Shown here: piece after piece, positions 1 through 64,000 of the stretch | Layout: every line of letters begins with the position of its first letter | How positions within the stretch are numbered: the first letter of the stretch is position 1 | NCBI GenBank assembly: GCA_018302815.1 | Contig: JAGVZE010000012.1 | Location: forward strand, 6,010 to 70,009 | Length of the DNA: 64,000 nt | Reading direction: 5' to 3' | From: Candidatus Woesearchaeota archaeon | GTDB lineage: Archaea > Nanobdellota > Nanobdellia > Woesearchaeales > ARS49 | Notes under the pieces: generated by a model | Told to the model about the DNA's origin: nothing | The model's database searches: none | The model's input: the letters and a program-made list of their open reading frames with translations, nothing else | Program-made: the position numbers and the translations under genes

Positions 1-2
1 TC

Positions 3-479
3 TTGCGTGATGAAACTGATCTTGTCATGTCAGTGTACCCGCAAATGCATAACGGCGGTATCGATGAAGTTATTTGGGAGTTCAAATTTCCCCGCATTGA
101 TGCATATAGGGTGAATCGCAGCGGACTATTGCTATTGTCAGATTACCGTGCGCCGATACGCAGACTTGGATTGACTGCGGCGCTTAGTACTGGCGACCCG
201 TTCGTCATTCGTCTTTGTTATACGCTCCTTCCAGTGGTTCAATTAAGCCTCTCAGACAGCAAAATAACCGACAGAGCAGTAGAAGAGCTTGTTTCTTCAG
301 GGAAACCTCTAAGGCAGTTATCTCTGAGTGGAACAATAGTAACGAATAAATCATTAGAGTATCTGGCGAGGAGTAATCTTGCGCTGGAGAAACTTGATGT
401 GCGAAGGACAAACATCGACTGGATTGCGATAGAGGATTACAAGCAGGTGAAAACTGATGTTGAAGTTTTCTATGCCTAG
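3..479 (+). CDS. C-terminal fragment of a leucine-rich-repeat-like protein (start outside window)
   Basis: Frame is open from the window edge. Periodic L-rich segments (LSLSDSKITDRAVEEL, LRQLSLSGTIVTNKSLEYL, LEKLDVRRTNIDW) resemble RNI-type LRRs. Confidence 0.4.
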   Translation: MRDETDLVMSVYPQMHNGGIDEVIWEFKFPRIDAYRVNRSGLLLLSDYRAPIRRLGLTAALSTGDPFVIRLCYTLLPVVQLSLSDSKITDRAVEELVSSGKPLRQLSLSGTIVTNKSLEYLARSNLALEKLDVRRTNIDWIAIEDYKQVKTDVEVFYA

Positions 480-524
480 TCTAAAACCGCAAAGATGAAT
501 CACCGGTATTTGAATTAAAAAGCA

Positions 525-1190
525 TTAAGGCTGATTTTGTTTTGATGGCCGTCCGGGCACATAGTGGTGTTCTCTGCATCTGGCTTCGTATTTTCTGCGG
601 TTGTTCTCCTCATCGTTGCCGTTGACAAATAGAGGGTCTGTGTAAGGTGCGGGTTGTCCGTCAAGTAATCGTTGTGTGCAGTCTGAGTTTTTGGCACATA
701 TTTTTCCTGATTCGTTTCTGTACTTGCACACTCCGTATTTGAATGAGATGTCTGAGGCGTATGGCATGAGTTCGCCGACATGCGGTCCACTTTCTTGCAT
801 GCCGAATGGAATTGGTTCACCTCTAAAACTTGTCACCAACGTGCTCGCTACGATTGTGAGTGAATTTTCACGGTTGGAAATGACTTCTTTGCAATAATCT
901 ATTATGGTTGGATCGAACATCCATACTTCGTCGATGCCTATGAGGTCGTACGCTTCTTTGCCTGCGAGTTCGCGCAGTTCTTTGCTGCTTGAGACCCGAA
1001 CTGCTGGAAGCTGCCTGCCGTTGTGCGCTCGAACGTAATCTGCGCCGAAGCGTTCATCGAAGCGCGTATCGGATGAATGTTTGAACAGTACCCATCTCGC
1101 GTCAGCGTGGATTCGTCTTTCTATTCTGGAGAGCAATTCTGAGGTTTTCTCCGCGAACATGCTTCCGACGATTAGTTCTAATCTTCCCAT
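525..1190 (-). CDS. tdk: Thymidine kinase (TK1 type)
   Basis: Start refined to the ATG at 1188-1190. MGRLELIVGSMFAEKTSEL is the TK P-loop, IGIDEVWMF is Walker-B-like, and the C-terminal Cys/His cluster (CKYRN..GKICAKNSDC..ARCREHH) is typical of the zinc-binding lasso. Confidence 0.85.
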   Translation of the reverse strand: MGRLELIVGSMFAEKTSELLSRIERRIHADARWVLFKHSSDTRFDERFGADYVRAHNGRQLPAVRVSSSKELRELAGKEAYDLIGIDEVWMFDPTIIDYCKEVISNRENSLTIVASTLVTSFRGEPIPFGMQESGPHVGELMPYASDISFKYGVCKYRNESGKICAKNSDCTQRLLDGQPAPYTDPLFVNGNDEENNRRKYEARCREHHYVPGRPSKQNQP

Positions 1191-1264
1191 GATTATGCTA
1201 AACGGTGTTGTGCTGCATAAAAAGATTCGTTGTAACAAGCTGGTGATGGTGTCGCAGTGCTCGC

Positions 1265-1768
1265 GTGCGAATCTTTATAAATCAAATACGCTCTTCAATG
1301 AATATGAAAGTGGTGCATCATGCTATGAGTCACGTGCTTATACACGCGGCGCTGTTCTCAGGATTCGCGCTTCTTGTTCCCACAGTTAGCGCGGCGTTCG
1401 AACAGAAAACGAGCCCGTGGGTTGCATCTCCTAATGTTTTCTTTGGCGGAGTGATGCTTGTCATCGTCAGCGCGTTCCTTCTTTATCGTGTCAAAGAGAC
1501 GCTCGCGGATACGCTTAAAACGCTCGGCATGACTATTTTTCTTCCTGGAGCTCTTAGCGTTGTCAGCAGTGTGCTTACGTTTCAGGATTTATTCTCTGCC
1601 AAAGGCATTTCTGGAATGACTGTCGTAAAGCCTGTGGCAGAATATTACGTGAGCCACAGCGTTCCGACCGTGCTTAGCGTGGCAGCGGTCTATCTTTTAA
1701 TAGGTGGTGTCTTGTATTGGACTGGTAACAAGATGAATCAGATTAAGAACAAGTTCTCGTTCAATTAA
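1265..1768 (+). CDS. Membrane protein, unknown function
   Basis: Hydrophobic N-terminus (HAALFSGFALLVPTVSAAF) plus several further hydrophobic helices. The true start may be an internal ATG (MNMK.. or MSHV..). Confidence 0.5.
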   Translation: MRIFINQIRSSMNMKVVHHAMSHVLIHAALFSGFALLVPTVSAAFEQKTSPWVASPNVFFGGVMLVIVSAFLLYRVKETLADTLKTLGMTIFLPGALSVVSSVLTFQDLFSAKGISGMTVVKPVAEYYVSHSVPTVLSVAAVYLLIGGVLYWTGNKMNQIKNKFSFN

Positions 1769-2118
1769 ACATATCGTATTTTGTTTCCACTATATGATTG
1801 TTTGAGAACATCCTCAAATGGCAGAAGATATTTCGGATCAAGTGCAGGCTGTTTCTTTTCACCGTCTTGCAAAGCGCATCGTGTCTGGATGATGACTGTC
1901 GAATCTACGATGTGCGAGCCGAACGTGCTTAGTATTTCGCGTAAATCGAATTGTCTTGCTATTTCATCGATTGTGATGACGCTTGTGGCTCCAATGCCGT
2001 TAGGCGCAGTGTAGCGCGGAACTGCCACTAAAAGCAGTCCGCTTGGCGTTCGCGCTATCGCCGCTTTGTGCGGTTGTTTTCCACGGAAGATGAATTCATA
2101 GACCATATCTGATGACAA
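1765..2118 (-). CDS. Hypothetical protein
   Basis: 117-aa ORF that fills the gap between neighbouring genes. No motif recognised. Confidence 0.35.
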   Translation of the reverse strand: MSSDMVYEFIFRGKQPHKAAIARTPSGLLLVAVPRYTAPNGIGATSVITIDEIARQFDLREILSTFGSHIVDSTVIIQTRCALQDGEKKQPALDPKYLLPFEDVLKQSYSGNKIRYV

Positions 2119-2134
2119 GTATAAGAAATATAAA

Positions 2135-3190
2135 TTAGTTTCTACGCCTATACTCGGGAATCCATCCTTCTTTGTCTTGGAAGAATCTTGTCGCTTTTAT
2201 TTTTTTCTCTTGTGTAAGAAAGAAACGATGATATCTTCCGGCAGGCAGTCTTAGTAAGTCCCCTATTTCAACTTCGATACGTATCCAGTGATCATTATTG
2301 TCGCGGATATCAAAAATGCCTTCTCCGTTGGTGATGAATCTGATTTCGTCCTCATGGTGTTTGTGTTCTCGTTCAAATGCGAAGAGTTTTTCTTCGATGC
2401 CTCGCACTGGTGTTATGCTGACCGTATCGAGATGATCGTATCCTGCGCTTGCAAGGTCAGTAAGGAATGTGTCTGTGCTTGTGGGTCGCAAAAGCGCTAT
2501 GCCGTGCTGGCGAAGTTCTGTTTCGGTTAATGGTGTTGCGGTGTCTAGCCTGTACGCGCGCTCATATCGACGTATTGGTTTTGAAAGATCCAGCCCTCGC
2601 GCTGATTCTTCAAGCGATATGCGGAATAGATAATCATAGCACTCCGCCTGTGTTTTGGCGTGTTCCCATGTTCTGCCCCATACATAAACTCCGTGTCCTC
2701 GAACTAATATGGCGCTCGTGTCTGTGTTTTCAGCTATTGTTTTGCCGACAACAGTTGCGAGGTCTTTTTCGTGGCTGACATTTTCAATTATTGGCACATG
2801 CAGAAGGTCGAACACGTCGTAGCCACCAATGCCCTTTTGCATCTCGATTCCGGTTATCTTAAATCGTCTGTCAAAGGCAAGCGATGCTCTTGCTGCATGG
2901 ATGCTGTGGTTGTGGATGACCGCTCCTGAGTTCGTTCGATCGTAGATCTCAAAGAATATGGGGGCGCACGCTGAGAGTGTGAGATTGTCTGGGCGTGAGA
3001 GGATGTTTCGATTGCTGTCAAGCGTGAATATTTGTTCAGGCAGTATGCATTCTTTCTGCACTCCTGATGGAGCGATGTACACTTGTTCGCCATCCTTGAT
3101 GCTGATTCCTCCTCCTGTTCCTGATACCCATCCAAGATTATAGAATGCAGCTCCAAGTTCGCAGATGAGTTGCTTAGGGTCTGTTGACAT
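2135..3190 (-). CDS. mtnBD: Fusion protein: methylthioribulose-1-phosphate dehydratase (MtnB, class II aldolase fold) + acireductone dioxygenase (ARD/MtnD cupin)
   Basis: Start refined to the ATG at 3188-3190 (MSTDPKQL). The N-terminal half has GWVSGTGGGISIK, IAPSGVQKE, VIHNHS and RGHGVYVWG (MtnB/APIP-like). The C-terminal ~110 aa has EREHKHHEDEIRFI, GDLLRLPAGRYHRF and ATRFFQDKEGWIPEYR (ARD cupin). Confidence 0.8.
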   Translation of the reverse strand: MSTDPKQLICELGAAFYNLGWVSGTGGGISIKDGEQVYIAPSGVQKECILPEQIFTLDSNRNILSRPDNLTLSACAPIFFEIYDRTNSGAVIHNHSIHAARASLAFDRRFKITGIEMQKGIGGYDVFDLLHVPIIENVSHEKDLATVVGKTIAENTDTSAILVRGHGVYVWGRTWEHAKTQAECYDYLFRISLEESARGLDLSKPIRRYERAYRLDTATPLTETELRQHGIALLRPTSTDTFLTDLASAGYDHLDTVSITPVRGIEEKLFAFEREHKHHEDEIRFITNGEGIFDIRDNNDHWIRIEVEIGDLLRLPAGRYHRFFLTQEKKIKATRFFQDKEGWIPEYRRRN

Positions 3191-3310
3191 CACGTTGTTT
3201 TCAAAAGAAGAGTATTTATTGTGTGGTGAAAGGAATATTCTGATGAGAATTGTAAACTTTCCAACAAATTCTACGCAAGAAATAAAAAGAGCACTTGCCC
3301 CAATTAAAAT

Positions 3311-3610
3311 ATGACTCAATTACAGCAAATGGATTCAACGATTGAAAGATTGCAGAAACGCATAGAACTGCTTGAACAAGAGAATGGGGCTTTGAGGAAA
3401 AAAGTGCTTATTGTTCCGTACAATGATGCTAAGACACTCATCAAGGCGACGATACGCAAATTCAAAGAAGATGGCAAAAAATATTTTAACGTTCTTGATT
3501 TGCATTTCGAAACGCATCTTTCTTTTCCTATTTTGAATAAAATCATGACTGAATTAGAAAAAAGGGGAGAGGTAAGTGATGGAACAGAGGAATTTATTAA
3601 AAACGATTGA
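3311..3610 (+). CDS. Hypothetical protein (coiled-coil N-terminus, possible winged-helix C-terminus)
   Basis: 99-aa ORF with a heptad-like IERLQKRIELLEQENGALRKK followed by ILNKIMTELEKRGEV. Confidence 0.4.
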   Translation: MTQLQQMDSTIERLQKRIELLEQENGALRKKVLIVPYNDAKTLIKATIRKFKEDGKKYFNVLDLHFETHLSFPILNKIMTELEKRGEVSDGTEEFIKND

Positions 3611-3794
3611 GTTGCCAATCATCCATAAAAAGGACGGTCGATGGATTTTGCTCAACGTCATCTGCAATGCAGAAATACTTCGCTCTGATCGCATAGATGG
3701 ACCATACGAAATTGTCGATTCTGATGCTCATCACGTAAGGCAAGTCAACGCTAAAACCAGTGTGGAATATACGCCAAAAATGTGGAAAACGTGA
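3576..3794 (+). CDS. Hypothetical small protein
   Basis: 72-aa ORF overlapping the end of the previous ORF. No motif recognised, so weak support. Confidence 0.25.
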   Translation: MMEQRNLLKTIELPIIHKKDGRWILLNVICNAEILRSDRIDGPYEIVDSDAHHVRQVNAKTSVEYTPKMWKT

Positions 3795-3798
3795 CGAT

Positions 3799-6700
3799 TC
3801 AACGCAGCTCCTTCATCTTTTCCTGCAGGAACTTCGCGATTTCATCTTCCCAATATGCAGGGACTGCTTTTGAAAATAATTCCTTGAGCCAGGCCAAAGT
3901 CTCTTTTCTGAATCCTTCTTTCTCGTCATCTATCATATGGTAGACGTCATAACGGATTTGTGGGTCGAGTTTCGCTCTTTTTGCTGCTTTGTTGAATTGG
4001 TTGATAAGGACGAGTTTAAGGTCGTCGGCTTTTACCTGCTCTTTGTCTTCTTCGTCTTTCCAGAAGTCTTCGTAGCTAAAGTCGCCCTTTCGCAAGTCAG
4101 GAAGGACCGCGAACACGAATTTGGATAGCTCCGATGGCCATTTTGTTTCAATATCAGTTCTATTCTTCTCTATGCCTTCAAGGAATTTAGGGTCGATGTT
4201 AGTTCGTTCACCGTCTATGATGCGAAGTAGCTCTGCTCGCACGTATTTTGGCGCGTCAAGCGATGTCGCTTCACTGCGCAGTTGTTCCTTGAATTCTCCT
4301 CGCGCTGCCTGTGATTTGGCGACAAATGAGGAGCCGCTCACATCTTCGATCGGTTTGCCTGTTATTTTCGCGATTATTTGTTCGTGCATTCTTCGCAAAA
4401 ATTCGTATTTGTCTTCAATTCGAAGGACGTCCATGTACCCCATAAGCGCAAGGTTCAGTGCGAAAGGTGATGGGACTGTTGTGTCCATTTCAACTACTTG
4501 GATTGTCTTGTTTTGTATTCCCTCTAGGATTTTTTTGGTGTTTTCTATGTCCATCAAATCTTCAAGGCATTCGCGTCTTGCTTCCTTGAGTATTGTGAAA
4601 TCGTTGTCGATTCGTTTGAGCGCGCTCATTAATATCATAGAACTCACCTGTTGTCTGCCAACCCGTTTCTGACGTCCGAGATAGTTGCGAAGTATCATTA
4701 GCGAGCGTGTTGCGCAGTGCCTGAATCTTCGTTTGAATACTTCGCTTTTTTCTACTGCGATGTTCATTATGAGCGAGAGCTTGTCCGGAAGCAGAAGGGT
4801 CAGCGCTTTGACAGGCCGCAAAGCTTTCGTGCCGTTGATATAGAATCCGTTGTCGTTCATTCCCAGCTCTACGTCTTTGTGCTCTGTTCTGCTCATAGCG
4901 AACGCGACCGCTCGGCTTAGACAGTCGTTCACTCGTCTGCCAAAGAGAGTGTGGAAGATTATCTTGTTGTCGCGCCCGTCGCTATAATACTCGACTAAAA
5001 TTAGTTTGTCTGTTGGCAGTTTTTTGCAGTAATCGTATTGTTCTTTGAAATATTCGTAGATTGCGTTCGCTGCTTTTTCATCGACGTAAAGGTGTTCGTT
5101 GACGAACTTGAGAATGGCGTCCCTGCTTTCACCCGCGTTGAAGCGTTCGAGCATATATCTTCTGAATCTGCCGATTTCCATCGCAAGATCAAAGCTCAAT
5201 GGTAGCATTTCTGATACCCAGTGTGGAACTGTTGGCGGTCGGTTGACTGAGGTTCCTGCTTGCGCGACCATTCCTCTTGTGAATTTGAAGATATAAGTTT
5301 CGCCTCCAAGAACGAACACATCGCCTGGCTTCAATCGTTCGACGAATCCTTCATCAAGCATTCCGACGGTTTCGGTTCCGACTTTGACTGTGATGAAGCT
5401 TTCGTCAGGGATGGTTCCGATGTTGGTCATGTAGATGACTCTGCTGAGTTTGCCTCGTTTTCCTATCTGTCCGTTCTCTCTCCATATCTTGGCGTAGATG
5501 TGCCTGTCTTCAAGCTCTGAGAATTCTCCTGCGAGATATGAGAGTACGCTGTTGTAATCACCAAGTTTTAAAGTTCTGTAACAGTAGCTTTTGCGCGTGA
5601 GTTCGTATAGCTCGCGCTCGTTCCAGTTCTGCTCTAGAGCGGCGCCGAATAGCTGCTGGGCAAGCACGTCAAGCGCATTCATTGGTATGTGCACTCTATC
5701 GATTTTCTTTTCAACTGCGCTTTTGAGGAGCACCGCGCATTCTACAAGGTCGTCTCTGTCCATGACCATTATTCGCGCTTTGACTGTTTCGTGCAGTTTG
5801 TGCCCGCTGCGCCCTGCTCGTTGCAAAAAGCGCGCAACTGACTTTGGGCTTCCAAGGCAGATGACTAGATCGATGTAGCCGATGTCGATTCCAAGTTCAA
5901 GGCTTGTGCTGCAAACGACCGCTTTGAGTTCTCCCTTGCGCAGTTTCTCTTCGATTCCAAGGCGGTTTGTTTTGCTCATGCTGCCGTGGTGCGCGCCGAT
6001 GTTTGCGGAGTATTTTGTTGGGAATTTGTGCTTTAGATGGTCGACGACACGTTCTGTCGCGCTTCTTGTGTTTGTGAAGATAAGCGTGGTCTTGTGCGCG
6101 TCAATTAATTGGTCTATTTGCTCGTACATCTTGTGGTGCATGTCCGCGTGCGTCGTCTCGATAAGGTTCTCGACTGGAGATATGACTTTGAGATCGAGCT
6201 GTTTGAGAAAATGGATGTCGATTATTGTGCAGGGCCGTCCTACTCCGACTAGGTACTGCGCTATTTCCTCAAGGGGCGAGACTGTGGCGGAAAGCCCGAC
6301 TCTGCATAAGTGTCCGGATAAATGCTGCAGCCGTTCTAATGACAATGACAAGTGCACTCCGCGTTTATTTTCGGCGAGCGCGTGGATTTCATCTACTATG
6401 ACCCATTCAACATCCGTTAAGTGATCGCGAAATTTTATGCTTGCGAGCATTATCGCAAGGCTTTCAGGAGTTGTTATCAGTATGTGCGGCGGTTTTGCCA
6501 GCATTTTGCTTTTTTCTGATTGAGTAGTGTCGCCTGTTCGAACGCCAACGCGTATTCCCAGCGCTTTGCCAGCTATTGATTCTATCTGTTCAAGCGGTTC
6601 TTTGAGATTTTTTGATATGTCGTTATTAAGCGCTTTGAGTGGCGAGATATAGATTGCGTAGACTTTGTCTTTGAGTATTCCTTTTTCTGCGCTGTCGACT

Positions 6701-6930
6701 AGTTCATTTAGCACTGAAAGAAAGCCAGTGAGCGTCTTTGTGGCTCCTGTCGGCGCGGATACTATGACATTGTTTCGCGAGTGTATCTCGAAGACGCCAA
6801 AAAGCTGGGGCAAGGAAAAGCTTGTGAACCTGCTGAAGAACCATTTATTTATTGTTGGGTTGAGTATGCCCTCTATCTCTTCTTTGGTATTGGGATTTTC
6901 CTTCCACTTCATCAATAAATTAGTATCCAT
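3799..6930 (-). CDS. lhr: Lhr-like large ATP-dependent superfamily-2 helicase
   Basis: Carries SF2 motifs: I APTGATKT (atypical), II VDEIHAL, III GLSATV and VI QRAGRSGH. The long Lhr-type C-terminal region gives 1043 aa in total. Confidence 0.9.
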   Translation of the reverse strand: MDTNLLMKWKENPNTKEEIEGILNPTINKWFFSRFTSFSLPQLFGVFEIHSRNNVIVSAPTGATKTLTGFLSVLNELVDSAEKGILKDKVYAIYISPLKALNNDISKNLKEPLEQIESIAGKALGIRVGVRTGDTTQSEKSKMLAKPPHILITTPESLAIMLASIKFRDHLTDVEWVIVDEIHALAENKRGVHLSLSLERLQHLSGHLCRVGLSATVSPLEEIAQYLVGVGRPCTIIDIHFLKQLDLKVISPVENLIETTHADMHHKMYEQIDQLIDAHKTTLIFTNTRSATERVVDHLKHKFPTKYSANIGAHHGSMSKTNRLGIEEKLRKGELKAVVCSTSLELGIDIGYIDLVICLGSPKSVARFLQRAGRSGHKLHETVKARIMVMDRDDLVECAVLLKSAVEKKIDRVHIPMNALDVLAQQLFGAALEQNWNERELYELTRKSYCYRTLKLGDYNSVLSYLAGEFSELEDRHIYAKIWRENGQIGKRGKLSRVIYMTNIGTIPDESFITVKVGTETVGMLDEGFVERLKPGDVFVLGGETYIFKFTRGMVAQAGTSVNRPPTVPHWVSEMLPLSFDLAMEIGRFRRYMLERFNAGESRDAILKFVNEHLYVDEKAANAIYEYFKEQYDYCKKLPTDKLILVEYYSDGRDNKIIFHTLFGRRVNDCLSRAVAFAMSRTEHKDVELGMNDNGFYINGTKALRPVKALTLLLPDKLSLIMNIAVEKSEVFKRRFRHCATRSLMILRNYLGRQKRVGRQQVSSMILMSALKRIDNDFTILKEARRECLEDLMDIENTKKILEGIQNKTIQVVEMDTTVPSPFALNLALMGYMDVLRIEDKYEFLRRMHEQIIAKITGKPIEDVSGSSFVAKSQAARGEFKEQLRSEATSLDAPKYVRAELLRIIDGERTNIDPKFLEGIEKNRTDIETKWPSELSKFVFAVLPDLRKGDFSYEDFWKDEEDKEQVKADDLKLVLINQFNKAAKRAKLDPQIRYDVYHMIDDEKEGFRKETLAWLKELFSKAVPAYWEDEIAKFLQEKMKELR

Positions 6931-7045
6931 ATGGAAAATAATAAGCAGTGCTTATCCTCACAGCACCTATCAAAATAACGGTTTAAAAAACTTTGCCGAG
7001 CGATGATTCATCAAATTTTTATATCAGTCAATCCAACCGCGAATA

Positions 7046-7336
7046 GTGGACTACGTTATCTGCGCCCCGCAGGGTAAAGCGATGAGCTATGAGGGACAAA
7101 GGTCTCTTGAGCGCATAATCGCTCTTCGCGGCGTGCAAGTCATCCAGCGCGAATTTTTCAGTGCGATAATAACGTATGCGGGTTCTGATTTTGAGATAAA
7201 GCGTCTATCTAACGCGAAAGAGGTTTCGATAATGCCTCGCAAGCAATATGATGAGTTGATGCGGTTGAAACAAGCAATGCTCTTTTCAAACGCGAATAAT
7301 GATGAATACGGATTCCATTTGCATGGCGAGTTCTAA
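7046..7336 (+). CDS. Hypothetical protein
   Basis: 96-aa ORF in an otherwise empty interval. No motif recognised. Confidence 0.3.
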   Translation: MDYVICAPQGKAMSYEGQRSLERIIALRGVQVIQREFFSAIITYAGSDFEIKRLSNAKEVSIMPRKQYDELMRLKQAMLFSNANNDEYGFHLHGEF

Positions 7337-7890
7337 ATTTGAATTAGTATCATAAGAAGTGCCGAAGGTATCATTGCCGCAAGATACGCTGCTTTGTTCC
7401 ATTGCCACACGCTATGACCATCGAACGGCGGGAACGGTATTAGATTGAAGACGGCAAGAAGAGAGTTTATTCGAAGTCCGTAAAAAACAAGTACGCTCGA
7501 TGAATAAAAGCTAAGCGCGAAAAATATCAGCGCAAGCAATAAATTGACTACCGGTCCTGCGAGCGCTATTTTTCCGTGGGTGTTGCGCGAAGCGCCGTGC
7601 ACCATTACCGCTCCTGGCGCCGCGATTATTATTCCTGTGACGCTAAGTAAAAGTCCTATAAGCAGCATCTGATCGTTTGAACGAAATTCCGCCCAGCACC
7701 GCGCTCGCTGCGCTACAAATTTGTGCGCGAGTTCGTGCAATACAAATGCTAGTCCGGCGATGAGAAGTGTAACTGGAAGTATGACTAGTGCGTTCAAGCT
7801 AAGGCCTGCGTACGCTACTGAAAACATCAAGCTTACGAAAAACCACGCGCGTGCGAGATGCGCAAGTTCTATTTTTGAGAATCTTAGCAT
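7333..7890 (-). CDS. Site-2 protease family (M50) membrane metalloprotease
   Basis: HExxH within a TM helix (LHELAHKF), a second M50 signature NLIPFPPFDG, and multiple TM helices. Confidence 0.7.
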   Translation of the reverse strand: MLRFSKIELAHLARAWFFVSLMFSVAYAGLSLNALVILPVTLLIAGLAFVLHELAHKFVAQRARCWAEFRSNDQMLLIGLLLSVTGIIIAAPGAVMVHGASRNTHGKIALAGPVVNLLLALIFFALSFYSSSVLVFYGLRINSLLAVFNLIPFPPFDGHSVWQWNKAAYLAAMIPSALLMILIQI

Positions 7891-8465
7891 GTCGCACTCT
7901 CTACTGAGGATGTCAGGTTTGCGAAGTAAGATATGTAGTCTGCGCTTCTATAACTGACAACTGCCTGTTCGTGATACGCTAAAGCCTGCCTCAAATCAGT
8001 GCAGGCGGAATATTCGATTGTCAGCATCGCAAGGCGCAAATCTAAATCAGCTAGTTCAACAAATTTTTTCCACGCTTGTTCTGCGACTTCAGGTGGGCAC
8101 TGAGCTGTTGTTTGTGGGAAAGGCATTGGCGCTGATACGCTGCCATTTCCTGCCAAACCTAATAGTAAATCGAATAGTTCCTGTTCCTGCAAAAAGAATC
8201 GTTCAGAATCGGTAAGTCCGAGATAATTGTAATATCGCTCACTCGCTCCTGTTCGGATTAAATCTACTGTATGCTTGAGTGTTTCTTTGCAGTCAAAACC
8301 AGCTCCTTTCGCATGGAAGCTCTCTCTAGCGACTGTCATCCTATCAAGCCGTATGTTCGCCATCGTGTTGACTACTGCGCCCGTATTGGTATGCGCTATC
8401 TGCGAGAAGAGCGCCCCTATGGATACTGCTGACACGAGAAGGAATACTAGCAGCTCTTTTTTCAT
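7884..8465 (-). CDS. Secreted hypothetical protein
   Basis: N-terminal signal peptide (MKKELLVFLLVSAVSIGALFS). Overlaps the downstream M50 gene by 7 nt, so probably co-transcribed. Confidence 0.5.
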   Translation of the reverse strand: MKKELLVFLLVSAVSIGALFSQIAHTNTGAVVNTMANIRLDRMTVARESFHAKGAGFDCKETLKHTVDLIRTGASERYYNYLGLTDSERFFLQEQELFDLLLGLAGNGSVSAPMPFPQTTAQCPPEVAEQAWKKFVELADLDLRLAMLTIEYSACTDLRQALAYHEQAVVSYRSADYISYFANLTSSVESATC

Positions 8466-8496
8466 AATAATAAAAAAAGAAAGGAAGTATAAAAAC

Positions 8497-9456
8497 CTAC
8501 GCGTGCGCGTGCTGCTCTGCGATATATTCGTTTATGGCTCGCTCTAATTTCGCAGGGTCCAAAGAGCTTCCGAATTTTCTGGGGCTTCCGCCAATGGTGT
8601 TTCCTCCGCCCCAACCTGAAGGCGAAGTCATTCCCTCTAACGCGTTAAGATAGTCATATAGCCCGTCCACTGGGAATGGGATATAAACGCTTTGGCGTGC
8701 AAGAGTGTATGTCCATTTGCCGTCTGCGCGCTGATTTAGCACTGATGCGAATGCGTGTATTCCGTCTTTCATCATTTTTAGTCGGGCGCGCGAGCCTGTT
8801 TCTTTCACAAGTTTCCAATCTTGTCCTCCGCCTATAATTTCATATCTTGTGTCGACAGGCAGTTCTTTGCCTTTGCCAAGAGTGTACTCGTCGATTCTTC
8901 TTCCGACTGCTTCTATGACTCCTTCGACTTCTTTAGGGCTTAGTTGCGGCAATCTGCCCGCCATTCTCGCGGCAGTGTACGGCTCAAAAACCCAGTCGTA
9001 TTGCCTGAGCGCTCTATCGTTTGGATCCATCGGATAACATCCTCCAGTCACATCAAGCCTGTCTGCTAGGTTGACAAGCATATTGATTAGAGGTTCGCTT
9101 CGCTCACCTCGGATGCGCTCATGGTTTCGAAGAAGCCACACTGCAAGCGAGACGTCTTGATCCGGGTCGTTCACGTAAAGATTTGCTTTCGGTATTCCTT
9201 GTTCGTCAAAGCATTCGAATAGTCCGTTCTTTATCGCGTAATGGACTTGAGCGGCAGTGCACCTTGTGCCTAGCCTGTCAACGTCTTCATGATGGTTGAA
9301 GTTCTGTCTTGGACCGCCTTCTTTTGCGTCTTGGAATCTGGGCGCTCCTCGTACGTATCCATCTAGCGCGATGGAATACGCAGGATGTGTTTCGCAGAAC
9401 TCATCCCATTGAATAACTTCTCCTGGTTTTACTATTAGGTGTATCATTGCCACCAC
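8497..9456 (-). CDS. Hypothetical protein (319 aa)
   Basis: Long ORF with ordinary composition. No family confidently recognised. Confidence 0.5.
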   Translation of the reverse strand: MVAMIHLIVKPGEVIQWDEFCETHPAYSIALDGYVRGAPRFQDAKEGGPRQNFNHHEDVDRLGTRCTAAQVHYAIKNGLFECFDEQGIPKANLYVNDPDQDVSLAVWLLRNHERIRGERSEPLINMLVNLADRLDVTGGCYPMDPNDRALRQYDWVFEPYTAARMAGRLPQLSPKEVEGVIEAVGRRIDEYTLGKGKELPVDTRYEIIGGGQDWKLVKETGSRARLKMMKDGIHAFASVLNQRADGKWTYTLARQSVYIPFPVDGLYDYLNALEGMTSPSGWGGGNTIGGSPRKFGSSLDPAKLERAINEYIAEQHAHA

Positions 9457-9494
9457 CCCAATGAGTGTTAAAATAAAGTCACATTAAATAGCTT

Positions 9495-9516
9495 TGTTGA
9501 ACAGATTTGTTCAACA
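9495..9516. promoter_or_regulatory. Perfect 9-bp inverted repeat (TGTTGAACA-GATT-TGTTCAACA) in the divergent promoter region, candidate operator
   Basis: Read directly from the sequence. It lies ~10 nt upstream of a TATA-like TTATATA (9525-9531) that precedes the TrmB-like gene. Confidence 0.6.
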
Positions 9517-9554
9517 GCACAAGAATTATATACCGCCATATATTGAACTAGAGT

Positions 9555-10283
9555 GTGACTCTTGAAGGCCAGCTTCGGATGCTTGATTTCACTGATAACG
9601 AGATTAAGGTTTATCTCGTGCTGCTCAAGATAGGCACTGCTCAGGCAGGGCGCATAGCAAAGGAATGCGTGCTCGAACGCACGAGCACGTATAATGCGCT
9701 TAAGCGTCTGCAGGAAAAAGGGATGGTTTCAAGCGTCATAGAGGCGAATACTCAAGTGTTCGCGGCAGCTTCCCCTGAGAAGATTCTGGATGTGTTTAAA
9801 GAGAAAGAAGAGCGCGCGAAACTTCTGATTCCCCAGCTTGAACAGTTGAAAACTGCAAAGACGGAGAAAGAGACCATCCTTAAATTCAGAGGGTATGCGG
9901 GAGTTAAAACTGTCTTGAATGATATTCTAAAAACGTGCAAGTCGGGAGATGAATACCTGATTCTCGGTCCAGAGCGCCAGCTTTCTGAGAGGATGCCCAC
10001 GTTCGCTAGGATTTTTGTTGCGCAAAAAGACAAAAAGCGCATAAGAGCAAGAATCATCCTTAGGCAGATAGCAGGCAATAATGTCATGAGCAAATACACT
10101 GAAGCTAGATATGTTCCGCAGGAAGTTTTCTCGCCTACTGTCACAAGCATTTATGGCGATAAAATAGCTCTAATAGTGTGGTCTGAGACCCCTGAGGCAA
10201 TAATAATAGACAATGCCGACACTGCTAAGACGTATCGCACGTATTTTGAATTTATCTGGAAGCACGCGAAAAAAAGCCTATAA
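9555..10283 (+). CDS. TrmB-family transcriptional regulator
   Basis: N-terminal wHTH typical of TrmB (LDFTDNEIKVYLVLLKIGTAQAGRIAKECVLERTSTYNALKRLQEKGMV). An alternative ATG start is at 9579. Confidence 0.75.
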   Translation: MTLEGQLRMLDFTDNEIKVYLVLLKIGTAQAGRIAKECVLERTSTYNALKRLQEKGMVSSVIEANTQVFAAASPEKILDVFKEKEERAKLLIPQLEQLKTAKTEKETILKFRGYAGVKTVLNDILKTCKSGDEYLILGPERQLSERMPTFARIFVAQKDKKRIRARIILRQIAGNNVMSKYTEARYVPQEVFSPTVTSIYGDKIALIVWSETPEAIIIDNADTAKTYRTYFEFIWKHAKKSL

Positions 10284-10544
10284 TCCGAATGCTTCTGTGA
10301 ACTCTTTCATTTGCTTGAACTTTTGCAGGAATCGTCTTCCTTCATCTGTTAATTCGTAGAACATCTTGTCTTTGAACGTGGTCTCAGCTATCATGCTTTT
10401 GCCCTTGAGTTCGTCAAGGTAGAGTTTCATTCTTTGGTGAGACAGGTTTGACTTATAGAGAAGATGCGTAGGAAGTATCTTGCCCCCTTTATCCTCTATT
10501 GCCTTGAGCATGTCGTAGATGATATCTATTTTGGTTCGTTTCAT
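10278..10544 (-). CDS. Small winged-helix DNA-binding protein (DUF4364/HTH_45-like)
   Basis: 88 aa. IIYDMLKAIEDKGG..ILPTHLLYKSNLSHQRMKLYLDELKGKSMI matches the small archaeal wHTH pattern. Confidence 0.55.
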   Translation of the reverse strand: MKRTKIDIIYDMLKAIEDKGGKILPTHLLYKSNLSHQRMKLYLDELKGKSMIAETTFKDKMFYELTDEGRRFLQKFKQMKEFTEAFGL

Positions 10545-10550
10545 GAGTCA

Positions 10551-11231
10551 TCATTTCTTGTGTGATTTCCGGTTCGCGCGCGGCACGATAAGCACTCTTG
10601 CAAGGGCGATTAACATTGTGAGGAACGCAGCCGCTTGTGTTATATTGCCGGCGATGTACCAGATGTCGCCCATTCTTTGCATCAAAAATTGCGCTTGTGA
10701 AAGCGTGAGAAGGGCGAACGCGAGGAATACAAGGCAGCTGCTGGCAGAGCAGACGTTCCTGAAGTTTTGAAAATAAGCGAATGTGACAAACCCGAGAAGT
10801 ATGATGCTGATCGTATAGAAGCTTATGAAATAGCTTCCGCTCAAAAGTAGCGCTGGCAAGAGCAGGGCGAATATCAGCGCGATAACTCTCTTGTCTTCTA
10901 TTTTATGAGTTATAACGAGGAGTATTGTGTACGCGGCTAGCGCAAGGAAGATGTGTCCTACATAGCCTGCGAAAAATATGGTTGTCTGCATTTTTTCGGC
11001 GAGCGGGACAAGCGTTCCTGATAAGATGCAGTCAGTAATTGATTTGACAAGAAAACTCAAGGAGAGCAAAATAAAACTTAATGAAAAAGATAGGTATTTG
11101 CGTTCGTTGGTCACACGGTATATCCTTGCCGCAAGAAAAGCTACAATGAATATGATGAGCGCGGCGAATGCCTCTATTGCTCCAGCAACGCCAAGAAACC
11201 ATTGTGGACCGTTGAGATAAACGCTTATCAT
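10551..11231 (-). CDS. Polytopic membrane protein (about seven TM helices)
   Basis: Hydrophobic helices throughout and a basic C-terminal tail (RANRKSHKK). Confidence 0.55.
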   Translation of the reverse strand: MISVYLNGPQWFLGVAGAIEAFAALIIFIVAFLAARIYRVTNERKYLSFSLSFILLSLSFLVKSITDCILSGTLVPLAEKMQTTIFFAGYVGHIFLALAAYTILLVITHKIEDKRVIALIFALLLPALLLSGSYFISFYTISIILLGFVTFAYFQNFRNVCSASSCLVFLAFALLTLSQAQFLMQRMGDIWYIAGNITQAAAFLTMLIALARVLIVPRANRKSHKK

Positions 11232-11334
11232 ACAGGATATTTCGTGACCTCTGCTTTTAAGCTTTGTGGACGTGTGTTCTGAAGCAGCCCTTCATAATTG
11301 ATATTAAAAGGAGTGTCTGAATGGAATGTATCAG

Positions 11335-11375
11335 GAGCGGCCGGGTTTAATCACCTCCCGTTTTTCCGGCCGCTC
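11335..11375 (+). promoter_or_regulatory. 10-bp GC-rich hairpin whose loop carries ATCACCTCC (anti-Shine-Dalgarno-like), upstream of a small ORF
   Basis: GAGCGGCCGG (11335-11344) pairs with CCGGCCGCTC (11366-11375). The loop contains ATCACCTCC at 11350-11358. An RBS GGAGG lies at 11394-11398. Confidence 0.6.
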
Positions 11376-11405
11376 ATCTGATTGTTTGGTGGCGGAGGAA
11401 AGAAT

Positions 11406-11528
11406 ATGAAATACAACGACAGCAAGGAAGATTTGCTCGCGATTCAAAGTCTGCTGGATGCGGGCCAGATTACCGAAGAGGAAGCAAAAGAGATGCGTGA
11501 TTATTTCCGCGCTCTTGCGGCTTCCTGA
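11406..11528 (+). CDS. Small protein (40 aa), SHOCT-like motif
   Basis: ATG lies 7 nt after GGAGG. The peptide is MKYNDSKEDLLAIQSLLDAGQITEEEAKEMRDYFRALAAS, and LLDAGQITEEEA resembles the SHOCT motif. A T-rich tract follows. Below the ORF-track size cut-off. Confidence 0.4.
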   Translation: MKYNDSKEDLLAIQSLLDAGQITEEEAKEMRDYFRALAAS

Positions 11529-11556
11529 TTTTTTTATCTTTTTTATTGTTTTTTCT
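11529..11556 (+). terminator. Oligo-T tract (archaeal-type terminator candidate)
   Basis: TTTTTTTATCTTTTTTATTGTTTTTT follows the small ORF stop immediately and overlaps the stop of the convergent M16 gene. Confidence 0.45.
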
Positions 11557-12754
11557 CAGGCAGGGAGATGCCGATTATGCTTTTTTGGGCGGCAAGCGCA
11601 CAAGCTGCTAGACGTACATCTGCTTGCTGAATTGTGGAATATGTTTCAACCTTGTCGTTCAATTTAAGTCCGTACATCGCCTCATCCATGATATCAGATA
11701 TTCCGAATGAATGTTGCTCGCCTAGCAAAGCTATTCTAAGGCCTTTGCGGTGTGATTCAAGGAACGGTTCAGGAATGCCTTTTGCCGCGATATCATCTAA
11801 GACCGATTCGTATGCTTTGATTAGTTCACCCGTTCTGTCAAGATGTGATGTTGTTGCTTGAAAGTCCACGAACGTCAATGGGCCTAATTCGTTAAGATTC
11901 ATGCTAAATCCATAACAAAGCCTTCTTTTGTTGCGAAGCTCTTCGTGCAAAGGACCTCTGTGATTGCGAAGATACGCGCATAACGCTCGGTATCCTGCTT
12001 CCTCTCGGTATGTTCCGGTATGAGGATAATTTGGAGCGTGCTTTAAGACTACGATGGATGCAGCGTTCACTTTCTGTATGTATTCAGTATGTACGAGTCT
12101 CTCGTCAGAAATCGCCTGCGCTGGCCAAGTAACGTCGGCTGTGCGTACTCCGTCTGAACGTAGCGCTTCGAATGGTTCGATTATTGATTCAAGTTTTTCA
12201 GGTAATGTTCCTGCCAAGATAAGTATTGCGTTCGCTGGATTGTATGCCTCATTGAAGAAACGTTTGCAGTCATCGGCGGTGGTTCCCGGAATAGATGCGA
12301 TTCGGTCATCATATGAATCATACATCAAAGCTACTTTTGGAGCCGACAAGTGCTGCAGTGTTCTATAGAATCTGCTTTCAGGTGTGTCTTTTGGCGTGAG
12401 TTCCTGTATTACTGCCTGCTTTTCTCTTTCAAGCACTTCTGTATTGCAGGTTGCCAGCACGTTGGAAAGAGCTCGTGCGCATTCATCGAAATCTTCAGGG
12501 ACAAGACCGTTATAATAATACATGCTCTTGTCAAAAGCTGTTGTCGCATTCGATTCGCAGTAAGAAATGTGCAAAGGCCCATCAGAGATTCCTGCAGGCG
12601 TAGCTTGAAGATGCTCAAGTATGTGCGCAAGTTCAGGTTTATGTCCATGATACAGTCCTGCGCGTATGTATAACTGCGCTGCGGATTTCCCAAGGTCTCT
12701 TCTGCAGGTAAGCACTCTTAGCCCATTTGAGAGCGTTATATCGTCGGATATCAT
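11543..12754 (-). CDS. M16 (pitrilysin/insulinase) family zinc peptidase-like protein
   Basis: Inverted zinc motif HxxEH (ELAHILEHLQ) near the N-terminus. The ~400-aa size fits two M16 half-domains. Confidence 0.7.
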   Translation of the reverse strand: MISDDITLSNGLRVLTCRRDLGKSAAQLYIRAGLYHGHKPELAHILEHLQATPAGISDGPLHISYCESNATTAFDKSMYYYNGLVPEDFDECARALSNVLATCNTEVLEREKQAVIQELTPKDTPESRFYRTLQHLSAPKVALMYDSYDDRIASIPGTTADDCKRFFNEAYNPANAILILAGTLPEKLESIIEPFEALRSDGVRTADVTWPAQAISDERLVHTEYIQKVNAASIVVLKHAPNYPHTGTYREEAGYRALCAYLRNHRGPLHEELRNKRRLCYGFSMNLNELGPLTFVDFQATTSHLDRTGELIKAYESVLDDIAAKGIPEPFLESHRKGLRIALLGEQHSFGISDIMDEAMYGLKLNDKVETYSTIQQADVRLAACALAAQKSIIGISLPEKKQ

Positions 12755-12853
12755 AAGAAAATCGCCAAAGGGGCAGTATTTAAAGGTTTGCAGAGTTTAG
12801 TCGGAAGCTTTTTAAATAAATCCTGTGCTTTTGAACATTGGGGGCTTGATAAT

Positions 12854-13420
12854 ATGACTGAATCAAAGAAGTTACCGAGTGTTCAAGAAATGTTTTGGTT
12901 GCAGAGCCTGCGATCTATGCAAGGTGAGTTATCTGACAAAGTATCACACGAGATTGTGTCCGCGCTTTTGACAAGAGGAGTTCAAAGGACAAATGAATAT
13001 CTTGGATTTTCTGACCAGCAGATAAACGATTCAGGAATGACAAGAGATAAAGCAGACATAGGAACACCAAATGGTTATGAGCTTTATGCTGTTTTATTAA
13101 ATCAAGACGTATCCCGTCAAGTTTTTGAGGCAGTAATCGGCTACACTGATCATCTTGGCTGCAGTCTTGTCAGGAATGGTTTGACTACTATGCCGCTTCC
13201 TCTTGATAGCGAGATTAATTATGAAACGATTTCAGAAAAGTACGGACCGTCTGTTCCGCTTATTCGTGATGTTGTCGCAAGGATGAACGTTCAAGCTTCA
13301 TTGCCGCTGATTGGACGGCTCGAGCAAGGAAAGATGGTTCCTGATGTCGAGACGCTGAGCAAGTGGAAGGATATGTTCGATTGGAATTCGAAAGCTACAG
13401 ATGATTGTGATCTAGAATAA
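12854..13420 (+). CDS. Hypothetical protein
   Basis: ORF 12788-13420, with the first ATG at 12854 (MTESKKL). No motif recognised. Confidence 0.4.
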   Translation: MTESKKLPSVQEMFWLQSLRSMQGELSDKVSHEIVSALLTRGVQRTNEYLGFSDQQINDSGMTRDKADIGTPNGYELYAVLLNQDVSRQVFEAVIGYTDHLGCSLVRNGLTTMPLPLDSEINYETISEKYGPSVPLIRDVVARMNVQASLPLIGRLEQGKMVPDVETLSKWKDMFDWNSKATDDCDLE

Positions 13421-14473
13421 ACCCAATATTTTCTTTTTTCCTTCTTTTTCAAACTCTTTTAGCAGTTCAGCTTGTTTTTTGCTGATTTTTTTTGGTACTT
13501 CTATTGTTATTCGTACGACAAGATCTCCTTTGTGGCGTGATCGAAGTTCAGCAAGGCCTTCGCCGTCAAGTCGTAATTCTTCGCCGTTTTGTGTGCCTGC
13601 TGGAATGTCGATTTTTTTCGTGCCGTTCAACGTCTCAACCTCAAGTTCTCCTCCGATGCACGCTGTTACAAAGCTGATTGTTTGTTCTGTTACAAGGTCT
13701 GAACCTTCGCGCGCGAACCGTTCATCGTTTTCAACGCTGACGATGACATAAAGGTCGCCGTTTGGCGCGCCGAGGCTTCCGGCTTCTCCTTCGCCGTCAA
13801 GGCGTAGTTTCATGCCGTCTTCAATGCCTGCTGGTATTTTGACTTTGAGTGGTTCGCGCGAGGCCATTCTTCCTTCCCCGTCGCATTCTTCGCAGGTTTT
13901 TTCAGGCCTTTCGCCGGCTCCTTTGCAGGTTCCGCACGTGGTTGTTGAGGCGAAGACACCGAAGGGTGTTCGTCTTGCTTGTCTTACCATTCCTTGTCCT
14001 TGGCAGGTGCTGCAAGTGGTGAAAGAGTGTCCTCCTTTTCCATCGCACGCGCTGCAGGTTGTAAAGCGTTGCAGTTTGAGTTCTCGTGTCGTTCCGTGCA
14101 AAACTTCATCAAGACTGATAGTAACTTCTGCGGCGAGGTCTCGTCCTGCTCTTCCGCGGTTTTGCTTGAATCCCATTCCTGAGAAGAACTGGTCGAATAT
14201 GTCGTCAAAGTTGAATCCTTGGGCGAAGTCTCTGTAATCGAATCCTGAGAAATTGCTGCCTTCTGCTGTTCCGAACTGGTCGTATTGTTTTCGCTTGTCA
14301 GGGTCTCCAAGGACCGCAGCGGCTTCGTTTATCTCCTTGAATTTGTCTGACGCGCTGGCTTCTTTGTTGAGGTCGGGATGGTATTGTTTCGCGAGTTTTT
14401 TGTACGCTTTTTTGATATCTTCTTGGCTGGAGCCCTTTTCTACGCCTAATATGGAGTAGTAATCTTTTGCCAT
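13412..14473 (-). CDS. dnaJ: Chaperone DnaJ (type I Hsp40)
   Basis: J-domain with HPD (KQYHPDLN), a G/F region, and four CxxCxGxG zinc repeats (CSACDGKG, CSTCQGQG, CGTCKGAG, CEECDGEG). Confidence 0.95.
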   Translation of the reverse strand: MAKDYYSILGVEKGSSQEDIKKAYKKLAKQYHPDLNKEASASDKFKEINEAAAVLGDPDKRKQYDQFGTAEGSNFSGFDYRDFAQGFNFDDIFDQFFSGMGFKQNRGRAGRDLAAEVTISLDEVLHGTTRELKLQRFTTCSACDGKGGHSFTTCSTCQGQGMVRQARRTPFGVFASTTTCGTCKGAGERPEKTCEECDGEGRMASREPLKVKIPAGIEDGMKLRLDGEGEAGSLGAPNGDLYVIVSVENDERFAREGSDLVTEQTISFVTACIGGELEVETLNGTKKIDIPAGTQNGEELRLDGEGLAELRSRHKGDLVVRITIEVPKKISKKQAELLKEFEKEGKKKILGLF

Positions 14474-14631
14474 TACTCGAACCTGCCTTTCACTTTATGC
14501 TCATCGCTGGCGATTATGTGGTCGAACTCGTCACTAACTAGTTTTGAGAACGCGAGCGTTCCTGCGACTCTTAGCCCTAAGTATAAGAAAAGCAGGGCGA
14601 ATCCGCCGTATACAAGATAGTTGTATTCCAT
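14473..14631 (-). CDS. Small single-pass membrane protein
   Basis: Start refined to MEYNYLVYGGFALLFLYLGLRVAG (one TM helix). Sits between the MOSC gene and dnaJ and abuts the dnaJ start. Confidence 0.4.
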   Translation of the reverse strand: MEYNYLVYGGFALLFLYLGLRVAGTLAFSKLVSDEFDHIIASDEHKVKGRFE

Positions 14632-14635
14632 AGTT

Positions 14636-15442
14636 TCACCTCTTATAATCAAGTATTTTAATTGAATCTCCAACCGCGATTGGCCCATTCAATTTGTGGA
14701 CTACGTTTTGTCCGAATTCGATTTTTCCATCTGCGTTGCGCCGATATTTAGTTAGTGTTGCTAGTGGTTCTTTTCCTAGCTGCGCGCTCGTCTGGTCAAC
14801 TAGTGTGATATTGCACCTAACGCAAGGTTTGACGAAGCTGAACTCGACATCGCCGATTCTCATGTTCAGGATGGAATCTTCAACATAAGGCTTGCTTCCT
14901 GAAATCACGATATTAGGTCTGAACCTATCCATTGGGATATCATAGCCAACTTGCAAGCTAAGGTCCGCGCGTGATTCTTCGGATATTACGAGCAAGGGAT
15001 ATGCGTCTGCGAATGCCACGTATCCTTGCTCTGGTTTGCCGCCCGCGTATCGAACGCATTCATCGCTGAATCGAACCAGCCGGTAATCGCCTCCAAGGTA
15101 ATTAGAGAACCATCGCGCGGCTTCCTCTCCTTGATCTACTCCTTTGCAGGGAATGTCGCGTACGAAAACATCCATTGTCTTGCCTTGTTTGCGTACAATG
15201 ACGTCCAATGGTGTCATTCCTGGCGCGTTGAACTCTATGTAGTTCCCAGAAAGAGCCGGCTTGACCAGTGCCATTTGCGGCTTCTTTCTTTGGGTCTCGA
15301 ATTTGCCTGATACCGCATCGACTACCATGAATTCGCGGTCGTGCTTGATTCCATTGCTGTCAAGCTCTGCTCTCATGAGCGGTGTTCCCGCGCATGATTT
15401 GACCGGATAATAGTTCAGTGCGCAAACGATCAGTTGGTTCAA
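14636..15442 (-). CDS. MOSC domain protein (YcbX/mARC-like)
   Basis: MOSC N-terminal beta-barrel signature ([11 protein letters not shown]) and a MOSC domain with conserved Cys ([15 protein letters not shown]). Overlaps the dnaK stop by 4 nt. Confidence 0.8.
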
Positions 15443-17253
15443 GCTTTCTCTCCTTTGATAGTTTCGTCTTTTGGAGCTCCTGGCGAAGCTGCGCCCGCTT
15501 TTTTGTAAAGTTCGGCCGCGGCTTCGTGCATCAATTTATTGATGTCATCGAGCTTGGCTTTTATCTTGCTGATGTCTCGCGTTGGCGCTCCGAGCATGGA
15601 CTTGAGTTCTTCAACATTATTCTTGATGGTCTTTATGCTGTTTTCAGGAACTTTGCCTTCGAACTCTTTGAGCTGTTTGTCCGCAGTGTAGACGAGCGAG
15701 TCTGCTTGGTTGATTGTTTCTATCTCGTCTTTGCGCTTGTTGTCCTGTTCGGCGAACTGTTCAGCTTCCTTTCTCATGCGTTCTACTTCGGCTGTGTCGA
15801 GCTTGTTTGGAGCCGTGATGCGCAGGCTCTGCTGTTTTGTCGTTCCGAGGTCTTTTGCCGTGACGCTTAGGATTCCGTTCGCGTCGATGTCGAATGTGAC
15901 TTCGATTTGAGGAACTCCTCTTGGCGCGGGCGGTATGCCTACAAGGTCGAACTGTCCGAGCGCTTTGTTGTCTGCGAACATCGGTCGCTCTCCTTGCGCG
16001 ATTCTAATGGTGACTGCTGGCTGGTCGTCTGCCGCAGTGCTGAATGTCTGGCTTTTCTTTGATGGGATTGTCGTGTTTCTCTCGATGAGTTTTGTGAAGA
16101 CTCCTCCGAGAGTTTCTATTCCAAGCGAGAGTGGTGTCACATCAAGCAAAAGGATGTCTTTGACTTCTCCTGATAAGACTCCTCCTTGTACTGAAGCTCC
16201 CATTGCGACACATTCCATTGGGTCGATGCTTCTTTCGACTTTGTTGCCGAACCAGCTTTCAACATATTTCTGCACGATTGGCATTCGGGTCGGACCTCCG
16301 ACGAGAACGACTTTCGATAGTTCTTTTGTTGAGAGTTTGGCGTCATTGAGTGATTGGTCGACGCTCTTTTGGCATCGTTTCACGATTGGATCGACGAGTT
16401 CTTCAAGTTTGGCTCTTGTAAGCTTCATCTGAATGTGCTTTGGCCCTGCGTTGGTTGCGCTGATGAATGGCAGGTTTATTTCTGTCTCCATCGTTGTGGA
16501 AAGCTCTATTTTCGCTTTCTCTGCGGCTTCACGCACTCGCTGCATTGCGACCGCGTCTTGGTTGAGGTCGATTCCTTGCTCTGATTTGAATTGGTTTACT
16601 ATAAAGTTGATGAGCGAGTTGTCCATGTCTGTTCCGCCAAGCTGGGTGTCTCCGCTGGTGGATAGGACTTCAAAGACGCCATCACCGAATTCCATAATTG
16701 TTACATCGAGGGTTCCGCCGCCTAGGTCGAAGACGAGGATTTTTTGGTCTGCTCCGACTTTGTCTAGGCCGTATGCGAGCGCTGCTGCTGTCGGTTCGTT
16801 TATGATTCGAACGACTTCAAGGCCTGCGATTGTTCCTGCGTCTTTGGTCGCCTGTCGTTGGTTGTCGTCGAAATAGGCAGGCACTGTGATGACTGCTTTC
16901 TTGACTGGTTCGCCAAGGAATGATTCCGCGTCGCGCTTTATCTTCTGTAAGATGAAAGCTGAGATTTGCTGCGGCGTGTATTCCTTGCCGTAGATTGAGT
17001 ATTTGAAGTTGGTTCCCATCTTTCGCTTGGCCGCATAGACGGTTCCGTGCGGGTTGCTGACCGCTTGTCTTCGCGCTGGTTCTCCTACAAGGACGTTTCC
17101 GTCTTTGGTGAATGCTACGAAGCTTGGGAAAGCTTTGCCGTAAAGCGAGGCGCCTTCGGCTGATGGGACGATTTTTGGTCGTCCTGCTTCCAATACTGAT
17201 GCTGCGCTGTTGCTCGTTCCAAGGTCGATTCCGATTATTTTTTCTTTTGCCAT
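15439..17253 (-). CDS. dnaK: Chaperone DnaK (Hsp70)
   Basis: [19 protein letters not shown] and [10 protein letters not shown] signatures across a full-length 604 aa. Confidence 0.97.
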
Positions 17254-17269
17254 AGTATTAATTCCTCCG

Positions 17270-17827
17270 TCAGTTTGAGTTGTCTTCTGTTTTTATATTG
17301 CCAATCTTTGGCTTTGAAACTTTGACTTTGCTGTATCGTATGACTTTTCCGTTCATCATGTAGCCTTTTTGCAGTTCTTCTATTATAGTGTCTTCGGGCT
17401 TCTCGCTTTCTGTTTGAAGCAGAACTTCGTGTTTGTATGGATCGAGTTTCTGTCCGACTGCAGGTATTGCTTCGACGTGCTCTTCATCTAGGACTTTGTG
17501 CAGGTTTTTTGATATCATTTCTATGCCTTTTTTGGTCTCGGCAGGAAGGTTCTTCATCTGCGCGAGCGCGCGATCGAAGTCATCTATGATCAGGAGCAGC
17601 TTTACTATTAGCTTCTCCGATGCGTAATTCATATAGTCTTTGCGTTCTTTTTCGGATCGCTTGCAGTAATTCTCGAACTCTGCTTGCAGTCGTTTGAGGT
17701 GTTCAGTATAATCTTGTAGTTGGATTTCTTTCTTGGCAAGTTCTGTTTTGAACTGCTCAAGTTCGCTTGGCGCGGCAGCTGGCGCCGTTGATTGCTTCGC
17801 CGGTTCTTTGGCTGGTTGTTTGCTCAT
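17270..17827 (-). CDS. grpE: Nucleotide exchange factor GrpE
   Basis: Long N-terminal helix ([15 protein letters not shown]), C-terminal beta domain ([16 protein letters not shown]), and a position immediately upstream of dnaK. Confidence 0.9.
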
Positions 17828-17961
17828 GTTTTTCCACCCTTCTGGTTGACTTTACATCAACTAAGATGGTCTAAAACTGAACTAGTATTTAAAGCTATCT
17901 CGAAATGGCAATAGATTTAAATAGTTTGACCATATCCATTATTGCATCACGAGGTGAACAA

Positions 17962-18318
17962 ATGACCGATCAAGTGAACCTGAATATCCATGAAGGCGAC
18001 CCGTTTTTCGCGCACGAAGTTACGATAAACTTTACTCCAACCCAACTAACTCTTGATTTTAAATGCATAACTCCAAGGAGCGATCCGCGCAGCAAAAAGC
18101 CGAACTTCCAACTAAAGCACAACGTTGTTATGATGGAGCCTTGGCACGCAAAGTCGCTTATTGACATTCTTCAGAACGTCGTTCAGAAATATGAAGGCGA
18201 GTTCGGCAAAGTTTCAAAGCCTAAATCGCTTGTGAAAGCCGAGAAAAAGCAAAAAGAGTTCGTTCAATCGCAGGGCAAGAAAGAGATAGACGTTCCAAAG
18301 CCCAACTATATGGGTTAA
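17962..18318 (+). CDS. DUF3467-like protein
   Basis: Start refined to the ATG after GAGGTG. FAHEVTINFTPTQLTLDFK...VVMMEPWHAKSLIDIL resembles DUF3467. Confidence 0.5.
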   Translation: MTDQVNLNIHEGDPFFAHEVTINFTPTQLTLDFKCITPRSDPRSKKPNFQLKHNVVMMEPWHAKSLIDILQNVVQKYEGEFGKVSKPKSLVKAEKKQKEFVQSQGKKEIDVPKPNYMG

Positions 18319-18322
18319 CCGT

Positions 18323-18724
18323 ATGTTTATTCGCAAAATTACAATAGTGAACGTGCGCCGGCCAAATAGCCCATCTGTCAACGATGAGCTTCAATGGTTC
18401 GGGACAGCTCTTGGCCTTTTTGGCGAGCGCGATCGGGATAAGTCTTGTTTTCGTATTTTCATAGAATTGATGAAAGCCATAAAATTGTCAGGCGGCCTTA
18501 CGAGCGATGAGCTTGCGGATAGGCTCGCTTTGACTCGCGCGACAGTCATCCACCATCTGAACACGTTGATGGAGCGCGGCATCGTCGTGCATGAAGGCAA
18601 CAAGTATGTTATGCGTGACGAAAAGCTCACTCTTCTTGTTGACGACATCCAGCGGGACATGCAACGGGCGATGGAAGAGATGAAAAGAGCGGCGGAAGAA
18701 CTGGATAGGATTCTTGACTTATAG
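18323..18724 (+). CDS. Winged-helix transcriptional regulator (ArsR/MarR-like)
   Basis: SDELADRLALTRATVIHHLNTLMERGIVVHEGNKY forms an HTH plus wing. Follows the DUF3467-like gene by 4 nt. Confidence 0.6.
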   Translation: MFIRKITIVNVRRPNSPSVNDELQWFGTALGLFGERDRDKSCFRIFIELMKAIKLSGGLTSDELADRLALTRATVIHHLNTLMERGIVVHEGNKYVMRDEKLTLLVDDIQRDMQRAMEEMKRAAEELDRILDL

Positions 18725-19288
18725 ACTGCCTAGCGCGCTAAAACAAATATAGCCCCAGCCGGCTGCAAGCACGGAAAGACCAGCCATTGAAAAACTCGCA
18801 CCTGGCAGTTTATCCAGTGCTCTGTCATCCAATGTTAAAACGCCCGCTAAAAGAGCACCAATTAAGCCGGATCCCCAGATGGCGGCCAATACCGAAAAGC
18901 TCATACCAGAATAGATATTGTGATCACAACAATAGTCAAAAAATTGTTTCTCGCATTGACTAGCCGCGATATCACCCCTGTATCCTCCGTAACTAAACCC
19001 GGTGATTGCAGGTCCAAATGCAGACAGTGCAGCTATCCCCAATCTCACGCCCGAATAGTCTGCTGAAACAACATCAAGTGGAACGTTCATTCCCTGGGAG
19101 TCTACTTCAACTATTTTCTCAAGCGATCCTGCCTTAACAACGGTCTCTTGTTTTGCTTCTTTCACACAGTCCGGATGGTACGTCAGTTTTTCTTCACCTA
19201 CAAGCTGTATTAAATTTCCGACTGGCTCTTTGCAGTATACGCAGTTCATCTTGTCCAATCGAGAGCCGGCGAAATTGATTCGTTCCAT
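18719..19288 (-). CDS. Membrane protein with N-terminal CxxC...HxxC zinc-ribbon-like domain (paralog A)
   Basis: Start refined to MERINF. The first 44 aa are 84% identical to the gene at 20504-21004. The C-terminal part is Gly-rich TM helices. Confidence 0.55.
   Translation of the reverse strand: MERINFAGSRLDKMNCVYCKEPVGNLIQLVGEEKLTYHPDCVKEAKQETVVKAGSLEKIVEVDSQGMNVPLDVVSADYSGVRLGIAALSAFGPAITGFSYGGYRGDIAASQCEKQFFDYCCDHNIYSGMSFSVLAAIWGSGLIGALLAGVLTLDDRALDKLPGASFSMAGLSVLAAGWGYICFSALGSL
19157..19288 (-). repeat. Copy A of a ~130-nt repeat encoding the shared N-terminal zinc-ribbon-like domain
   Basis: Aligns by eye with 20873-21004, with long identical runs such as ACGTCAGTTTTTCTTC and CCTACAAGCTG. 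Confidence 0.8.
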
Positions 19289-19400
19289 ATAAGTTATCGT
19301 CAGAAAGCTATTTTTAAATGTTTCGTGGAAAGAGCGCCGATTGGTTGAATCATTCTTCACAAGAGAAAAACTTATTAAGCGAATGGGAATATTCACGAGC

Positions 19401-19742
19401 ATGGCGAAGTTTCCTGCTAGATTGGATGAATTAAAAGCTCAAGCTGAAGCAACATTAGATACATTATGCGAGTCAAAAGGCAATAATACTATTCTCTATG
19501 AGGGCAGAGTGCTCGTTGTTCCTAAACCAAAAGAAATTACGAATGTTGCTAAATATCTTGCAAGTAAGGGATATGAGAGTCTGCAAGAGACCGGGCATAT
19601 TGATAGTTCAAAATTTCAGTTTCTTCCTATAGAAAAAATCAAGACAGGTCACTACAAGCACCTTCGAACCGATCAAGCAGTCTATGCAGTCATCACATTG
19701 AACGGTTTGCCCTGGGATTTCTTTGGTCCGACGTGTGTTTAG
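19401..19742 (+). CDS. Hypothetical protein
   Basis: 113 aa from the ATG at 19401 (MAKFPARLDEL). No motif recognised. Confidence 0.4.
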   Translation: MAKFPARLDELKAQAEATLDTLCESKGNNTILYEGRVLVVPKPKEITNVAKYLASKGYESLQETGHIDSSKFQFLPIEKIKTGHYKHLRTDQAVYAVITLNGLPWDFFGPTCV

Positions 19743-19770
19743 ATTTGTGCGAAAAAAACAGAATTCAAAC

Positions 19771-20106
19771 TCACTCCAATTCTATCACTATTTTTCTTCC
19801 CCTTTTTGAGATTGCGACGTTTTCGTCGCCTTTGATGTTGAGCTCGCGTTCTATGTCTGCAGGGATGCGTAGGACTGTTCCTCTTGCGCTTTTGCTTAGC
19901 TTGCGGTGAAGTTTTAATGGTTGTCCCCAAAGGCCGAGTCTGCGCGCTACCGCAATGATAGGTTGAAGCTCTCGTTCAGGTATGTATTCCTCGCCGCAAG
20001 AAAGGCAGCGTTGGCCTTTGGCAATGAAAAAATAACCTTCGAGATCGTGGACTATATCGTTTACATCGCTCAGTTTTCCTGTTTCACATTTCGGACATGT
20101 TTTCAT
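19771..20106 (-). CDS. Antitoxin-like protein: YgiT/MqsA-type zinc ribbon + AbrB/SpoVT-like domain
   Basis: Start refined to MKTCPKCETGKL...CLSCGEE (a CxxC...CxxC ribbon). The C-terminal GTVLRIPADIERELNIKGDENVAI resembles an AbrB swapped hairpin. ATGA overlap with the upstream ORF. Confidence 0.6.
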   Translation of the reverse strand: MKTCPKCETGKLSDVNDIVHDLEGYFFIAKGQRCLSCGEEYIPERELQPIIAVARRLGLWGQPLKLHRKLSKSARGTVLRIPADIERELNIKGDENVAISKRGRKIVIELE

Positions 20107-20366
20107 AGGCGTTTTGCTCCTGCTGAACCAGTGATGCACACCAGCTTATTTTCCGTATTATAATAGACCGTGATGATTTTCTTATATCCTGACTTATTGA
20201 CGCATATCTCGAATTTCTGTTTGCCTATTTTCTCAATCTTATACGCGCTTCGTATCATTTCTCGAAGGAACGCAACATCCCAGCCCCACTTGCGCATCCA
20301 GCCGAGAGCGAAATGTTTTGTTATGATAATCTCGACTGTTTCTATATTCCAGGGAACTTGCATCAT
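20103..20366 (-). CDS. Putative toxin partner (DUF4258-like small protein)
   Basis: 87 aa with a 4-nt ATGA overlap onto the antitoxin-like gene. ITKHFALGWMRKWG...KKIITVYY loosely resembles DUF4258 toxins. Confidence 0.45.
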   Translation of the reverse strand: MMQVPWNIETVEIIITKHFALGWMRKWGWDVAFLREMIRSAYKIEKIGKQKFEICVNKSGYKKIITVYYNTENKLVCITGSAGAKRL

Positions 20367-20503
20367 TCATCACCTTTTCACTACATTTTCATCATATTTA
20401 AAACCTTCGCTGAAATTCAAGAACTATTTTCTCTTAAAGAACTCATCGATAAAAAAGTCGTAAAGTTTCCGAACAAAATCAGAATACGACAGTTAGGACA
20501 ATG

Positions 20504-21004
20504 TTACTTCAGCGCTTCGATGCCTTTGTAGAGAGCAACGCCTAATAAAGTGCAAGCGGCTGTTCCTGCAATCACGGAAAATATGGGGCCTAGTATACCA
20601 TTCCAAAGCACGTCATGATCTCGATACGTTTCCCAAGCAGGAACGCCCTTTGGCCTGTACAGGCATAACGGGCACCCGCCAATTTTATGCAAGAAGCATT
20701 GTCCGCGGTTATCAAAAACCTTGCTGATGGTAGGAGGGGGATTGCCAAAGCGGCGGACGAGTTCACGATAGGTGTCCTCGCATTTACGCTTGAAATCATC
20801 GTTATGTTTTTCTTGAGGACTCTCATCCGACAAGGTTTTCTCCAAGCCGCTCGGATGCGTTCCGTTCCCCAATTCTTTCGCGCAATCCGGATGATACGTC
20901 AGTTTTTCTTCGCCTACAAGCTGGATTAAATCTCCGACCGGCTCTTTGCAATAAGAGCAGTTCAGTTTGTCTAAACGCGCGCCGGTGAAGTTGATTTGTT
21001 CCAT
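20504..21004 (-). CDS. Membrane-anchored protein with N-terminal CxxC...HxxC zinc-ribbon-like domain (paralog B)
   Basis: Start refined to MEQINF. Shares the 44-aa N-terminal domain with 18719-19288, but has a different Cys-containing middle region and a single C-terminal TM helix. Confidence 0.55.
   Translation of the reverse strand: MEQINFTGARLDKLNCSYCKEPVGDLIQLVGEEKLTYHPDCAKELGNGTHPSGLEKTLSDESPQEKHNDDFKRKCEDTYRELVRRFGNPPPTISKVFDNRGQCFLHKIGGCPLCLYRPKGVPAWETYRDHDVLWNGILGPIFSVIAGTAACTLLGVALYKGIEALK
20873..21004 (-). repeat. Copy B of the ~130-nt repeat encoding the shared N-terminal domain
   Basis: See copy A (19157-19288). Same strand, about 1.7 kb apart. Confidence 0.8.
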
Positions 21005-21060
21005 ATGGTAAACTATTAACAGGTTATTATTAAGCATTATGTAGGTCGAGTAAATTAGAA

Positions 21061-22842
21061 TTAAACGTACCCTTTCGCTTGCATGTTAAACAGCTTGGCG
21101 TAGTGGCCGTTCTTCGCGATGAGTTCTTCGTGCGTGCCGTCTTCAAGCAGGCGTCCTTTGTCCATTACAAGGATTCTGCTGGCGATTCGAACTGTGCTGA
21201 ATCTGTGCGAGATCAAGAAAGTTATCTTGTTCTTGGTGAACTGTTCGAATCGTTTGAATATTTTGAACTCTGCTTTGGCATCGACCGCGGCTGTGGGTTC
21301 GTCTAATATGAGTACTTGCGGGTTTTTGAAGAACGCGCGCGCCAAAGCTATCTTCTGCCATTGTCCTCCTGAGAGGTCTGTTCCGTGTTCCATTATTTTC
21401 TTGCCGAGCTGGGTTTTGTATTGTCTCTCAAGGCGTTTGATGAAGTCCGCAGCTCCTGATTTGATTGCGGCTTTGTGTATCTGCAGTTTTAGTCCGGAGG
21501 TTTTGCCGAATGCGATGTTCTCTTCGACAAGTGCTTCGTATTTCATGAAATCTTGGAAGATGACTCCTATGTTGTTGTACAAATCATTTAACTTGAATTC
21601 CTTGATATTCACTCCATCTACAAGGATTTCTCCTTCTGTTACGTCATAAAGCCTGCACATGAGCTTGATCAGCGTTGTTTTTCCTGAGCCGTTTTCGCCG
21701 ACTATCGCAAGGCTCTCGCTTGGTTTTATGAATAGATTGAAGTTTCGAAGAACAGTGGCTGGCCGTCTAGGATATGTGAAGCTTACATTTCTGAACTCTA
21801 TTCCTTTTCTTATTTTTGAGGGGAATGGTTTTGGATGTCTTGGTTCTTTGATAACCGGTTCGAATCCCATGACGTCAACAAGTGGAGTCAAGAATGTCGC
21901 GTGCTGGTTGAGGCTGTCCATGCTTTGAACTAGCAGCCGCGCGTATCCTGCGAATTGGAACAATAGCGTAAGCAGGAACGTGAGGTCGCCGACGCTTATT
22001 GTACCATCGATAAACATTTGCACAACAAGATATGCTGCTGCGACTGCGAATAGTCCTTCAAATAATGTGGTGAAGGCGCGTCTTCTGAACTGGGTTTTTG
22101 CCGCTTTGTTTTGTTTTTCAACGAATGAGGAGAATAGCGCTCTGAATTTTCGAAGGAAATAATCTTTGAGGTTGAAAAGTTTGATTTCTTTTAACGCTTC
22201 GGGTTGTTCAGTTAGAAGGCTTCTGTAATAGTGCGCGTGCCGAAATATCGGGCTTCCTCCCGTGAATGCGCTCCAAACGACTTCCGCGGTCTTAAGCCCA
22301 ACGATAAGGCTCGGCGTTGTGCCGATGATGATTAACAAAACTATCCATGGATTGAATGTGAGAATGGCGCTCACTATAACGACTACGCTCACAATGCTGC
22401 TGATGAAAAAGCTGAACTGCCAAAAGAAATCCGCCAGGCGTATGAGCGCGCTGTTCGAACGTGTTAGCGTGTTATAATAATCAGGGTCCTCGAAATAAAT
22501 CAAATCAAGAGAGGATACTTTGTTCATTAGTTCGTGCATCGCGTAGCTTTCTATGTTGAGGCCGTGCACGCTCTTCACAGTGTTCATGATATCGTAAAAT
22601 AAATCGCGCGCGACGCTAAGTCCTCCATAAAGCAAAAGTATGCTTAAGAGTCCAAGTCCGAATTGCGTCTCTTTATGTATCAGAAAGTCCAGCAATAATT
22701 TTAGCACGTAAGGCTCGAGTATTGTCAAAAATCCTGCTAGAATTGATGATAAGAATAAAATAAAAGTGAGCGTTCGTGATGATTTATACGTCCACGACAC
22801 TGCAAGAGATAGCGCCTTCACCTTATTTTTGTACAAAACCAC
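21061..22842 (-). CDS. ABC transporter, fused permease/ATPase (MsbA-type exporter)
   Basis: Six-TM N-terminal half, Walker A GENGSGKTT, ABC signature LSGGQWQKIALARA, and Walker B ILILDEPT. Confidence 0.9.
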   Translation of the reverse strand: MVLYKNKVKALSLAVSWTYKSSRTLTFILFLSSILAGFLTILEPYVLKLLLDFLIHKETQFGLGLLSILLLYGGLSVARDLFYDIMNTVKSVHGLNIESYAMHELMNKVSSLDLIYFEDPDYYNTLTRSNSALIRLADFFWQFSFFISSIVSVVVIVSAILTFNPWIVLLIIIGTTPSLIVGLKTAEVVWSAFTGGSPIFRHAHYYRSLLTEQPEALKEIKLFNLKDYFLRKFRALFSSFVEKQNKAAKTQFRRRAFTTLFEGLFAVAAAYLVVQMFIDGTISVGDLTFLLTLLFQFAGYARLLVQSMDSLNQHATFLTPLVDVMGFEPVIKEPRHPKPFPSKIRKGIEFRNVSFTYPRRPATVLRNFNLFIKPSESLAIVGENGSGKTTLIKLMCRLYDVTEGEILVDGVNIKEFKLNDLYNNIGVIFQDFMKYEALVEENIAFGKTSGLKLQIHKAAIKSGAADFIKRLERQYKTQLGKKIMEHGTDLSGGQWQKIALARAFFKNPQVLILDEPTAAVDAKAEFKIFKRFEQFTKNKITFLISHRFSTVRIASRILVMDKGRLLEDGTHEELIAKNGHYAKLFNMQAKGYV

Positions 22843-22875
22843 AATGAAAATAGAGGATGGAGACTATATAAAGGT

Positions 22876-25800
22876 TTACTCGAAACGCAGGTAGATTTCG
22901 TAGAGCACAAGTCCGGATAGCACTATTGCGAGAACTATTCCTATTTTCACCACAGGTGATTGTGATGATGTGTCAACTGATTCTGCGAGTGTGCTTAGCT
23001 TTTCTTTAAGCGCGTTCCATGCATTCAAAAGTTTTGCGCCGATTCCTTCACTTGCTTCAGGCACGTCCACTATGACCGGAACCAAGGTTTCGCTTTCGAT
23101 AGTTACTTGCGCTGGCTGTTGTTCCGGTCTTGGTTGCAAGTTGAATGTCGGGAAGAATGGTATGTCCGCGTTCGAAACGCCTGCTAATTTGAACGTTGCG
23201 CTCAGGATGCTTCTATCGACTGATTTTGATACGACTTCAACATCAGGAACAGAGTCTTTGTTCAAATCGAACAGGCCTGTCTCTCCTGCTTGCACTGTTG
23301 CGAAGACGCCATTGATTACCCAGTCTGTTTTGCCGGATACATCCGCGCGTCGTAATACAAGAGCAAACGGCTGCTTTACTCCATTTATGCTGAATTGAAG
23401 CGGTCTTCCTATAGAAACGGTCTTGAGCTGAGGCGTGCTTGTAAGTTCTATTACTATTGCTGTTCCGCCGCCGCCTCCAGCGCCTCCTCCTCTTCCACCG
23501 CCTCGTCCTCCTCCTGTTGATGGTGCGGGTGGGTTTGATACAGTAATTGTACCGCTCGCAATCGAGCTAAATCCGAAGCTGTCAGTTACTGTGAGATTCA
23601 AAGTGAATGTTCCAAGGCTGGAGAATGTCTTGTTGACTGTGTTTCCTGTCGCGTTTGTTCCATCGCTGAGTGTCCAGTTGAATGTGAGCGAGTCATTAAG
23701 TGGTCCAGGGATATTCGCATCTGTTGATGTGCTGGTGAATGTGACTGTAGCTCCCGGATTCACGCCTGTGATTGCTGGAGTGAAGCTTGCGATTGGCGCT
23801 GCGGGCATTAGCTGCGAAATGTTCGCAGGACCGCTTATTGTCGCGTTGTAAGTGAGATTTCCAAAGGCGATGACTCCGGAGGTTATAACACAATTAGTGA
23901 TATTCGCTTGCTGTACGTCTGCTCCGCTGAATGCGCAATTGGTGATTAGGCTTTGGAACATTGTTGAATTTGAGATGCTGCTGTTGACTATTGTGCTGTT
24001 CGTGACGCTGCTGAATGTGACGTTGCTTTCTTCGATTATGCTGTTGCCTGTTACGTTTGTGCCGGTCAAATTGCTTGGATCAACAAAACTGTCCGCGAAA
24101 AAGCAGTTTGTCGCTATGATTCCTTTGACTATGCTGTTTGTGATTATGCAGTTTGTGAGCGTGCTGTTGGATACTGCGCTTGCTGTTGCAGTGACATTTA
24201 ATAGTGTGCTATTGGTTCCGTTGACAGAGCTAAGACCGCTATTCGTTGAGCTTGTGAATGATAGATTCGTGCTGCTCGCGCTCGTATTAACTGCACTTCC
24301 ACTTGTGTAAATACTGTTATTGAGCGTACTTGAGTTTATGATGCTGTTATCTAGTATGTTCTGCGCAAAATAAGTTACATCAGTATTGCTCGTGCTGCTT
24401 TGGTTGTTGCAGGCAACTGACAAGTTGAGCGTTCCAAGGCTGTACCCGCTGACGTTCGCGCTATACGTGATGTCGCTTCCTGAAAGGTTGTTTGTCATTG
24501 CTCCCTGCGCGACGTCATTAAAACTCCAAGAACAAGTCGTAGAGTTGCTTGTGTTGACTGAAAGTATGAACGAGCTGTAGTTGAATTGCGCGCCGTTCGC
24601 AGGATCAACAGAGACTATACTTATTGGAGGAATGATTGTGAGGACGTATGTCACATTCGCGGCTGTCGCGTTCTCATCGCCAGCGTATACTGCGAGTATC
24701 GGTATCGCCGCTGAGTCTGTGAAATTGCTCAAATTCAAAAGTGGCGATGTTCCGTTCTGAGCGAATGTTCCGTTGATGAATAGCGTGACGAATCCGCCTG
24801 CAGGGTTGGTGACATTGGCTGTTATCGTCACAGTGTCATTGATTTGCGCAGTTGTGTTGCCGTTAACGCCGTTGATGAGTAAAATTACCGCGCCGGTTCC
24901 TGGAACTATTGTGTAAGTCGCGTTCGATGTTATATTGGCATTATTTCGTGCGTCGCTTGCGTGCCAGAGATAAGAATGGTTGCCGACTGTCAAATTTGTG
25001 ATGTTTACTTCGAATGTGTTGTTGAATATTTGCGCGGCAGTGAAGTTTTGGTTATCTACTTCCAAAAACACGAATGTGACGTTGACATTGTCAGTTACGT
25101 TGCGCCTGAATGTGTAAACTGGACTGAAGTTCGCAGGGCTGCTTGGCGTCACGAATTCAGAGCTAAATATTGGCGCTGTCGTGTCAAGCACAGTCACATT
25201 GAATGATATATTGGCTGAACTGAAGTTCTGGCTTGCGTTGAATACTGCGGTGATTGTGAAAACGCCTGCGTCTGGGTATGTGATGTTGACAAGAAGCGGT
25301 GATGCTCCTGTTGCGACGTGCGTTCCGTTGTTGAATATGCTTACAACTCCGCTTGTGTTTGCAAGGGTCGCGTTCACTTGAACGACTGCGTCTTGAACGA
25401 CATCGATGTTGCCTGCCGTGTTATTTAGAGTGAGCAACAAGTCGCTTGTCGCCTTGACTAAAGTGTATACTGAGTTGTTTGTTGAATTTTTATTTCCTGC
25501 GGAGTCGTTCGTGAACCATTTGTATGAGTGGTTGCCTGCTGCAAGTGTTATGTTCGCTTCGAACGTGTCGCCGAATATGCGCTGCGCGGTCACGTTGGTT
25601 CCGTTTATTTCAAGCGATGCGTTGGAAACTGAGGTGTCGTCTGTGATGTTTACCCTGAAGCTGGTGTTTAATCCGGTGAATGCTGAACTATTCGGTGAAT
25701 TCACGCTCTCATTGCCGAATATTGGCGCACGTACATCTATGACCTCTATTACGAATGTTTTATTGCTTTCTGAATAGTTTTGGCTTCCGTTGAATCGTAC

Positions 25801-28800
25801 AAAAATCGTGTGATTTCCTAACACATCGAAGGTTTGATTAAACATCAGAGGCGTTGAACCTGTCTGCAAGAGCACTGAATTGTCGAATACTTCAACGAAT
25901 CCTGTCGCGTTGGTTATATTCGCGAATATTGTGACGTTCGTGCTGTTGCCGACTGTTATATTGCCTGCGATTCCAGCTATCGTGAATAGGATACTGCTTT
26001 GCGCAGGGACTATTGTATAGACTGTCAGATTGCTTGTATTCGTGTTGCCTGATGTGTCATTTGCGTACCAAAGAACTATGTGGTTTCCTGCGCTAAGTAG
26101 TGATGTGTTGACTTCGTATGTGTTATTACTGATTTTCGCGGCAGTCGCATTTACGCCGTCAAGTTCTAGTGTCACATTCGCCGCAAGGTAATCATCGAAT
26201 ACGTTTATTCTGAATGTGCTGTTTGTTCCAAATGCTGAGCCGTTGACTGGCGTGATTGTTTGAATGCCAAATGTTGGCGCTATCACGTCGACAACAGTCA
26301 AATTGAGTGAGATATTGCCCGCGCTGTAATTCTGATTGCCGGTGAATCGCGAAGTTATCAAGTAGACTCCGGGAACAGAGATTGACTGGTTAAGATTCAC
26401 TGGCGCGCTTTGATTTGCAAGGAGTGTGTTATTTCTGAAGAGTTCTATTCTGCCTGTCGTGTTTGTTACGTTCGCAAGTGTGCTGACATTGGTATTAAGG
26501 GGCGCGATGAAGTTCGCGGCTGTTCCGTTCAATAGCAAGACAAGTTCAGGCTGCGCCTGTACGATTGTGAACACGCTGGTGTTTGTGCTGTTTTTGTTGC
26601 CTGCGGAGTCGTTTGCGTGCCATTTGAATGTGTGGTTGCCTGCTGCAAGGTTGAATATTGTTATGTTGAAGAATGTGCCGTTGGTGCTTACGTTTGTCCT
26701 GTTTAGTCCGTCAAGTTCCAAAGTTACGTTTGCCATATTTGCGTTGTCTGAAACATTGACGCTGAATTGATAGCTTGCGTTTGGAGCGTAGACTGTTCCG
26801 TTGAGCGGGTCTAGCTGTCCAAATAATACTGGTGCGATAGTGTCAATTACGTTTATTGTCAGATTTGCGCTTGTGCAGGCTCCAAAATTATCGCAAGTTG
26901 TGATATTTAACAGAACAGGGCCGAGTGTTGTTGGAGCTGTTATGTTGATAAGACCGCTCGAGTTATCTATTGGGAACACGCTTGAGTTGGAGCTGAAGTT
27001 GAGCACATCGTTCGTAGGATCGCTGTCTGTAGAGTTGATATCATGGGTGAATAATAGTCCTGCCTGCGCGTTTTGGTTTGTAAGGTTGACTACAACAGGC
27101 GCGTCATTGATGTTCTGCACGGTCACTGTTATGTTCTGTGTCGCGTTGAGTCCTGTGCCGTCGAATAGGTAGAGCGTCATATTTGCTGTCCCGCTCTGGT
27201 TGACTTTGGGAGTTGCAAGCAAAAGGTCTGTGTTGGTTGCTATTGTGATTGTTGCAAGGCTGATGTCAAGAAGCGTGTTTGGATTTGTTTCGTTTGCGAG
27301 GCTGATTTCCCAGGTGAGCTGGTTGTTGTTTGCTCCGCTTCCGTCTTCAGGGTCGAATTCGTATGGTGTTAAATCAAGGCTGGTTGATTGTTCTTCGAAT
27401 GTTGTTATGTTTGGAACGGCTTGCGTGAATCTTGGCGCGTCGCTTGATGCGACTATTCGCAAAGTTGCGTTTGTTGTCGCGCTAAGAAGTGCTGGATCTA
27501 TCGCGCTTAGCATGAGCGTCACGTTTCCAAGGAAGTCTAACGGCGCAGTTATGCGCAGCGTGTTTATTGTTGGTGTGACGTTGAGTATGAATCCGCTTTC
27601 GTTTGCTGACACGGCATATGTTAGCTGTTGTCCGTCTGGATCGAAGAATATCGTGCTGAGGTTGACTGTGAAATTGTTGTCTTCGATGAACGTGAATATT
27701 GGGAAAGCGCTGATGACCACCGGACCATCATTTGTTGCGAGAACGTTGACCGCGAGAATTATGTTTGCGCTGTTGCCCTGATTGTCGAGCACGGATAATA
27801 AGAGCGCGGTGTTGCCGTTCGCGTTCGGCTGCGAAGTTATCGTCAGATAATGCGCGCTTGTCTGTTGCTCGACTGTCACAGTTGCAAGGCTTGTGTTGAG
27901 GCTGGTTGCGCTGAACGTGAATTGTGATGCTAGCGTATCAGCGTCTGTGACGAAGTTCGCAAGGTCAAGTATTCGGAACGCTTGGACGTCTTCTGTTATG
28001 TTTAGAACGGGAAGTGTTGACCAGATTGGAGCTGCTGTTGTTCCGCCAACGCTGACAAGTATTGAATCAGAGGCGTTTGCGCCTTGGCTGTCTGTCGCGG
28101 TGAATGTGAGCGTGTTGGTGCCGTTGAAGTTGAACAACGGAATGAGTGTCGCGACGCTGTTTGTTATTGTTGCGCTAATATTGTTGTTTCCGCTTACGCT
28201 GAATGCGAGAGTCGCATCTTCATTATCATTTGAGTACTGTGAGAGATTGAGTGTTGCTTGTCCATTGAGCGGGATTGTCATATTTGAAGGAAGGTTGATT
28301 GAAGGAAGCGTATTAGTTGTGCCAAGTACTATTGATTCTGTCTGCGTGCCGGCCACATTAACTGTTCCTGAAGTTGTTATGAATCCTTCTTTGATGATGG
28401 TGTACGCGTGTGTTCCAAGTGACACTATGAATGATATCACTCCGTTTAACGTACTCTGATTTTGTCCTGCGAAAATTACTGTCGCGTTGTCGACTCCTGC
28501 TCCTGAGCTGTTTAGGATGTTGAACGTGACATTTGCTGTTTGGATTCCAGAGACTGCAAGAAGTATGCTTGATTCAGCGGTTATTTCTGGTAAAGTTGTT
28601 GCGAGAACAGAATTCGCGCGTGCTTTGACGGTTATATTGTACGTTCCGTTTTGCGCGGCGTTGAATGAGAAGTTGTAGGGCGCGCTGATATTTTCGTTTG
28701 TGTTTGGGAATAATGTGAGGCCGGTTACGCTAAAGACAGTTGTGCTTCCAAACTTCACCATATAATCCACATCTGTTTGCACTGGAGTGGTTGTCTGGTT

Positions 28801-29697
28801 ATTTTGCACGTGGTTGGTTATTTTTGAGTATGAGACGTTGATTTGAACTAGGGCTTGCGCGTTCACCGGCACTGCAGTTAAATCAGAAAGGGTGCTGTAG
28901 AATTGTGAGCTTGGTTCGATGACGTTAAAAGTGCTTTGCGCGCTTTGGTTTTCGCTGTTTGCGCACTGCGTATCGATAACGCTAGTTGTGACACGCGCGG
29001 TGAAGTTTCCATTTTCAGCAGGAACGTATGTGAAGCGAACAGGCACGTTTTGGTCTGCGATTATCGCGTTGCCGTTTGCTGATGTGAAGTTTTGCGTCTG
29101 TGTGTGTATAACTCTGCTTGCGTTCAATATTTCAAGTGTGACCTGCGTGTCTGCGCCCCAGTATTGCTGAAGGAATTGAGAAGGAATGTAAGTCACACCA
29201 GTATTTACTATCTTGAACGCGCTGTTGGTTGTTGAATCAAGGCTTGCGCTTGTATTGACGCTAAGCGGCTGGTTGATTTCTGCGTTGTTGATGACGCTTA
29301 GTGAACCTACTGTCGCACGGCAAGTATTCGGCATTTTTGTGAATGTGTTGGATTCGTTTGTGGTGGCGACGCCGGGCTGTCCGAATGTGTTCCAGTTGTG
29401 TTTTCCTACTTTTGGACGGTATCCGGGTGTTACGAAGAATTCGGCGTACCATCCGCCGGGCGCGGATAAAGTGTCAGGATATCTGAAAATTACGTTTCCG
29501 TCTGTTGCGTTCGGTCCTTTTGTTATGCTTCCTGAGAATGTCTGCACGTTGACACAATTTGTATCAAGACAGTCGAACACTAGGCTCGATAGGTTTACTG
29601 CTGATGTGTTATCTGAGTAGTTGAAGAAATATGTGACGTCTACCGCGCCGAATACTGCCGGCGCGATCAAGAGCAATGCTAAGAGGAATTTTTTCAT
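22876..29697 (-). CDS. Giant modular cell-surface protein (2273 aa)
   Basis: Contains a Sec signal peptide, cadherin-like modules ending in NDGPVV/NDAPVV/SDAPRF (aa ~455-950), four ~184-aa tandem repeats (aa 951-1690), and an N/S/T-rich short-repeat region (aa ~1780-1945). These are followed by a PKD-like domain (aa ~1968-2054), a GGGRGGGRGGGAGGGGG linker and a C-terminal TM anchor. N-x-S/T sequons are extremely dense. Confidence 0.9.
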   Translation of the reverse strand: MKKFLLALLLIAPAVFGAVDVTYFFNYSDNTSAVNLSSLVFDCLDTNCVNVQTFSGSITKGPNATDGNVIFRYPDTLSAPGGWYAEFFVTPGYRPKVGKHNWNTFGQPGVATTNESNTFTKMPNTCRATVGSLSVINNAEINQPLSVNTSASLDSTTNSAFKIVNTGVTYIPSQFLQQYWGADTQVTLEILNASRVIHTQTQNFTSANGNAIIADQNVPVRFTYVPAENGNFTARVTTSVIDTQCANSENQSAQSTFNVIEPSSQFYSTLSDLTAVPVNAQALVQINVSYSKITNHVQNNQTTTPVQTDVDYMVKFGSTTVFSVTGLTLFPNTNENISAPYNFSFNAAQNGTYNITVKARANSVLATTLPEITAESSILLAVSGIQTANVTFNILNSSGAGVDNATVIFAGQNQSTLNGVISFIVSLGTHAYTIIKEGFITTSGTVNVAGTQTESIVLGTTNTLPSINLPSNMTIPLNGQATLNLSQYSNDNEDATLAFSVSGNNNISATITNSVATLIPLFNFNGTNTLTFTATDSQGANASDSILVSVGGTTAAPIWSTLPVLNITEDVQAFRILDLANFVTDADTLASQFTFSATSLNTSLATVTVEQQTSAHYLTITSQPNANGNTALLLSVLDNQGNSANIILAVNVLATNDGPVVISAFPIFTFIEDNNFTVNLSTIFFDPDGQQLTYAVSANESGFILNVTPTINTLRITAPLDFLGNVTLMLSAIDPALLSATTNATLRIVASSDAPRFTQAVPNITTFEEQSTSLDLTPYEFDPEDGSGANNNQLTWEISLANETNPNTLLDISLATITIATNTDLLLATPKVNQSGTANMTLYLFDGTGLNATQNITVTVQNINDAPVVVNLTNQNAQAGLLFTHDINSTDSDPTNDVLNFSSNSSVFPIDNSSGLINITAPTTLGPVLLNITTCDNFGACTSANLTINVIDTIAPVLFGQLDPLNGTVYAPNASYQFSVNVSDNANMANVTLELDGLNRTNVSTNGTFFNITIFNLAAGNHTFKWHANDSAGNKNSTNTSVFTIVQAQPELVLLLNGTAANFIAPLNTNVSTLANVTNTTGRIELFRNNTLLANQSAPVNLNQSISVPGVYLITSRFTGNQNYSAGNISLNLTVVDVIAPTFGIQTITPVNGSAFGTNSTFRINVFDDYLAANVTLELDGVNATAAKISNNTYEVNTSLLSAGNHIVLWYANDTSGNTNTSNLTVYTIVPAQSSILFTIAGIAGNITVGNSTNVTIFANITNATGFVEVFDNSVLLQTGSTPLMFNQTFDVLGNHTIFVRFNGSQNYSESNKTFVIEVIDVRAPIFGNESVNSPNSSAFTGLNTSFRVNITDDTSVSNASLEINGTNVTAQRIFGDTFEANITLAAGNHSYKWFTNDSAGNKNSTNNSVYTLVKATSDLLLTLNNTAGNIDVVQDAVVQVNATLANTSGVVSIFNNGTHVATGASPLLVNITYPDAGVFTITAVFNASQNFSSANISFNVTVLDTTAPIFSSEFVTPSSPANFSPVYTFRRNVTDNVNVTFVFLEVDNQNFTAAQIFNNTFEVNITNLTVGNHSYLWHASDARNNANITSNATYTIVPGTGAVILLINGVNGNTTAQINDTVTITANVTNPAGGFVTLFINGTFAQNGTSPLLNLSNFTDSAAIPILAVYAGDENATAANVTYVLTIIPPISIVSVDPANGAQFNYSSFILSVNTSNSTTCSWSFNDVAQGAMTNNLSGSDITYSANVSGYSLGTLNLSVACNNQSSTSNTDVTYFAQNILDNSIINSSTLNNSIYTSGSAVNTSASSTNLSFTSSTNSGLSSVNGTNSTLLNVTATASAVSNSTLTNCIITNSIVKGIIATNCFFADSFVDPSNLTGTNVTGNSIIEESNVTFSSVTNSTIVNSSISNSTMFQSLITNCAFSGADVQQANITNCVITSGVIAFGNLTYNATISGPANISQLMPAAPIASFTPAITGVNPGATVTFTSTSTDANIPGPLNDSLTFNWTLSDGTNATGNTVNKTFSSLGTFTLNLTVTDSFGFSSIASGTITVSNPPAPSTGGGRGGGRGGGAGGGGGTAIVIELTSTPQLKTVSIGRPLQFSINGVKQPFALVLRRADVSGKTDWVINGVFATVQAGETGLFDLNKDSVPDVEVVSKSVDRSILSATFKLAGVSNADIPFFPTFNLQPRPEQQPAQVTIESETLVPVIVDVPEASEGIGAKLLNAWNALKEKLSTLAESVDTSSQSPVVKIGIVLAIVLSGLVLYEIYLRFE
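24628..26847 (-). repeat. Four tandem ~184-185-aa coding repeats inside the giant protein
   Basis: Units start at IDTIAPVLFG (aa 951), VDVIAPTFG (1137), IDVRAPIFG (1320) and LDTTAPIFS (1504). Each contains LELDG/LEING...AGNH..W..ND.(A/S)GN. Confidence 0.85.
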
Positions 29698-29702
29698 GTT
29701 GA

Positions 29703-29879
29703 TTAATTTCCTGTTCCGTCTCCTGTTCCTCCGCCGCCTCCTATTGGTGGCGGTGGTGTTGGCGTGGGTGTTGGAGCGGGAGTTGGTGTTGGATCTGGAG
29801 TTGGAGTGGGTGTCGGAGTGGGAGTTGGTGTAGGTGTCGGGCCAGGGGCTGGGCTTGGTGACGGGCTTGGAGCAGGTCC
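29703..29879 (-). repeat. Low-complexity (Pro-Thr/Pro-Ser)n coding tract
   Basis: Imperfect 6-nt periodic tract (GGTGTT/GGAGTG type units on the + strand) encoding the last 58 aa of the lipoprotein. Confidence 0.85.
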
Positions 29880-31175
29880 TGCGTTTGGCGAGCTTGAGTC
29901 GTCATCGTTCATCAGAAGTATTGCTCCGCCGATTGTTGCGGCGGTGGTCACAACGCCGACAGGCAAGGTATACGGCACATCGCCAAGGAAGTGGTTGCTT
30001 GTTCTTCCTGTCGCAAGGCCGAGTCCTTCGTTGACTGTTTGCCTGAATTGTTCTTCGGGCGTGCCAGACGGTTCAAAATCATCGCGGCTAAAGTAGTCTC
30101 TCCATTCTCTTGGATCTATGAAGTATGGTATGCTTACAATTGGTAGTGCGCGGTAGACATTCTCTGCTACTGGGCTTTGATATTGTTCTGAGAATTCTCC
30201 TTGCTGGGCAAGCTCGCGCGTGATGAGTTTTATCATCGCGGCGGCTTCAGGTATTGTGACTTTTTCGCTGTTGTGGCGAAGCGCTGTTGGAAGCAGGTAT
30301 GCTGTTGAAGCGTATGCTTGGAATATGTTGTGTATTCTGCGGTAGTCTTTGGCGAAAAGTTCTCCGAATGCTTGGTTGGTGCTCGCTTTGAGGAATTCGT
30401 AGAATTGGCCGACGTTGGTTCCTTCGAATTCGAGTTCTGCTGCGATTTCAGAGAGGTTAAGCTCGCTTATAGGGGTGGCTTTTACTCGCTCGAACGCTGC
30501 TTGGGCGAGTTGATATTCATCAACGCCGGTTATGCTTTTGCGGATTGCCGCGCTAAGATTGAATGACGCGTCTGCTTGGTCAAGATTTCCTTCTACAAGT
30601 TCTACTAGAGCGCGTGTTGTCGCAAGTTCATATAAGCTTTCAAGTGATTGTCTGTTATATTGTGTGTCAATATTATCTGCTAGTGTTCTTCGTTCGTCCG
30701 CGGTAAGCCCTGCTAATGATTGTTCTAAAGTCAATCGGGTATTGGAATGCGCATCGGCAATTGAGTTTTCTAATTCTAGCTCTTCATAATCGCTATCTGT
30801 GTTTCTTGCTAAACTGTTTTGCAGCCAGGCTCTTGCAAGGTCGTCTCTGGTGAATTCCAGTATGGTTTTATTTTGATATAGAAGTTCTTCTTGTGGAGTG
30901 CTTGCAGTGGTGATTTCAGCAGGTGTGCTGAGTGGAAGCGCGTAGTTTGTTGGCACTCCTGCGCTTTGCGGGTCTAAGAATTGTGTGTATACTCTGTTTG
31001 TCGCATCAGCAAGGGTTCCTGTGTTGACAAATGCTGTGCCTACTTGCTCGCGTGTTGGCTGGTATCGATCGAAGTCGTCGCGTTTTCCTGCCGCGCTGCA
31101 TCCCGCGCTGAATGCTATGAGTGGCGCTGCCAAGTAATATAGAATCCTGCCTTTAAGCGATGTAGTTGTACGCAC
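29703..31175 (-). CDS. Lipobox-containing secreted protein with Pro/Thr-rich C-terminal tail
   Basis: The signal peptide ends in LIAFSAGC (lipobox-like). The C-terminus is [55 protein letters not shown]. The stop is 5 nt upstream of the giant-protein start. Confidence 0.6.
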
Positions 31176-31262
31176 TGTTACCCCCCAATCGGGGCTGACA
31201 GTACCTGCTATATAAAACTTTCAGTTTTTAGTATTTGAGAATAGTAACAAAAAAGAAAGAAG

Positions 31263-31451
31263 TCAGCTTTCGTCGTCCCATGCTTGGACTCCTTCTGAAT
31301 CGTCGGCTTCGCCGGTTGATTCAACATCTTCCTCGTATTCGGAATCCTCGTCCTTGGGGAACTGAGCTTCGATATCATCGAAGGTTTCTTCCTGCTGGTC
31401 TTCCTCTTTTTCGAAGTCCTCACTCACACTGGGTTTTGCCTTCTTGGGCAT
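31263..31451 (-). CDS. Small highly acidic protein (62 aa)
   Basis: MPKKAKPS followed by an almost pure D/E-rich sequence. Starts 13 nt downstream of rpl15e on the same strand. Confidence 0.4.
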   Translation of the reverse strand: MPKKAKPSVSEDFEKEEDQQEETFDDIEAQFPKDEDSEYEEDVESTGEADDSEGVQAWDDES

Positions 31452-31464
31452 TCGTTACCACCTC

Positions 31465-32037
31465 TTAAAGTCTACGGAAATGGGCTCGTCTGCTTGGTCG
31501 CGCTTTTTCTGTGCCGCTTCCTTTGTGACGTAGTCCCCGCACTTTTCTGCCTGCGCTTGTGAGTCCGCGGTTGACGCGTCCGCTATGTTGCGGCTGCGCT
31601 ATCCACGCGATGCGCTGGTCTTTGAGAACTGCAGGGTGTGATTTGTCGACGAGGATGACTTCGTACCAATAATGTTTTCCATCCTCAGCCACGTAGTATG
31701 AGTTTAGCACTTCGCAATTGACATAGTTCTTTCCGGCTCGCTCTTCTGCGATTAGCTGGTAGCTTTTTCGAAGGTTCAATCGTGCACCCATGTTGTGCGA
31801 GTGTCGTCCGCCGCTCCAGTCTGGTCGTCTGTGTGAACCTCTGCTCACTCGCTGGCGTACAATCATGAATCCTTGCTTTGCGCGGTAGCCTAGGGCTTTT
31901 GCGCGGTCAAGTCTTGTTGGGTATTCTACTGGCGTCGTGGAGCCTTCTCGTCTCCACTTCATCAAGTTCTGTTTTGCCATCTCTTTCGGAATGGTGTTTT
32001 TCTTCCACGCGTTGGACAAGTATTTGTAAACTCCCAT
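31465..32037 (-). CDS. rpl15e: 50S ribosomal protein L15e
   Basis: Start refined to MGVYKYLSNAWKK. RLDRAKALGYRAKQGF and WYEVILVDKSHP are hallmark L15e segments. Confidence 0.9.
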   Translation of the reverse strand: MGVYKYLSNAWKKNTIPKEMAKQNLMKWRREGSTTPVEYPTRLDRAKALGYRAKQGFMIVRQRVSRGSHRRPDWSGGRHSHNMGARLNLRKSYQLIAEERAGKNYVNCEVLNSYYVAEDGKHYWYEVILVDKSHPAVLKDQRIAWIAQPQHSGRVNRGLTSAGRKVRGLRHKGSGTEKARPSRRAHFRRL

Positions 32038-32310
32038 GTAATGTGCCGTATAGTGACCCCTTTTTAAAGGTTTCGGATTGAGCTTGATTTGCGCTGAAAA
32101 TCGCGTTGATTCGTCAGAAGAATTTGACGCTCGCGCAGGATTTACAACTGCTGCGAAAATATTCCGCGGAAAAAACTTTTCTCTATAGGCGAAAAATGTT
32201 GGAAAAAGTGTTGCAGGGTTTTTATCCACTGATATCATGCATGCCGCAGTTATTTAAATATCTGACGACACATCGAGAACATTTATTAACTCATATTCTC
32301 TCTATGACCT

Positions 32311-32832
32311 ATGCACAAATCCATTCTTGTTACTGGAATCGCAGGCTCTGGAAAATCAACAGTATGCGCGGAACTAAAGAACTTAGGCTTTGAAGCATAC
32401 GACATTGAGGACTTGCCGGGCTTCTTTGAGATGATTGACAGAAAAACTGGCAAGCCGCCGTTGAAATATGATAATGATGACCTTGCCATAGTGAAACAGA
32501 ATGAGTGGATTTGCGACACAACTAAACTAGAACGGCTCATTTTTAACAATAAAAGCGGGATTGTTTTTTATTGTGGAACGGGAGAAAATCTAAGCAAGGT
32601 GTATTCATTGTTTGACAAAGTCTTTTTGCTGGTAGCGAATAAAACGGTGCTGAAAGAAAGATTAAGCGAGAGGCCTGTTGGTGATTTTGGACGCAAGTCA
32701 GATGTGCAAAAGTGGGTCTTCAGTTGGAAAAAGTCGTGGGAGGATCGCTTGCGTGAAAAGGGCGCCATTGTCATAAATTCTAGCGGCGATCTTCGAACAG
32801 TTACGAAAAGAATTGCTAACTTGAGCAAATAA
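32311..32832 (+). CDS. P-loop NTPase / small nucleotide-kinase-like protein
   Basis: Walker A ILVTGIAGSGKST at the N-terminus, with a ~170-aa kinase-like size. Confidence 0.65.
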   Translation: MHKSILVTGIAGSGKSTVCAELKNLGFEAYDIEDLPGFFEMIDRKTGKPPLKYDNDDLAIVKQNEWICDTTKLERLIFNNKSGIVFYCGTGENLSKVYSLFDKVFLLVANKTVLKERLSERPVGDFGRKSDVQKWVFSWKKSWEDRLREKGAIVINSSGDLRTVTKRIANLSK

Positions 32833-32905
32833 CTATAACAGACTATGCTCAAACAAGATTATTGCATCGATTCAGTTACTGCAAAAAAGTGCGCTTTGCA
32901 CAAAA

Positions 32906-33370
32906 TCAGATTTTTATCGGCGCTTCCTTGAGCGTATTTAGTATGAGCATTGTTTCAGTTCGCTGCACGAAATCCCAGGTCTGTATGTGTTTTAGGAATT
33001 TGTCCATTTGTTTTCGTGTTTTGAACTTGGCAAGTATCAAGCAATCGAAGTTTCCTGTGTGGTCGTATACTGCGGCGACGTTCGGATGGCTGGCTATCCT
33101 GCGCTCCATTTCAAGGAGTTTTCCTTTTGATATGCGCACTTCTATTAGTACTCCGACATCGTAGCCGAGTTTTTCGTAATCGAGCAGCGCGGTGTATCCT
33201 TTGATCATTTTTGATTTTTCGAGCAGTTGTACGCGTTTCATGACTGTCGCGACCGAGATTGAGAGTTTTCGCGCGATTTCTCGGTAGCTTTGGCGAGAGT
33301 TGTCAAGGAGCAGGCGCAGTATTTTATCATCGAGCGGATCGGTGGACGTTTTTTCAGTTTTTGCCATCAT
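32906..33370 (-). CDS. Lrp/AsnC family transcriptional regulator
   Basis: HTH_AsnC (DDKILRLLLDNSRQSYREIARKLSISVATVMKRVQLLE) plus a C-terminal RAM/AsnC_trans_reg domain. Divergent from glnA. Confidence 0.85.
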   Translation of the reverse strand: MMAKTEKTSTDPLDDKILRLLLDNSRQSYREIARKLSISVATVMKRVQLLEKSKMIKGYTALLDYEKLGYDVGVLIEVRISKGKLLEMERRIASHPNVAAVYDHTGNFDCLILAKFKTRKQMDKFLKHIQTWDFVQRTETMLILNTLKEAPIKI

Positions 33371-33490
33371 AATTCAAATAAATTGAGCAATAATATAAAT
33401 TTAATCAAAAAATAGGACAAATGCTCATTTTTTCTTGATAAAGATATAAAATCATTCAATGACATACGTAAAGAAAACGGAGGGAGTGAT

Positions 33491-34879
33491 ATGACTGACT
33501 ATGATGCGATAAAGGAAAAAATTGGTGGCGCGAACCGGGTGATTGTCTCGTTCTCGGATCTTTCGGGAAGGGCGTACAATGTGAGCTTGCTTAACAGACC
33601 GGGTGAAGAGCAGAAGATTATCGACCAGATTGAAGGCTCAATCGTTGGTGGAAAAGTTAAAGGCTATCTTCCAACTGATGGTTCTTCATTTCCTGGTTTT
33701 GACAAGGATACATCTGATAGTGATATGATTATAGCTGCTGATCTTGATACGCTCACTGCGTATACTAGAAAAGAGAAGCTGCCGTCAGGAGGCGTTAAAG
33801 AGGAGAAAGTGGCGCATGTGTGGGCCGACATCAGAAATCCTGATGGGAGCGAGTATGATTGCTGTCCAAGGACTATTTTGAGGCGTGCGGTATCTGCAGC
33901 GAAGGAGAACGGCCTTATTTTCAAGGCAGGTTCTGAGCAGGAGTTTTTCGTGAGCAGGCAGTCTGGAAAGCTCGACCATATTGATGATTTGATTTATTAT
34001 CAGGACGTTCCTGTGTGGCTTGCCGATTGCGCGAGAAACTCTATGCGCGAGCGCGGGCTTGATACAGTATACATACATCACGAGGTCGCGGGTAGCCAGT
34101 TTGAGATTCTTGTGAAGTACAAGGATGCTCTTGCGAAAGCCGATGACTTTTTCGTGTACAAGACGGCGTTGCGCGAAGCTGCTGCGCTTGAAGGATTGTC
34201 TGTCACGTTCATGCCAAAGCCGCAGGATGGCATCAACGGTTCAGGCATGCACGTGCATTGGGGCTTGTTTGATTCGCAGGGAAATAATATCATGGAAGGC
34301 TCTCGCGAGTCAGGATTTTCCGAGAAAGGAGAGGCTGTTGTGGCTGCTCTTTTAAAGCACGCGAAGGAATCTTCGATTGTTCACAACCCGACTATCAATT
34401 CGTATCGCAGGCTAAAGCCGGGTTACGAAGCGCCTACCATGGTTTGCTGGGGCAAGCGCAATAGGACTGCGATGTTAAGAAGGCCGGCTCCGGGAGGCAG
34501 GATTGAGAATCGTGTGCTTGATGGTGTTGGAAGCCCGTATCTTAAATTCGCCGTGATGATTCACGCGAGTTTGCGCGGTCTTGAGAGCCCTTCAGCGTAT
34601 AGCTTGGAAGACCCTGTGGAGCAAAACGTGTTCCATTCGGAGGTAATCCAAGAGAGAGGTCTTGTTGCTGTTCCGCAGGATTTCGGCAAAGCTATAGATG
34701 CTGCGCGTAAAAGCTCTCTTTTGCGTGACGCTCTTGGCTCAAGAGCGATGGATAAGTATCTCTTAATGAGAGAGAAAGAATGGTCTGAATACCAAGACGC
34801 GCTAAGAGAATGCGAAAGCGATAAGGAAAAGGACCGAAAAGGCCTTGAATTAGAACTGAAGAGATATTGGGACGCGTGA
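33491..34879 (+). CDS. glnA: Glutamine synthetase (type I-like)
   Basis: GSGMHVHWGL, NSYRRLKPGYEAP and RIENRVLDG signatures across 462 aa. Confidence 0.9.
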   Translation: MTDYDAIKEKIGGANRVIVSFSDLSGRAYNVSLLNRPGEEQKIIDQIEGSIVGGKVKGYLPTDGSSFPGFDKDTSDSDMIIAADLDTLTAYTRKEKLPSGGVKEEKVAHVWADIRNPDGSEYDCCPRTILRRAVSAAKENGLIFKAGSEQEFFVSRQSGKLDHIDDLIYYQDVPVWLADCARNSMRERGLDTVYIHHEVAGSQFEILVKYKDALAKADDFFVYKTALREAAALEGLSVTFMPKPQDGINGSGMHVHWGLFDSQGNNIMEGSRESGFSEKGEAVVAALLKHAKESSIVHNPTINSYRRLKPGYEAPTMVCWGKRNRTAMLRRPAPGGRIENRVLDGVGSPYLKFAVMIHASLRGLESPSAYSLEDPVEQNVFHSEVIQERGLVAVPQDFGKAIDAARKSSLLRDALGSRAMDKYLLMREKEWSEYQDALRECESDKEKDRKGLELELKRYWDA

Positions 34880-34883
34880 TTAA

Positions 34884-34915
34884 TTTTTGTTTTCTTTTTT
34901 ATTTTAGTTTATTCT
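34884..34915 (+). terminator. Oligo-T rich tract between convergent glnA and polB
   Basis: TTTTTGTTTTCTTTTTTATTTTAGTTTATTCT lies directly after the glnA stop. Confidence 0.5.
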
Positions 34916-37330
34916 TTATTTTTCATACCCGAACAGCGAACTTTGCTTCGTCTCTGACATTAAATCGTCGACGTTGATATTGAGGACTGCGAATATTCTT
35001 TCGATTCCGGGGATTATTTGGTTCTGGATGTAGTATTCGCCGTCATATTCATCTTGCGATGTTTCTTCTGGCAGTTTTACTTTGTCTCTGATTTTTCCTT
35101 TTCCTTTGATGACGACGTATTTGATGATTGAGCCGCTTGAGACTGTCATTCCTTTGGCTTCCATTCTTTGCGCGGCGGCCACGTGCGGGCCTACTGATGT
35201 GTATGTTCCTGTGGCTTTGGTTAGCTGTGTTTTGATTATGACTTTTGATACTTCTAGTTTGTTTTTGCGTAGGGAGTCTATTACTTCGCGCACGTAATTT
35301 TTCGCCTTTTTAGGGTCGTTCTCTTTGAGAATTATTGATAGAACGTTCTGCTGGACTTCTTTTGCAATGTAGCTCCAGTTTCGCCGAACCGTTTCGAATC
35401 CTTTTATTTTGAGCTCTCCTTTTTCGTTTAGGAGCGCGTATTTTTTCTTGGCCCCGCCTTCGCCGGCTTTTAGCGATACGAATATTCCGGATGGGTAGTA
35501 TCCTTCGAAATCAAGTTCCATGAGCCCTGGCAGTTTTTTGTTTATTTCATCCATGAGCGCAAGTGCTTGCTCTTTTGTTTTTTTCTCGAGCAGCAGGAAC
35601 ACTGAGTCAGTATCGCTATACAGCACTGTGAATCCTGCTTCTTTTGCAGTATCGATTGCTTTGTGGATATAGTGCCTTGCCCACGCTGTCGTGCTTTCCG
35701 CGCATTCGATGCAATACCATCTTGCTGGCGCGAATCCCATGTATCCGTAGAAGCTGTTGGCCAGGACTTTTAGCGCTTCTGAACGCGCGGCGAGCAGATT
35801 GTCACTTTTTTTCTTGAGCTGTTTTTTTACTTCGGCGCGTATGAGGATGAGGTCCGAGATTATTGTGGCGAAGAGTCCTTTTCGTTTTTGGCAATACCAG
35901 AACGTGCCTCGTTCTGTTTCTATTTTTGGCGCGTCTTTGCAGCATTCGCAATTGACTAGTCCTTTGCTGATGTTGTGGCTTGCGATGATGCTCGGGTATA
36001 GGCTTCTGTAGTCGAATACGACTAGATTTTGGTAATATCCTGGTTTTGGTTCGTAGACGAACGCGCCTTGGATGCGCTCGCGCATTCGCTCGCCTTCTTC
36101 GGTATGTTCTGGTTTGCTAAGTATTATTTCTCCTCGCTGGTGTGCTTGATTTATCAGGTACCATTCGACGAACATTGAGTATGGCATTCGATTGATGTCG
36201 TATGGAGGCAGCCTCATTATTCGAACGAATTCTATTAGTGTCGGAAGGACTTTTTCCGTGAGTTCGTAAGTGAGCAGTGTGTCTTGCAGGTTGTATTTGC
36301 AGAATGGTTCTAGTTCTTCTCCTCCTTTGTCCCAGACTTTGAAGAAGTGGTCCATGTCGACTTTGTGTTTTTGTTTGCCGAGGAGTTCTTTGGATACTGC
36401 ATCAAGGCTGTAGCTGTCTGTTTTGAGCCCTCTTCCGATGACTCGTTTGATGAATTTGAATATGTCTATGTGCGCGATGCCGGCGATTTTGGCTTCAGTT
36501 TCTTTCCGACCTGCTATTTCAAGTGCGCTGTTATCAAGCCCGAGGTCTAGTTTGACTTTCAGAATCTTCGCTCTCTCAAAAATATAGGGGAAGTCGAATC
36601 CGTCGGTGAAATAGCCTGTTATCATGTCTGGCTTGAATTGGTGTACGAGTTCTACGAATCTTGCGAGCATGTCGGCTTCGCTTTGCACGAATTCTATTGT
36701 TTTGTCTTCGGTCTTGAATTTTTTCCAAGTGATTACTCTTGAGAATTTTTCTCCGTACAACGCTATCATCAATATTGGGTTTTTCTTGAAGTCTAGTTTG
36801 TTGTCAGGGTTGTATGTTTCTATGTCGAGCGCGAGTATTTTGAGTGGTGTTGCTGTTTCATCGCCGCTTTTGATGTTTTTTGCGAAATAGCATGGTACAC
36901 GAAAGTCGCGCGTGGTTTTTTCAGCATCTACTATCACTTGAGTTAGGGGCGTGATTCCTTTATCGATGAGATATCTGCGGGTGAATGGAATGTCGTGTTC
37001 GTATGCTCCTGTGACTCCTTTGATTTTGCGCGCGAGTTTTTGTAGTTCAGGCGCTGCCTTTGGCAGGTTGACGTAGACTATGTGCGCATCTGTTTCTGTT
37101 TCATTGAGATTCTTTTTCGCTTTGACTATGTCTGTGACGACATAATCGTCTTGTTTGACTGCTTTGAGCGCGTCAAGTTCGGGTTTTCCTGTGACGATGA
37201 AATAGGGCTTGAATGAGTCGTCGATCACGCATATTTGTTCGCCTTCCGCTGTTCTGCCGTATAGAAATATGAGCGGTTTTCCATCTTCGATGGAGTACGT
37301 TATATCAACCGGATAAAATTTGATGTTCAT
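34916..37330 (-). CDS. polB: Family B DNA polymerase
   Basis: Start refined to MNIKFYPVD. Exo I LDIETY, Exo II GYFTDGFDFPY, Exo III YNLQDTLLTYEL, Pol A DYRSLYPSII, Pol B KVLANSFYGYMG, Pol C YSDTDS. No intein evident. Confidence 0.95.
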   Translation of the reverse strand: MNIKFYPVDITYSIEDGKPLIFLYGRTAEGEQICVIDDSFKPYFIVTGKPELDALKAVKQDDYVVTDIVKAKKNLNETETDAHIVYVNLPKAAPELQKLARKIKGVTGAYEHDIPFTRRYLIDKGITPLTQVIVDAEKTTRDFRVPCYFAKNIKSGDETATPLKILALDIETYNPDNKLDFKKNPILMIALYGEKFSRVITWKKFKTEDKTIEFVQSEADMLARFVELVHQFKPDMITGYFTDGFDFPYIFERAKILKVKLDLGLDNSALEIAGRKETEAKIAGIAHIDIFKFIKRVIGRGLKTDSYSLDAVSKELLGKQKHKVDMDHFFKVWDKGGEELEPFCKYNLQDTLLTYELTEKVLPTLIEFVRIMRLPPYDINRMPYSMFVEWYLINQAHQRGEIILSKPEHTEEGERMRERIQGAFVYEPKPGYYQNLVVFDYRSLYPSIIASHNISKGLVNCECCKDAPKIETERGTFWYCQKRKGLFATIISDLILIRAEVKKQLKKKSDNLLAARSEALKVLANSFYGYMGFAPARWYCIECAESTTAWARHYIHKAIDTAKEAGFTVLYSDTDSVFLLLEKKTKEQALALMDEINKKLPGLMELDFEGYYPSGIFVSLKAGEGGAKKKYALLNEKGELKIKGFETVRRNWSYIAKEVQQNVLSIILKENDPKKAKNYVREVIDSLRKNKLEVSKVIIKTQLTKATGTYTSVGPHVAAAQRMEAKGMTVSSGSIIKYVVIKGKGKIRDKVKLPEETSQDEYDGEYYIQNQIIPGIERIFAVLNINVDDLMSETKQSSLFGYEK

Positions 37331-37376
37331 AAGAATGCGTGGGCAAAGGGGCTTTTTAAGGTTGTTTGTTGCAAGG

Positions 37377-37745
37377 TTATCGCAATTCGATTTCAGTCGG
37401 CGTGATTTCAAGAAGTTGTTCAAGCACTCCGCGCAGTTGGTCAAATGTGAATGGCTTATTAAGATATGCGTTGAATCCTCCAAAATGGTGCACTTCTTCT
37501 GCAAGCGAAGATACAAGCGCTATTCTGCCGTTCCATCCGCCTCCTCGAAGTTCGTTCACGACTTCAAGGCCTGTTTTTCCCGGCATTTCCAAGTCGGTTA
37601 TTATTGTTCTATATTGCATAAGAATTTCAAGCGCCGGAGGCTGTTCGTAGAATACTCCGTTTATTCCTTCGTTCTCACAGAATCGTTGATATACCTTCTG
37701 AACGTGCATACTATCTTCTATGAATACTACTGTGTCTTCACTCAT
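37377..37745 (-). CDS. Stand-alone response-regulator receiver (CheY-like) protein
   Basis: FIEDS acidic pocket, phospho-acceptor context IITDLEMPGKTGLEVV, and conserved YLNKPF. Confidence 0.8.
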   Translation of the reverse strand: MSEDTVVFIEDSMHVQKVYQRFCENEGINGVFYEQPPALEILMQYRTIITDLEMPGKTGLEVVNELRGGGWNGRIALVSSLAEEVHHFGGFNAYLNKPFTFDQLRGVLEQLLEITPTEIELR

Positions 37746-37827
37746 GTTAAATCAGCCGAGAGGAGGGTATATAAAGTTATCGTCGATAAGAAAAAGCTTT
37801 TTAAATAAACTGTGAAGTGGAAGCGAT

Positions 37828-38334
37828 ATGGATGATATGAGGTCTATTGATGGGATTTGCAGGCAGGTAAGAAAGCCGGTTTCATTACGAGATTTACTTT
37901 TTGATAAAACCACCTGGAAAGAGTACTGGCCGATGCTTGTGCCAATAGAACTTGGCATGATGAACTACGGCGCGGCAGCGGTTTGGTATTTAACGAAAGA
38001 TCGAAATGTAGATGAACTTATAGCGCGAAACACGGACATTGCTTTCGGTTTGGCGATGAGCATTCCGCTTATTGGTGTTATGGTGGTGAGCGCGTTGAAT
38101 AGGACTGGCGCTCTTGCTATCAAAAGGGAGTTTGTTACAAAGCACCTTAACCATGATCATCCGGCGTTCGAGCACAATGAAGCTGCGGTGTATTATTCTG
38201 GCAAGCCGGCGTTGAAAGACTATGTCGCCGGCGCAGTTGACGGCGTGATGACTGCCGCGATTATGATGGCTCCGGGCGCTTTAGTCTATGGCGCGGTGAA
38301 AGCATACGAATCGCTTGAAGGAAAAGTTTTCTAG
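37828..38334 (+). CDS. Membrane protein, unknown function
   Basis: Several hydrophobic helices (MMNYGAAAVWYL, AMSIPLIGVMVVSAL, VMTAAIMMAPGALVYGAV). Confidence 0.45.
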   Translation: MDDMRSIDGICRQVRKPVSLRDLLFDKTTWKEYWPMLVPIELGMMNYGAAAVWYLTKDRNVDELIARNTDIAFGLAMSIPLIGVMVVSALNRTGALAIKREFVTKHLNHDHPAFEHNEAAVYYSGKPALKDYVAGAVDGVMTAAIMMAPGALVYGAVKAYESLEGKVF

Positions 38335-38375
38335 GAACGATATTTATTTAAAACACAAAATCTTTTGTTAAGGTT

Positions 38376-38504
38376 ATGCCGCAAAAAGAGGAAGCTGTTT
38401 CGAAGCGTTGTCCGAAGTGTCATAAAGTTACGTGCGCGTTCGATATTGATAAGACGAGCATCATTTGTTCCTCGTGCGGTTTTGAAGAGAGGTTGCAGAT
38501 ATGA
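38376..38504 (+). CDS. Small zinc-ribbon protein (42 aa)
   Basis: MPQKEEAVSKRCPKCHKVTCAFDIDKTSIICSSCGFEERLQI contains CPKC...CSSC. The stop overlaps the next gene start (ATGA). Below the ORF-track cut-off. Confidence 0.45.
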   Translation: MPQKEEAVSKRCPKCHKVTCAFDIDKTSIICSSCGFEERLQI

Positions 38505-39076
38505 CTGATATCCATAAAGCTCAGCGTGTAGGCGTGTTTGTCGATGTGCAGAATTTGTATTACTCGGCAAGATTTGTTTACAACGCTCACGTGAATTTCA
38601 AGGCTGTGCTGCAGGAAGCTGTGAAGAACAGGACTCTTGTTCGCGCATTAGCTTACGTGATTCGAACTGACGAAGTTAACAAGGAGAAGTTTTTCGATGC
38701 GCTAACGCACATTGGTTTTGAGGTTCGCGCGAAAGATTTGCAGGTTTTTTATGACGGTTCGAAAAAAGGCGATTGGGATATTGGGATTGCGATGGACTGC
38801 ATAGAGCTGGCGCCAAGACTCGATACCATTGTGCTTATCAGCGGTGATGGCGATTTCATTCCTCTCGTCGAGCATTTGAGAAGGGCGCTCGGCTGTCGTG
38901 TCGAAGTCATAGCTTTCGGCAAGAGCGCGAGCGGGAAATTAAAGGAAGCTGTCGATTTGTTCACTGATTTGGATAAAGATGTGAGAAAATACACTATTCA
39001 TCCATCTAAACCAAAGCGGGTTGGAAAAGAAGTTGATACGCATAAAATGGGGGGAAATAAAAATGGAAGTCAGTGA
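38501..39076 (+). CDS. NYN/LabA-like (DUF88) nuclease-fold protein
   Basis: VGVFVDVQNLYYSAR and VLISGDGDFIPLVEHLR...VEVIAF are typical of the LabA-like NYN domain. Confidence 0.8.
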   Translation: MTDIHKAQRVGVFVDVQNLYYSARFVYNAHVNFKAVLQEAVKNRTLVRALAYVIRTDEVNKEKFFDALTHIGFEVRAKDLQVFYDGSKKGDWDIGIAMDCIELAPRLDTIVLISGDGDFIPLVEHLRRALGCRVEVIAFGKSASGKLKEAVDLFTDLDKDVRKYTIHPSKPKRVGKEVDTHKMGGNKNGSQ

Positions 39077-39377
39077 AGCGAATTTTGAGAAAGAAGTGCT
39101 CAAGAGTGAAAAGCCTGTTGTCGTGGACTATTGGGCTCCATGGTGTTCTCCATGTAAGATGATAGCTCCTGTGTTCGAGAAGCTTTCAGGTGAGATGAAA
39201 AGTGTTAAGTTCGCGAAGGTGAACGTGGACGACAACACTCAGCTCGCTCACGATCAGGGCGTGATGGGAATTCCGTGCCTTATAATTTACAAGAATGGCG
39301 AAGAGGCTGACCGCATAGTGGGTTTCCAGGGTGAAGCTCAGCTTAAGCAGAAGCTTACGAAGGTTTTGCAATCGTGA
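39063..39377 (+). CDS. trxA: Thioredoxin
   Basis: Start refined to MEVSEANF. Active site WAPWCSPCK and cis-Pro context MGIPCL. Overlaps the NYN gene by 14 nt. Confidence 0.9.
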   Translation: MEVSEANFEKEVLKSEKPVVVDYWAPWCSPCKMIAPVFEKLSGEMKSVKFAKVNVDDNTQLAHDQGVMGIPCLIIYKNGEEADRIVGFQGEAQLKQKLTKVLQS

Positions 39378-40024
39378 TAATCGTCAATTTTAAGGCTTAC
39401 AAAGAAGCCGCTGGCAAGAACGCGGTTAAGCTCGCAAAGATTTGCGAGAATGTCGCGAAAGAATCAAAAGTGAACATTTCTGTCGCGGTCCAAGCGGCAG
39501 ATATTGAGCGCGTGGCTCGAGCGGTTTCTATTCCTGTTTTGGCTCAGCACGTTGATGCTATCGAGCCTGGCCCGTACACTGGCTGGACGCTTGCGGAGAG
39601 CGTTCGTGATGCTGGAGCAATGGGTTCGTTGCTTAATCATTCTGAGTTGAAACTGCCTCCCGCTATGCTTGTTCGCGCGATGAAGCGTTTGCGAAAGCTT
39701 GATTTGATTTCTGTCGTGTGCGCAGATAATCCTTCTGAAGAGCAGTCGCTTGTAGGTTTTAAGCCGGATATGCTTGCAGTCGAGCCTCCTGAACTGATCG
39801 GGGGTAAAGTTTCTGTGTCTTCTGCGCATCCTGAAATAATAACTCAGAGTGTGAAACTGGCAAAAGACATTCCTTTGCTTGTCGGCGCAGGGATTCATAC
39901 GACAGAGGATGTCAGGGTAGCTCTCAAGCTTGGCGCGAAGGGAATTCTTGTGGCATCAGGTGTTGTTTTGGCAAAAGATCAGAGAAAGGCGCTGCTAGCT
40001 CTTGTGAATGGATTCAAAGTTTAA
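39374..40024 (+). CDS. tpiA: Triosephosphate isomerase (short archaeal type)
   Basis: VNFKAY, AQHVD, LNHSE, VEPPELIGG and GAGI motifs in 216 aa. Overlaps trxA by 4 nt. Confidence 0.85.
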   Translation: MIIVNFKAYKEAAGKNAVKLAKICENVAKESKVNISVAVQAADIERVARAVSIPVLAQHVDAIEPGPYTGWTLAESVRDAGAMGSLLNHSELKLPPAMLVRAMKRLRKLDLISVVCADNPSEEQSLVGFKPDMLAVEPPELIGGKVSVSSAHPEIITQSVKLAKDIPLLVGAGIHTTEDVRVALKLGAKGILVASGVVLAKDQRKALLALVNGFKV

Positions 40025-40842
40025 AAGAGCAAGCTCTGTAACATCGGCGCTGTCACAAAGACTTCTAAAAGCGCTGCTGTTGCCAGAAAAACTATGGCGC
40101 TTATCAGCAAAAGTACGCTGTTCTGTAAAACATTTTTGAATGCTTGGCTTTTGAGTTGTTCGCATAGGAATGCGCGGGAGAGTGTTGTGCCTGCTATGGC
40201 GGTCATGATGAAAGCTAAGCTTTCAGGTACAAGATGTATGAATGGTATCGCTCCTATTTGCAATATTCCTCCTTGGGTGAAGAATTCCCAGCGACCTAGT
40301 ATTTGTAATACAAACGCTGCAAAGAAGCTCGCGTTGTAGACTATAAGGAATACTGACCCTGCGCCATAAAAGAGTGCGAGAAAGAATCCCATGAGAAGAT
40401 ATGAAAGGTTATGCGTGAAAAGTCCTGCGGCGATTTCAAGGCTCGGAGTGAACTGTTCGAATCTGCTTAATGTCGAAGGTGAAATGTCTTCGTGTTCTAG
40501 CATTATTGTTTGGTATGCTAGCGCATCGCTGGCAATTGTGCCCAGAATGAAAAATCCTGCGAGCGTTCCTAAAAACGCAAAAAAATAACATTTGATTATT
40601 GTTTTGTGTTTTGAAAAGAAGTGTTTGCTTCCTGTGCGCTCTATTTTTTCTTCGACGTTTGTTAGGTGGTGAAGGCTTGGCGCGAGGAGCAAAGTCACAA
40701 GAAGTATCATCGTGACGCTTTGTTCTGGAAAGAAGAGGTATTGGACGCTAAAAGCGATAAAAACGTAAAGAATGCTTAGAAGAAAAACGTATGGGGCGTG
40801 CCGTGTGATGGCTCGTTTTCCGAGCAGTTGCTCAAGCACCAT
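40021..40842 (-). CDS. SpoIIM-like (DUF95) membrane protein
   Basis: Polytopic protein. The IPFIHLVPESLAFIMTAIAG segment is typical of the stage II sporulation protein M family. Confidence 0.6.
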   Translation of the reverse strand: MVLEQLLGKRAITRHAPYVFLLSILYVFIAFSVQYLFFPEQSVTMILLVTLLLAPSLHHLTNVEEKIERTGSKHFFSKHKTIIKCYFFAFLGTLAGFFILGTIASDALAYQTIMLEHEDISPSTLSRFEQFTPSLEIAAGLFTHNLSYLLMGFFLALFYGAGSVFLIVYNASFFAAFVLQILGRWEFFTQGGILQIGAIPFIHLVPESLAFIMTAIAGTTLSRAFLCEQLKSQAFKNVLQNSVLLLISAIVFLATAALLEVFVTAPMLQSLLF

Positions 40843-42686
40843 TATTCAAAGTAGCCTTCCCAAGTGTCAGGCTGTTTTGGCGGCCTTCTCTTGTAGGCGT
40901 ACGTTCCAAGCGCTGCGAGCAGGGCAAGAGCGAGCAGAGGCGCTAGCCAGTTGATGGAGTCTCCAAGGCCGAATAGTCCTGTTGCTTTGGGTCTTAGTGC
41001 TTGTCTTGGCGCTTCTGGTTCTAGGGGAGTGTATTCTGCTGGAGCTGGTTTTTCTGCTGGTTGTTCTTCTGTTTGTTCTTCGGCTGGCTGTTCTGATTGC
41101 GTTTCGTCAGTGGTAGAAGCTGTTGCGCCGCCTCCTGATTGTCTAAGCCTAAAGCCGAGTCCTGAACTGTAATATGTATTGTCTGTTGTTTGCACACTGC
41201 CGCTTTGTACTGTGAATTGCTGTGTTGCGGTGTATGCGTATCCTTGTTCGACGAATTCGACTGTTACTGTGTATGTTCCGTCGTCGGGTGCGTTGAAATT
41301 TACAGAGTATGTTCCGTTTGATAGTGTCGCTGTGAAGTTGCCGGTTGGTGTTTTGACAATTACTTCGTCTTGGCTCGCACTGCCGTCAAGTTCTAGTGTT
41401 CCTGATGCAATGATTGCACTTCCCGGCGATGTTGATGTCGGAGTGAGTGAAAGTGTCACATTGTGGTTGGGAACTGCAGTTACCGTCACTGTCTTTGTTG
41501 TTGTATGTCCTGCGTTATCAAGAGCGTTCAATGTGAGATCATGGGCTCCGATGGAAGTCACAAGCAAAGTTCCTGAATAGTTGTTTCCTGCTTGAGAAAG
41601 AGTTACTGTTGCGCCATCAAGGGTCGCGTTGACTGTTGAAAGGCCTATTGTGTCTGTTACTATGCTCATGAAAAGAGTTGCTCTGTCTCGTCGTATTGTG
41701 AGATTATTCAAAAGAACGCTTGGCGCTTGAGTGTCAAGGACTACTGATTGCACGCTTGTGTTGGTTAGGCCTACTCCGTCGGCGCAGGTCACACTCCAAA
41801 GTTTATTGCCTTCGCTGAAGTTGAGGGTGTGCGTGGCGCTTGTCTGAGTGTTATTCGCAAGAGTGTATGTTCCGAGCAAAGTTCCGTTGAAGTAAAGTCC
41901 GCAGGTTAAATTAGGCGCCAAATTGTCTGAAGCGCTGAATGTGAACGTGGTTGATTCGCTGATGAATCCGGATGGTGATGCTAGGTTGACTATTGGCGCG
42001 GTTCCATCTACTATTAATTGTCCGCTTGTTGTGAGGGTTTCTCCTGCGTTGTTTGTCGCGGTGAGTGTGTAACATGTTTGGCTTCCTTCTGTATATGAAC
42101 TAAAGTCGGCTGTTCCTATCCAGTGTGTTTGGTTGGATGTGAGCGCGGTTGTTGTCGTGGTGCCGTTCGCGCAGTTGTTTATCGAGTATGTTGCGTTCGC
42201 AATTCCTGTTTCAGGATCTGAAAGAACTGCTGATATTGGCTGATTGCTTGCCTGAACATATCCTGATGGCAAAATTGAAGATAGAACTGGAACGGTTGTA
42301 TCGTCAAGGATTAGCAATTGAAGGATGAATGATTGGCCATTGGTTGAGACAGGAAGGTTGACTGTTGTGTTTTGCGTGAGGAGTGGCGCTTTGAGGGAGA
42401 ATTCGAATAGTGCTGAGCGAATGTTGGTTCCTAATACTCCGCTCCATTCCGCGCGTGAGGAGCTTAGCGTTGTTGTCCATCCGCTGTAATTTTCTGCTGA
42501 TGAAAGAAGCGTGCTGTTTACTGCGACAAGTGTGACGAGACTTGAACCTCGGTAGTTGTTTACATCGAGCGCGAGATTCGATGTCACAGCTTCATATATT
42601 GTCGAAGGTTCAAGAGTGACATTTACTGCATTGACAAGTCCTGCGAGGAGTATCACGACGATAGGCAGTATCACTCTTTTTGACAT
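40842..42686 (-). CDS. Cell-surface protein with Ig-like beta domains and C-terminal TM anchor
   Basis: Signal peptide, T/S/N-rich beta-strand-like repeats with many N-x-S/T sequons, an acidic P/E-rich linker, then the WLAPLLALALLAALGTYAYKRRPP anchor. Confidence 0.7.
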   Translation of the reverse strand: MSKRVILPIVVILLAGLVNAVNVTLEPSTIYEAVTSNLALDVNNYRGSSLVTLVAVNSTLLSSAENYSGWTTTLSSSRAEWSGVLGTNIRSALFEFSLKAPLLTQNTTVNLPVSTNGQSFILQLLILDDTTVPVLSSILPSGYVQASNQPISAVLSDPETGIANATYSINNCANGTTTTTALTSNQTHWIGTADFSSYTEGSQTCYTLTATNNAGETLTTSGQLIVDGTAPIVNLASPSGFISESTTFTFSASDNLAPNLTCGLYFNGTLLGTYTLANNTQTSATHTLNFSEGNKLWSVTCADGVGLTNTSVQSVVLDTQAPSVLLNNLTIRRDRATLFMSIVTDTIGLSTVNATLDGATVTLSQAGNNYSGTLLVTSIGAHDLTLNALDNAGHTTTKTVTVTAVPNHNVTLSLTPTSTSPGSAIIASGTLELDGSASQDEVIVKTPTGNFTATLSNGTYSVNFNAPDDGTYTVTVEFVEQGYAYTATQQFTVQSGSVQTTDNTYYSSGLGFRLRQSGGGATASTTDETQSEQPAEEQTEEQPAEKPAPAEYTPLEPEAPRQALRPKATGLFGLGDSINWLAPLLALALLAALGTYAYKRRPPKQPDTWEGYFE

Positions 42687-42812
42687 GCCTTGTTCTTAGA
42701 TGATTTGGTATATAAAAGTTACTTTTTTGTATACTGGTTGCCGTTTTGACGTCGAGCCGTACAGAGAGTTTTTAAGAGGAAAAATCATCAAACTTATTGG
42801 GGATTAGTATAT

Positions 42813-43274
42813 ATGAATGGTTTGGTAGGGGTGGTAATTTTATTGCTCGGCGTTCTCGCCGGGCAGTTTCTTCCGCTAGAGGCAGGGGAACGCTTGGCGT
42901 TATCGGATTTGAGTGTTGATAGTACTTCTAGGATTCCTTTTGAAAGAATAAAAGTATACCCAACTGAGGTATCAATAGATGTTGCAGGCGTTCATTACGC
43001 TAAAGTCGCTTCGAACTCTATGGCTCCATTGATAACCGATACTTCAACTGTTCTTGAGAAAGCGCCTCAAAACGCTGATGAGATACAAGTTGGTGATGTG
43101 ATTTCATTCTACGAGCCGTCTGTTGATGGAATAGTCTTGCACTTAGTGATAGAAAAGCTTGAATCTGAAGGTGAAGTGTCGTTTAGAACGCAAGGAACCG
43201 CGAATCCAGAGCCAGACCCTTGGATTGTTTCGTATTCTAATGTGAAGGGCGTGCTTGTTGGCGTGCTCAAGTAG
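42813..43274 (+). CDS. Signal peptidase I (S26B, archaeal/ER type)
   Basis: N-terminal TM helix, catalytic Ser box ASNSMAP, His box VLHLVIEK, and TQGTANPEPDPW. Confidence 0.65.
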   Translation: MNGLVGVVILLLGVLAGQFLPLEAGERLALSDLSVDSTSRIPFERIKVYPTEVSIDVAGVHYAKVASNSMAPLITDTSTVLEKAPQNADEIQVGDVISFYEPSVDGIVLHLVIEKLESEGEVSFRTQGTANPEPDPWIVSYSNVKGVLVGVLK

Positions 43275-43329
43275 TAATTCTCAACAACGCGTATAAACTT
43301 GTAAACAGAAACCGCTGTTCTACTTCATA

Positions 43330-43412
43330 CCGTCTTCCGTGCGTGCCGTCCCGCCTTCCTGCCGTCTTGCCGTCTTCCGTCCCGCCGTCCTACCGTTGTC
43401 CGTCCTGCCGTT
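43330..43412 (+). repeat. CCGTC-octamer array 1 (~11 degenerate 7-9-nt units)
   Basis: CCGTCTT CCGTGCGTG CCGTCCCG CCTTCCTG CCGTCTTG CCGTCTT CCGTCCCG CCGTCCTA CCGTTGT CCGTCCTG CCGTT. It ends at the base before the stop codon at 43413-43415. Confidence 0.9.
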
Positions 43413-44054
43413 TCAAGCGACTCTTAGCGTTATCTGGTATATTTTTCCCGTGTAGAAGACTGCGGGGTTTGTCCTGAATTGTCCGATTTCGCAGGGAGCT
43501 TCGGCTGTTCCGTCTGCTCTTAATGGTTTGTTGTAGACGCATAGGTTGAAGACGTAGTCTCCTTTTGGTGTTGGCCTGCCGTTTGCGACGTTTACGTCTG
43601 CTCGAAGAAGAACTGGTTTGACGTCTTGTTGGTTTCGTTTTAATGTGAATGTGTCGACGACGTTGAAGTTTCCAAGCCAGTTTGTTGCGACATAAGCTGG
43701 ATCTACCGCGATGGTGCTTCCGTCGGGCGCGTACGCTCCTGAATAGCTTAATGCCATGCTGAATTGTCCTTCGCTTCCTACGTTTCTAACTCCAATGCCA
43801 AATGACACGGGATTTCCGCGAGTGGTTTCTTGTATTGAGAATGGAATCACGACAAGCTGGTTTCCAGTGCGCAGCGCGGCAAGGATTTGTTCTTGTGTTT
43901 TCTTGTCTATTTCGGCTTGGAGTTCTTCTGCTTGTCCGAACCATTTGAAGAGCAAAGATATCGCGATTCCGAACACTACTATTGTGAGGATCAGCATGAC
44001 TATGAATCCTACTGCGAATTCCATGCCTTTTTTGTTTTGAAGGAACGGAATCAT
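43413..44054 (-). CDS. Type IV pilin-like protein (class III signal peptide), paralog 1
   Basis: MIPFLQNKKG/MEFAVGFIVMLILTIVVFGIA is a prepilin-like N-terminus. Shares GIGVRN, VYNKP and a terminal ITLRV with 47236-47877. Confidence 0.55.
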   Translation of the reverse strand: MIPFLQNKKGMEFAVGFIVMLILTIVVFGIAISLLFKWFGQAEELQAEIDKKTQEQILAALRTGNQLVVIPFSIQETTRGNPVSFGIGVRNVGSEGQFSMALSYSGAYAPDGSTIAVDPAYVATNWLGNFNVVDTFTLKRNQQDVKPVLLRADVNVANGRPTPKGDYVFNLCVYNKPLRADGTAEAPCEIGQFRTNPAVFYTGKIYQITLRVA

Positions 44055-45415
44055 TGGGGGTTCACCAGTGTTATTTTTCCAAGCGGCTTTTGGAAGTTGC
44101 CTCGTTTTTCAGTGCCGTCCTGTTCGTACTTGTACCAGATTCCAAGGACGAGGCTGTGCTCTTCTTCTGGCTCTGCTATGCTTGGTATGCCAACTTGAAT
44201 AGTGACTGGTTGTTCTGAAAGTTGTTGGTTTGGATTTATTTCCGCGAGCTGCTGCTGTCCTTCAAGCAGACGCACTGTTTCGATTACAATGTTTTCTATG
44301 CTTGGGTCTTTGCGGTATATTTTGAAATCTAGGTTTATCTTGTCTGTTTTGATGCTCAGCGGATTATTGAACTTGTAATTATTAGTGAGTTGGAGTGGTC
44401 CTAAGCTTCTATCGTCAAATAGGCTGTTTGGTTCGATAACAACTCCTGGCTTTAACACTGCGGCGCAAGCATTCGCTTTGCAGGTGAAGTCAAGAAAGTT
44501 GCCCGCGCTTCCTTGGCAGGATCCGCAGTCTGAAGCGCAGCTGCATTTGTTTTCTGCGCTATCGCATATGAAATTGCCGCACGCTCCTTGTATTGGTTCG
44601 TGTTTGCAGAAGAAATCTGTCTGTTGGCTGCAAGTGTCTCGTGTTCCGGGATTTTTGTCATCACAGCTTGCAGGGCAGGGGTATTGCGCGTTTGGTTTCA
44701 CAAATACGAATTTGTCCTTAAATGTCGCTTGGAATGTGCTTTGTCTTTTTGTTGATTTCCCGCTTTGTTTTTGCGTGAATTCGTAGTAAACTTTTAGGAC
44801 CAAGTTGCTAAGCTCTCCTTCGAGTTCGGGTGTTGGGAAGTCCAACACTAGTTCTTCCTCGAGTGTGCTTCCTAGTGTCCAGAGGTGTTTGTTCACTTCT
44901 TTTGAGATTAAAGTTATTGTCCTTTTGTCTTTGGTTTGCCCAATGAGTTCTAAGCGCAGGATGTTGTGCTCGAAGTTTTGAGCTGATGGCAGGCTTAATG
45001 TGATTGTAAGTCCCATCGTATCTTTTTTGAGATTGAATGGCTGGCTGTATGCCGTGTCGAGTTTGAATTTGTCTCCGCTGCTTGAGGCTTCTTGGCTTGC
45101 GAAGGCGGGTTTCACAAGGTTTTGTTTGACGTCTTGCGTGCATTCTGTTTTGACGCATTGCTGCGTTAGATACTGGCTTCCCGGAACTGCTCCTGCGCAT
45201 GCTCCACAATCAGTATCACATGTGCATTGGTTTTCAGAAGCGTCGCACTTTTCGTTGCCGCAAACATTGGGAAGAGGATTGTATTGGCATACTCCTTCAG
45301 CACAGGATGGAGTGAATGCGCTGAGTGGTTTTGCGGTGCAATCAAGGTCTTTTTTGCATTCGGCTGAAGAACAGGCTGCGAGAACCAATAATAGTATGAC
45401 TGCGAAGCGTTTCAC
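44051..45415 (-). CDS. Cys-rich lipobox protein with internal two-fold duplication
   Basis: GTG start. Signal peptide ends in LVLAAC. Contains two copies of CGN..CD..EN.C.C..DCG.C.G (CGNEKCDASENQCTCDTDCGACAG and CGNFICDSAENKCSCASDCGSCQG), each followed by a ~170-aa beta-rich module. ATGA overlap with the pilin-like gene. Confidence 0.6.
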   Translation of the reverse strand: MKRFAVILLLVLAACSSAECKKDLDCTAKPLSAFTPSCAEGVCQYNPLPNVCGNEKCDASENQCTCDTDCGACAGAVPGSQYLTQQCVKTECTQDVKQNLVKPAFASQEASSSGDKFKLDTAYSQPFNLKKDTMGLTITLSLPSAQNFEHNILRLELIGQTKDKRTITLISKEVNKHLWTLGSTLEEELVLDFPTPELEGELSNLVLKVYYEFTQKQSGKSTKRQSTFQATFKDKFVFVKPNAQYPCPASCDDKNPGTRDTCSQQTDFFCKHEPIQGACGNFICDSAENKCSCASDCGSCQGSAGNFLDFTCKANACAAVLKPGVVIEPNSLFDDRSLGPLQLTNNYKFNNPLSIKTDKINLDFKIYRKDPSIENIVIETVRLLEGQQQLAEINPNQQLSEQPVTIQVGIPSIAEPEEEHSLVLGIWYKYEQDGTEKRGNFQKPLGKITLVNPQ

Positions 45416-45450
45416 GTGGGACCTCTTTTAACTTGATTATGCTGGCGCGA

Positions 45451-45458
45451 TTTATAAA
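45451..45458 (-). promoter_or_regulatory. TATA box TTTATAAA for the 45415 operon
   Basis: Palindromic octamer 36-43 nt upstream of the GTG start and 7 nt from array 2. Confidence 0.55.
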
Positions 45459-45465
45459 AGTTCTG

Positions 45466-45583
45466 TCCCGCAGTCTTCCATCCTGCTTCATGCAGTCGTC
45501 CGTCCCGCCGTCTTGCCGTTCTGCCGTCCATCCGTCATACTACCGTCTTCCGTACTTGCCGTCGGCCTTCCTACTTCCCACAG
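45466..45583 (+). repeat. CCGTC-octamer array 2 (~14 units)
   Basis: ...CAGTCGT CCGTCCCG CCGTCTTG CCGTTCTG CCGTCCAT CCGTCATACTA CCGTCTT CCGTACTTG CCGTCGG CCTTCCTA CTTCCCACAG. It ends at the base before the stop codon at 45584-45586. Confidence 0.9.
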
Positions 45584-46963
45584 CTATCGTTCAGGGAACA
45601 TCGGCACGCTTCCGACCGCGATGATTCCTATGCCTTTGCTTACGAGGTCTTGATAGTTTGGCGCGAGCATTCTTCTGCCGTCCATTAATAGGTAGGGGCG
45701 TTGTTGCGCTTCGATTAGTGGCGAAAGTGATTTGAATCTTGGCCAGTCTGTTGCTATGATTGCTGCCTGTGTTCCTTCGAGGGCTTGCGCTTCGTCTTTG
45801 CATACGATGATGCGTTTGTCGTTGAATGTTTTTGCGTAATTCTCGGATGCCTGCGGATCATACGTTCTGATTGTTTGAACACCGTCTCGAATCATCCATT
45901 TGGTGATGGGTATGGCGGGCGACATTCGTACGTCGTTCGTGTCTTGTTTGAATGCTGTGCCGAGGATCGCGACAGTTTTTCCTTCAAAGTTGAATCTTGC
46001 TTGTTTTTGCGCTCTTGAGTAAAAGTGGGCGAGCTGCGCGTCGTTTCCTTGTATGACGTCGTTCACGAAGCTTACGGCGTATGATGAGCTTTCACAGGAG
46101 AGTAATGTTTTGAGCAGGTTGCGCGCGTCTTTGTCAAAGCAGCTTCCGCCGGCGTAGAGGCTGTCGAAATGCCCCCATTTTGGAAGCCTTGAATCTGCTG
46201 TGATTCCTTCGACTATTCGAGCTATGTCTAGGTCTGGGCGTGATTCGCATAATCGTCCGATGACGTGGTATGTGTTGAGCACGATTCTGCTGAATAGCTC
46301 GAAGTTTGAGAGGAGTTTTATCGCTTCAGCGTCCGATGGACTGCAATGTTTTATCCTGTTCGAATCAATGTTGCCGTAAAGTTTACTTAGGAGTTTGTCG
46401 TCTTGCTCGGTTGTGGTTCCGATGACTACTCGGTCTGGCTTTTGGCTTCCTTCGACTGCTTTGCCTTCGACTAAAAATTCAGGGTTTGAGCCGACTCCAT
46501 AGTTCTTAAGACCCCATTCACTTAGTTTGTCACTCAACGTTGCTGCTGTTCCGATTGGTACTGTGCTTTTATTGACGAATAAGAGGTGTTTTTCCTGTCT
46601 GCCTTCGTTTCGCGTGGCGAAGTGTTCAGCCACTTGTTTTGCCGCGACGTAAAGGCATCGTTTTTCGAGCTGGCGTTCTAATTCTTCTGCCGGTGTTGGA
46701 AGGCATAGAAAGACTATGTCTATTGAGCTCGGATTTATGCCGTGAAGGTATGATGTGAATGCTAGATTTGTTTCGTTTTGTTGTATGAGTTTTGCAAGGC
46801 CAGGCTCATAAATACGTGAATCGATTCGCGCAGCTTCTCTTGATGTGAGGTCCGCTAGTTTTTTGTCGTCTAAGTCGTACGCGACTACATTGTGTCCGTT
46901 GCTTGCGAGGACCGCGCTGTGGGTCGCTCCTACGAATCCTGCTCCTACTGTGAGAATGTTCAT
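45584..46963 (-). CDS. UDP-glucose/GDP-mannose dehydrogenase family (NDP-sugar 6-dehydrogenase)
   Basis: N-terminal Rossmann motif VGAGFVGATHS and catalytic Cys motif GGSCFDKDARNL, in 459 aa. Confidence 0.85.
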   Translation of the reverse strand: MNILTVGAGFVGATHSAVLASNGHNVVAYDLDDKKLADLTSREAARIDSRIYEPGLAKLIQQNETNLAFTSYLHGINPSSIDIVFLCLPTPAEELERQLEKRCLYVAAKQVAEHFATRNEGRQEKHLLFVNKSTVPIGTAATLSDKLSEWGLKNYGVGSNPEFLVEGKAVEGSQKPDRVVIGTTTEQDDKLLSKLYGNIDSNRIKHCSPSDAEAIKLLSNFELFSRIVLNTYHVIGRLCESRPDLDIARIVEGITADSRLPKWGHFDSLYAGGSCFDKDARNLLKTLLSCESSSYAVSFVNDVIQGNDAQLAHFYSRAQKQARFNFEGKTVAILGTAFKQDTNDVRMSPAIPITKWMIRDGVQTIRTYDPQASENYAKTFNDKRIIVCKDEAQALEGTQAAIIATDWPRFKSLSPLIEAQQRPYLLMDGRRMLAPNYQDLVSKGIGIIAVGSVPMFPER

Positions 46964-47010
46964 GGATTTAGCGCGTTCAACGTGTTATTTAAGAATTGTG
47001 AAACTCCAGT

Positions 47011-47235
47011 CTAACGCACTAATTCGAACTCTTTCACTATGAACCAGGCGAATAGCACCATTACGAGTGCTCCTGTTCCTACGTACCATGCGCCGTCTAC
47101 TACATCGTAAGCTAGTGCGCTGTAGATTCCAAAGCCCATGAGGAATGTTCCTATCCAGAGGAATTTGTCTAAAACGAGCTTCATTATTTCGAATTCTTCA
47201 TGTGCTGCCAGTCGTCTTTTCATTGGCTTAACCAT
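47011..47235 (-). CDS. Small two-TM membrane protein
   Basis: 74 aa with two hydrophobic helices. The start abuts the stop of the pilin-like gene. Confidence 0.45.
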   Translation of the reverse strand: MVKPMKRRLAAHEEFEIMKLVLDKFLWIGTFLMGFGIYSALAYDVVDGAWYVGTGALVMVLFAWFIVKEFELVR

Positions 47236-47877
47236 TTAGACCACCTTTAGCGTGAATGATTTTGTGGAGTAGAGCGCGGATTGTTGGTAGTTGGTGCCGA
47301 ATTGTTGGTCTGCGCATCCTCTATCTTCCGGTTCTTTGTAGACGTTGACTTCCATGCTGTACGTGTCTGGGCGTACGCCTCGAACTAGCATTTCTGCGTC
47401 GTAGACTTCTCCTTCGAAGTTTCTAAGGTCGAATTCACCAAGTATGGATCTATACCAGTTTCTATTCGATGCGACTGGTTCTCCTGTTTCAGCATCGAAC
47501 CCGCCTACGCCGACGTCATTTTGTGAGTTTGATTGGTCGCAATAGCTTCCAGGGGTGAATGGTCTTATGCATTTGACTTCTACTCTGAAACATACTTTTC
47601 CTGTGTCAGGATTTTGCGCTGTGTTTCTAACGCCAATGACCATGGCTCCAGGCTTTCCTATTTCGACTTGTTCTGGAACTGAGAAGACAAGAAGTTCTCC
47701 TGTTTTGATTTGTTCTCTTAATTGTCCTTTGATTCGTTGGAATTCTTGGGTGAATATTTCTGTGGCTCCGCCGAATTGTTTCTTGATGAAGCCAATTCCA
47801 AGTCCAAGAAGAGTGATAGCGATAATAAGAACGACAATTGCAGTGATAGAAAGCTCTAATGCTCCTTTCTTATGCAT
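47236..47877 (-). CDS. Type IV pilin-like protein (class III signal peptide), paralog 2
   Basis: The ATG at 47875-47877 is preceded by GAGGTG. MHKKG/ALELSITAIVVLIIAITLLGLG is a prepilin-like N-terminus. Shares motifs with 43413-44054. Confidence 0.55.
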   Translation of the reverse strand: MHKKGALELSITAIVVLIIAITLLGLGIGFIKKQFGGATEIFTQEFQRIKGQLREQIKTGELLVFSVPEQVEIGKPGAMVIGVRNTAQNPDTGKVCFRVEVKCIRPFTPGSYCDQSNSQNDVGVGGFDAETGEPVASNRNWYRSILGEFDLRNFEGEVYDAEMLVRGVRPDTYSMEVNVYKEPEDRGCADQQFGTNYQQSALYSTKSFTLKVV

Positions 47878-47917
47878 TATATACACCTCTTTTTCTATGT
47901 TATTAAATGAATGTTGC

Positions 47918-47927
47918 TATATAAATA
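47918..47927 (-). promoter_or_regulatory. TATA-like box (TATATAAATA) for the 47877 gene
   Basis: Lies 41-50 nt upstream of the ATG, between the gene and array 3. Confidence 0.45.
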
Positions 47928-47965
47928 TTATGTCGTACCTTTCTGCGCACAAGTATCAATTATCA

Positions 47966-48053
47966 TCCCACTTCCCGCCGTCATTCCGTCCTACCGTCTT
48001 GCCGTCCTGCCGTCATTCCGTCTTGCCGTCAGCCGTCCTGCCGCCCTACCGTA
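47966..48053 (+). repeat. CCGTC-octamer array 3 (~10 units, the most regular)
   Basis: CCGTCATT CCGTCCTA CCGTCTTG CCGTCCTG CCGTCATT CCGTCTTG CCGTCAG CCGTCCTG CCGCCCTA CCGTA. It ends 3 nt before the stop codon at 48057-48059. Confidence 0.9.
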
Positions 48054-48056
48054 TTT

Positions 48057-48683
48057 CTACGCTTCTGTCCAAGAATTGACTGTTGAGCGTTCTGGCGGGT
48101 GCGCTCTGCACTCGCAAAGTGCGTTGCCTGCGTTTGTTACGAATTCGCAGTCAAGGCTTGGAGTGCTAAATGACCCTCGTGTAATGCGAAATGTACCGAG
48201 GTTGTAGCCATAAAGATCCATGTTAAGTGAGGTTAAACGGGCAACGCCGGGAGGCATTCTTATTGTTGTGTGTGTTTCAATTGAAACAAACGCGTCTTCA
48301 GATAGACCGGTTAATTCTCCGGTGACTATGTCTACGCTGCCAAGTGAGCGTTCCATTCCAAAATTAATGCTTGCGACTTTGTTTTTTCCAAGTGTGCTGT
48401 ATCCTGCGGTGACTTCGAGGGGGGTTGCCGCTAATGTATCGTAAAGTTGCGCTGCAGTGTCTGCGCAAGAGCCTGTTGGGAATTGCACTGCGTAAGTTCC
48501 AAGATTATTGTTGATTATGTGGTTTAGCGTGTATGCGTATGTGTCTTCGGTTTCTGTGATTGCAGCGCCTGTTGATTCTGGGTTTTCAACGCTTAAAAGT
48601 GCGAAAAAAGTGACGAGAAAAAAGCTTAGATAAATGTATATCTGGTGTTTCATCATTCCTCTTTTATTCAGTAGAATGAGCAT
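48057..48683 (-). CDS. Secreted protein, possibly a third class-III-signal (pilin-like) protein
   Basis: The N-terminus MLILLNKRG/MMKHQIYIYLSFFLVTFFALLS echoes LQNKKG/M of paralog 1. The remainder has no recognised motif. Confidence 0.45.
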   Translation of the reverse strand: MLILLNKRGMMKHQIYIYLSFFLVTFFALLSVENPESTGAAITETEDTYAYTLNHIINNNLGTYAVQFPTGSCADTAAQLYDTLAATPLEVTAGYSTLGKNKVASINFGMERSLGSVDIVTGELTGLSEDAFVSIETHTTIRMPPGVARLTSLNMDLYGYNLGTFRITRGSFSTPSLDCEFVTNAGNALCECRAHPPERSTVNSWTEA

Positions 48684-48703
48684 AGGAATTTATAAAGATA
48701 TGG

Positions 48704-50167
48704 TTGGAAAGCATATATATGGCTGCGATAGAAGTGTTATTTAGCGAGTGTCTTGCTGGCAAGCACAGAGAAAAGTCGACCATAACTGGCGGCACTGTGA
48801 TGCGTTATTCTATCAGCCCTTTTTTGGTTTGGTGCGAGGCTTTCGCTCCTATTGAGGATAAGGACCCGCAGAGCAAGTATATGCATTTGCTTTTCGAGCG
48901 TGGAATCGAGCACGAGAAGAAGGTTCTGGCTGACTTGTTCAGCGATGCTGTTGCCGTTCGTGTTCCTAGCGAGTCTGGTTTTCGATTGGTTCTTGAAGCT
49001 TGTTTTAAGGGCGCAAAATCTATCGCTGGAGCTCCGCTGTTCTTTCTTAAGGATGATGTGCACGGTGTTGTCGATGTGCTTGTGCGTGATGATTCGCACA
49101 ATAGTGTATTCGGTGATTTTCACTATACTATTAGAGAAATCAAAAGCGCGAAGAACATCAAGCGCGAGTATGTTTTGCAGGGCGCGTTTTATAATTATTT
49201 GATAGGGTTGGTGCAAGGTTATGTTCCGCAAAAGTTCACGCTTATCAACCGCGAAGAGGAATCTTTTGATTACGAATACAAGCGTTACGAAGGTGATTTG
49301 CTTGAAGTTCTAAAGGGCATTCGCGAGGTTTTGTCAGGAAAAGAGGTGTCTCCTGCTGCGAAGTTGTGCAAGTGGCCTTGGGAGTCGTATTGTTTGAAGC
49401 GCGCAATCGAAGCGGATGATGTTTCTATCGTTCCGAATGTTGGAGCGCAAGTCAAGCGCAAGCTCAATGCAGTGGGAGTTAAATCAGCAAGTGATTTGGC
49501 GAAATTCACAGGGGAGGTTGACATTCCTCCTGCGACGTTCAAGAAGATTCAGTTTAGCGCGAAGGCGTGGGTGGAGAAGAAGCCGGTCATAATTTCAAAG
49601 CCGAAGCTTCCAAAGTCGAATGTCGAGATATTTTTGGATTTTGAAGGTACTGACGAGTTGGAAACTCCTGAAGGTCTGATGAAAGTGGATTATCTTGTTG
49701 GACTTCTTGTTCGAGAGAATGGCGAGGAGCGTTTTGTTCCGTTTGTGTCAGAATCAATTGATGGCGAGAAGAAGATGATGATGGACTTTTTTGAGTTCAT
49801 CAGGAAGTATCCTAAAGCTCCGATTTACCATTATAGTTCGTACGAGTCGACGCATATGCGTAGTTTGGGGCAGAAGTATGGCGTTGATGTTTCAGGGATT
49901 ACAAAGAATATGATTGACCTGCTTTCTGTCGTGAAAAAATGCGTTGCTTTCCCGACTATTTCAAATTCTTTGAAAGACATCGGCAAGTTCTTGGGCTATT
50001 CTTGGCGTGGCATGGCTGACGCGCAGGAGAGCATTGTGCTCTATCTTGAATTCTTGGACACAAAGAAGAGAGAGACCCTGCAGCGCATTGTTGATTATAA
50101 TGAGGATGATGTTAGAGCGACTGCTGTTGTTAAGGATTTCATGCAGAAAGTGTCTGATGAGAATTGA
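48704..50167 (+). CDS. RecB-family (PD-(D/E)xK) nuclease fused to an RNase-H-like exonuclease domain (TM0106-like)
   Basis: VVDVLVRDD...YTIREIKSAK matches D...ExK. The C-terminal IFLDFEGTDE, YHYSSYE and VDYNEDDVRAT resemble a DEDD-like 3'-5' exonuclease fold. The start is uncertain. Confidence 0.6.
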   Translation: MESIYMAAIEVLFSECLAGKHREKSTITGGTVMRYSISPFLVWCEAFAPIEDKDPQSKYMHLLFERGIEHEKKVLADLFSDAVAVRVPSESGFRLVLEACFKGAKSIAGAPLFFLKDDVHGVVDVLVRDDSHNSVFGDFHYTIREIKSAKNIKREYVLQGAFYNYLIGLVQGYVPQKFTLINREEESFDYEYKRYEGDLLEVLKGIREVLSGKEVSPAAKLCKWPWESYCLKRAIEADDVSIVPNVGAQVKRKLNAVGVKSASDLAKFTGEVDIPPATFKKIQFSAKAWVEKKPVIISKPKLPKSNVEIFLDFEGTDELETPEGLMKVDYLVGLLVRENGEERFVPFVSESIDGEKKMMMDFFEFIRKYPKAPIYHYSSYESTHMRSLGQKYGVDVSGITKNMIDLLSVVKKCVAFPTISNSLKDIGKFLGYSWRGMADAQESIVLYLEFLDTKKRETLQRIVDYNEDDVRATAVVKDFMQKVSDEN

Positions 50168-50410
50168 TTCAAAAAGCATAAGTAACAAGTTCAAAACGAA
50201 TTTCTTATAAAGCGGTCGACTATTCAAGTCGAAGTGACAAGTAAACATTTACTGAAAACGGATTTTATTAGACGTATAAAATGCGCGGGAAAAGACAGGT
50301 TCGTGCGCGTTAAGGACTTCGCTAAACATTATGAGTATCATAGCAGGTGATTCTAGATTAAAAATAACATTAAAAGAATATATAAGTCAGGATTGTGTTA
50401 AACGGAATGA

Positions 50411-51226
50411 ATGGCCCCCATAATAACCTGGTCCGATGTGAAACCTATCAAAGTGTTGCATCAGTGGCCGCTCTCCAAAGTAGAACTGGCTCGGGCTAAA
50501 GGCGAATTTTACGTGTTGAAAACTATTCATAAGGATTTCATCAAAGAAATTGATCGTCAAAAAGCCATTCATGCAGTGTGCAAAAAGATAGGAATTTCAA
50601 GGATTCTTCTGGTCCGTAAAAATAAAGGGACTGTTTCTTTTCTTATGGACTATGTTTCTCATAAGAAGAAAAAAGTGCAAGACAAACTCGCGATTAAACT
50701 TATCCGCGAGTTCCATGCAGAAGCGCAGCACGCGCATAGAGCGCCTTTTAGAAAATACAATTTCAAAGCTTTTTGTGCAGACTTCAAACACGTAAAGACG
50801 CATTTGCCAGAAAGCCTGCGGTGTAAAAATAAAATCCAATTGAAAGAATTTTTTGCTCGAATTTTTGATTCGAACCAGAGTGTTGTTCATGGCGATTGGC
50901 ATGCTGATCAAATCATAATAACAAAAGACAAAGAGTGCATTATTGATTTTGGTAAGTCTTTTTGGGGACCGACCATTCTGGATTATGGGAATTATTTTGC
51001 TAAAACAGACAGTAGCGATGAACTTGTATGCAAGCGAGCCGGCATTTCGCGCGTGACTCTTTTGAAAGCCAAGATTGTTGCAGGCATCATAGTGTTGGCT
51101 TGGTTCGAGCTGTGTAAAGCCAAATACGTACCATATAACTACCGGAAGGAAATCAGAGAGTATGCGAACCTGATACGGAACAATGTGCTATTTTTAAATA
51201 GACTTAGCCCCAATAATCAGGATTGA
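50411..51226 (+). CDS. Aminoglycoside/choline-kinase-like phosphotransferase (APH fold)
   Basis: Catalytic loop VVHGDWHADQIIIT and IIDFGKSFWGP (DFG-like). Confidence 0.6.
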   Translation: MAPIITWSDVKPIKVLHQWPLSKVELARAKGEFYVLKTIHKDFIKEIDRQKAIHAVCKKIGISRILLVRKNKGTVSFLMDYVSHKKKKVQDKLAIKLIREFHAEAQHAHRAPFRKYNFKAFCADFKHVKTHLPESLRCKNKIQLKEFFARIFDSNQSVVHGDWHADQIIITKDKECIIDFGKSFWGPTILDYGNYFAKTDSSDELVCKRAGISRVTLLKAKIVAGIIVLAWFELCKAKYVPYNYRKEIREYANLIRNNVLFLNRLSPNNQD

Positions 51227-51245
51227 GTTATCACACGGATGTCAA

Positions 51246-51706
51246 ATGCAAATAGAATCCTATGATGGGAAGTCGAAAGAGACAGGCTGTCTTGGTTGCG
51301 CTCCGCGCGAGTCTATAATTCGCGCGAATCGTTTCGTCGCGTATCAGGATTTTGAGGTTCCAATCCCGGTTTTATCATCGTGTCTAGCATTCGTCATTTT
51401 ATGAGCATCGATGAGATGGCTGATGATGAGCTTTTGGAATTTCCGCGCGTGTTGAAATTCGTTCGCGAGGGGATGCGTTACGCGCTTGATGTTGATGAGG
51501 CATACTTGTTCCAGAACGAGGATTCAGCGCATCATTTTCATATGTGGATGTTTCCGCGTTATGATTGGATGGAACGTTTCGGAAGGAAAATTCAATCGGT
51601 TCGGCCTATAATGGAGTATGCGAGAAAAGAGTTGAAGACCCCGCAGAATATCGAAGAAGTCAAACGTTCTATTAATGTGTTGAAGGGATATTTAGCAAGC
51701 AGTTAA
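51246..51706 (+). pseudogene. HIT-family hydrolase gene interrupted by a 1-nt frameshift near 51366-51369
   Basis: Frame 1 (51246-) gives MQIESYDGKSKETGCLGCAPRESIIRANRFVAYQDFEVPIP and then runs into a stop. Shifting by one base continues GFIIVSSIRHF...DSAHHFHMWMFPRYDW (HIT-like HxHxW). One extra base in the CCCGG run would restore PIPGFIIV. Confidence 0.65.
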
Positions 51707-52701
51707 TCTGTCTTCAACAGCGCAGTCATAAAAGGCACAAGTTCTGAGCTGAGCGCGAAATTGCTTCTATACGTCAATTGATTTCCTTTTAAGGGAGGAG
51801 TGTATATTCGTTTGCTCCAATCATCTCGAGGATGAGTGAACGCTACTCGTTTGCCATCGATTGATATCTCACCGTGCTGCACGATAGGCAAAAGCCGTTC
51901 GAAATATTGTTTATCTTTCTCTGTTTGGAATGTTGCAGAAACAATATATACTTTGTTCATAAGATTGAGCGCGCCCAATACAAAGCGTGTTCCATTCGCT
52001 TCAAAGGAATACCAATTATTTGAGAAGTATTGCTCGTGTTTGTCTTTTACGACTTCTCCCTTGACTCGTTGGTCGGTTGGTTCTAATTGAAACTTCAGTT
52101 CTTGGGCGACTGCTTGCCAGGTGCTTGCGATGACTCCTTCTTCATCCAATCTTGGAAGATGAAGTATGGCGTTTTTGCGGTGATTTCTCATACCGTCGCA
52201 ATATACTCCGGTCAAGGATACGGATGGTTGCGAAAAGATCACACCGCGTTTGGGAGCGAATAAATGCAGATTCGGCGGTGTTTCTCCGGTAGGCAGGATG
52301 TGGATGTCAAAGAGCGTCCAATCAGGATCTCCCCAACAAGCCATGCGAGTGTCAGCGACAACATCGTATGGTTCATCGTTTCTTAGCCTCATACTCAGTT
52401 TTCCATCAAGCGTTTGGAATTTCAACCCTGCGGATTTGCTTCCATTTCTTTGAATAACGTTGTGTTCATCCACTATGTAATCGAAGAAAACTAGTTTCGA
52501 AGGTTGCCGAACGTGTTGTTCAAGAGATCCAGAGAAAATGGTGAGATCGTGTAGTTCAGGGAAGAAAAGCGCGCCGGTTCCCATTCCGTGAGTGTACCTG
52601 TTTTTGAGCCGGTCTGCCGCCTGTTGAACCGTTTGTTGACTAGGTGATTGCGCGTCATAATTCTGAGCTATGAGGGAGAGTTTATCTTCGATTTTCATCA
52701 T
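51703..52701 (-). CDS. Hypothetical protein (332 aa)
   Basis: Long ORF with no motif recognised. Its stop overlaps the HIT gene stop by 4 nt (convergent). Confidence 0.5.
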   Translation of the reverse strand: MMKIEDKLSLIAQNYDAQSPSQQTVQQAADRLKNRYTHGMGTGALFFPELHDLTIFSGSLEQHVRQPSKLVFFDYIVDEHNVIQRNGSKSAGLKFQTLDGKLSMRLRNDEPYDVVADTRMACWGDPDWTLFDIHILPTGETPPNLHLFAPKRGVIFSQPSVSLTGVYCDGMRNHRKNAILHLPRLDEEGVIASTWQAVAQELKFQLEPTDQRVKGEVVKDKHEQYFSNNWYSFEANGTRFVLGALNLMNKVYIVSATFQTEKDKQYFERLLPIVQHGEISIDGKRVAFTHPRDDWSKRIYTPPLKGNQLTYRSNFALSSELVPFMTALLKTD

Positions 52702-52755
52702 AGAACTTTCAATCAGTTGAGACTATTTATGCTTTGTGAACAAGCAGTGAACAAT

Positions 52756-53082
52756 TCAAGAAACGTCATCCTTCGTCGCATCTGTCGTTATCATGTCTCC
52801 TTTTTTGATGTCGCGAAGCGCGATGTCGCATTGGTTTTCAAGGTCTTGGGTGGTGTTTGGGACGTTTGAGTGGTTCACGTATCGTTCTGGTGATGAGTAA
52901 AGATATATTATTCCGTGATGTGTATGCGTGAATTGTTTTTCTGATGCTGGCAAAGCGTCATATTGTTTCTTGGTCAGCCGTTTGAGGGCGTATTTTATCA
53001 CTATTCCGCCTCTTCTGAAATCTCGTGCTGCATAGACTCCTTTTCCTTCGAGGTTTCCTTTTCCTATAATGACATCAGCCAT
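52756..53082 (-). CDS. Minimal SET-domain protein (putative lysine methyltransferase)
   Basis: GKGVYAARDFRRGGIVIKY, YVNHSNVPNT and ALRDIKKGDMITTD are core SET motifs. Only 108 aa. Confidence 0.7.
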   Translation of the reverse strand: MADVIIGKGNLEGKGVYAARDFRRGGIVIKYALKRLTKKQYDALPASEKQFTHTHHGIIYLYSSPERYVNHSNVPNTTQDLENQCDIALRDIKKGDMITTDATKDDVS

Positions 53083-53184
53083 AATATAATCTTAGCAAGC
53101 CTTATTTAACTGGTTTTAGGTTATTAGTTTGATAGATAGTTGTTCTTCGTAATTCTTTTATACTTTCAAATCTACACCGTCTAT

Positions 53185-53832
53185 GTGAAAGCGGTTCTTT
53201 TCGATATGGATGGTACTTTTCTTGATTCTTTGAAAGTGTACAAGGAAGCTGAAACAGTTCATTGCATGCAGCATGGAATCGAGCTAGATGAGAAGGATGC
53301 CGAGCGTTTCATTTGGTGTTCGAATGCTGTCGCGTTCGCGTATCTTATCGAACGATATGATATTCCAGACAGAACTGTCGGACAGCTTGTAGATGAACAT
53401 ATGGGGATTTTTGAGAAAATAGCGCACGAGCGTTTGCGGCTTTATGAGGGTTTTGAGGAGCTTGCAGGTTGGCTTAAGCAGGAGCATAAGCTTGCGGTTG
53501 TCACATCATCCGGCAGGCGGATGCAGGAGTTCGCGTTCAAAAAGTTCAGCCTTGATAGGTTTTTTGACACGGTGATAACTGGCGATATGGTTGAACGAAG
53601 AAAGCCTGACCCTTTGCCGTATCAGGTGTGCCTTGAACGGCTTGGAATTGACCCGCTTGACGCGATAGTTCTTGAGGATTCTCCAGGGGGCATTATGTCT
53701 GCGATGAATGCGGGCATCACAACTCTTGCGGTCGGGCACACTTTTTCGAAAAAAGAGCTTGATTTTTCTTCATTCTACGTTAAAAACTTAAGAGAAGCTA
53801 AAAAGTGGTTTGAGAAATATTTGAAATCTTAA
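53185..53832 (+). CDS. HAD-superfamily hydrolase (beta-phosphoglucomutase-like subfamily IA)
   Basis: Probable GTG start directly before KAVLFDMDGTFLDS (motif I). Also VVTSS (motif II) and K..PDP...LEDSPGG (motifs III/IV). The ORF-track start at 53140 adds an unlikely hydrophobic leader. Confidence 0.85.
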   Translation: MKAVLFDMDGTFLDSLKVYKEAETVHCMQHGIELDEKDAERFIWCSNAVAFAYLIERYDIPDRTVGQLVDEHMGIFEKIAHERLRLYEGFEELAGWLKQEHKLAVVTSSGRRMQEFAFKKFSLDRFFDTVITGDMVERRKPDPLPYQVCLERLGIDPLDAIVLEDSPGGIMSAMNAGITTLAVGHTFSKKELDFSSFYVKNLREAKKWFEKYLKS

Positions 53833-54116
53833 TCCAGCGCCCAGCTTATCCATAACACTAGCGCTGCGGCAAAGTGCAGGACCCATCCTACTAGTGGTAT
53901 CCAGCCAAGGGCTCCTGCCATCATCTGTACGATATGTCCCGTGTTGTTTTTGTGTTCTTTGTGGGAATATGCGAGTCCGACAACGCCAAGTATCAAGCTT
54001 ACTGCAAGCGGCGACCATTGGAGTGAAAGTATGATGAATCCGCCAAAGAAAGGCAAAGCGAGCACTGTTTCGTATATTGCCGCTGCAAGTTTGAGATTGT
54101 GGCTTGCGTGTTTCAT
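53829..54116 (-). CDS. Small membrane protein
   Basis: 95 aa with three hydrophobic helices. Confidence 0.45.
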   Translation of the reverse strand: MKHASHNLKLAAAIYETVLALPFFGGFIILSLQWSPLAVSLILGVVGLAYSHKEHKNNTGHIVQMMAGALGWIPLVGWVLHFAAALVLWISWALD

Positions 54117-54141
54117 TAAGATGAATAAGAAAAGTTTGTAG

Positions 54142-55089
54142 TTAAATGTTGTGTACTACTTTTTGCGCTAAGCGCCATCCGACGGCGGGCCCACTGCTGA
54201 CGACTTTGTCGCTGCAGTTGATTAGGAAACCATCGAGGCGTCTGTAGCATTCCATCGACAAGAACCGCTGTGACGGGGTTGACCTATCTATGAACGGAAG
54301 TGTCCAAAGAATGACTAAGCTCAAATCTCCATCACGTGTTCGTTCGGCAAAGTATTGAATTGCTGGAATGATTCTCGGGTAGTCTCGTCCAAAAAGTTCA
54401 GTGAGGAGCGGTATAACATTGTCAGGTATATGCTCAAGGGTTCCAATCTCGTCTTCTGGCTGATCGAATGCAAGCGTAAGATAATCGTTATCAAGCGCGG
54501 GAGCAATGACTGTTCGCGAATGTCGTGTTCGATTGAGTGCGATATCTTCAAGAATCGCCTGCTCACCGGTGTAGGCGATCTTTCCAGCGATACGCCGGTA
54601 TTGTGTTTCTTCGGATTGATCTTTTTGGTACTCTGCCACTGGACTGCTCAGTAACGGAGCGTCTTTGTGTTCAAACATTGCAAGGTCAATGCTTCCTTTT
54701 ACAAGCGTGCTCGCGATGACAACTCCTCCTGGGTTCATGTCCAATCCTGCAAGCGAGTATTCTAAGTGCTGGTCAGCAGTTCTTCTGATATTTTCGCCAT
54801 TTTTGTACTTAAAAAGTTTTCTGCCATAAACAAGATTCCACGTCTCACCGTTGACGGGCAGGTTGTATAATTGCCAGGCAGGACCCAAGTATTCGTCTTG
54901 TATTGGTTCTACGTAGAAGCCTCCGAGCGCAGTGTAAACGCTTCTTCGAACCGTGCTCGTCGGCTTTTCAGTGAAAAACTCTGTAGCGTACGGAAGACCG
55001 CCGGAGTGTTTGACAAGCGCAACGAGCCGTACAAGCGCAGAAGGGTTATTTGAAGCTTCTCGTTCCAACGCGCGTAAAGCTTCGTCCAT
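54142..55089 (-). CDS. Hypothetical protein (315 aa)
   Basis: Long ORF preceded by TTTATAAA 23-30 nt upstream. No motif recognised. Confidence 0.5.
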   Translation of the reverse strand: MDEALRALEREASNNPSALVRLVALVKHSGGLPYATEFFTEKPTSTVRRSVYTALGGFYVEPIQDEYLGPAWQLYNLPVNGETWNLVYGRKLFKYKNGENIRRTADQHLEYSLAGLDMNPGGVVIASTLVKGSIDLAMFEHKDAPLLSSPVAEYQKDQSEETQYRRIAGKIAYTGEQAILEDIALNRTRHSRTVIAPALDNDYLTLAFDQPEDEIGTLEHIPDNVIPLLTELFGRDYPRIIPAIQYFAERTRDGDLSLVILWTLPFIDRSTPSQRFLSMECYRRLDGFLINCSDKVVSSGPAVGWRLAQKVVHNI

Positions 55090-55111
55090 TTGTCTAAAGC
55101 CAGAGTAGCCA

Positions 55112-55119
55112 TTTATAAA
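55112..55119 (-). promoter_or_regulatory. TATA box TTTATAAA for the 55089 gene (near-leaderless spacing)
   Basis: Same palindromic octamer as at 45451 and 62382. Lies 14 nt from array 4. Confidence 0.55.
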
Positions 55120-55133
55120 GGTTTGTGCACGTG

Positions 55134-55213
55134 CCGTCGTCCGTCCCGCCGTCAGCCTTCCTACTTCCTGCCGTCGTCCGTCCTACTTCCTACAGCCGTC
55201 TTACTTCGTCTTC
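55134..55213 (+). repeat. CCGTC-octamer array 4 (~10 units)
   Basis: CCGTCGT CCGTCCCG CCGTCAG CCTTCCTA CTTCCTG CCGTCGT CCGTCCTA CTTCCTACAG CCGTCTTA CTTCGTCTT. It overlaps the stop and the last four codons of the cyclase gene. Confidence 0.9.
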
Positions 55214-57129
55214 ATGACCCAGACACAATCCCAGTCTTTTCCTGGGTGTTCTTTGATGAAGTGTTCGCAGCGTTCGATGTAGATCGTGGATGTTTTGTCG
55301 CCTTCGTGGACTGCTTTGGCGAAATCAGCGATTGCTTTTTTGAATTCTTTTGCTCGGTAGTTGACAAGTCCGGCTTCGAAGTGTTTGAGTGTGTGTTTTT
55401 GTTTGTCAGTAAGTTTGTCTTTCATTCCTACAAGTTCGAATATGCGTATCGGTTCTTTTTTGCCTTTGACGCGCACAAGATCGAGTTCTCGTGTTACAAA
55501 TGAATCATCGAGTTGTTTTCGTGTGCTTTCGGCGATGAGTGTTTTGACGCCGTATTCTTTTGTTATTCCTTCAAGTCGTGAGCCTAAGTTGATTGTGTCT
55601 CCCATGCAGGTGTAGTTGAAGCGGTTGAGCGAGCCCATGTTGCCTATTACTGCTGGGCCGGTATTTATGCCCGCTCCGATTTCAACAACCGGATATCTTT
55701 CTTTTTCCCATTTTTTTTGGAGTTTCTTGAGTTTGTCCTGCATCGCAACGGTGGCTTTCGCGGCTCTTGTCGCGTGGTCTGGCTGTTCGATGGGCGCGCC
55801 CCAGAATGCCATTATGGCGTCGCCGATGTATTTGTCGACGACTCCTCCGTGGTCCATTATTATGTCGGTCATCGCGGTTAGATATTCGTTGAGTAGTTGC
55901 ACCAGCTTTTCTGGCGTTAGTTGTTCTGAGAATGTTGTGAACCCTCGTATGTCTGAGAAGAATATTGTTATCTCGCGTCTATCTCCTCCGAGTTTTAGTT
56001 TCTCGGGGTTTTTCATTAATTGCGAGACGACTTCTGGCGCGACGTATTTGCTAAAGGCGTCGTGGATGTATTTTTTCTGCTTGCTTTCGTGCAGATATAG
56101 CGTTACAAGAGTGGCTGAATACGTGGTTATTATTGAGAGCGGCGTGTAAACCATATCAGAGATTATGCCTGCATCGAATCGTTTGATTGCTATGATGAAG
56201 TGGATGAGTATCATTAGCGCGCCGATGAATGCTGCGAGCCAAGCGTTAAGTCTGGTAAGCACCAGTATCATTAATAGTCCCGCGATGATTATTGCTGTTA
56301 ATTTCACCGAAGTATTTTGCGGAGTTATGTGCTGCTTAGAAAGTATGGTTTGCACTAGGTTCGCTTGGATTTCAACTCCGGGAATTTTCGCTCCGCCTGA
56401 TAGGGGCGCGAAATGGTCGTCGTGAAGGTCTGGCGCTGTGGCGCCGATTAGGACTATTTTGCCTTCGAATGCGCTGTCAGAAACTTTTCCTGAGATTACG
56501 TCTAAAACCGGGATTGTTTTGTAGGTTTGTTTCGGCCCTGCCATGTTTATGTACAAACGGTCTTGCCGTGGAGCGTTGACATCAGTTATGCTTTTGGCGA
56601 TTGCTTCTGCGAAGAGCAGATATTCGCTGTTTACGTTGTTGTGCGCTGAGCGCACGACTCCGTCGGGGTCTGTGATTAGATTTACTGTTCCTAGCGCGAG
56701 CGCGTTTTCGCGAAGTTCAGCCAGTGGAAGCAGTGAATGTGTTGGCGTGATTCCATTTGCCTGGGTGAATTCAGTGTGTTCAACCGCGAGCACTACGTTT
56801 TTTGAGCGGTTGATTGAATCGGCGAGTGCTTGGTCCGCATCGCTCGTGCTTTGTTCAGAAAAGACGACGTCTATGCCGACTGCTTTCGCAGAATGAAGAT
56901 GGTCTATGACGTTTGCGAATACTGTTCTGTTCCACGGCCAGCGTCCTATCTGTTGTATGCTTTGATCGTCTATTGCGAGTATTATTATGTTTTCAAGGGC
57001 GGAATGTCCGTAAAGCCTATCTTGCATACGCGCTTGTGGTGTGGCGAATATTCCTGCGTAGAAAAGTAGGATAACAAAAAATATGCTTAGAAGTCCTGGT
57101 ACAAGGACTCGTTTTATGGGCAGATGCAT
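55201..57129 (-). CDS. CHASE2 sensor-domain class III adenylate/guanylate cyclase
   Basis: N-terminal TM helix plus an extracytoplasmic CHASE2-like region (ILAIDDQSIQQIGRWPWNR), three TM helices, a cyclase core (ITIFFSDIRGFTTFSE, DKYIGDAIMAFWGAP, GINTGPAVIGNMG, YTCMGDTINLGSRLE), and a C-terminal helical tail. Confidence 0.85.
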   Translation of the reverse strand: MHLPIKRVLVPGLLSIFFVILLFYAGIFATPQARMQDRLYGHSALENIIILAIDDQSIQQIGRWPWNRTVFANVIDHLHSAKAVGIDVVFSEQSTSDADQALADSINRSKNVVLAVEHTEFTQANGITPTHSLLPLAELRENALALGTVNLITDPDGVVRSAHNNVNSEYLLFAEAIAKSITDVNAPRQDRLYINMAGPKQTYKTIPVLDVISGKVSDSAFEGKIVLIGATAPDLHDDHFAPLSGGAKIPGVEIQANLVQTILSKQHITPQNTSVKLTAIIIAGLLMILVLTRLNAWLAAFIGALMILIHFIIAIKRFDAGIISDMVYTPLSIITTYSATLVTLYLHESKQKKYIHDAFSKYVAPEVVSQLMKNPEKLKLGGDRREITIFFSDIRGFTTFSEQLTPEKLVQLLNEYLTAMTDIIMDHGGVVDKYIGDAIMAFWGAPIEQPDHATRAAKATVAMQDKLKKLQKKWEKERYPVVEIGAGINTGPAVIGNMGSLNRFNYTCMGDTINLGSRLEGITKEYGVKTLIAESTRKQLDDSFVTRELDLVRVKGKKEPIRIFELVGMKDKLTDKQKHTLKHFEAGLVNYRAKEFKKAIADFAKAVHEGDKTSTIYIERCEHFIKEHPGKDWDCVWVMKTK

Positions 57130-58160
57130 CTTTGTTGGAGGGTCTTATCCTGATAGTTGCACGCCTGCCCTCCTTGTGCGACTGTGAAGTGTCCGCAGTA
57201 ACTTATGCTAGCTGATGCGGCGGCGTACGCATCAACACAGCCAGTGCCAAGGCCGTCAGTCATTAGCTGGTCTGAGGTTTGTCCGCACGCGGCCCATATT
57301 CTGCATTTTCCGCTTCGCGCGCAAAGTGATGTTGATGCGGTTGCGAGCTGGAACTTTTTGACGTTCTTGATTTCTTTTGTGAGCTTGTATATTCTGTCCA
57401 CTTGGGGCTTGTAAATGCTCGGTACTTTGTTGAGATAGCCGTCTTCAACCGGGTTGGGGTCGTTGTCGACTTGTTCTAGCGTGTCGAGGATTTTCTGGTA
57501 TGAATATCCTTTTGTGGATGCTGCTTTGATTAGGAATGGTCGTTTTTGTATTTCTCTTTCTCTTAGAATCTTGAGTGTTTTGAGGTATGCTGCTTTGTAT
57601 TTGTCGAATCGCGCGCGATCTTGCGGTGTGAGGCTTTGCGCTTCCATTGTTGAACGCAGTGCTTTTTGCATTTCTTTTACTGTGACTTTCTGCGGTCCTG
57701 ATGCGAAGTCTACGACTCCTTCTTCTGCTAGAAGTTCGTTGTCGTTGATTATGAAGCTTGTTCCTCGAACGGTTGCGACTGTGTTTGGCGTTTTGACTTC
57801 AAATTCTTCAACGCCTGTTAGCTTGTTGACTTTGTTCCAGGTTTCTCCTGCTGCTTGTGTTAGCATGACTTTTTTACCTGATACTTCATCGAGCGATAGT
57901 TCGGTGTTCGGTTCGAGGTATACGAATTCGCTTTCTCGGATGACGACGAGAGCTTCTCCGTCGGTTGTCCTGATGGCGTTTCCTGCAGTAAGCTCCATTT
58001 CGTGCGTTGCTGCCTGCCAGCCTGAACCTAGGTTGACTTCGACTGTTCCGCGTTCAATATAGAGGAGCGCGTCAGTTGGTGATGGCGGGACAAGAACCAT
58101 GTATGCTCCAACGCCAATGACTAAAATTAAGACGCCAAGCGCGATTAAGAGTTTGTTCAT
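57114..58160 (-). CDS. FecR-domain protein with N-terminal TM anchor and Cys-rich C-terminus
   Basis: Start refined to MNKLLIALGVLILVIG. FecR-like beta segment (AGNAIRTTDGEALV...FEVKTPNTVATVRGTSFII). The 3' end overlaps the cyclase start by 16 nt. Confidence 0.7.
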   Translation of the reverse strand: MNKLLIALGVLILVIGVGAYMVLVPPSPTDALLYIERGTVEVNLGSGWQAATHEMELTAGNAIRTTDGEALVVIRESEFVYLEPNTELSLDEVSGKKVMLTQAAGETWNKVNKLTGVEEFEVKTPNTVATVRGTSFIINDNELLAEEGVVDFASGPQKVTVKEMQKALRSTMEAQSLTPQDRARFDKYKAAYLKTLKILREREIQKRPFLIKAASTKGYSYQKILDTLEQVDNDPNPVEDGYLNKVPSIYKPQVDRIYKLTKEIKNVKKFQLATASTSLCARSGKCRIWAACGQTSDQLMTDGLGTGCVDAYAAASASISYCGHFTVAQGGQACNYQDKTLQQRCICP

Positions 58161-58251
58161 GTCATTCACACAACGTCTGTTGTTTAAAAAGATTTCGAGG
58201 GATGAGTTTCGCCCCATAATCATTATATATGATAAGCAAAACCAAAAAAGT

Positions 58252-58395
58252 ATGGACGAATCTAAAAAAGAGGCAGTTGAGAAGCTCGCGCGCAACCTTT
58301 ATGGTTTGCACTTGGCTTCGTCTATGGAAGAGGCGCTAAAGCGCGCGCAAGAGATTTTGTCAAGTCAGGCTGAACAGACGCCAGTTGATGAGTAA
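58252..58395 (+). CDS. Small protein (47 aa) whose 3' end is duplicated 2 kb downstream
   Basis: MDESKKEAVEKLARNLYGLHLASSMEEALKRAQEILSSQAEQTPVDE. A TATA-like CATTATATATGA lies ~25 nt upstream. Confidence 0.45.
   Translation: MDESKKEAVEKLARNLYGLHLASSMEEALKRAQEILSSQAEQTPVDE
58306..58395 (+). repeat. Direct repeat copy A (90 nt, 3' end of the small ORF)
   Basis: Matches 60389-60478 at 80/90 positions, including a 46-nt identical core AAGAGGCGCTAAAGCGCGCGCAAGAGATTTTGTCAAGTCAGGCTGA. Confidence 0.9.
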
Positions 58396-60388
58396 GAACC
58401 GCACACCTGCCAGTTAACAAATTCATAGATATTCACTAATAACTGATATCGCATTACAAATTTAGGAAACACGGATGTTTTTTATAGGTTTATACATTAT
58501 AACGTCTGAATGGCGCAACTATCAAACGAAGATGTGCGGCTTGTAAATATTCTTAAATTAAACATTAGCGAACTGAATACAAATTTGAATAATGCGATTT
58601 CAACAGGATCTGCACTGTATTATCCCAGTATGGCGCAACACTGGAGTAACGTGGAGCATATTCTTGGCAATCTCAAAGTATTTGGAGCAAGCAACGATAC
58701 GTTCATGGCGCAGGCAAAATCATTGAGTGCTGATTTTAATCTGAAATCGAACAGTATTGAAGTTGCGGGAAGACAATTGTCATTTACAGAATACCAGAAT
58801 CAATCAGCAAAACTAATAGGAACGATTGAACAAGCCATCAATCAACTACTAGTGACAAGCCAGCCAACCCCGCCCAAGTTATCAACTCCTGCAAACATTC
58901 AACCGCGTTCAACAGGTGAATGGTGGACTGTGCCTCGATTTTTATTGGTGAGGGTTATAGCCGAAGAGACTCGTAAAGCTGCAAGCAGAGGTTTTGCCCA
59001 AACAGAAGCAAAATTGGGTGGAAGCATAATTGCGCCGTACTGTCCGAAATTATATTACGGAATGTCTCGCAGTGGAGCGAGTGCTGGCGATGGTATCTTA
59101 TTCAGAGCTAAAACGCTTGAAACACTTTATTTTGAAGACGCTGCAATGAAATCAACAACGATGGTTGATGCTATTTTGAGGAGAATTCGCATACTGCGCC
59201 AAGAAGACACGCAAATACCGGCGTTCACTCAAGAAAAATGCAGCCTAAAAGAATTCATGCTTGTGTGTTTATGTTTGGGCAAATACAATGAGGTATCTTT
59301 TGATATGGATAACACTGAGATTACCGGCGTTTTCTTGACCGAACGTAAGCTAACTAAGGAAATTGAATTTGAACTTCAACGGGTGCTTGAATTTTTTGCG
59401 CAGGCAAAGGGCTTGCCTGTCTACCTTATCAAAACAGGTAAACAGTTGGACAGCAATCTCAAGATGTTAAGAGAAAAAATGAGGTCTGTTTTTCCAGCTG
59501 ATATCAAAATACCGCCCGAGACTCTTAATATTTACAAAGCGGATAATGACGTATTCAAGATGATTAAGCACGTAAGAGAACAGGGAGGAGATGCGTGGAT
59601 TGATGTGAATTTTCCGGAGATTTTTGGCCAATACCCGGGAAATATAGCGCCGATTAGAATGTATGAATCAAATAACAATTATACTCCTGCAGTTGTTCAT
59701 ACGATATTTTCAAAATACGCGCATGATTCAAGGACGCCTCAATTGATTCAGCCGGATATTCGCTCATCTGATGAAGTTCTATTCATATCATATTCACAAG
59801 ATACTAGCAAGACTCTTAAAAGTCTGCTTGGCAGCAACTTGCTATTCTTCAGAGAATGGAAGGGTATTTCCGTGATAGTTGTACGAGTAAGGGGAACACC
59901 ACTTCAAAATGAGGCATTCATGATTGGAAAACTCAACCCCTCGTTCAGAGAGCCGGAACGTATAACTGGCGCTTTGTCTATGGAGCGCATAAAGAATTAT
60001 GCGAGAGACGCAAAAATGGCAGGACTTGAATCCCTCAAAAAAGTGAGTACTTTTGGAATTCGGCACGATATCAAATCAGATGAATTGTCAAGCTTTATTG
60101 AAACATTATTGATGTGGAATGCTGCTTGTTTGGAGAATTCATCCATGAACGAAAAATTTAGCACGATATTTGAATCCAGAAAGATCGTAATTGGACTTCT
60201 GCAGGCAGAAATGAGATCTAAATACGCCGGATGGACTTTGTATGAACTTGCAGTGCGTTTGGATGAAGTAAAAGACAATAGGTATTCCAACGCGCTTAAA
60301 GAATTAGAACAATCAGCAGATGTAAGACGGGCAGCATAAGTCAGACAATCCGCATAGCATATCAGAACCTCTAAATGAATAAGTACTG
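58396..60388 (+). mobile_element. Candidate inserted segment (~2.0 kb) bounded by the 90-nt direct repeats
   Basis: Flanked by the direct repeats, carries a single orphan ORF with its own TATA-like box, and looks AT-richer than its flanks. No integrase or transposase motif seen, so mobility is inferred only. Confidence 0.3.
58510..60339 (+). CDS. Orphan protein (609 aa), no recognisable domain
   Basis: Uninterrupted ORF with TATA-like TTTTTATAGGTTTATACATTATA 10-30 nt upstream. No catalytic or structural motif identified. Confidence 0.6.
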   Translation: MAQLSNEDVRLVNILKLNISELNTNLNNAISTGSALYYPSMAQHWSNVEHILGNLKVFGASNDTFMAQAKSLSADFNLKSNSIEVAGRQLSFTEYQNQSAKLIGTIEQAINQLLVTSQPTPPKLSTPANIQPRSTGEWWTVPRFLLVRVIAEETRKAASRGFAQTEAKLGGSIIAPYCPKLYYGMSRSGASAGDGILFRAKTLETLYFEDAAMKSTTMVDAILRRIRILRQEDTQIPAFTQEKCSLKEFMLVCLCLGKYNEVSFDMDNTEITGVFLTERKLTKEIEFELQRVLEFFAQAKGLPVYLIKTGKQLDSNLKMLREKMRSVFPADIKIPPETLNIYKADNDVFKMIKHVREQGGDAWIDVNFPEIFGQYPGNIAPIRMYESNNNYTPAVVHTIFSKYAHDSRTPQLIQPDIRSSDEVLFISYSQDTSKTLKSLLGSNLLFFREWKGISVIVVRVRGTPLQNEAFMIGKLNPSFREPERITGALSMERIKNYARDAKMAGLESLKKVSTFGIRHDIKSDELSSFIETLLMWNAACLENSSMNEKFSTIFESRKIVIGLLQAEMRSKYAGWTLYELAVRLDEVKDNRYSNALKELEQSADVRRAA

Positions 60389-60478
60389 TTGCACCTGGCA
60401 TCTTCAATGAAAGAGGCGCTAAAGCGCGCGCAAGAGATTTTGTCAAGTCAGGCTGAGCAGAAGCCGGTTGATGAATAG
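60389..60478 (+). repeat. Direct repeat copy B (90 nt, truncated copy of the small ORF 3' end)
   Basis: Encodes (V)LLHLASSMKEALKRAQEILSSQAEQKPVDE* in frame behind a stop codon at 60380-60382. Confidence 0.9.
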
Positions 60479-60484
60479 TGCCAA

Positions 60485-61207
60485 TCACTTCGTCCTTTTT
60501 CTGAAATAATCGATGGACTGTTGGAGTGTTTCGTATGCACGAATGAAGTCGTTTTTGTTGAATGCGAACGTCACTTGTGTGTATGTTGAAGTTACCGCGA
60601 TAATGTTGATGCTTTTGCGTGATAGCCGATTCATGAAATAGGCATAGACTCCGGGAACATCAATCGAGCGAGGTTTCCCTTTTTGAAGGGTTTCGCGCAC
60701 CGAGATTATTGTGAGGTTCTCTGTTCGTTCAATTTCGTATTTTTGTAAATCTTTTAGAAATACTGAATTTTTCATATCAAGAATAACCGTTATTTCTCCG
60801 GAGCCTTGGTTCACAAAGAATACTTCGTCGTCTTCCCAGTTGATGAGTTTGGATATCTCTGCGAGTTTACGAGAAACTTCATTGTTTCTCTTGAGCGTGG
60901 CATGAACAACATCATTTGTTGTGTATAACTTGGATCCTGCTAGAATTTCCCTCATTGACTCTGACACGCTTTCTTTTTTTGTTGTTTCAACATATCGTTT
61001 GATTGCGACGAAAATCGATTCTGGTGTCGCTTTTGGATTTTCTTTTTTTATCTTGGGCAGAAACTGACGTGCGAGCGCACTGACATTGATTAGGTCTTGT
61101 TTGAGAAGGTCTAAAAGATATAAGTCTTGTTCAATCTCCTCTTTTACAGCATCTGTCGTTTTTTGCAGTGTCAACATTTTACCAGTTATTAGTTTAAATT
61201 TCAACAA
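60485..61207 (-). CDS. Hypothetical protein, possible C-terminal ACT-like domain
   Basis: 240-aa ORF. GEITVILDM...LTIISVRE...VPGVYAYFMNRLSRKSINIIAVTSTYTQVTFAF loosely resembles tandem ACT_7-type folds. Weak support. Confidence 0.45.
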   Translation of the reverse strand: MLKFKLITGKMLTLQKTTDAVKEEIEQDLYLLDLLKQDLINVSALARQFLPKIKKENPKATPESIFVAIKRYVETTKKESVSESMREILAGSKLYTTNDVVHATLKRNNEVSRKLAEISKLINWEDDEVFFVNQGSGEITVILDMKNSVFLKDLQKYEIERTENLTIISVRETLQKGKPRSIDVPGVYAYFMNRLSRKSINIIAVTSTYTQVTFAFNKNDFIRAYETLQQSIDYFRKRTK

Positions 61208-61241
61208 AAAGTCTAAATATTTAATACTTTGCCTGCATTGT

Positions 61242-61529
61242 ATGTGCGGATCAATGTATCAAGAACCAAGAAGGATAACCAAAGAAGAAGCTGAAAAGCG
61301 GCTTGAAGAACGGGCAAGAGAATCAAGGGAAGGATACTCAGTTCAGACTTGGTTCAAGTTATCGCTTCCATTTGGTATGCTCCAGCACACTCGCGAGCTG
61401 GATTTGCTTCTCGAAGCGGCAGAACGTCCATTCCATCTTCGGCCAACGATGTATGCCTATTCGCTGCTTGGAGACGCCGTTAAACTGTACTGCTTTTACA
61501 AGGCAGCACAAGCATTGATGAGTAGTTGA
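61242..61529 (+). CDS. Hypothetical protein
   Basis: 95 aa from the ATG at 61242 (MCGSMYQEPRR). No motif recognised. Confidence 0.3.
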   Translation: MCGSMYQEPRRITKEEAEKRLEERARESREGYSVQTWFKLSLPFGMLQHTRELDLLLEAAERPFHLRPTMYAYSLLGDAVKLYCFYKAAQALMSS

Positions 61530-61625
61530 ATAATACTTCAACCATAATGCGCTGAACGAACTGATTGTCTGCCCGCTATCCTTCAAACCACACACTATAT
61601 ATAGACCGTTTTCTTATGCATCTGT

Positions 61626-61949
61626 ATGAAAAAAGTGAGTCGGGCTCTTGCGAAGGCAAGAGGTAAGGTTGCAGTTCTTGGACGTGTAAGAAAGACTGCT
61701 CGTAAGGTTGGGCGCAAGGTCAAGTCTATTAGTAAGGGCATGGCAAGGGATGCTCGTTCTGCAAGATTGGATAAGGCTCACGCCCACAAAGTTCACGAGC
61801 AAGTTCAGTTCGACGTGAAGGCGCACAAGCTTGAACAAGGCATGGTCAAAGATGCCATGCATGAAGTGGATGAATTGAAGTGCGCAGCTGACGATTTGAA
61901 GTTCTTGGCAGATACTGCAAGAAAAGTTAAGAATTCTAAGAAGAAATAA
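61626..61949 (+). CDS. Small highly basic protein
   Basis: 107 aa, K/R-rich N-terminus (KKVSRALAKARGKVAVLGRVRKTARKVGRKVK), helical C-terminus. Confidence 0.4.
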   Translation: MKKVSRALAKARGKVAVLGRVRKTARKVGRKVKSISKGMARDARSARLDKAHAHKVHEQVQFDVKAHKLEQGMVKDAMHEVDELKCAADDLKFLADTARKVKNSKKK

Positions 61950-61952
61950 GTG

Positions 61953-62145
61953 CGCCGGGGCAGGGAGTTTCATCCCAACGGCTTTAGACACCGAAAGGTT
62001 TTTGAATCTCGGTAAATCCGCATGAATCATTAATAATTCTGCGGATTTCCGATGAACTCAAGAACCGCAAGGTTCTTAAGTCCCTGAAGTCCCAAAGGGA
62101 CACAGCGTCTCAAGCTGTTGCCTTACCAGGTTAGGCTACCCCGGC
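61953..62145 (-). tRNA. tRNA-Leu(GAG) candidate with ~110-nt structured insert in the T arm
   Basis: The minus strand reads GCCGGGG TA GCCT AACCTGGTA AGGC A ACAGC TTGAGAC GCTGT GTCCCTTTGGGAC TT CAGGG [insert] CCCTG CCCCGGC G. The acceptor, D, anticodon and long variable arms fit a class II Leu tRNA. The T loop cannot be reconstructed canonically. Confidence 0.45.
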
Positions 62146-62230
62146 ACATTTTGTTCTTTTCTTTTCCCCTTTTTGAACTCATCGTCGAAAAGTTCGTAAT
62201 GTTTCTGACCTATTTCAGAAGTCCAATCTA

Positions 62231-62369
62231 CCGTCTTCCATCCTAGTCCAACTTCCTACGGCCGTCCAGCCATCCTACCGTCGTCCGTCCCGCCGTTCTC
62301 CGTACTTGCCGTCCACCGTCAAGCCGTCCTGCCCTACGTGCCATCCATCCGTCCCGCCGTCGTCCGCCC
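62231..62369 (+). repeat. CCGTC-octamer array 5 (~18 units, the longest)
   Basis: CCGTCTT CCATCCTAGT CCAACTT CCTACGG CCGTCCAG CCATCCTA CCGTCGT CCGTCCCG CCGTTCT CCGTACTTG CCGTCCA CCGTCAAG CCGTCCTG CCCTACGTG CCATCCAT CCGTCCCG CCGTCGT CCGCCC. It runs directly into TTTATATA. Confidence 0.9.
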
Positions 62370-62389
62370 TTTATATACTCCTTTATAAA
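62370..62389 (+). promoter_or_regulatory. Tandem TATA-like boxes (TTTATATA, TTTATAAA) immediately after array 5
   Basis: Read directly from the sequence. They lie ~125 nt upstream of the 62516 start. A further TTTAAATAT at ~62455 could be the actual promoter. Confidence 0.4.
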
Positions 62390-62515
62390 CTTTCTTCACG
62401 AATCAATAAAAAGCACCTGTTTTCGCCACTCACCAATGCTAACAAAACCGAAATGTTTAAATATCAGACCCTTCGCAGTAGTAGTAACTAATACCTATCG
62501 GGGTGGAAAACTACA

Positions 62516-63901
62516 ATGAAACGAATCTCAATGTTCGTAATTTTGGCTGCGCTTCTAGCTATCGGCGCGAGCGCTTTGCAGGTAGGAAGTCCTACGTTTG
62601 GCGGCGAAACTATCGACCGTGTCCAGAACGCGACTTCATCTATCGTTTTGACAAACAATGATAACCAAACACTTTCTAACATCGCGGTGACTTTTGCTGC
62701 TGATGTGAAGTATAACTTGAGGAACGGAACTGTTCCAGCGACTGTCTCGGCGAATAGCCAGGCTACAATTTCTGTTGTTGGAAACATCCCAGTTGACCAC
62801 CCAGGTATCGATTCCACCACTCTTAAGCCAGCGGCTATCAATGTTGGCACTTTCACTTTAACAGGAACTCTTTCGAACGGTTCTCAAGTGACCGCAACGG
62901 GCAATGTAATGATGCAGGCTGTTAACCAGCTTGAGATCAAGAAAGTCCGAATCGAGTGCGACACTAAGACCGACACTGTGAGCGATGGCGACAAGGTCAA
63001 GAACCTAAAGCCGGGCCAGGACTGCCAGCTCACTATCGAAGTCGAGAACAAATTCGCTGAAGACGACCGCAATGGCCAAAAGATTGGCGACATCTCATTC
63101 CCAACCATCCGTGTTGACGTAGAGTCAAGCGATGATGACCAGGTTGAAGTTGACTGCGACGAGGAAGATATTGACGACCTCGACGCTGACCAGACTGACG
63201 AGATAACCTGTGACTTGGAAATCGACGAAGAAGCTGACGACAAGTCAAGCTCTATCGACATCCGTGTCACAAGCAACGATGCGAACGGCGCGCTTCAGGG
63301 CGAAGGCCTCAACTTCAAGATGGAAGTTGTCCGCTTGACCCATGACGTGCAGATCCGCGGCGTTGAAGTAGCTCCAAGCCGTGTCTCGAACTGCGACCCG
63401 TCCAGTGTCAAATTGACCGTGAGCCTGCTCAATCAGGGTAAGCGTGACGAGAAGCGTGTTGCTGTCTCTGTTTCATCTGCTGACTTGAAGTTTGAGAAGA
63501 AGGTTCAGGACCTCGAGCTTGACAAGGACGATTCAGCTTCAGTTTCATTCGATGTTCCGGTTCCAGCGGGCCAAAAGCGTGGCGCTGTGCGATTTGAAGT
63601 AAGAAGCTTCTTTGAAAACACCGCCCAGAGCAACCAGGCTACTGTGGACTTGACTGTTGAAGACTGTGACGCTGAAAGCGAAGAGACCGAAAGCGGTTCT
63701 GTTTCGACTCCGCCTCAAACGTTCACCCAGCCTCCGGTTGTGACCGCGCCTCCAGCAGGAAGCGTCATATCCGCTCCGAAGAAGACATCGAGCTTCACGG
63801 ACAGTCCGGCATATGTCGCCTTGCTCGCAGTTGTGAGCGTGGCTGTGCTTGTCGCGTTGGTCTTGATGGTCAGCGCGCTTGTGCGAAGACGAGCTGAGTA
63901 A
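62516..63901 (+). CDS. S-layer-like / CARDB-like cell-surface protein with acidic insert and C-terminal TM anchor
   Basis: Signal peptide MKRISMFVILAALLAIGASA, beta-sandwich-like modules (IEVENKF..., VSLLNQGKRDEKRVAVSVSS), a D/E-rich segment, a P/T-rich stalk, the AYVALLAVVSVAVLVALVLMVSAL anchor and an RRRAE tail. Confidence 0.7.
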   Translation: MKRISMFVILAALLAIGASALQVGSPTFGGETIDRVQNATSSIVLTNNDNQTLSNIAVTFAADVKYNLRNGTVPATVSANSQATISVVGNIPVDHPGIDSTTLKPAAINVGTFTLTGTLSNGSQVTATGNVMMQAVNQLEIKKVRIECDTKTDTVSDGDKVKNLKPGQDCQLTIEVENKFAEDDRNGQKIGDISFPTIRVDVESSDDDQVEVDCDEEDIDDLDADQTDEITCDLEIDEEADDKSSSIDIRVTSNDANGALQGEGLNFKMEVVRLTHDVQIRGVEVAPSRVSNCDPSSVKLTVSLLNQGKRDEKRVAVSVSSADLKFEKKVQDLELDKDDSASVSFDVPVPAGQKRGAVRFEVRSFFENTAQSNQATVDLTVEDCDAESEETESGSVSTPPQTFTQPPVVTAPPAGSVISAPKKTSSFTDSPAYVALLAVVSVAVLVALVLMVSALVRRRAE

Positions 63902-63902
63902 G

Positions 63903-63940
63903 TTTTTTCTTTTTACTCTTTTTATTTTTCCTTGTTTTTT
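63903..63940 (+). terminator. Oligo-T rich tract after the S-layer-like gene
   Basis: TTTTTTCTTTTTACTCTTTTTATTTTTCCTTGTTTTTT. Confidence 0.5.
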
Positions 63941-63963
63941 GATGATGTGTAGGTGAGATTCTA

Positions 63964-64000
63964 ATGGCTGAACGCACGGTATTCATCGCAGTGCACCCTC
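63964..64000 (+). CDS. 5' fragment of an unidentified gene (runs off the window)
   Basis: ATG preceded by GGTGA. Encodes MAERTVFIAVHP..., too short to classify. Confidence 0.25.
   Translation, partial: MAERTVFIAVHP

Follow-up and report, generated by a model that had tools for sequence, protein, structure and literature searches.

Genes and repeats at the locus

The stretch of DNA analyzed here, 64,000 nucleotides long and referred to below as the window, belongs to a Woesearchaeota-like DPANN archaeon. The locus begins with a host micro-gene of 47 codons, which is preceded by a TATA-like box, ATTATATAT (58222–58230), centered ~26 nt before the ATG. Its homologues P0002 (91%) and P0003 (83%) occupy the same position, adjoining a FecR-like gene. 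Beyond the micro-gene lies a 609-aa open reading frame (ORF) and then, on the opposite strand, a host gene whose 230-aa product has weak ACT and aspartate-kinase C-terminal matches. This protein has 13 homologues at 40–79% identity, one of which is named Candidatus Woesearchaeota. Coordinates for all features are collected in Table 1.

Table 1. Features of the locus, in window coordinates.
Feature	Coordinates	Strand	Description
47-aa host micro-gene, occupied (attL-like hybrid) form	58252–58395	+	ORF, homologues
Repeat copy A (attL-like)	58306–58395	+	Host-derived left arm 58306–58327, core 58328–58373, element-derived right arm 58374–58395
Segment present in the window, absent from the empty allele	58374–60456	+	2,083 bp; equivalent register 58328–60410 (arbitrary within core)
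ORFan upstream region	58396–58509	+	114 nt; TATA-like box TTTTATAGG (58480–58488) centered ~26 nt before the ATG
609-aa ORFan gene	58510–60339	+	68.8 kDa, pI 8.8, no transmembrane segment
Repeat copy B (attR-like micro-gene remnant)	60389–60478	+	Element-derived left arm 60389–60410, core 60411–60456, host-derived right arm 60457–60478
Flanking host gene, outside the element	60485–61177	-	230-aa ACT-domain-like protein, conserved in Woesearchaeota

The last 90 nt of the micro-gene recur downstream of the 609-aa ORF. The initial annotation had reported an imperfect direct repeat with a perfect 46-nt core, and sequence comparison bore this out in full: 80 of the 90 positions are identical, and the window contains exactly two occurrences of the core, whereas shuffles lead one to expect 0. 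The 10 differences between the arms, which include the differing LHLASS codons that had also been pointed out, comprise seven synonymous changes, one exchange of stop codons (TAA/TAG), and two non-synonymous changes (E26K and T43K). All 10 fall outside the core, a degree of clustering with P ~0.005 at the nucleotide level and 0.003 at the codon level; by contrast, another repeat in the window (19157/20873), which derives from ordinary paralogues, has its differences scattered.

Copy B had been described as a truncated remnant behind a stop codon, and an in-frame TAA (60380–60382) does stand two codons ahead of it. It has neither a promoter nor a 5′ part; upstream of it there is no further similarity, the missing 18 codons and promoter having left no trace. 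The 1,993 nt between the two copies hold one 609-aa ORF with its own TATA-like box, as first described. Readthrough or frameshifting from this ORF into copy B was rejected, as several stop codons block every route. A candidate third, degenerate copy near 61500–61527 (TTGATGAGTA) was also rejected: it scored 20–21 against a 95th percentile of 20 for random window segments, and the stretch is the conserved C-terminus of a 95-aa host protein. A second insertion, of the block encoding the 230-aa and 95-aa proteins, was rejected with it.

An allele lacking the segment

A contig from the same aquifer (groundwater) population as the window, L024 (ERZ28563622, Rifle sample SAMN03842441), consists of window positions 57888–58373 joined to 60457–61916. 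The two are identical at 1,945 of 1,946 positions, the single difference being a SNP at 61893 (G>T). As L024 equals the window minus exactly 2,083 bp, the segment is a discrete insertion/deletion polymorphism. An empty site, with an intact small gene followed by the gene at 60485, had been predicted, and this near-isogenic strain carries it: its micro-gene is made up of the left arm of copy A, the core, and the right arm of copy B, and the 60485 gene follows directly. The host or element origin of each arm was assigned from this empty site, in which the right arm of copy B is contiguous with the host gene. In the occupied form, the inserted DNA supplies the last seven codons and the stop of the micro-gene, which ends in ...AEQTPVDE as against ...AEQKPVDE at the empty site. 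The segment itself is laid out as an 89-bp repeat, a 114-nt promoter region, the ORF, and a 49-nt spacer, with no pseudogene debris. Since only 6 nt separate the micro-gene from the convergent 60485 gene, there was no intergenic space for an insertion, and since Rfam and tRNA scans of the window came back empty, the target is not an RNA gene.

Judged from the junctions, which are exactly as expected, the polymorphism very probably arose by reciprocal recombination inside the core. The initial annotation had taken the duplicated gene 3′ end as a scar of site-specific integration. Integration is upheld by the exact empty allele; the label "site-specific" does not follow, because host homologous recombination across 46 identical bases yields the same products. 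Three candidate catalysts can be considered: the host's homologous recombination machinery, a trans-acting integrase, and the 609-aa protein itself. We consider that the 2,083 bp are probably a small integrated element, or circularized foreign DNA, which entered by one reciprocal crossover.

These data come from short-read metagenomes, and three k=31 contigs (L005, L025, and L028, the first a unitig bounded by the core) end inside the repeat, so an assembler chimera producing either the repeat or the empty site has to be weighed. We regard such an artifact as highly improbable. At least eight contigs, from different samples and three assemblers and including contigs of 71 kb, carry the occupied form in identical sequence, and the k=31 contigs end exactly as a 46-nt repeat predicts. 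The empty form is free of Ns and carries its own SNP. It is represented by one contig, L024, and one supporting contig end: the independent k=141 contig L026 has the same SNP at 61893 and ends precisely at the left edge of the core (60411), although the core is far shorter than k. A branch in the assembly graph, with the occupied and the empty allele diverging there, would give such an end.

The segment as a polymorphic insertion is also to be set against a resident locus, in which an old tandem duplication of the micro-gene flanks the 609-aa gene and the "empty" allele is a recent deletion between the repeats. Both copies would have been under purifying selection, gene conversion would have homogenized the core, and the 5′ part of the downstream copy would have disappeared. 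Arm differences that are mostly synonymous are in keeping with two formerly functional paralogues, and occupied contigs outnumber empty ones 8 to 1. Moreover, the SNP of the empty haplotype is derived, the outgroup carrying G, so a secondary deletion from an occupied ancestor is possible and the empty allele could represent such a deletion rather than the ancestral state. Recombination in the population, which is in keeping with insertion as well as with a resident locus, is clearly frequent: the left junction is 100% identical from 58288 onwards on three flank haplotypes (the window, L017, and L008), of which L017 has 88% identity over 55800–58287, and sites 58287 and 58334 occur in all four allele combinations. 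Against a resident locus stand the traceless absence of 18 codons and promoter upstream of copy B, and the ad hoc need for a conversion tract that ends symmetrically within 89 nt of homology. The closest outgroup (L007, ~79% nucleotide identity) likewise argues against it, having one micro-gene and no 609-aa gene; its micro-gene ends in ...AEKPVGE, with K as in the host right arm. As L007 also lacks the genes for the 230-aa and 95-aa proteins, the locus is rearranged there and does not provide a clean empty site. With the failure to find the 609-aa protein elsewhere (see below), we judge a resident locus to be unlikely.

Further relatives or empty sites were sought with an alignment of the FecR-like protein and a degenerate DNA pattern of the micro-gene, in metagenome and genome contigs that apparently did not include the window's own contig. 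None was found, the sole match being a chance one in a Qipengyuania genome, and two patterns had no match in viral contigs.

The 609-aa ORFan

It had been noted that the 609-aa protein carries no signature of an integrase or transposase, nor one of the HUH or DDE type, and the domain searches were in agreement. Pfam searches with the whole protein and with four segments of it (E≤10) returned no recombinase match and nothing useful; NCBIfam, PHROGs, and PDB sequences gave no match. The one PADLOC match, to Csx1 (E=0.013, 12.9 bits), is sub-threshold and was disregarded. Inspection for motifs found no Walker A, HUH, or CxxC motif and no Rep, primase, or helicase motif. No homologue was detected by a word-indexed search of 5.8 billion clusters or by full phmmer against 1.84 billion representative proteins, tblastn against plasmids, phages, and IMG/VR gave nothing useful, and there are no paralogues in the window or the compared loci. 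As far as these sequence searches reach, the protein is a strict ORFan. That it has no homologue, in relatives or anywhere else searched, while its host neighbor has 13, supports insertion of the segment over long residence; the lack of a mobility gene in the segment, for its part, favors the resident locus.

Two single-sequence AlphaFold models were unusable (pLDDT 39.5 and 35.0), and Foldseek with residues 1–116 matched generic helical bundles only, none at E≤0.001. All copies of the gene are identical, so they hold no dN/dS evidence of selection on the protein. The placement of the TATA-like box in the putative promoter suggests that the mRNA is leaderless, as for the neighboring host genes. 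The protein most likely has an extrachromosomal replication or maintenance function, or else is pure cargo.

Separately, we note that the stop codon contributed by the element is immediately followed by AACCGCACAC, for which the promoter of a 107-aa gene in L007 has a match in its upstream part. The match might be a vestige of the donor context, but it is marginal (p = 0.04) and no weight was placed on it.

The region had been called AT-richer than its surroundings. This holds for the ORFan, whose G+C (0.406) and GC3 (0.374) lie ~2 SD below the values for 46 window genes (0.459 ± 0.026 and 0.463 ± 0.044, respectively), but it does not set the ORFan apart, as the conserved host neighbor at 60485–61177 (G+C 0.394) and the gene at 50411–51226 (0.401) are equally low. 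Since a bona fide host gene is just as low in G+C, the deviation is a weak argument for foreign origin. Codon usage was set aside as non-discriminating: in codon-usage distance the ORFan does not stand out among + strand genes, and these in general lie far from the window mean, which - strand genes dominate.

A self-sufficient minimal element, with the ORFan as a new recombinase and/or replication initiator acting on the 89-bp site, would accord with the ORF making up 88% of the element, with a promoter of its own directly after the att segment, and with the basic pI of the protein. Small archaeal plasmid Rep proteins, too, often have no detectable relatives. We nevertheless find this reading doubtful, as the ORFan has no catalytic motif of a known recombinase, nuclease, primase, or NTPase, and so successful a protein family should have left relatives in the databases searched, where none was found.

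Proposed route of entry and comparison with known systems

Under our preferred reading, a crossover-mediated gain, the incoming DNA would have carried an 89-bp copy of the last 29 codons of the micro-gene, diverged mostly at synonymous positions. As the arm differences are of this kind, the element's copy probably diverged as a working coding sequence in another lineage. A circle of this DNA would align with the 3′ part of the 47-codon host gene, and a single crossover inside the 46-bp identical core would give two hybrids. One, copy A, with its left arm from the host and its right arm from the element on either side of the core, would keep the micro-gene intact with one K-to-T change; in the other, copy B, the arms would be of the opposite origin, leaving a dead remnant. 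Transcription from its own promoter would then give the ORFan a leaderless mRNA, and recombination between copies A and B would remove the element precisely. The direction would be one of gain, not loss. Neither an attP junction nor a free circle was seen among the contigs, though assemblies of this kind would not display one, L005 being a k=31 unitig bounded by the core. As catalyst we favor host homologous recombination acting on the 46-bp identity, in a "pop-in/pop-out" manner, with an integrase in trans as the next option.

In that next option, the segment would be a non-autonomous or degraded site-specific element, a cassette moved by a tyrosine- or serine-type integrase from a helper, a virus, or a deleted part. 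Its architecture matches that of e14 in icd, insertion and excision are base-precise, and a 46-bp core overlapping a gene 3′ end is within the size range of SSV/pNOB8-type sites. Counting against it, the element encodes no integrase, no recombinase or replicase was found in the ~30 window ORFs scanned, IMG/VR yielded no related att-bearing element, and there is no debris of a larger degraded element. Nor is there anything special in the secondary structure of the att region, the core folding no better than shuffled sequence (z = 0.28). We consider an integrase in trans possible, though on balance somewhat unlikely.

DPANN archaea are uncultivated, their gene gain is almost undescribed, and much of their coding capacity consists of ORFans. 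With both alleles in one aquifer population, the locus is a caught-in-the-act case, in which an ORFan enters or leaves the chromosome precisely while repairing its target gene, with no recognizable mobility enzyme. If 46 bp of identity are enough for host recombination, short "gene-end mimics" could serve small-genome archaea as a general route of gene flow that needs no integrase, one that current mobile-element finders would miss because they look for integrases. If the ORFan is the catalyst, it represents a new enzyme family, and a self-contained, ORFan-driven element of 2.1 kb would be smaller than any other autonomous integrating element so far known from archaea. As attB, attL, and attR are defined to the base, the question is directly testable.

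The segment behaves like a very small mobile element without a recognizable moving enzyme. As in integrative elements, flanking repeats share an identical core, and an unoccupied attB composed of the attL left arm, core, and attR right arm exists in L024. A transposon or insertion sequence does not match, as the duplication is an imperfect one of 90 nt, searches for DDE, HUH, and serine transposase domains were negative, and terminal inverted repeats were not found at the segment ends. A free-standing homing endonuclease is a poor fit as well, with no LAGLIDADG, HNH, GIY-YIG, or PD-(D/E)xK domain and with a 90-nt duplication present. Integron cassettes are bacterial units of 0.5–2 kb, usually promoterless, which carry a palindromic attC and insert at attI next to intI. 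Like them, the segment is a single-ORF unit with one recombination site, and a cassette's recombinase is encoded outside the cassette. Unlike them, it has an ORF with its own TATA box, its site imitates coding sequence of the target gene, its core has no more tendency to fold than shuffled sequence, and neither an integron nor a nearby integrase is present.

Small archaeal plasmids are comparable in size and in the dominance of one large gene, and their Rep proteins are often unrecognizable by sequence (PMC5988781). The pTN1 family plasmids are 3.1–3.4 kb with two ORFs only, pTP2 is 2.0 kb, and RepTP2 gave no informative prediction (PMC5988781). These plasmids differ from the segment in being free rolling-circle replicons, and pTP2 has several ORFs. 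In the segment, neither an RC-Rep motif (HUH, catalytic Y context) nor an origin hairpin was identified.

Archaeal elements of the SSV1/pNOB8 type have att direct repeats of ~40–50 identical bp overlapping the 3′ part of a gene and show presence/absence polymorphism among strains. They nearly always insert into tRNA genes, extend over many kb, and encode a tyrosine recombinase, which integration splits in the SSV type. The segment shares their att-repeat layout and polymorphism, without the tRNA target, the tyrosine recombinase, or the many-kb size.

When integrated in the E. coli icd gene, e14 provides the terminal codons, and a 163-bp pseudo-icd′ is left behind (PMC6379469). As with e14 and phage 21 in icd, the insertion described here lies inside the 3′ end of a coding gene, and the replacement end keeps the gene with a conservative change; as with e14, the displaced pseudo-3′-end remains as the second direct repeat. 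The substitute icd end of e14 and phage 21 reportedly also differs largely by synonymous changes, according to the original icd literature. Those elements differ in being bacterial prophages of 15–40 kb with an integrase and an excisionase, whereas the segment is 2.1 kb long, carries one ORFan with no integrase found, and sits in a 47-codon target gene of an archaeal host.

To our knowledge, no described class covers a natural 2-kb element whose homology is limited to 89 bp mimicking the coding end of a host gene. Campbell-type plasmid integration, familiar chiefly as a tool of laboratory genetics or from large plasmids with shared IS copies, gives the same products as those at this locus: direct duplication of a homologous segment, a crossover placed in perfectly identical sequence, and precise loss of the intervening DNA.

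Repeat copies and the segment between them

According to the initial annotation, the last 90 nt of a 47-codon micro-gene recur beyond a single long open reading frame. Alignment of the two copies (A and B) bore this out, with 80 of 90 bases identical and a perfect 46-nt core that is present only at these two places in the 64 kb, where chance predicts none. Seven of the 10 differences are synonymous, one exchanges stop for stop (TAA/TAG), and two alter an amino acid (E to K and T to K). All 10 fall within the two 22-nt arms flanking the core; the probability of a clean 46-nt run given ten differences is ~0.005. The copies resemble each other from codon 19, where similarity sets in sharply, through to the stop codon. 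Copy B was correctly described as a remnant behind a stop codon: an in-frame TAA precedes it by two codons, and the sequence ahead of it has no resemblance to the promoter of the micro-gene or to its first 18 codons.

Coordinates of features in the window
Feature	Position	Strand	Remark
CHASE2 sensor/class III nucleotidyl cyclase and FecR-like genes	55201-58160	-	upstream of micro-gene
Micro-gene	58252-58395	+	47 codons
Copy A	58306-58395		core 58328-58373
Copy B	60389-60478		core 60411-60456
Insert	58374-60456		2,083 bp
609-codon ORF	58510-60339	+	
AACCGCACAC	58396-58407		directly 3' of element-derived stop
230-aa gene	60485-61177	-	ACT-like, downstream of copy B
107-aa gene	61626-61949		
Second direct repeat	19157-19290, 20873-21006		134 nt
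Paralogous genes sharing second repeat	18719-19402, 20504-21037	-	
Zn-ribbon/AbrB-like ORF	19771-20139		overlaps next
Small upstream ORF	20103-20366		
Giant ORF	22876-29697	-	2,273 aa
C-rich tracts	43334-43407, 45488-45538, 47958-48063, 62261-62369		GCCGTCNT-like

A second direct repeat in the window (84% identity, copies 1,716 nt apart) corresponds to the common N-terminal domain of two paralogous genes, which share 59% amino acid identity over 74 aa and a CxxC...HPDC motif and differ in their C-terminal halves. Its differences are scattered, in contrast to the core-plus-arms pattern of copies A and B. Among the three small ORFs between these genes, the two that overlap are possibly a toxin-antitoxin-like pair.

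The 1,993 nt separating copies A and B hold one ORF, as first described. The element consists of the repeat, a promoter region of 114 nt, the ORF, and a spacer of 49 nt; this layout is compact and free of gene debris, which argues against a randomly decayed larger element. A TATA-like box is centered ~26 nt 5' of the ATG, the same spacing as for the micro-gene, and the neighboring 107-aa gene has a comparable box upstream. AACCGCACAC matches about positions 813-822 of an outgroup contig (L007), just upstream of the TATA box of the 107-aa gene; this marginal match (p = 0.04) may preserve a trace of the surroundings in which the gene-end copy of the element originated. The segment had also been called AT-richer, and this held only in part: the ORF (G+C 0.406, GC3 0.374) lies below the mean of 46 window genes (0.459 +/- 0.026 and 0.463 +/- 0.044, respectively), but the difference is modest, with the adjacent conserved 230-aa gene at 0.394 and the gene at 50411-51226 at 0.401. 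As that conserved host gene is equally low, composition fits a foreign origin without establishing it.

The 609-aa product is a strict ORFan: a search of 5.8 billion clusters and a full HMMER scan of 1.84 billion representatives recovered no sequence but its own. Searches of Pfam (whole protein and four segments, E<=10), PHROGs, NCBIfam, and PDB sequences gave no match, and motif scans found no Walker A, HUH, or CxxC motif, in line with the original impression of a protein lacking recognizable motifs. A 12.9-bit match in PADLOC was disregarded; the gene had no match in plasmid, phage, or IMG/VR DNA, and the window encodes no paralogue. From its sequence, the protein is predicted to be soluble and basic (pI 8.8). 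AlphaFold models made without an alignment were unusable (pLDDT 39.5 and 35.0), and the only Foldseek matches, to residues 1-116, were generic helical bundles. As a 609-codon open frame in 40% G+C DNA cannot arise by chance, we treat it as a real gene.

Occupied and empty alleles in the host population

The window is archaeal chromosome, with genes for ribosomal protein L15e, family-B DNA polymerase, Lhr helicase, DnaK/DnaJ, and glutamine synthetase; tRNA and Rfam scans of it gave no match. Identical contigs are present in Rifle aquifer metagenomes (JGI 3300002223 and 3300002502 and the ANAN16 samples SAMN03842431, SAMN03842437, SAMN03842440, and SAMN03842441). The 230-aa protein has 13 homologues (40-79% identity), one named Candidatus Woesearchaeota. 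Its gene and a divergently transcribed 95-aa partner are paired in another genome in a different context; both are host genes outside the insert. The cyclase and FecR-like genes overlap by 16 nt in an apparent operon divergent from the micro-gene, which might be functionally linked to this signaling pair. Elsewhere in the window, C-rich tracts with ~8-nt periodicity occur at four sites, seemingly gaps between long ORFs, and the giant ORF, which contains repeats with a period of 552 nt (25450, 26002, 26554), probably encodes a repetitive surface protein.

Looking up contigs that encode an identical 230-aa protein recovered the predicted empty site, in which an intact small gene directly adjoins the 230-aa gene. 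This 1,946-nt scaffold (L024; ERZ28563622, sample SAMN03842441) carries the 230-aa gene, then, 6 nt past its stop, a complete convergent 47-aa gene, then the FecR-like gene. It equals window positions 57888-58373 fused to 60457-61916 with a single SNP (61893, G>T), and its micro-gene comprises the left arm of copy A, the core, and the right arm of copy B, ending ...AEQKPVDE. Contig L026, from a different assembly (k = 141), has the same SNP and ends exactly at 60411, the first core base. As this k is much longer than the core, the break cannot be due to the repeat by itself, but it can be explained by a graph branch at which occupied and empty alleles part. Three k = 31 Logan unitigs (L005, L025, and L028) have ends forced by the 46-nt repeat and are uninformative on the empty allele. 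At least eight contigs, the longest 71 kb, carry the occupied form without alteration; they come from several samples and were built by several assemblers. From these contigs together, we conclude that the 2,083-bp segment is genuinely polymorphic for presence or absence, with ends inside the core.

The SNP of the empty-site haplotype replaces an Asp of the 107-aa protein with Tyr; G is the base in the outgroup. L024 and L026 both end 23 nt past the SNP, which suggests that further strain-level divergence begins there.

Relatives and mosaicism of the micro-gene

Only two other homologues of the micro-gene were found in the protein collection. One, at 83% identity (L007; Logan SRR24472958/9), occupies the same position beside a FecR-like gene, with flanks at ~79% DNA identity. 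There (622-1132), the micro-gene is followed by 91 nt and then a homologue of the 107-aa gene. This lineage has neither the 609-aa gene nor the 230/95-aa pair, which separates the micro-gene from the 107-aa gene in the window; the locus is thus rearranged and not a clean empty site, and the 3' side of the micro-gene is a junction of a second, independent rearrangement. The relative's micro-gene ends ...AEKPVGE, sharing K with the host-derived right arm of copy B. It differs at 7 of 46 core positions (counted by eye), so the core is not intrinsically invariant; the perfect identity of copies A and B probably reflects recombination history.

Within the population, an ANAN16 contig (L017; SAMN03842437 scaffold_109896) matches the window base for base over 55038-55800 and 58288-58752 and is ~88% identical in between. 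The divergent stretch covers the cyclase and FecR-like genes together with the opening third of the micro-gene, and identity returns 18 nt 5' of the repeat. Contig L008 differs again in the promoter and initial codons of the micro-gene, after which comes the identical element junction; this junction occurs on at least three flank haplotypes. At sites 58287 and 58334 (47 nt apart, one inside the core), all four allele combinations occur among the window, L017, L021, and L008, a sign of recombination, or of recurrent mutation, inside the micro-gene. Together with the mosaic contigs, this points to frequent homologous recombination at the locus.

A resident locus of old tandem paralogues, altered by conversion, truncation, and deletion, is an improbable source of this arrangement: the 609-aa gene is entirely without homologues, and the micro-gene is single-copy in the outgroup.

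Proposed integration model and comparison with known systems

The observed structure is what a single reciprocal crossover would leave if the 3' part of the host micro-gene recombined with an 89-bp look-alike carried by circular incoming DNA. The products would be a reconstituted micro-gene, its last seven codons element-derived with one K-to-T change, and copy B as the displaced remnant. The look-alike is presumably from the micro-gene of another lineage, and because the arm differences are mostly synonymous, it would have diverged as part of a working gene. The identity of the center could stem from selection favoring efficient recombination; alternatively, we infer, the central segment may have been exchanged in previous rounds of integration and excision with staggered crossovers.

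Neither the element nor the window ORFs scanned contain a recognizable recombinase, and domain and motif searches agreed with the initial annotation that the element lacks any integrase, transposase, HUH, or DDE signature. Because of this, and given the visible recombination in the population, our favored catalyst is the host's homologous recombination acting on the 46-bp identity. An integrase supplied in trans is the next option, and catalysis by the ORFan itself a rarer, more interesting possibility.

The structural marks of an integrative element are present, namely att repeats that share an identical core and an attB that corresponds to them; the defining encoded integrase was not found, and the element does not qualify as a transposon, integron cassette, or homing endonuclease gene. 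What makes it valuable is that attB, attL, and attR are defined to the base in a natural population and that no known mobility gene is present. Prophage e14 in icd has the same arrangement of reconstituted gene end and displaced remnant (PMC6379469). Campbell-type "pop-in" plasmid integration also gives this product arrangement. The element resembles e14-type gene-end-replacing or Campbell-type plasmid integration, at the scale of one gene and in a DPANN archaeon.
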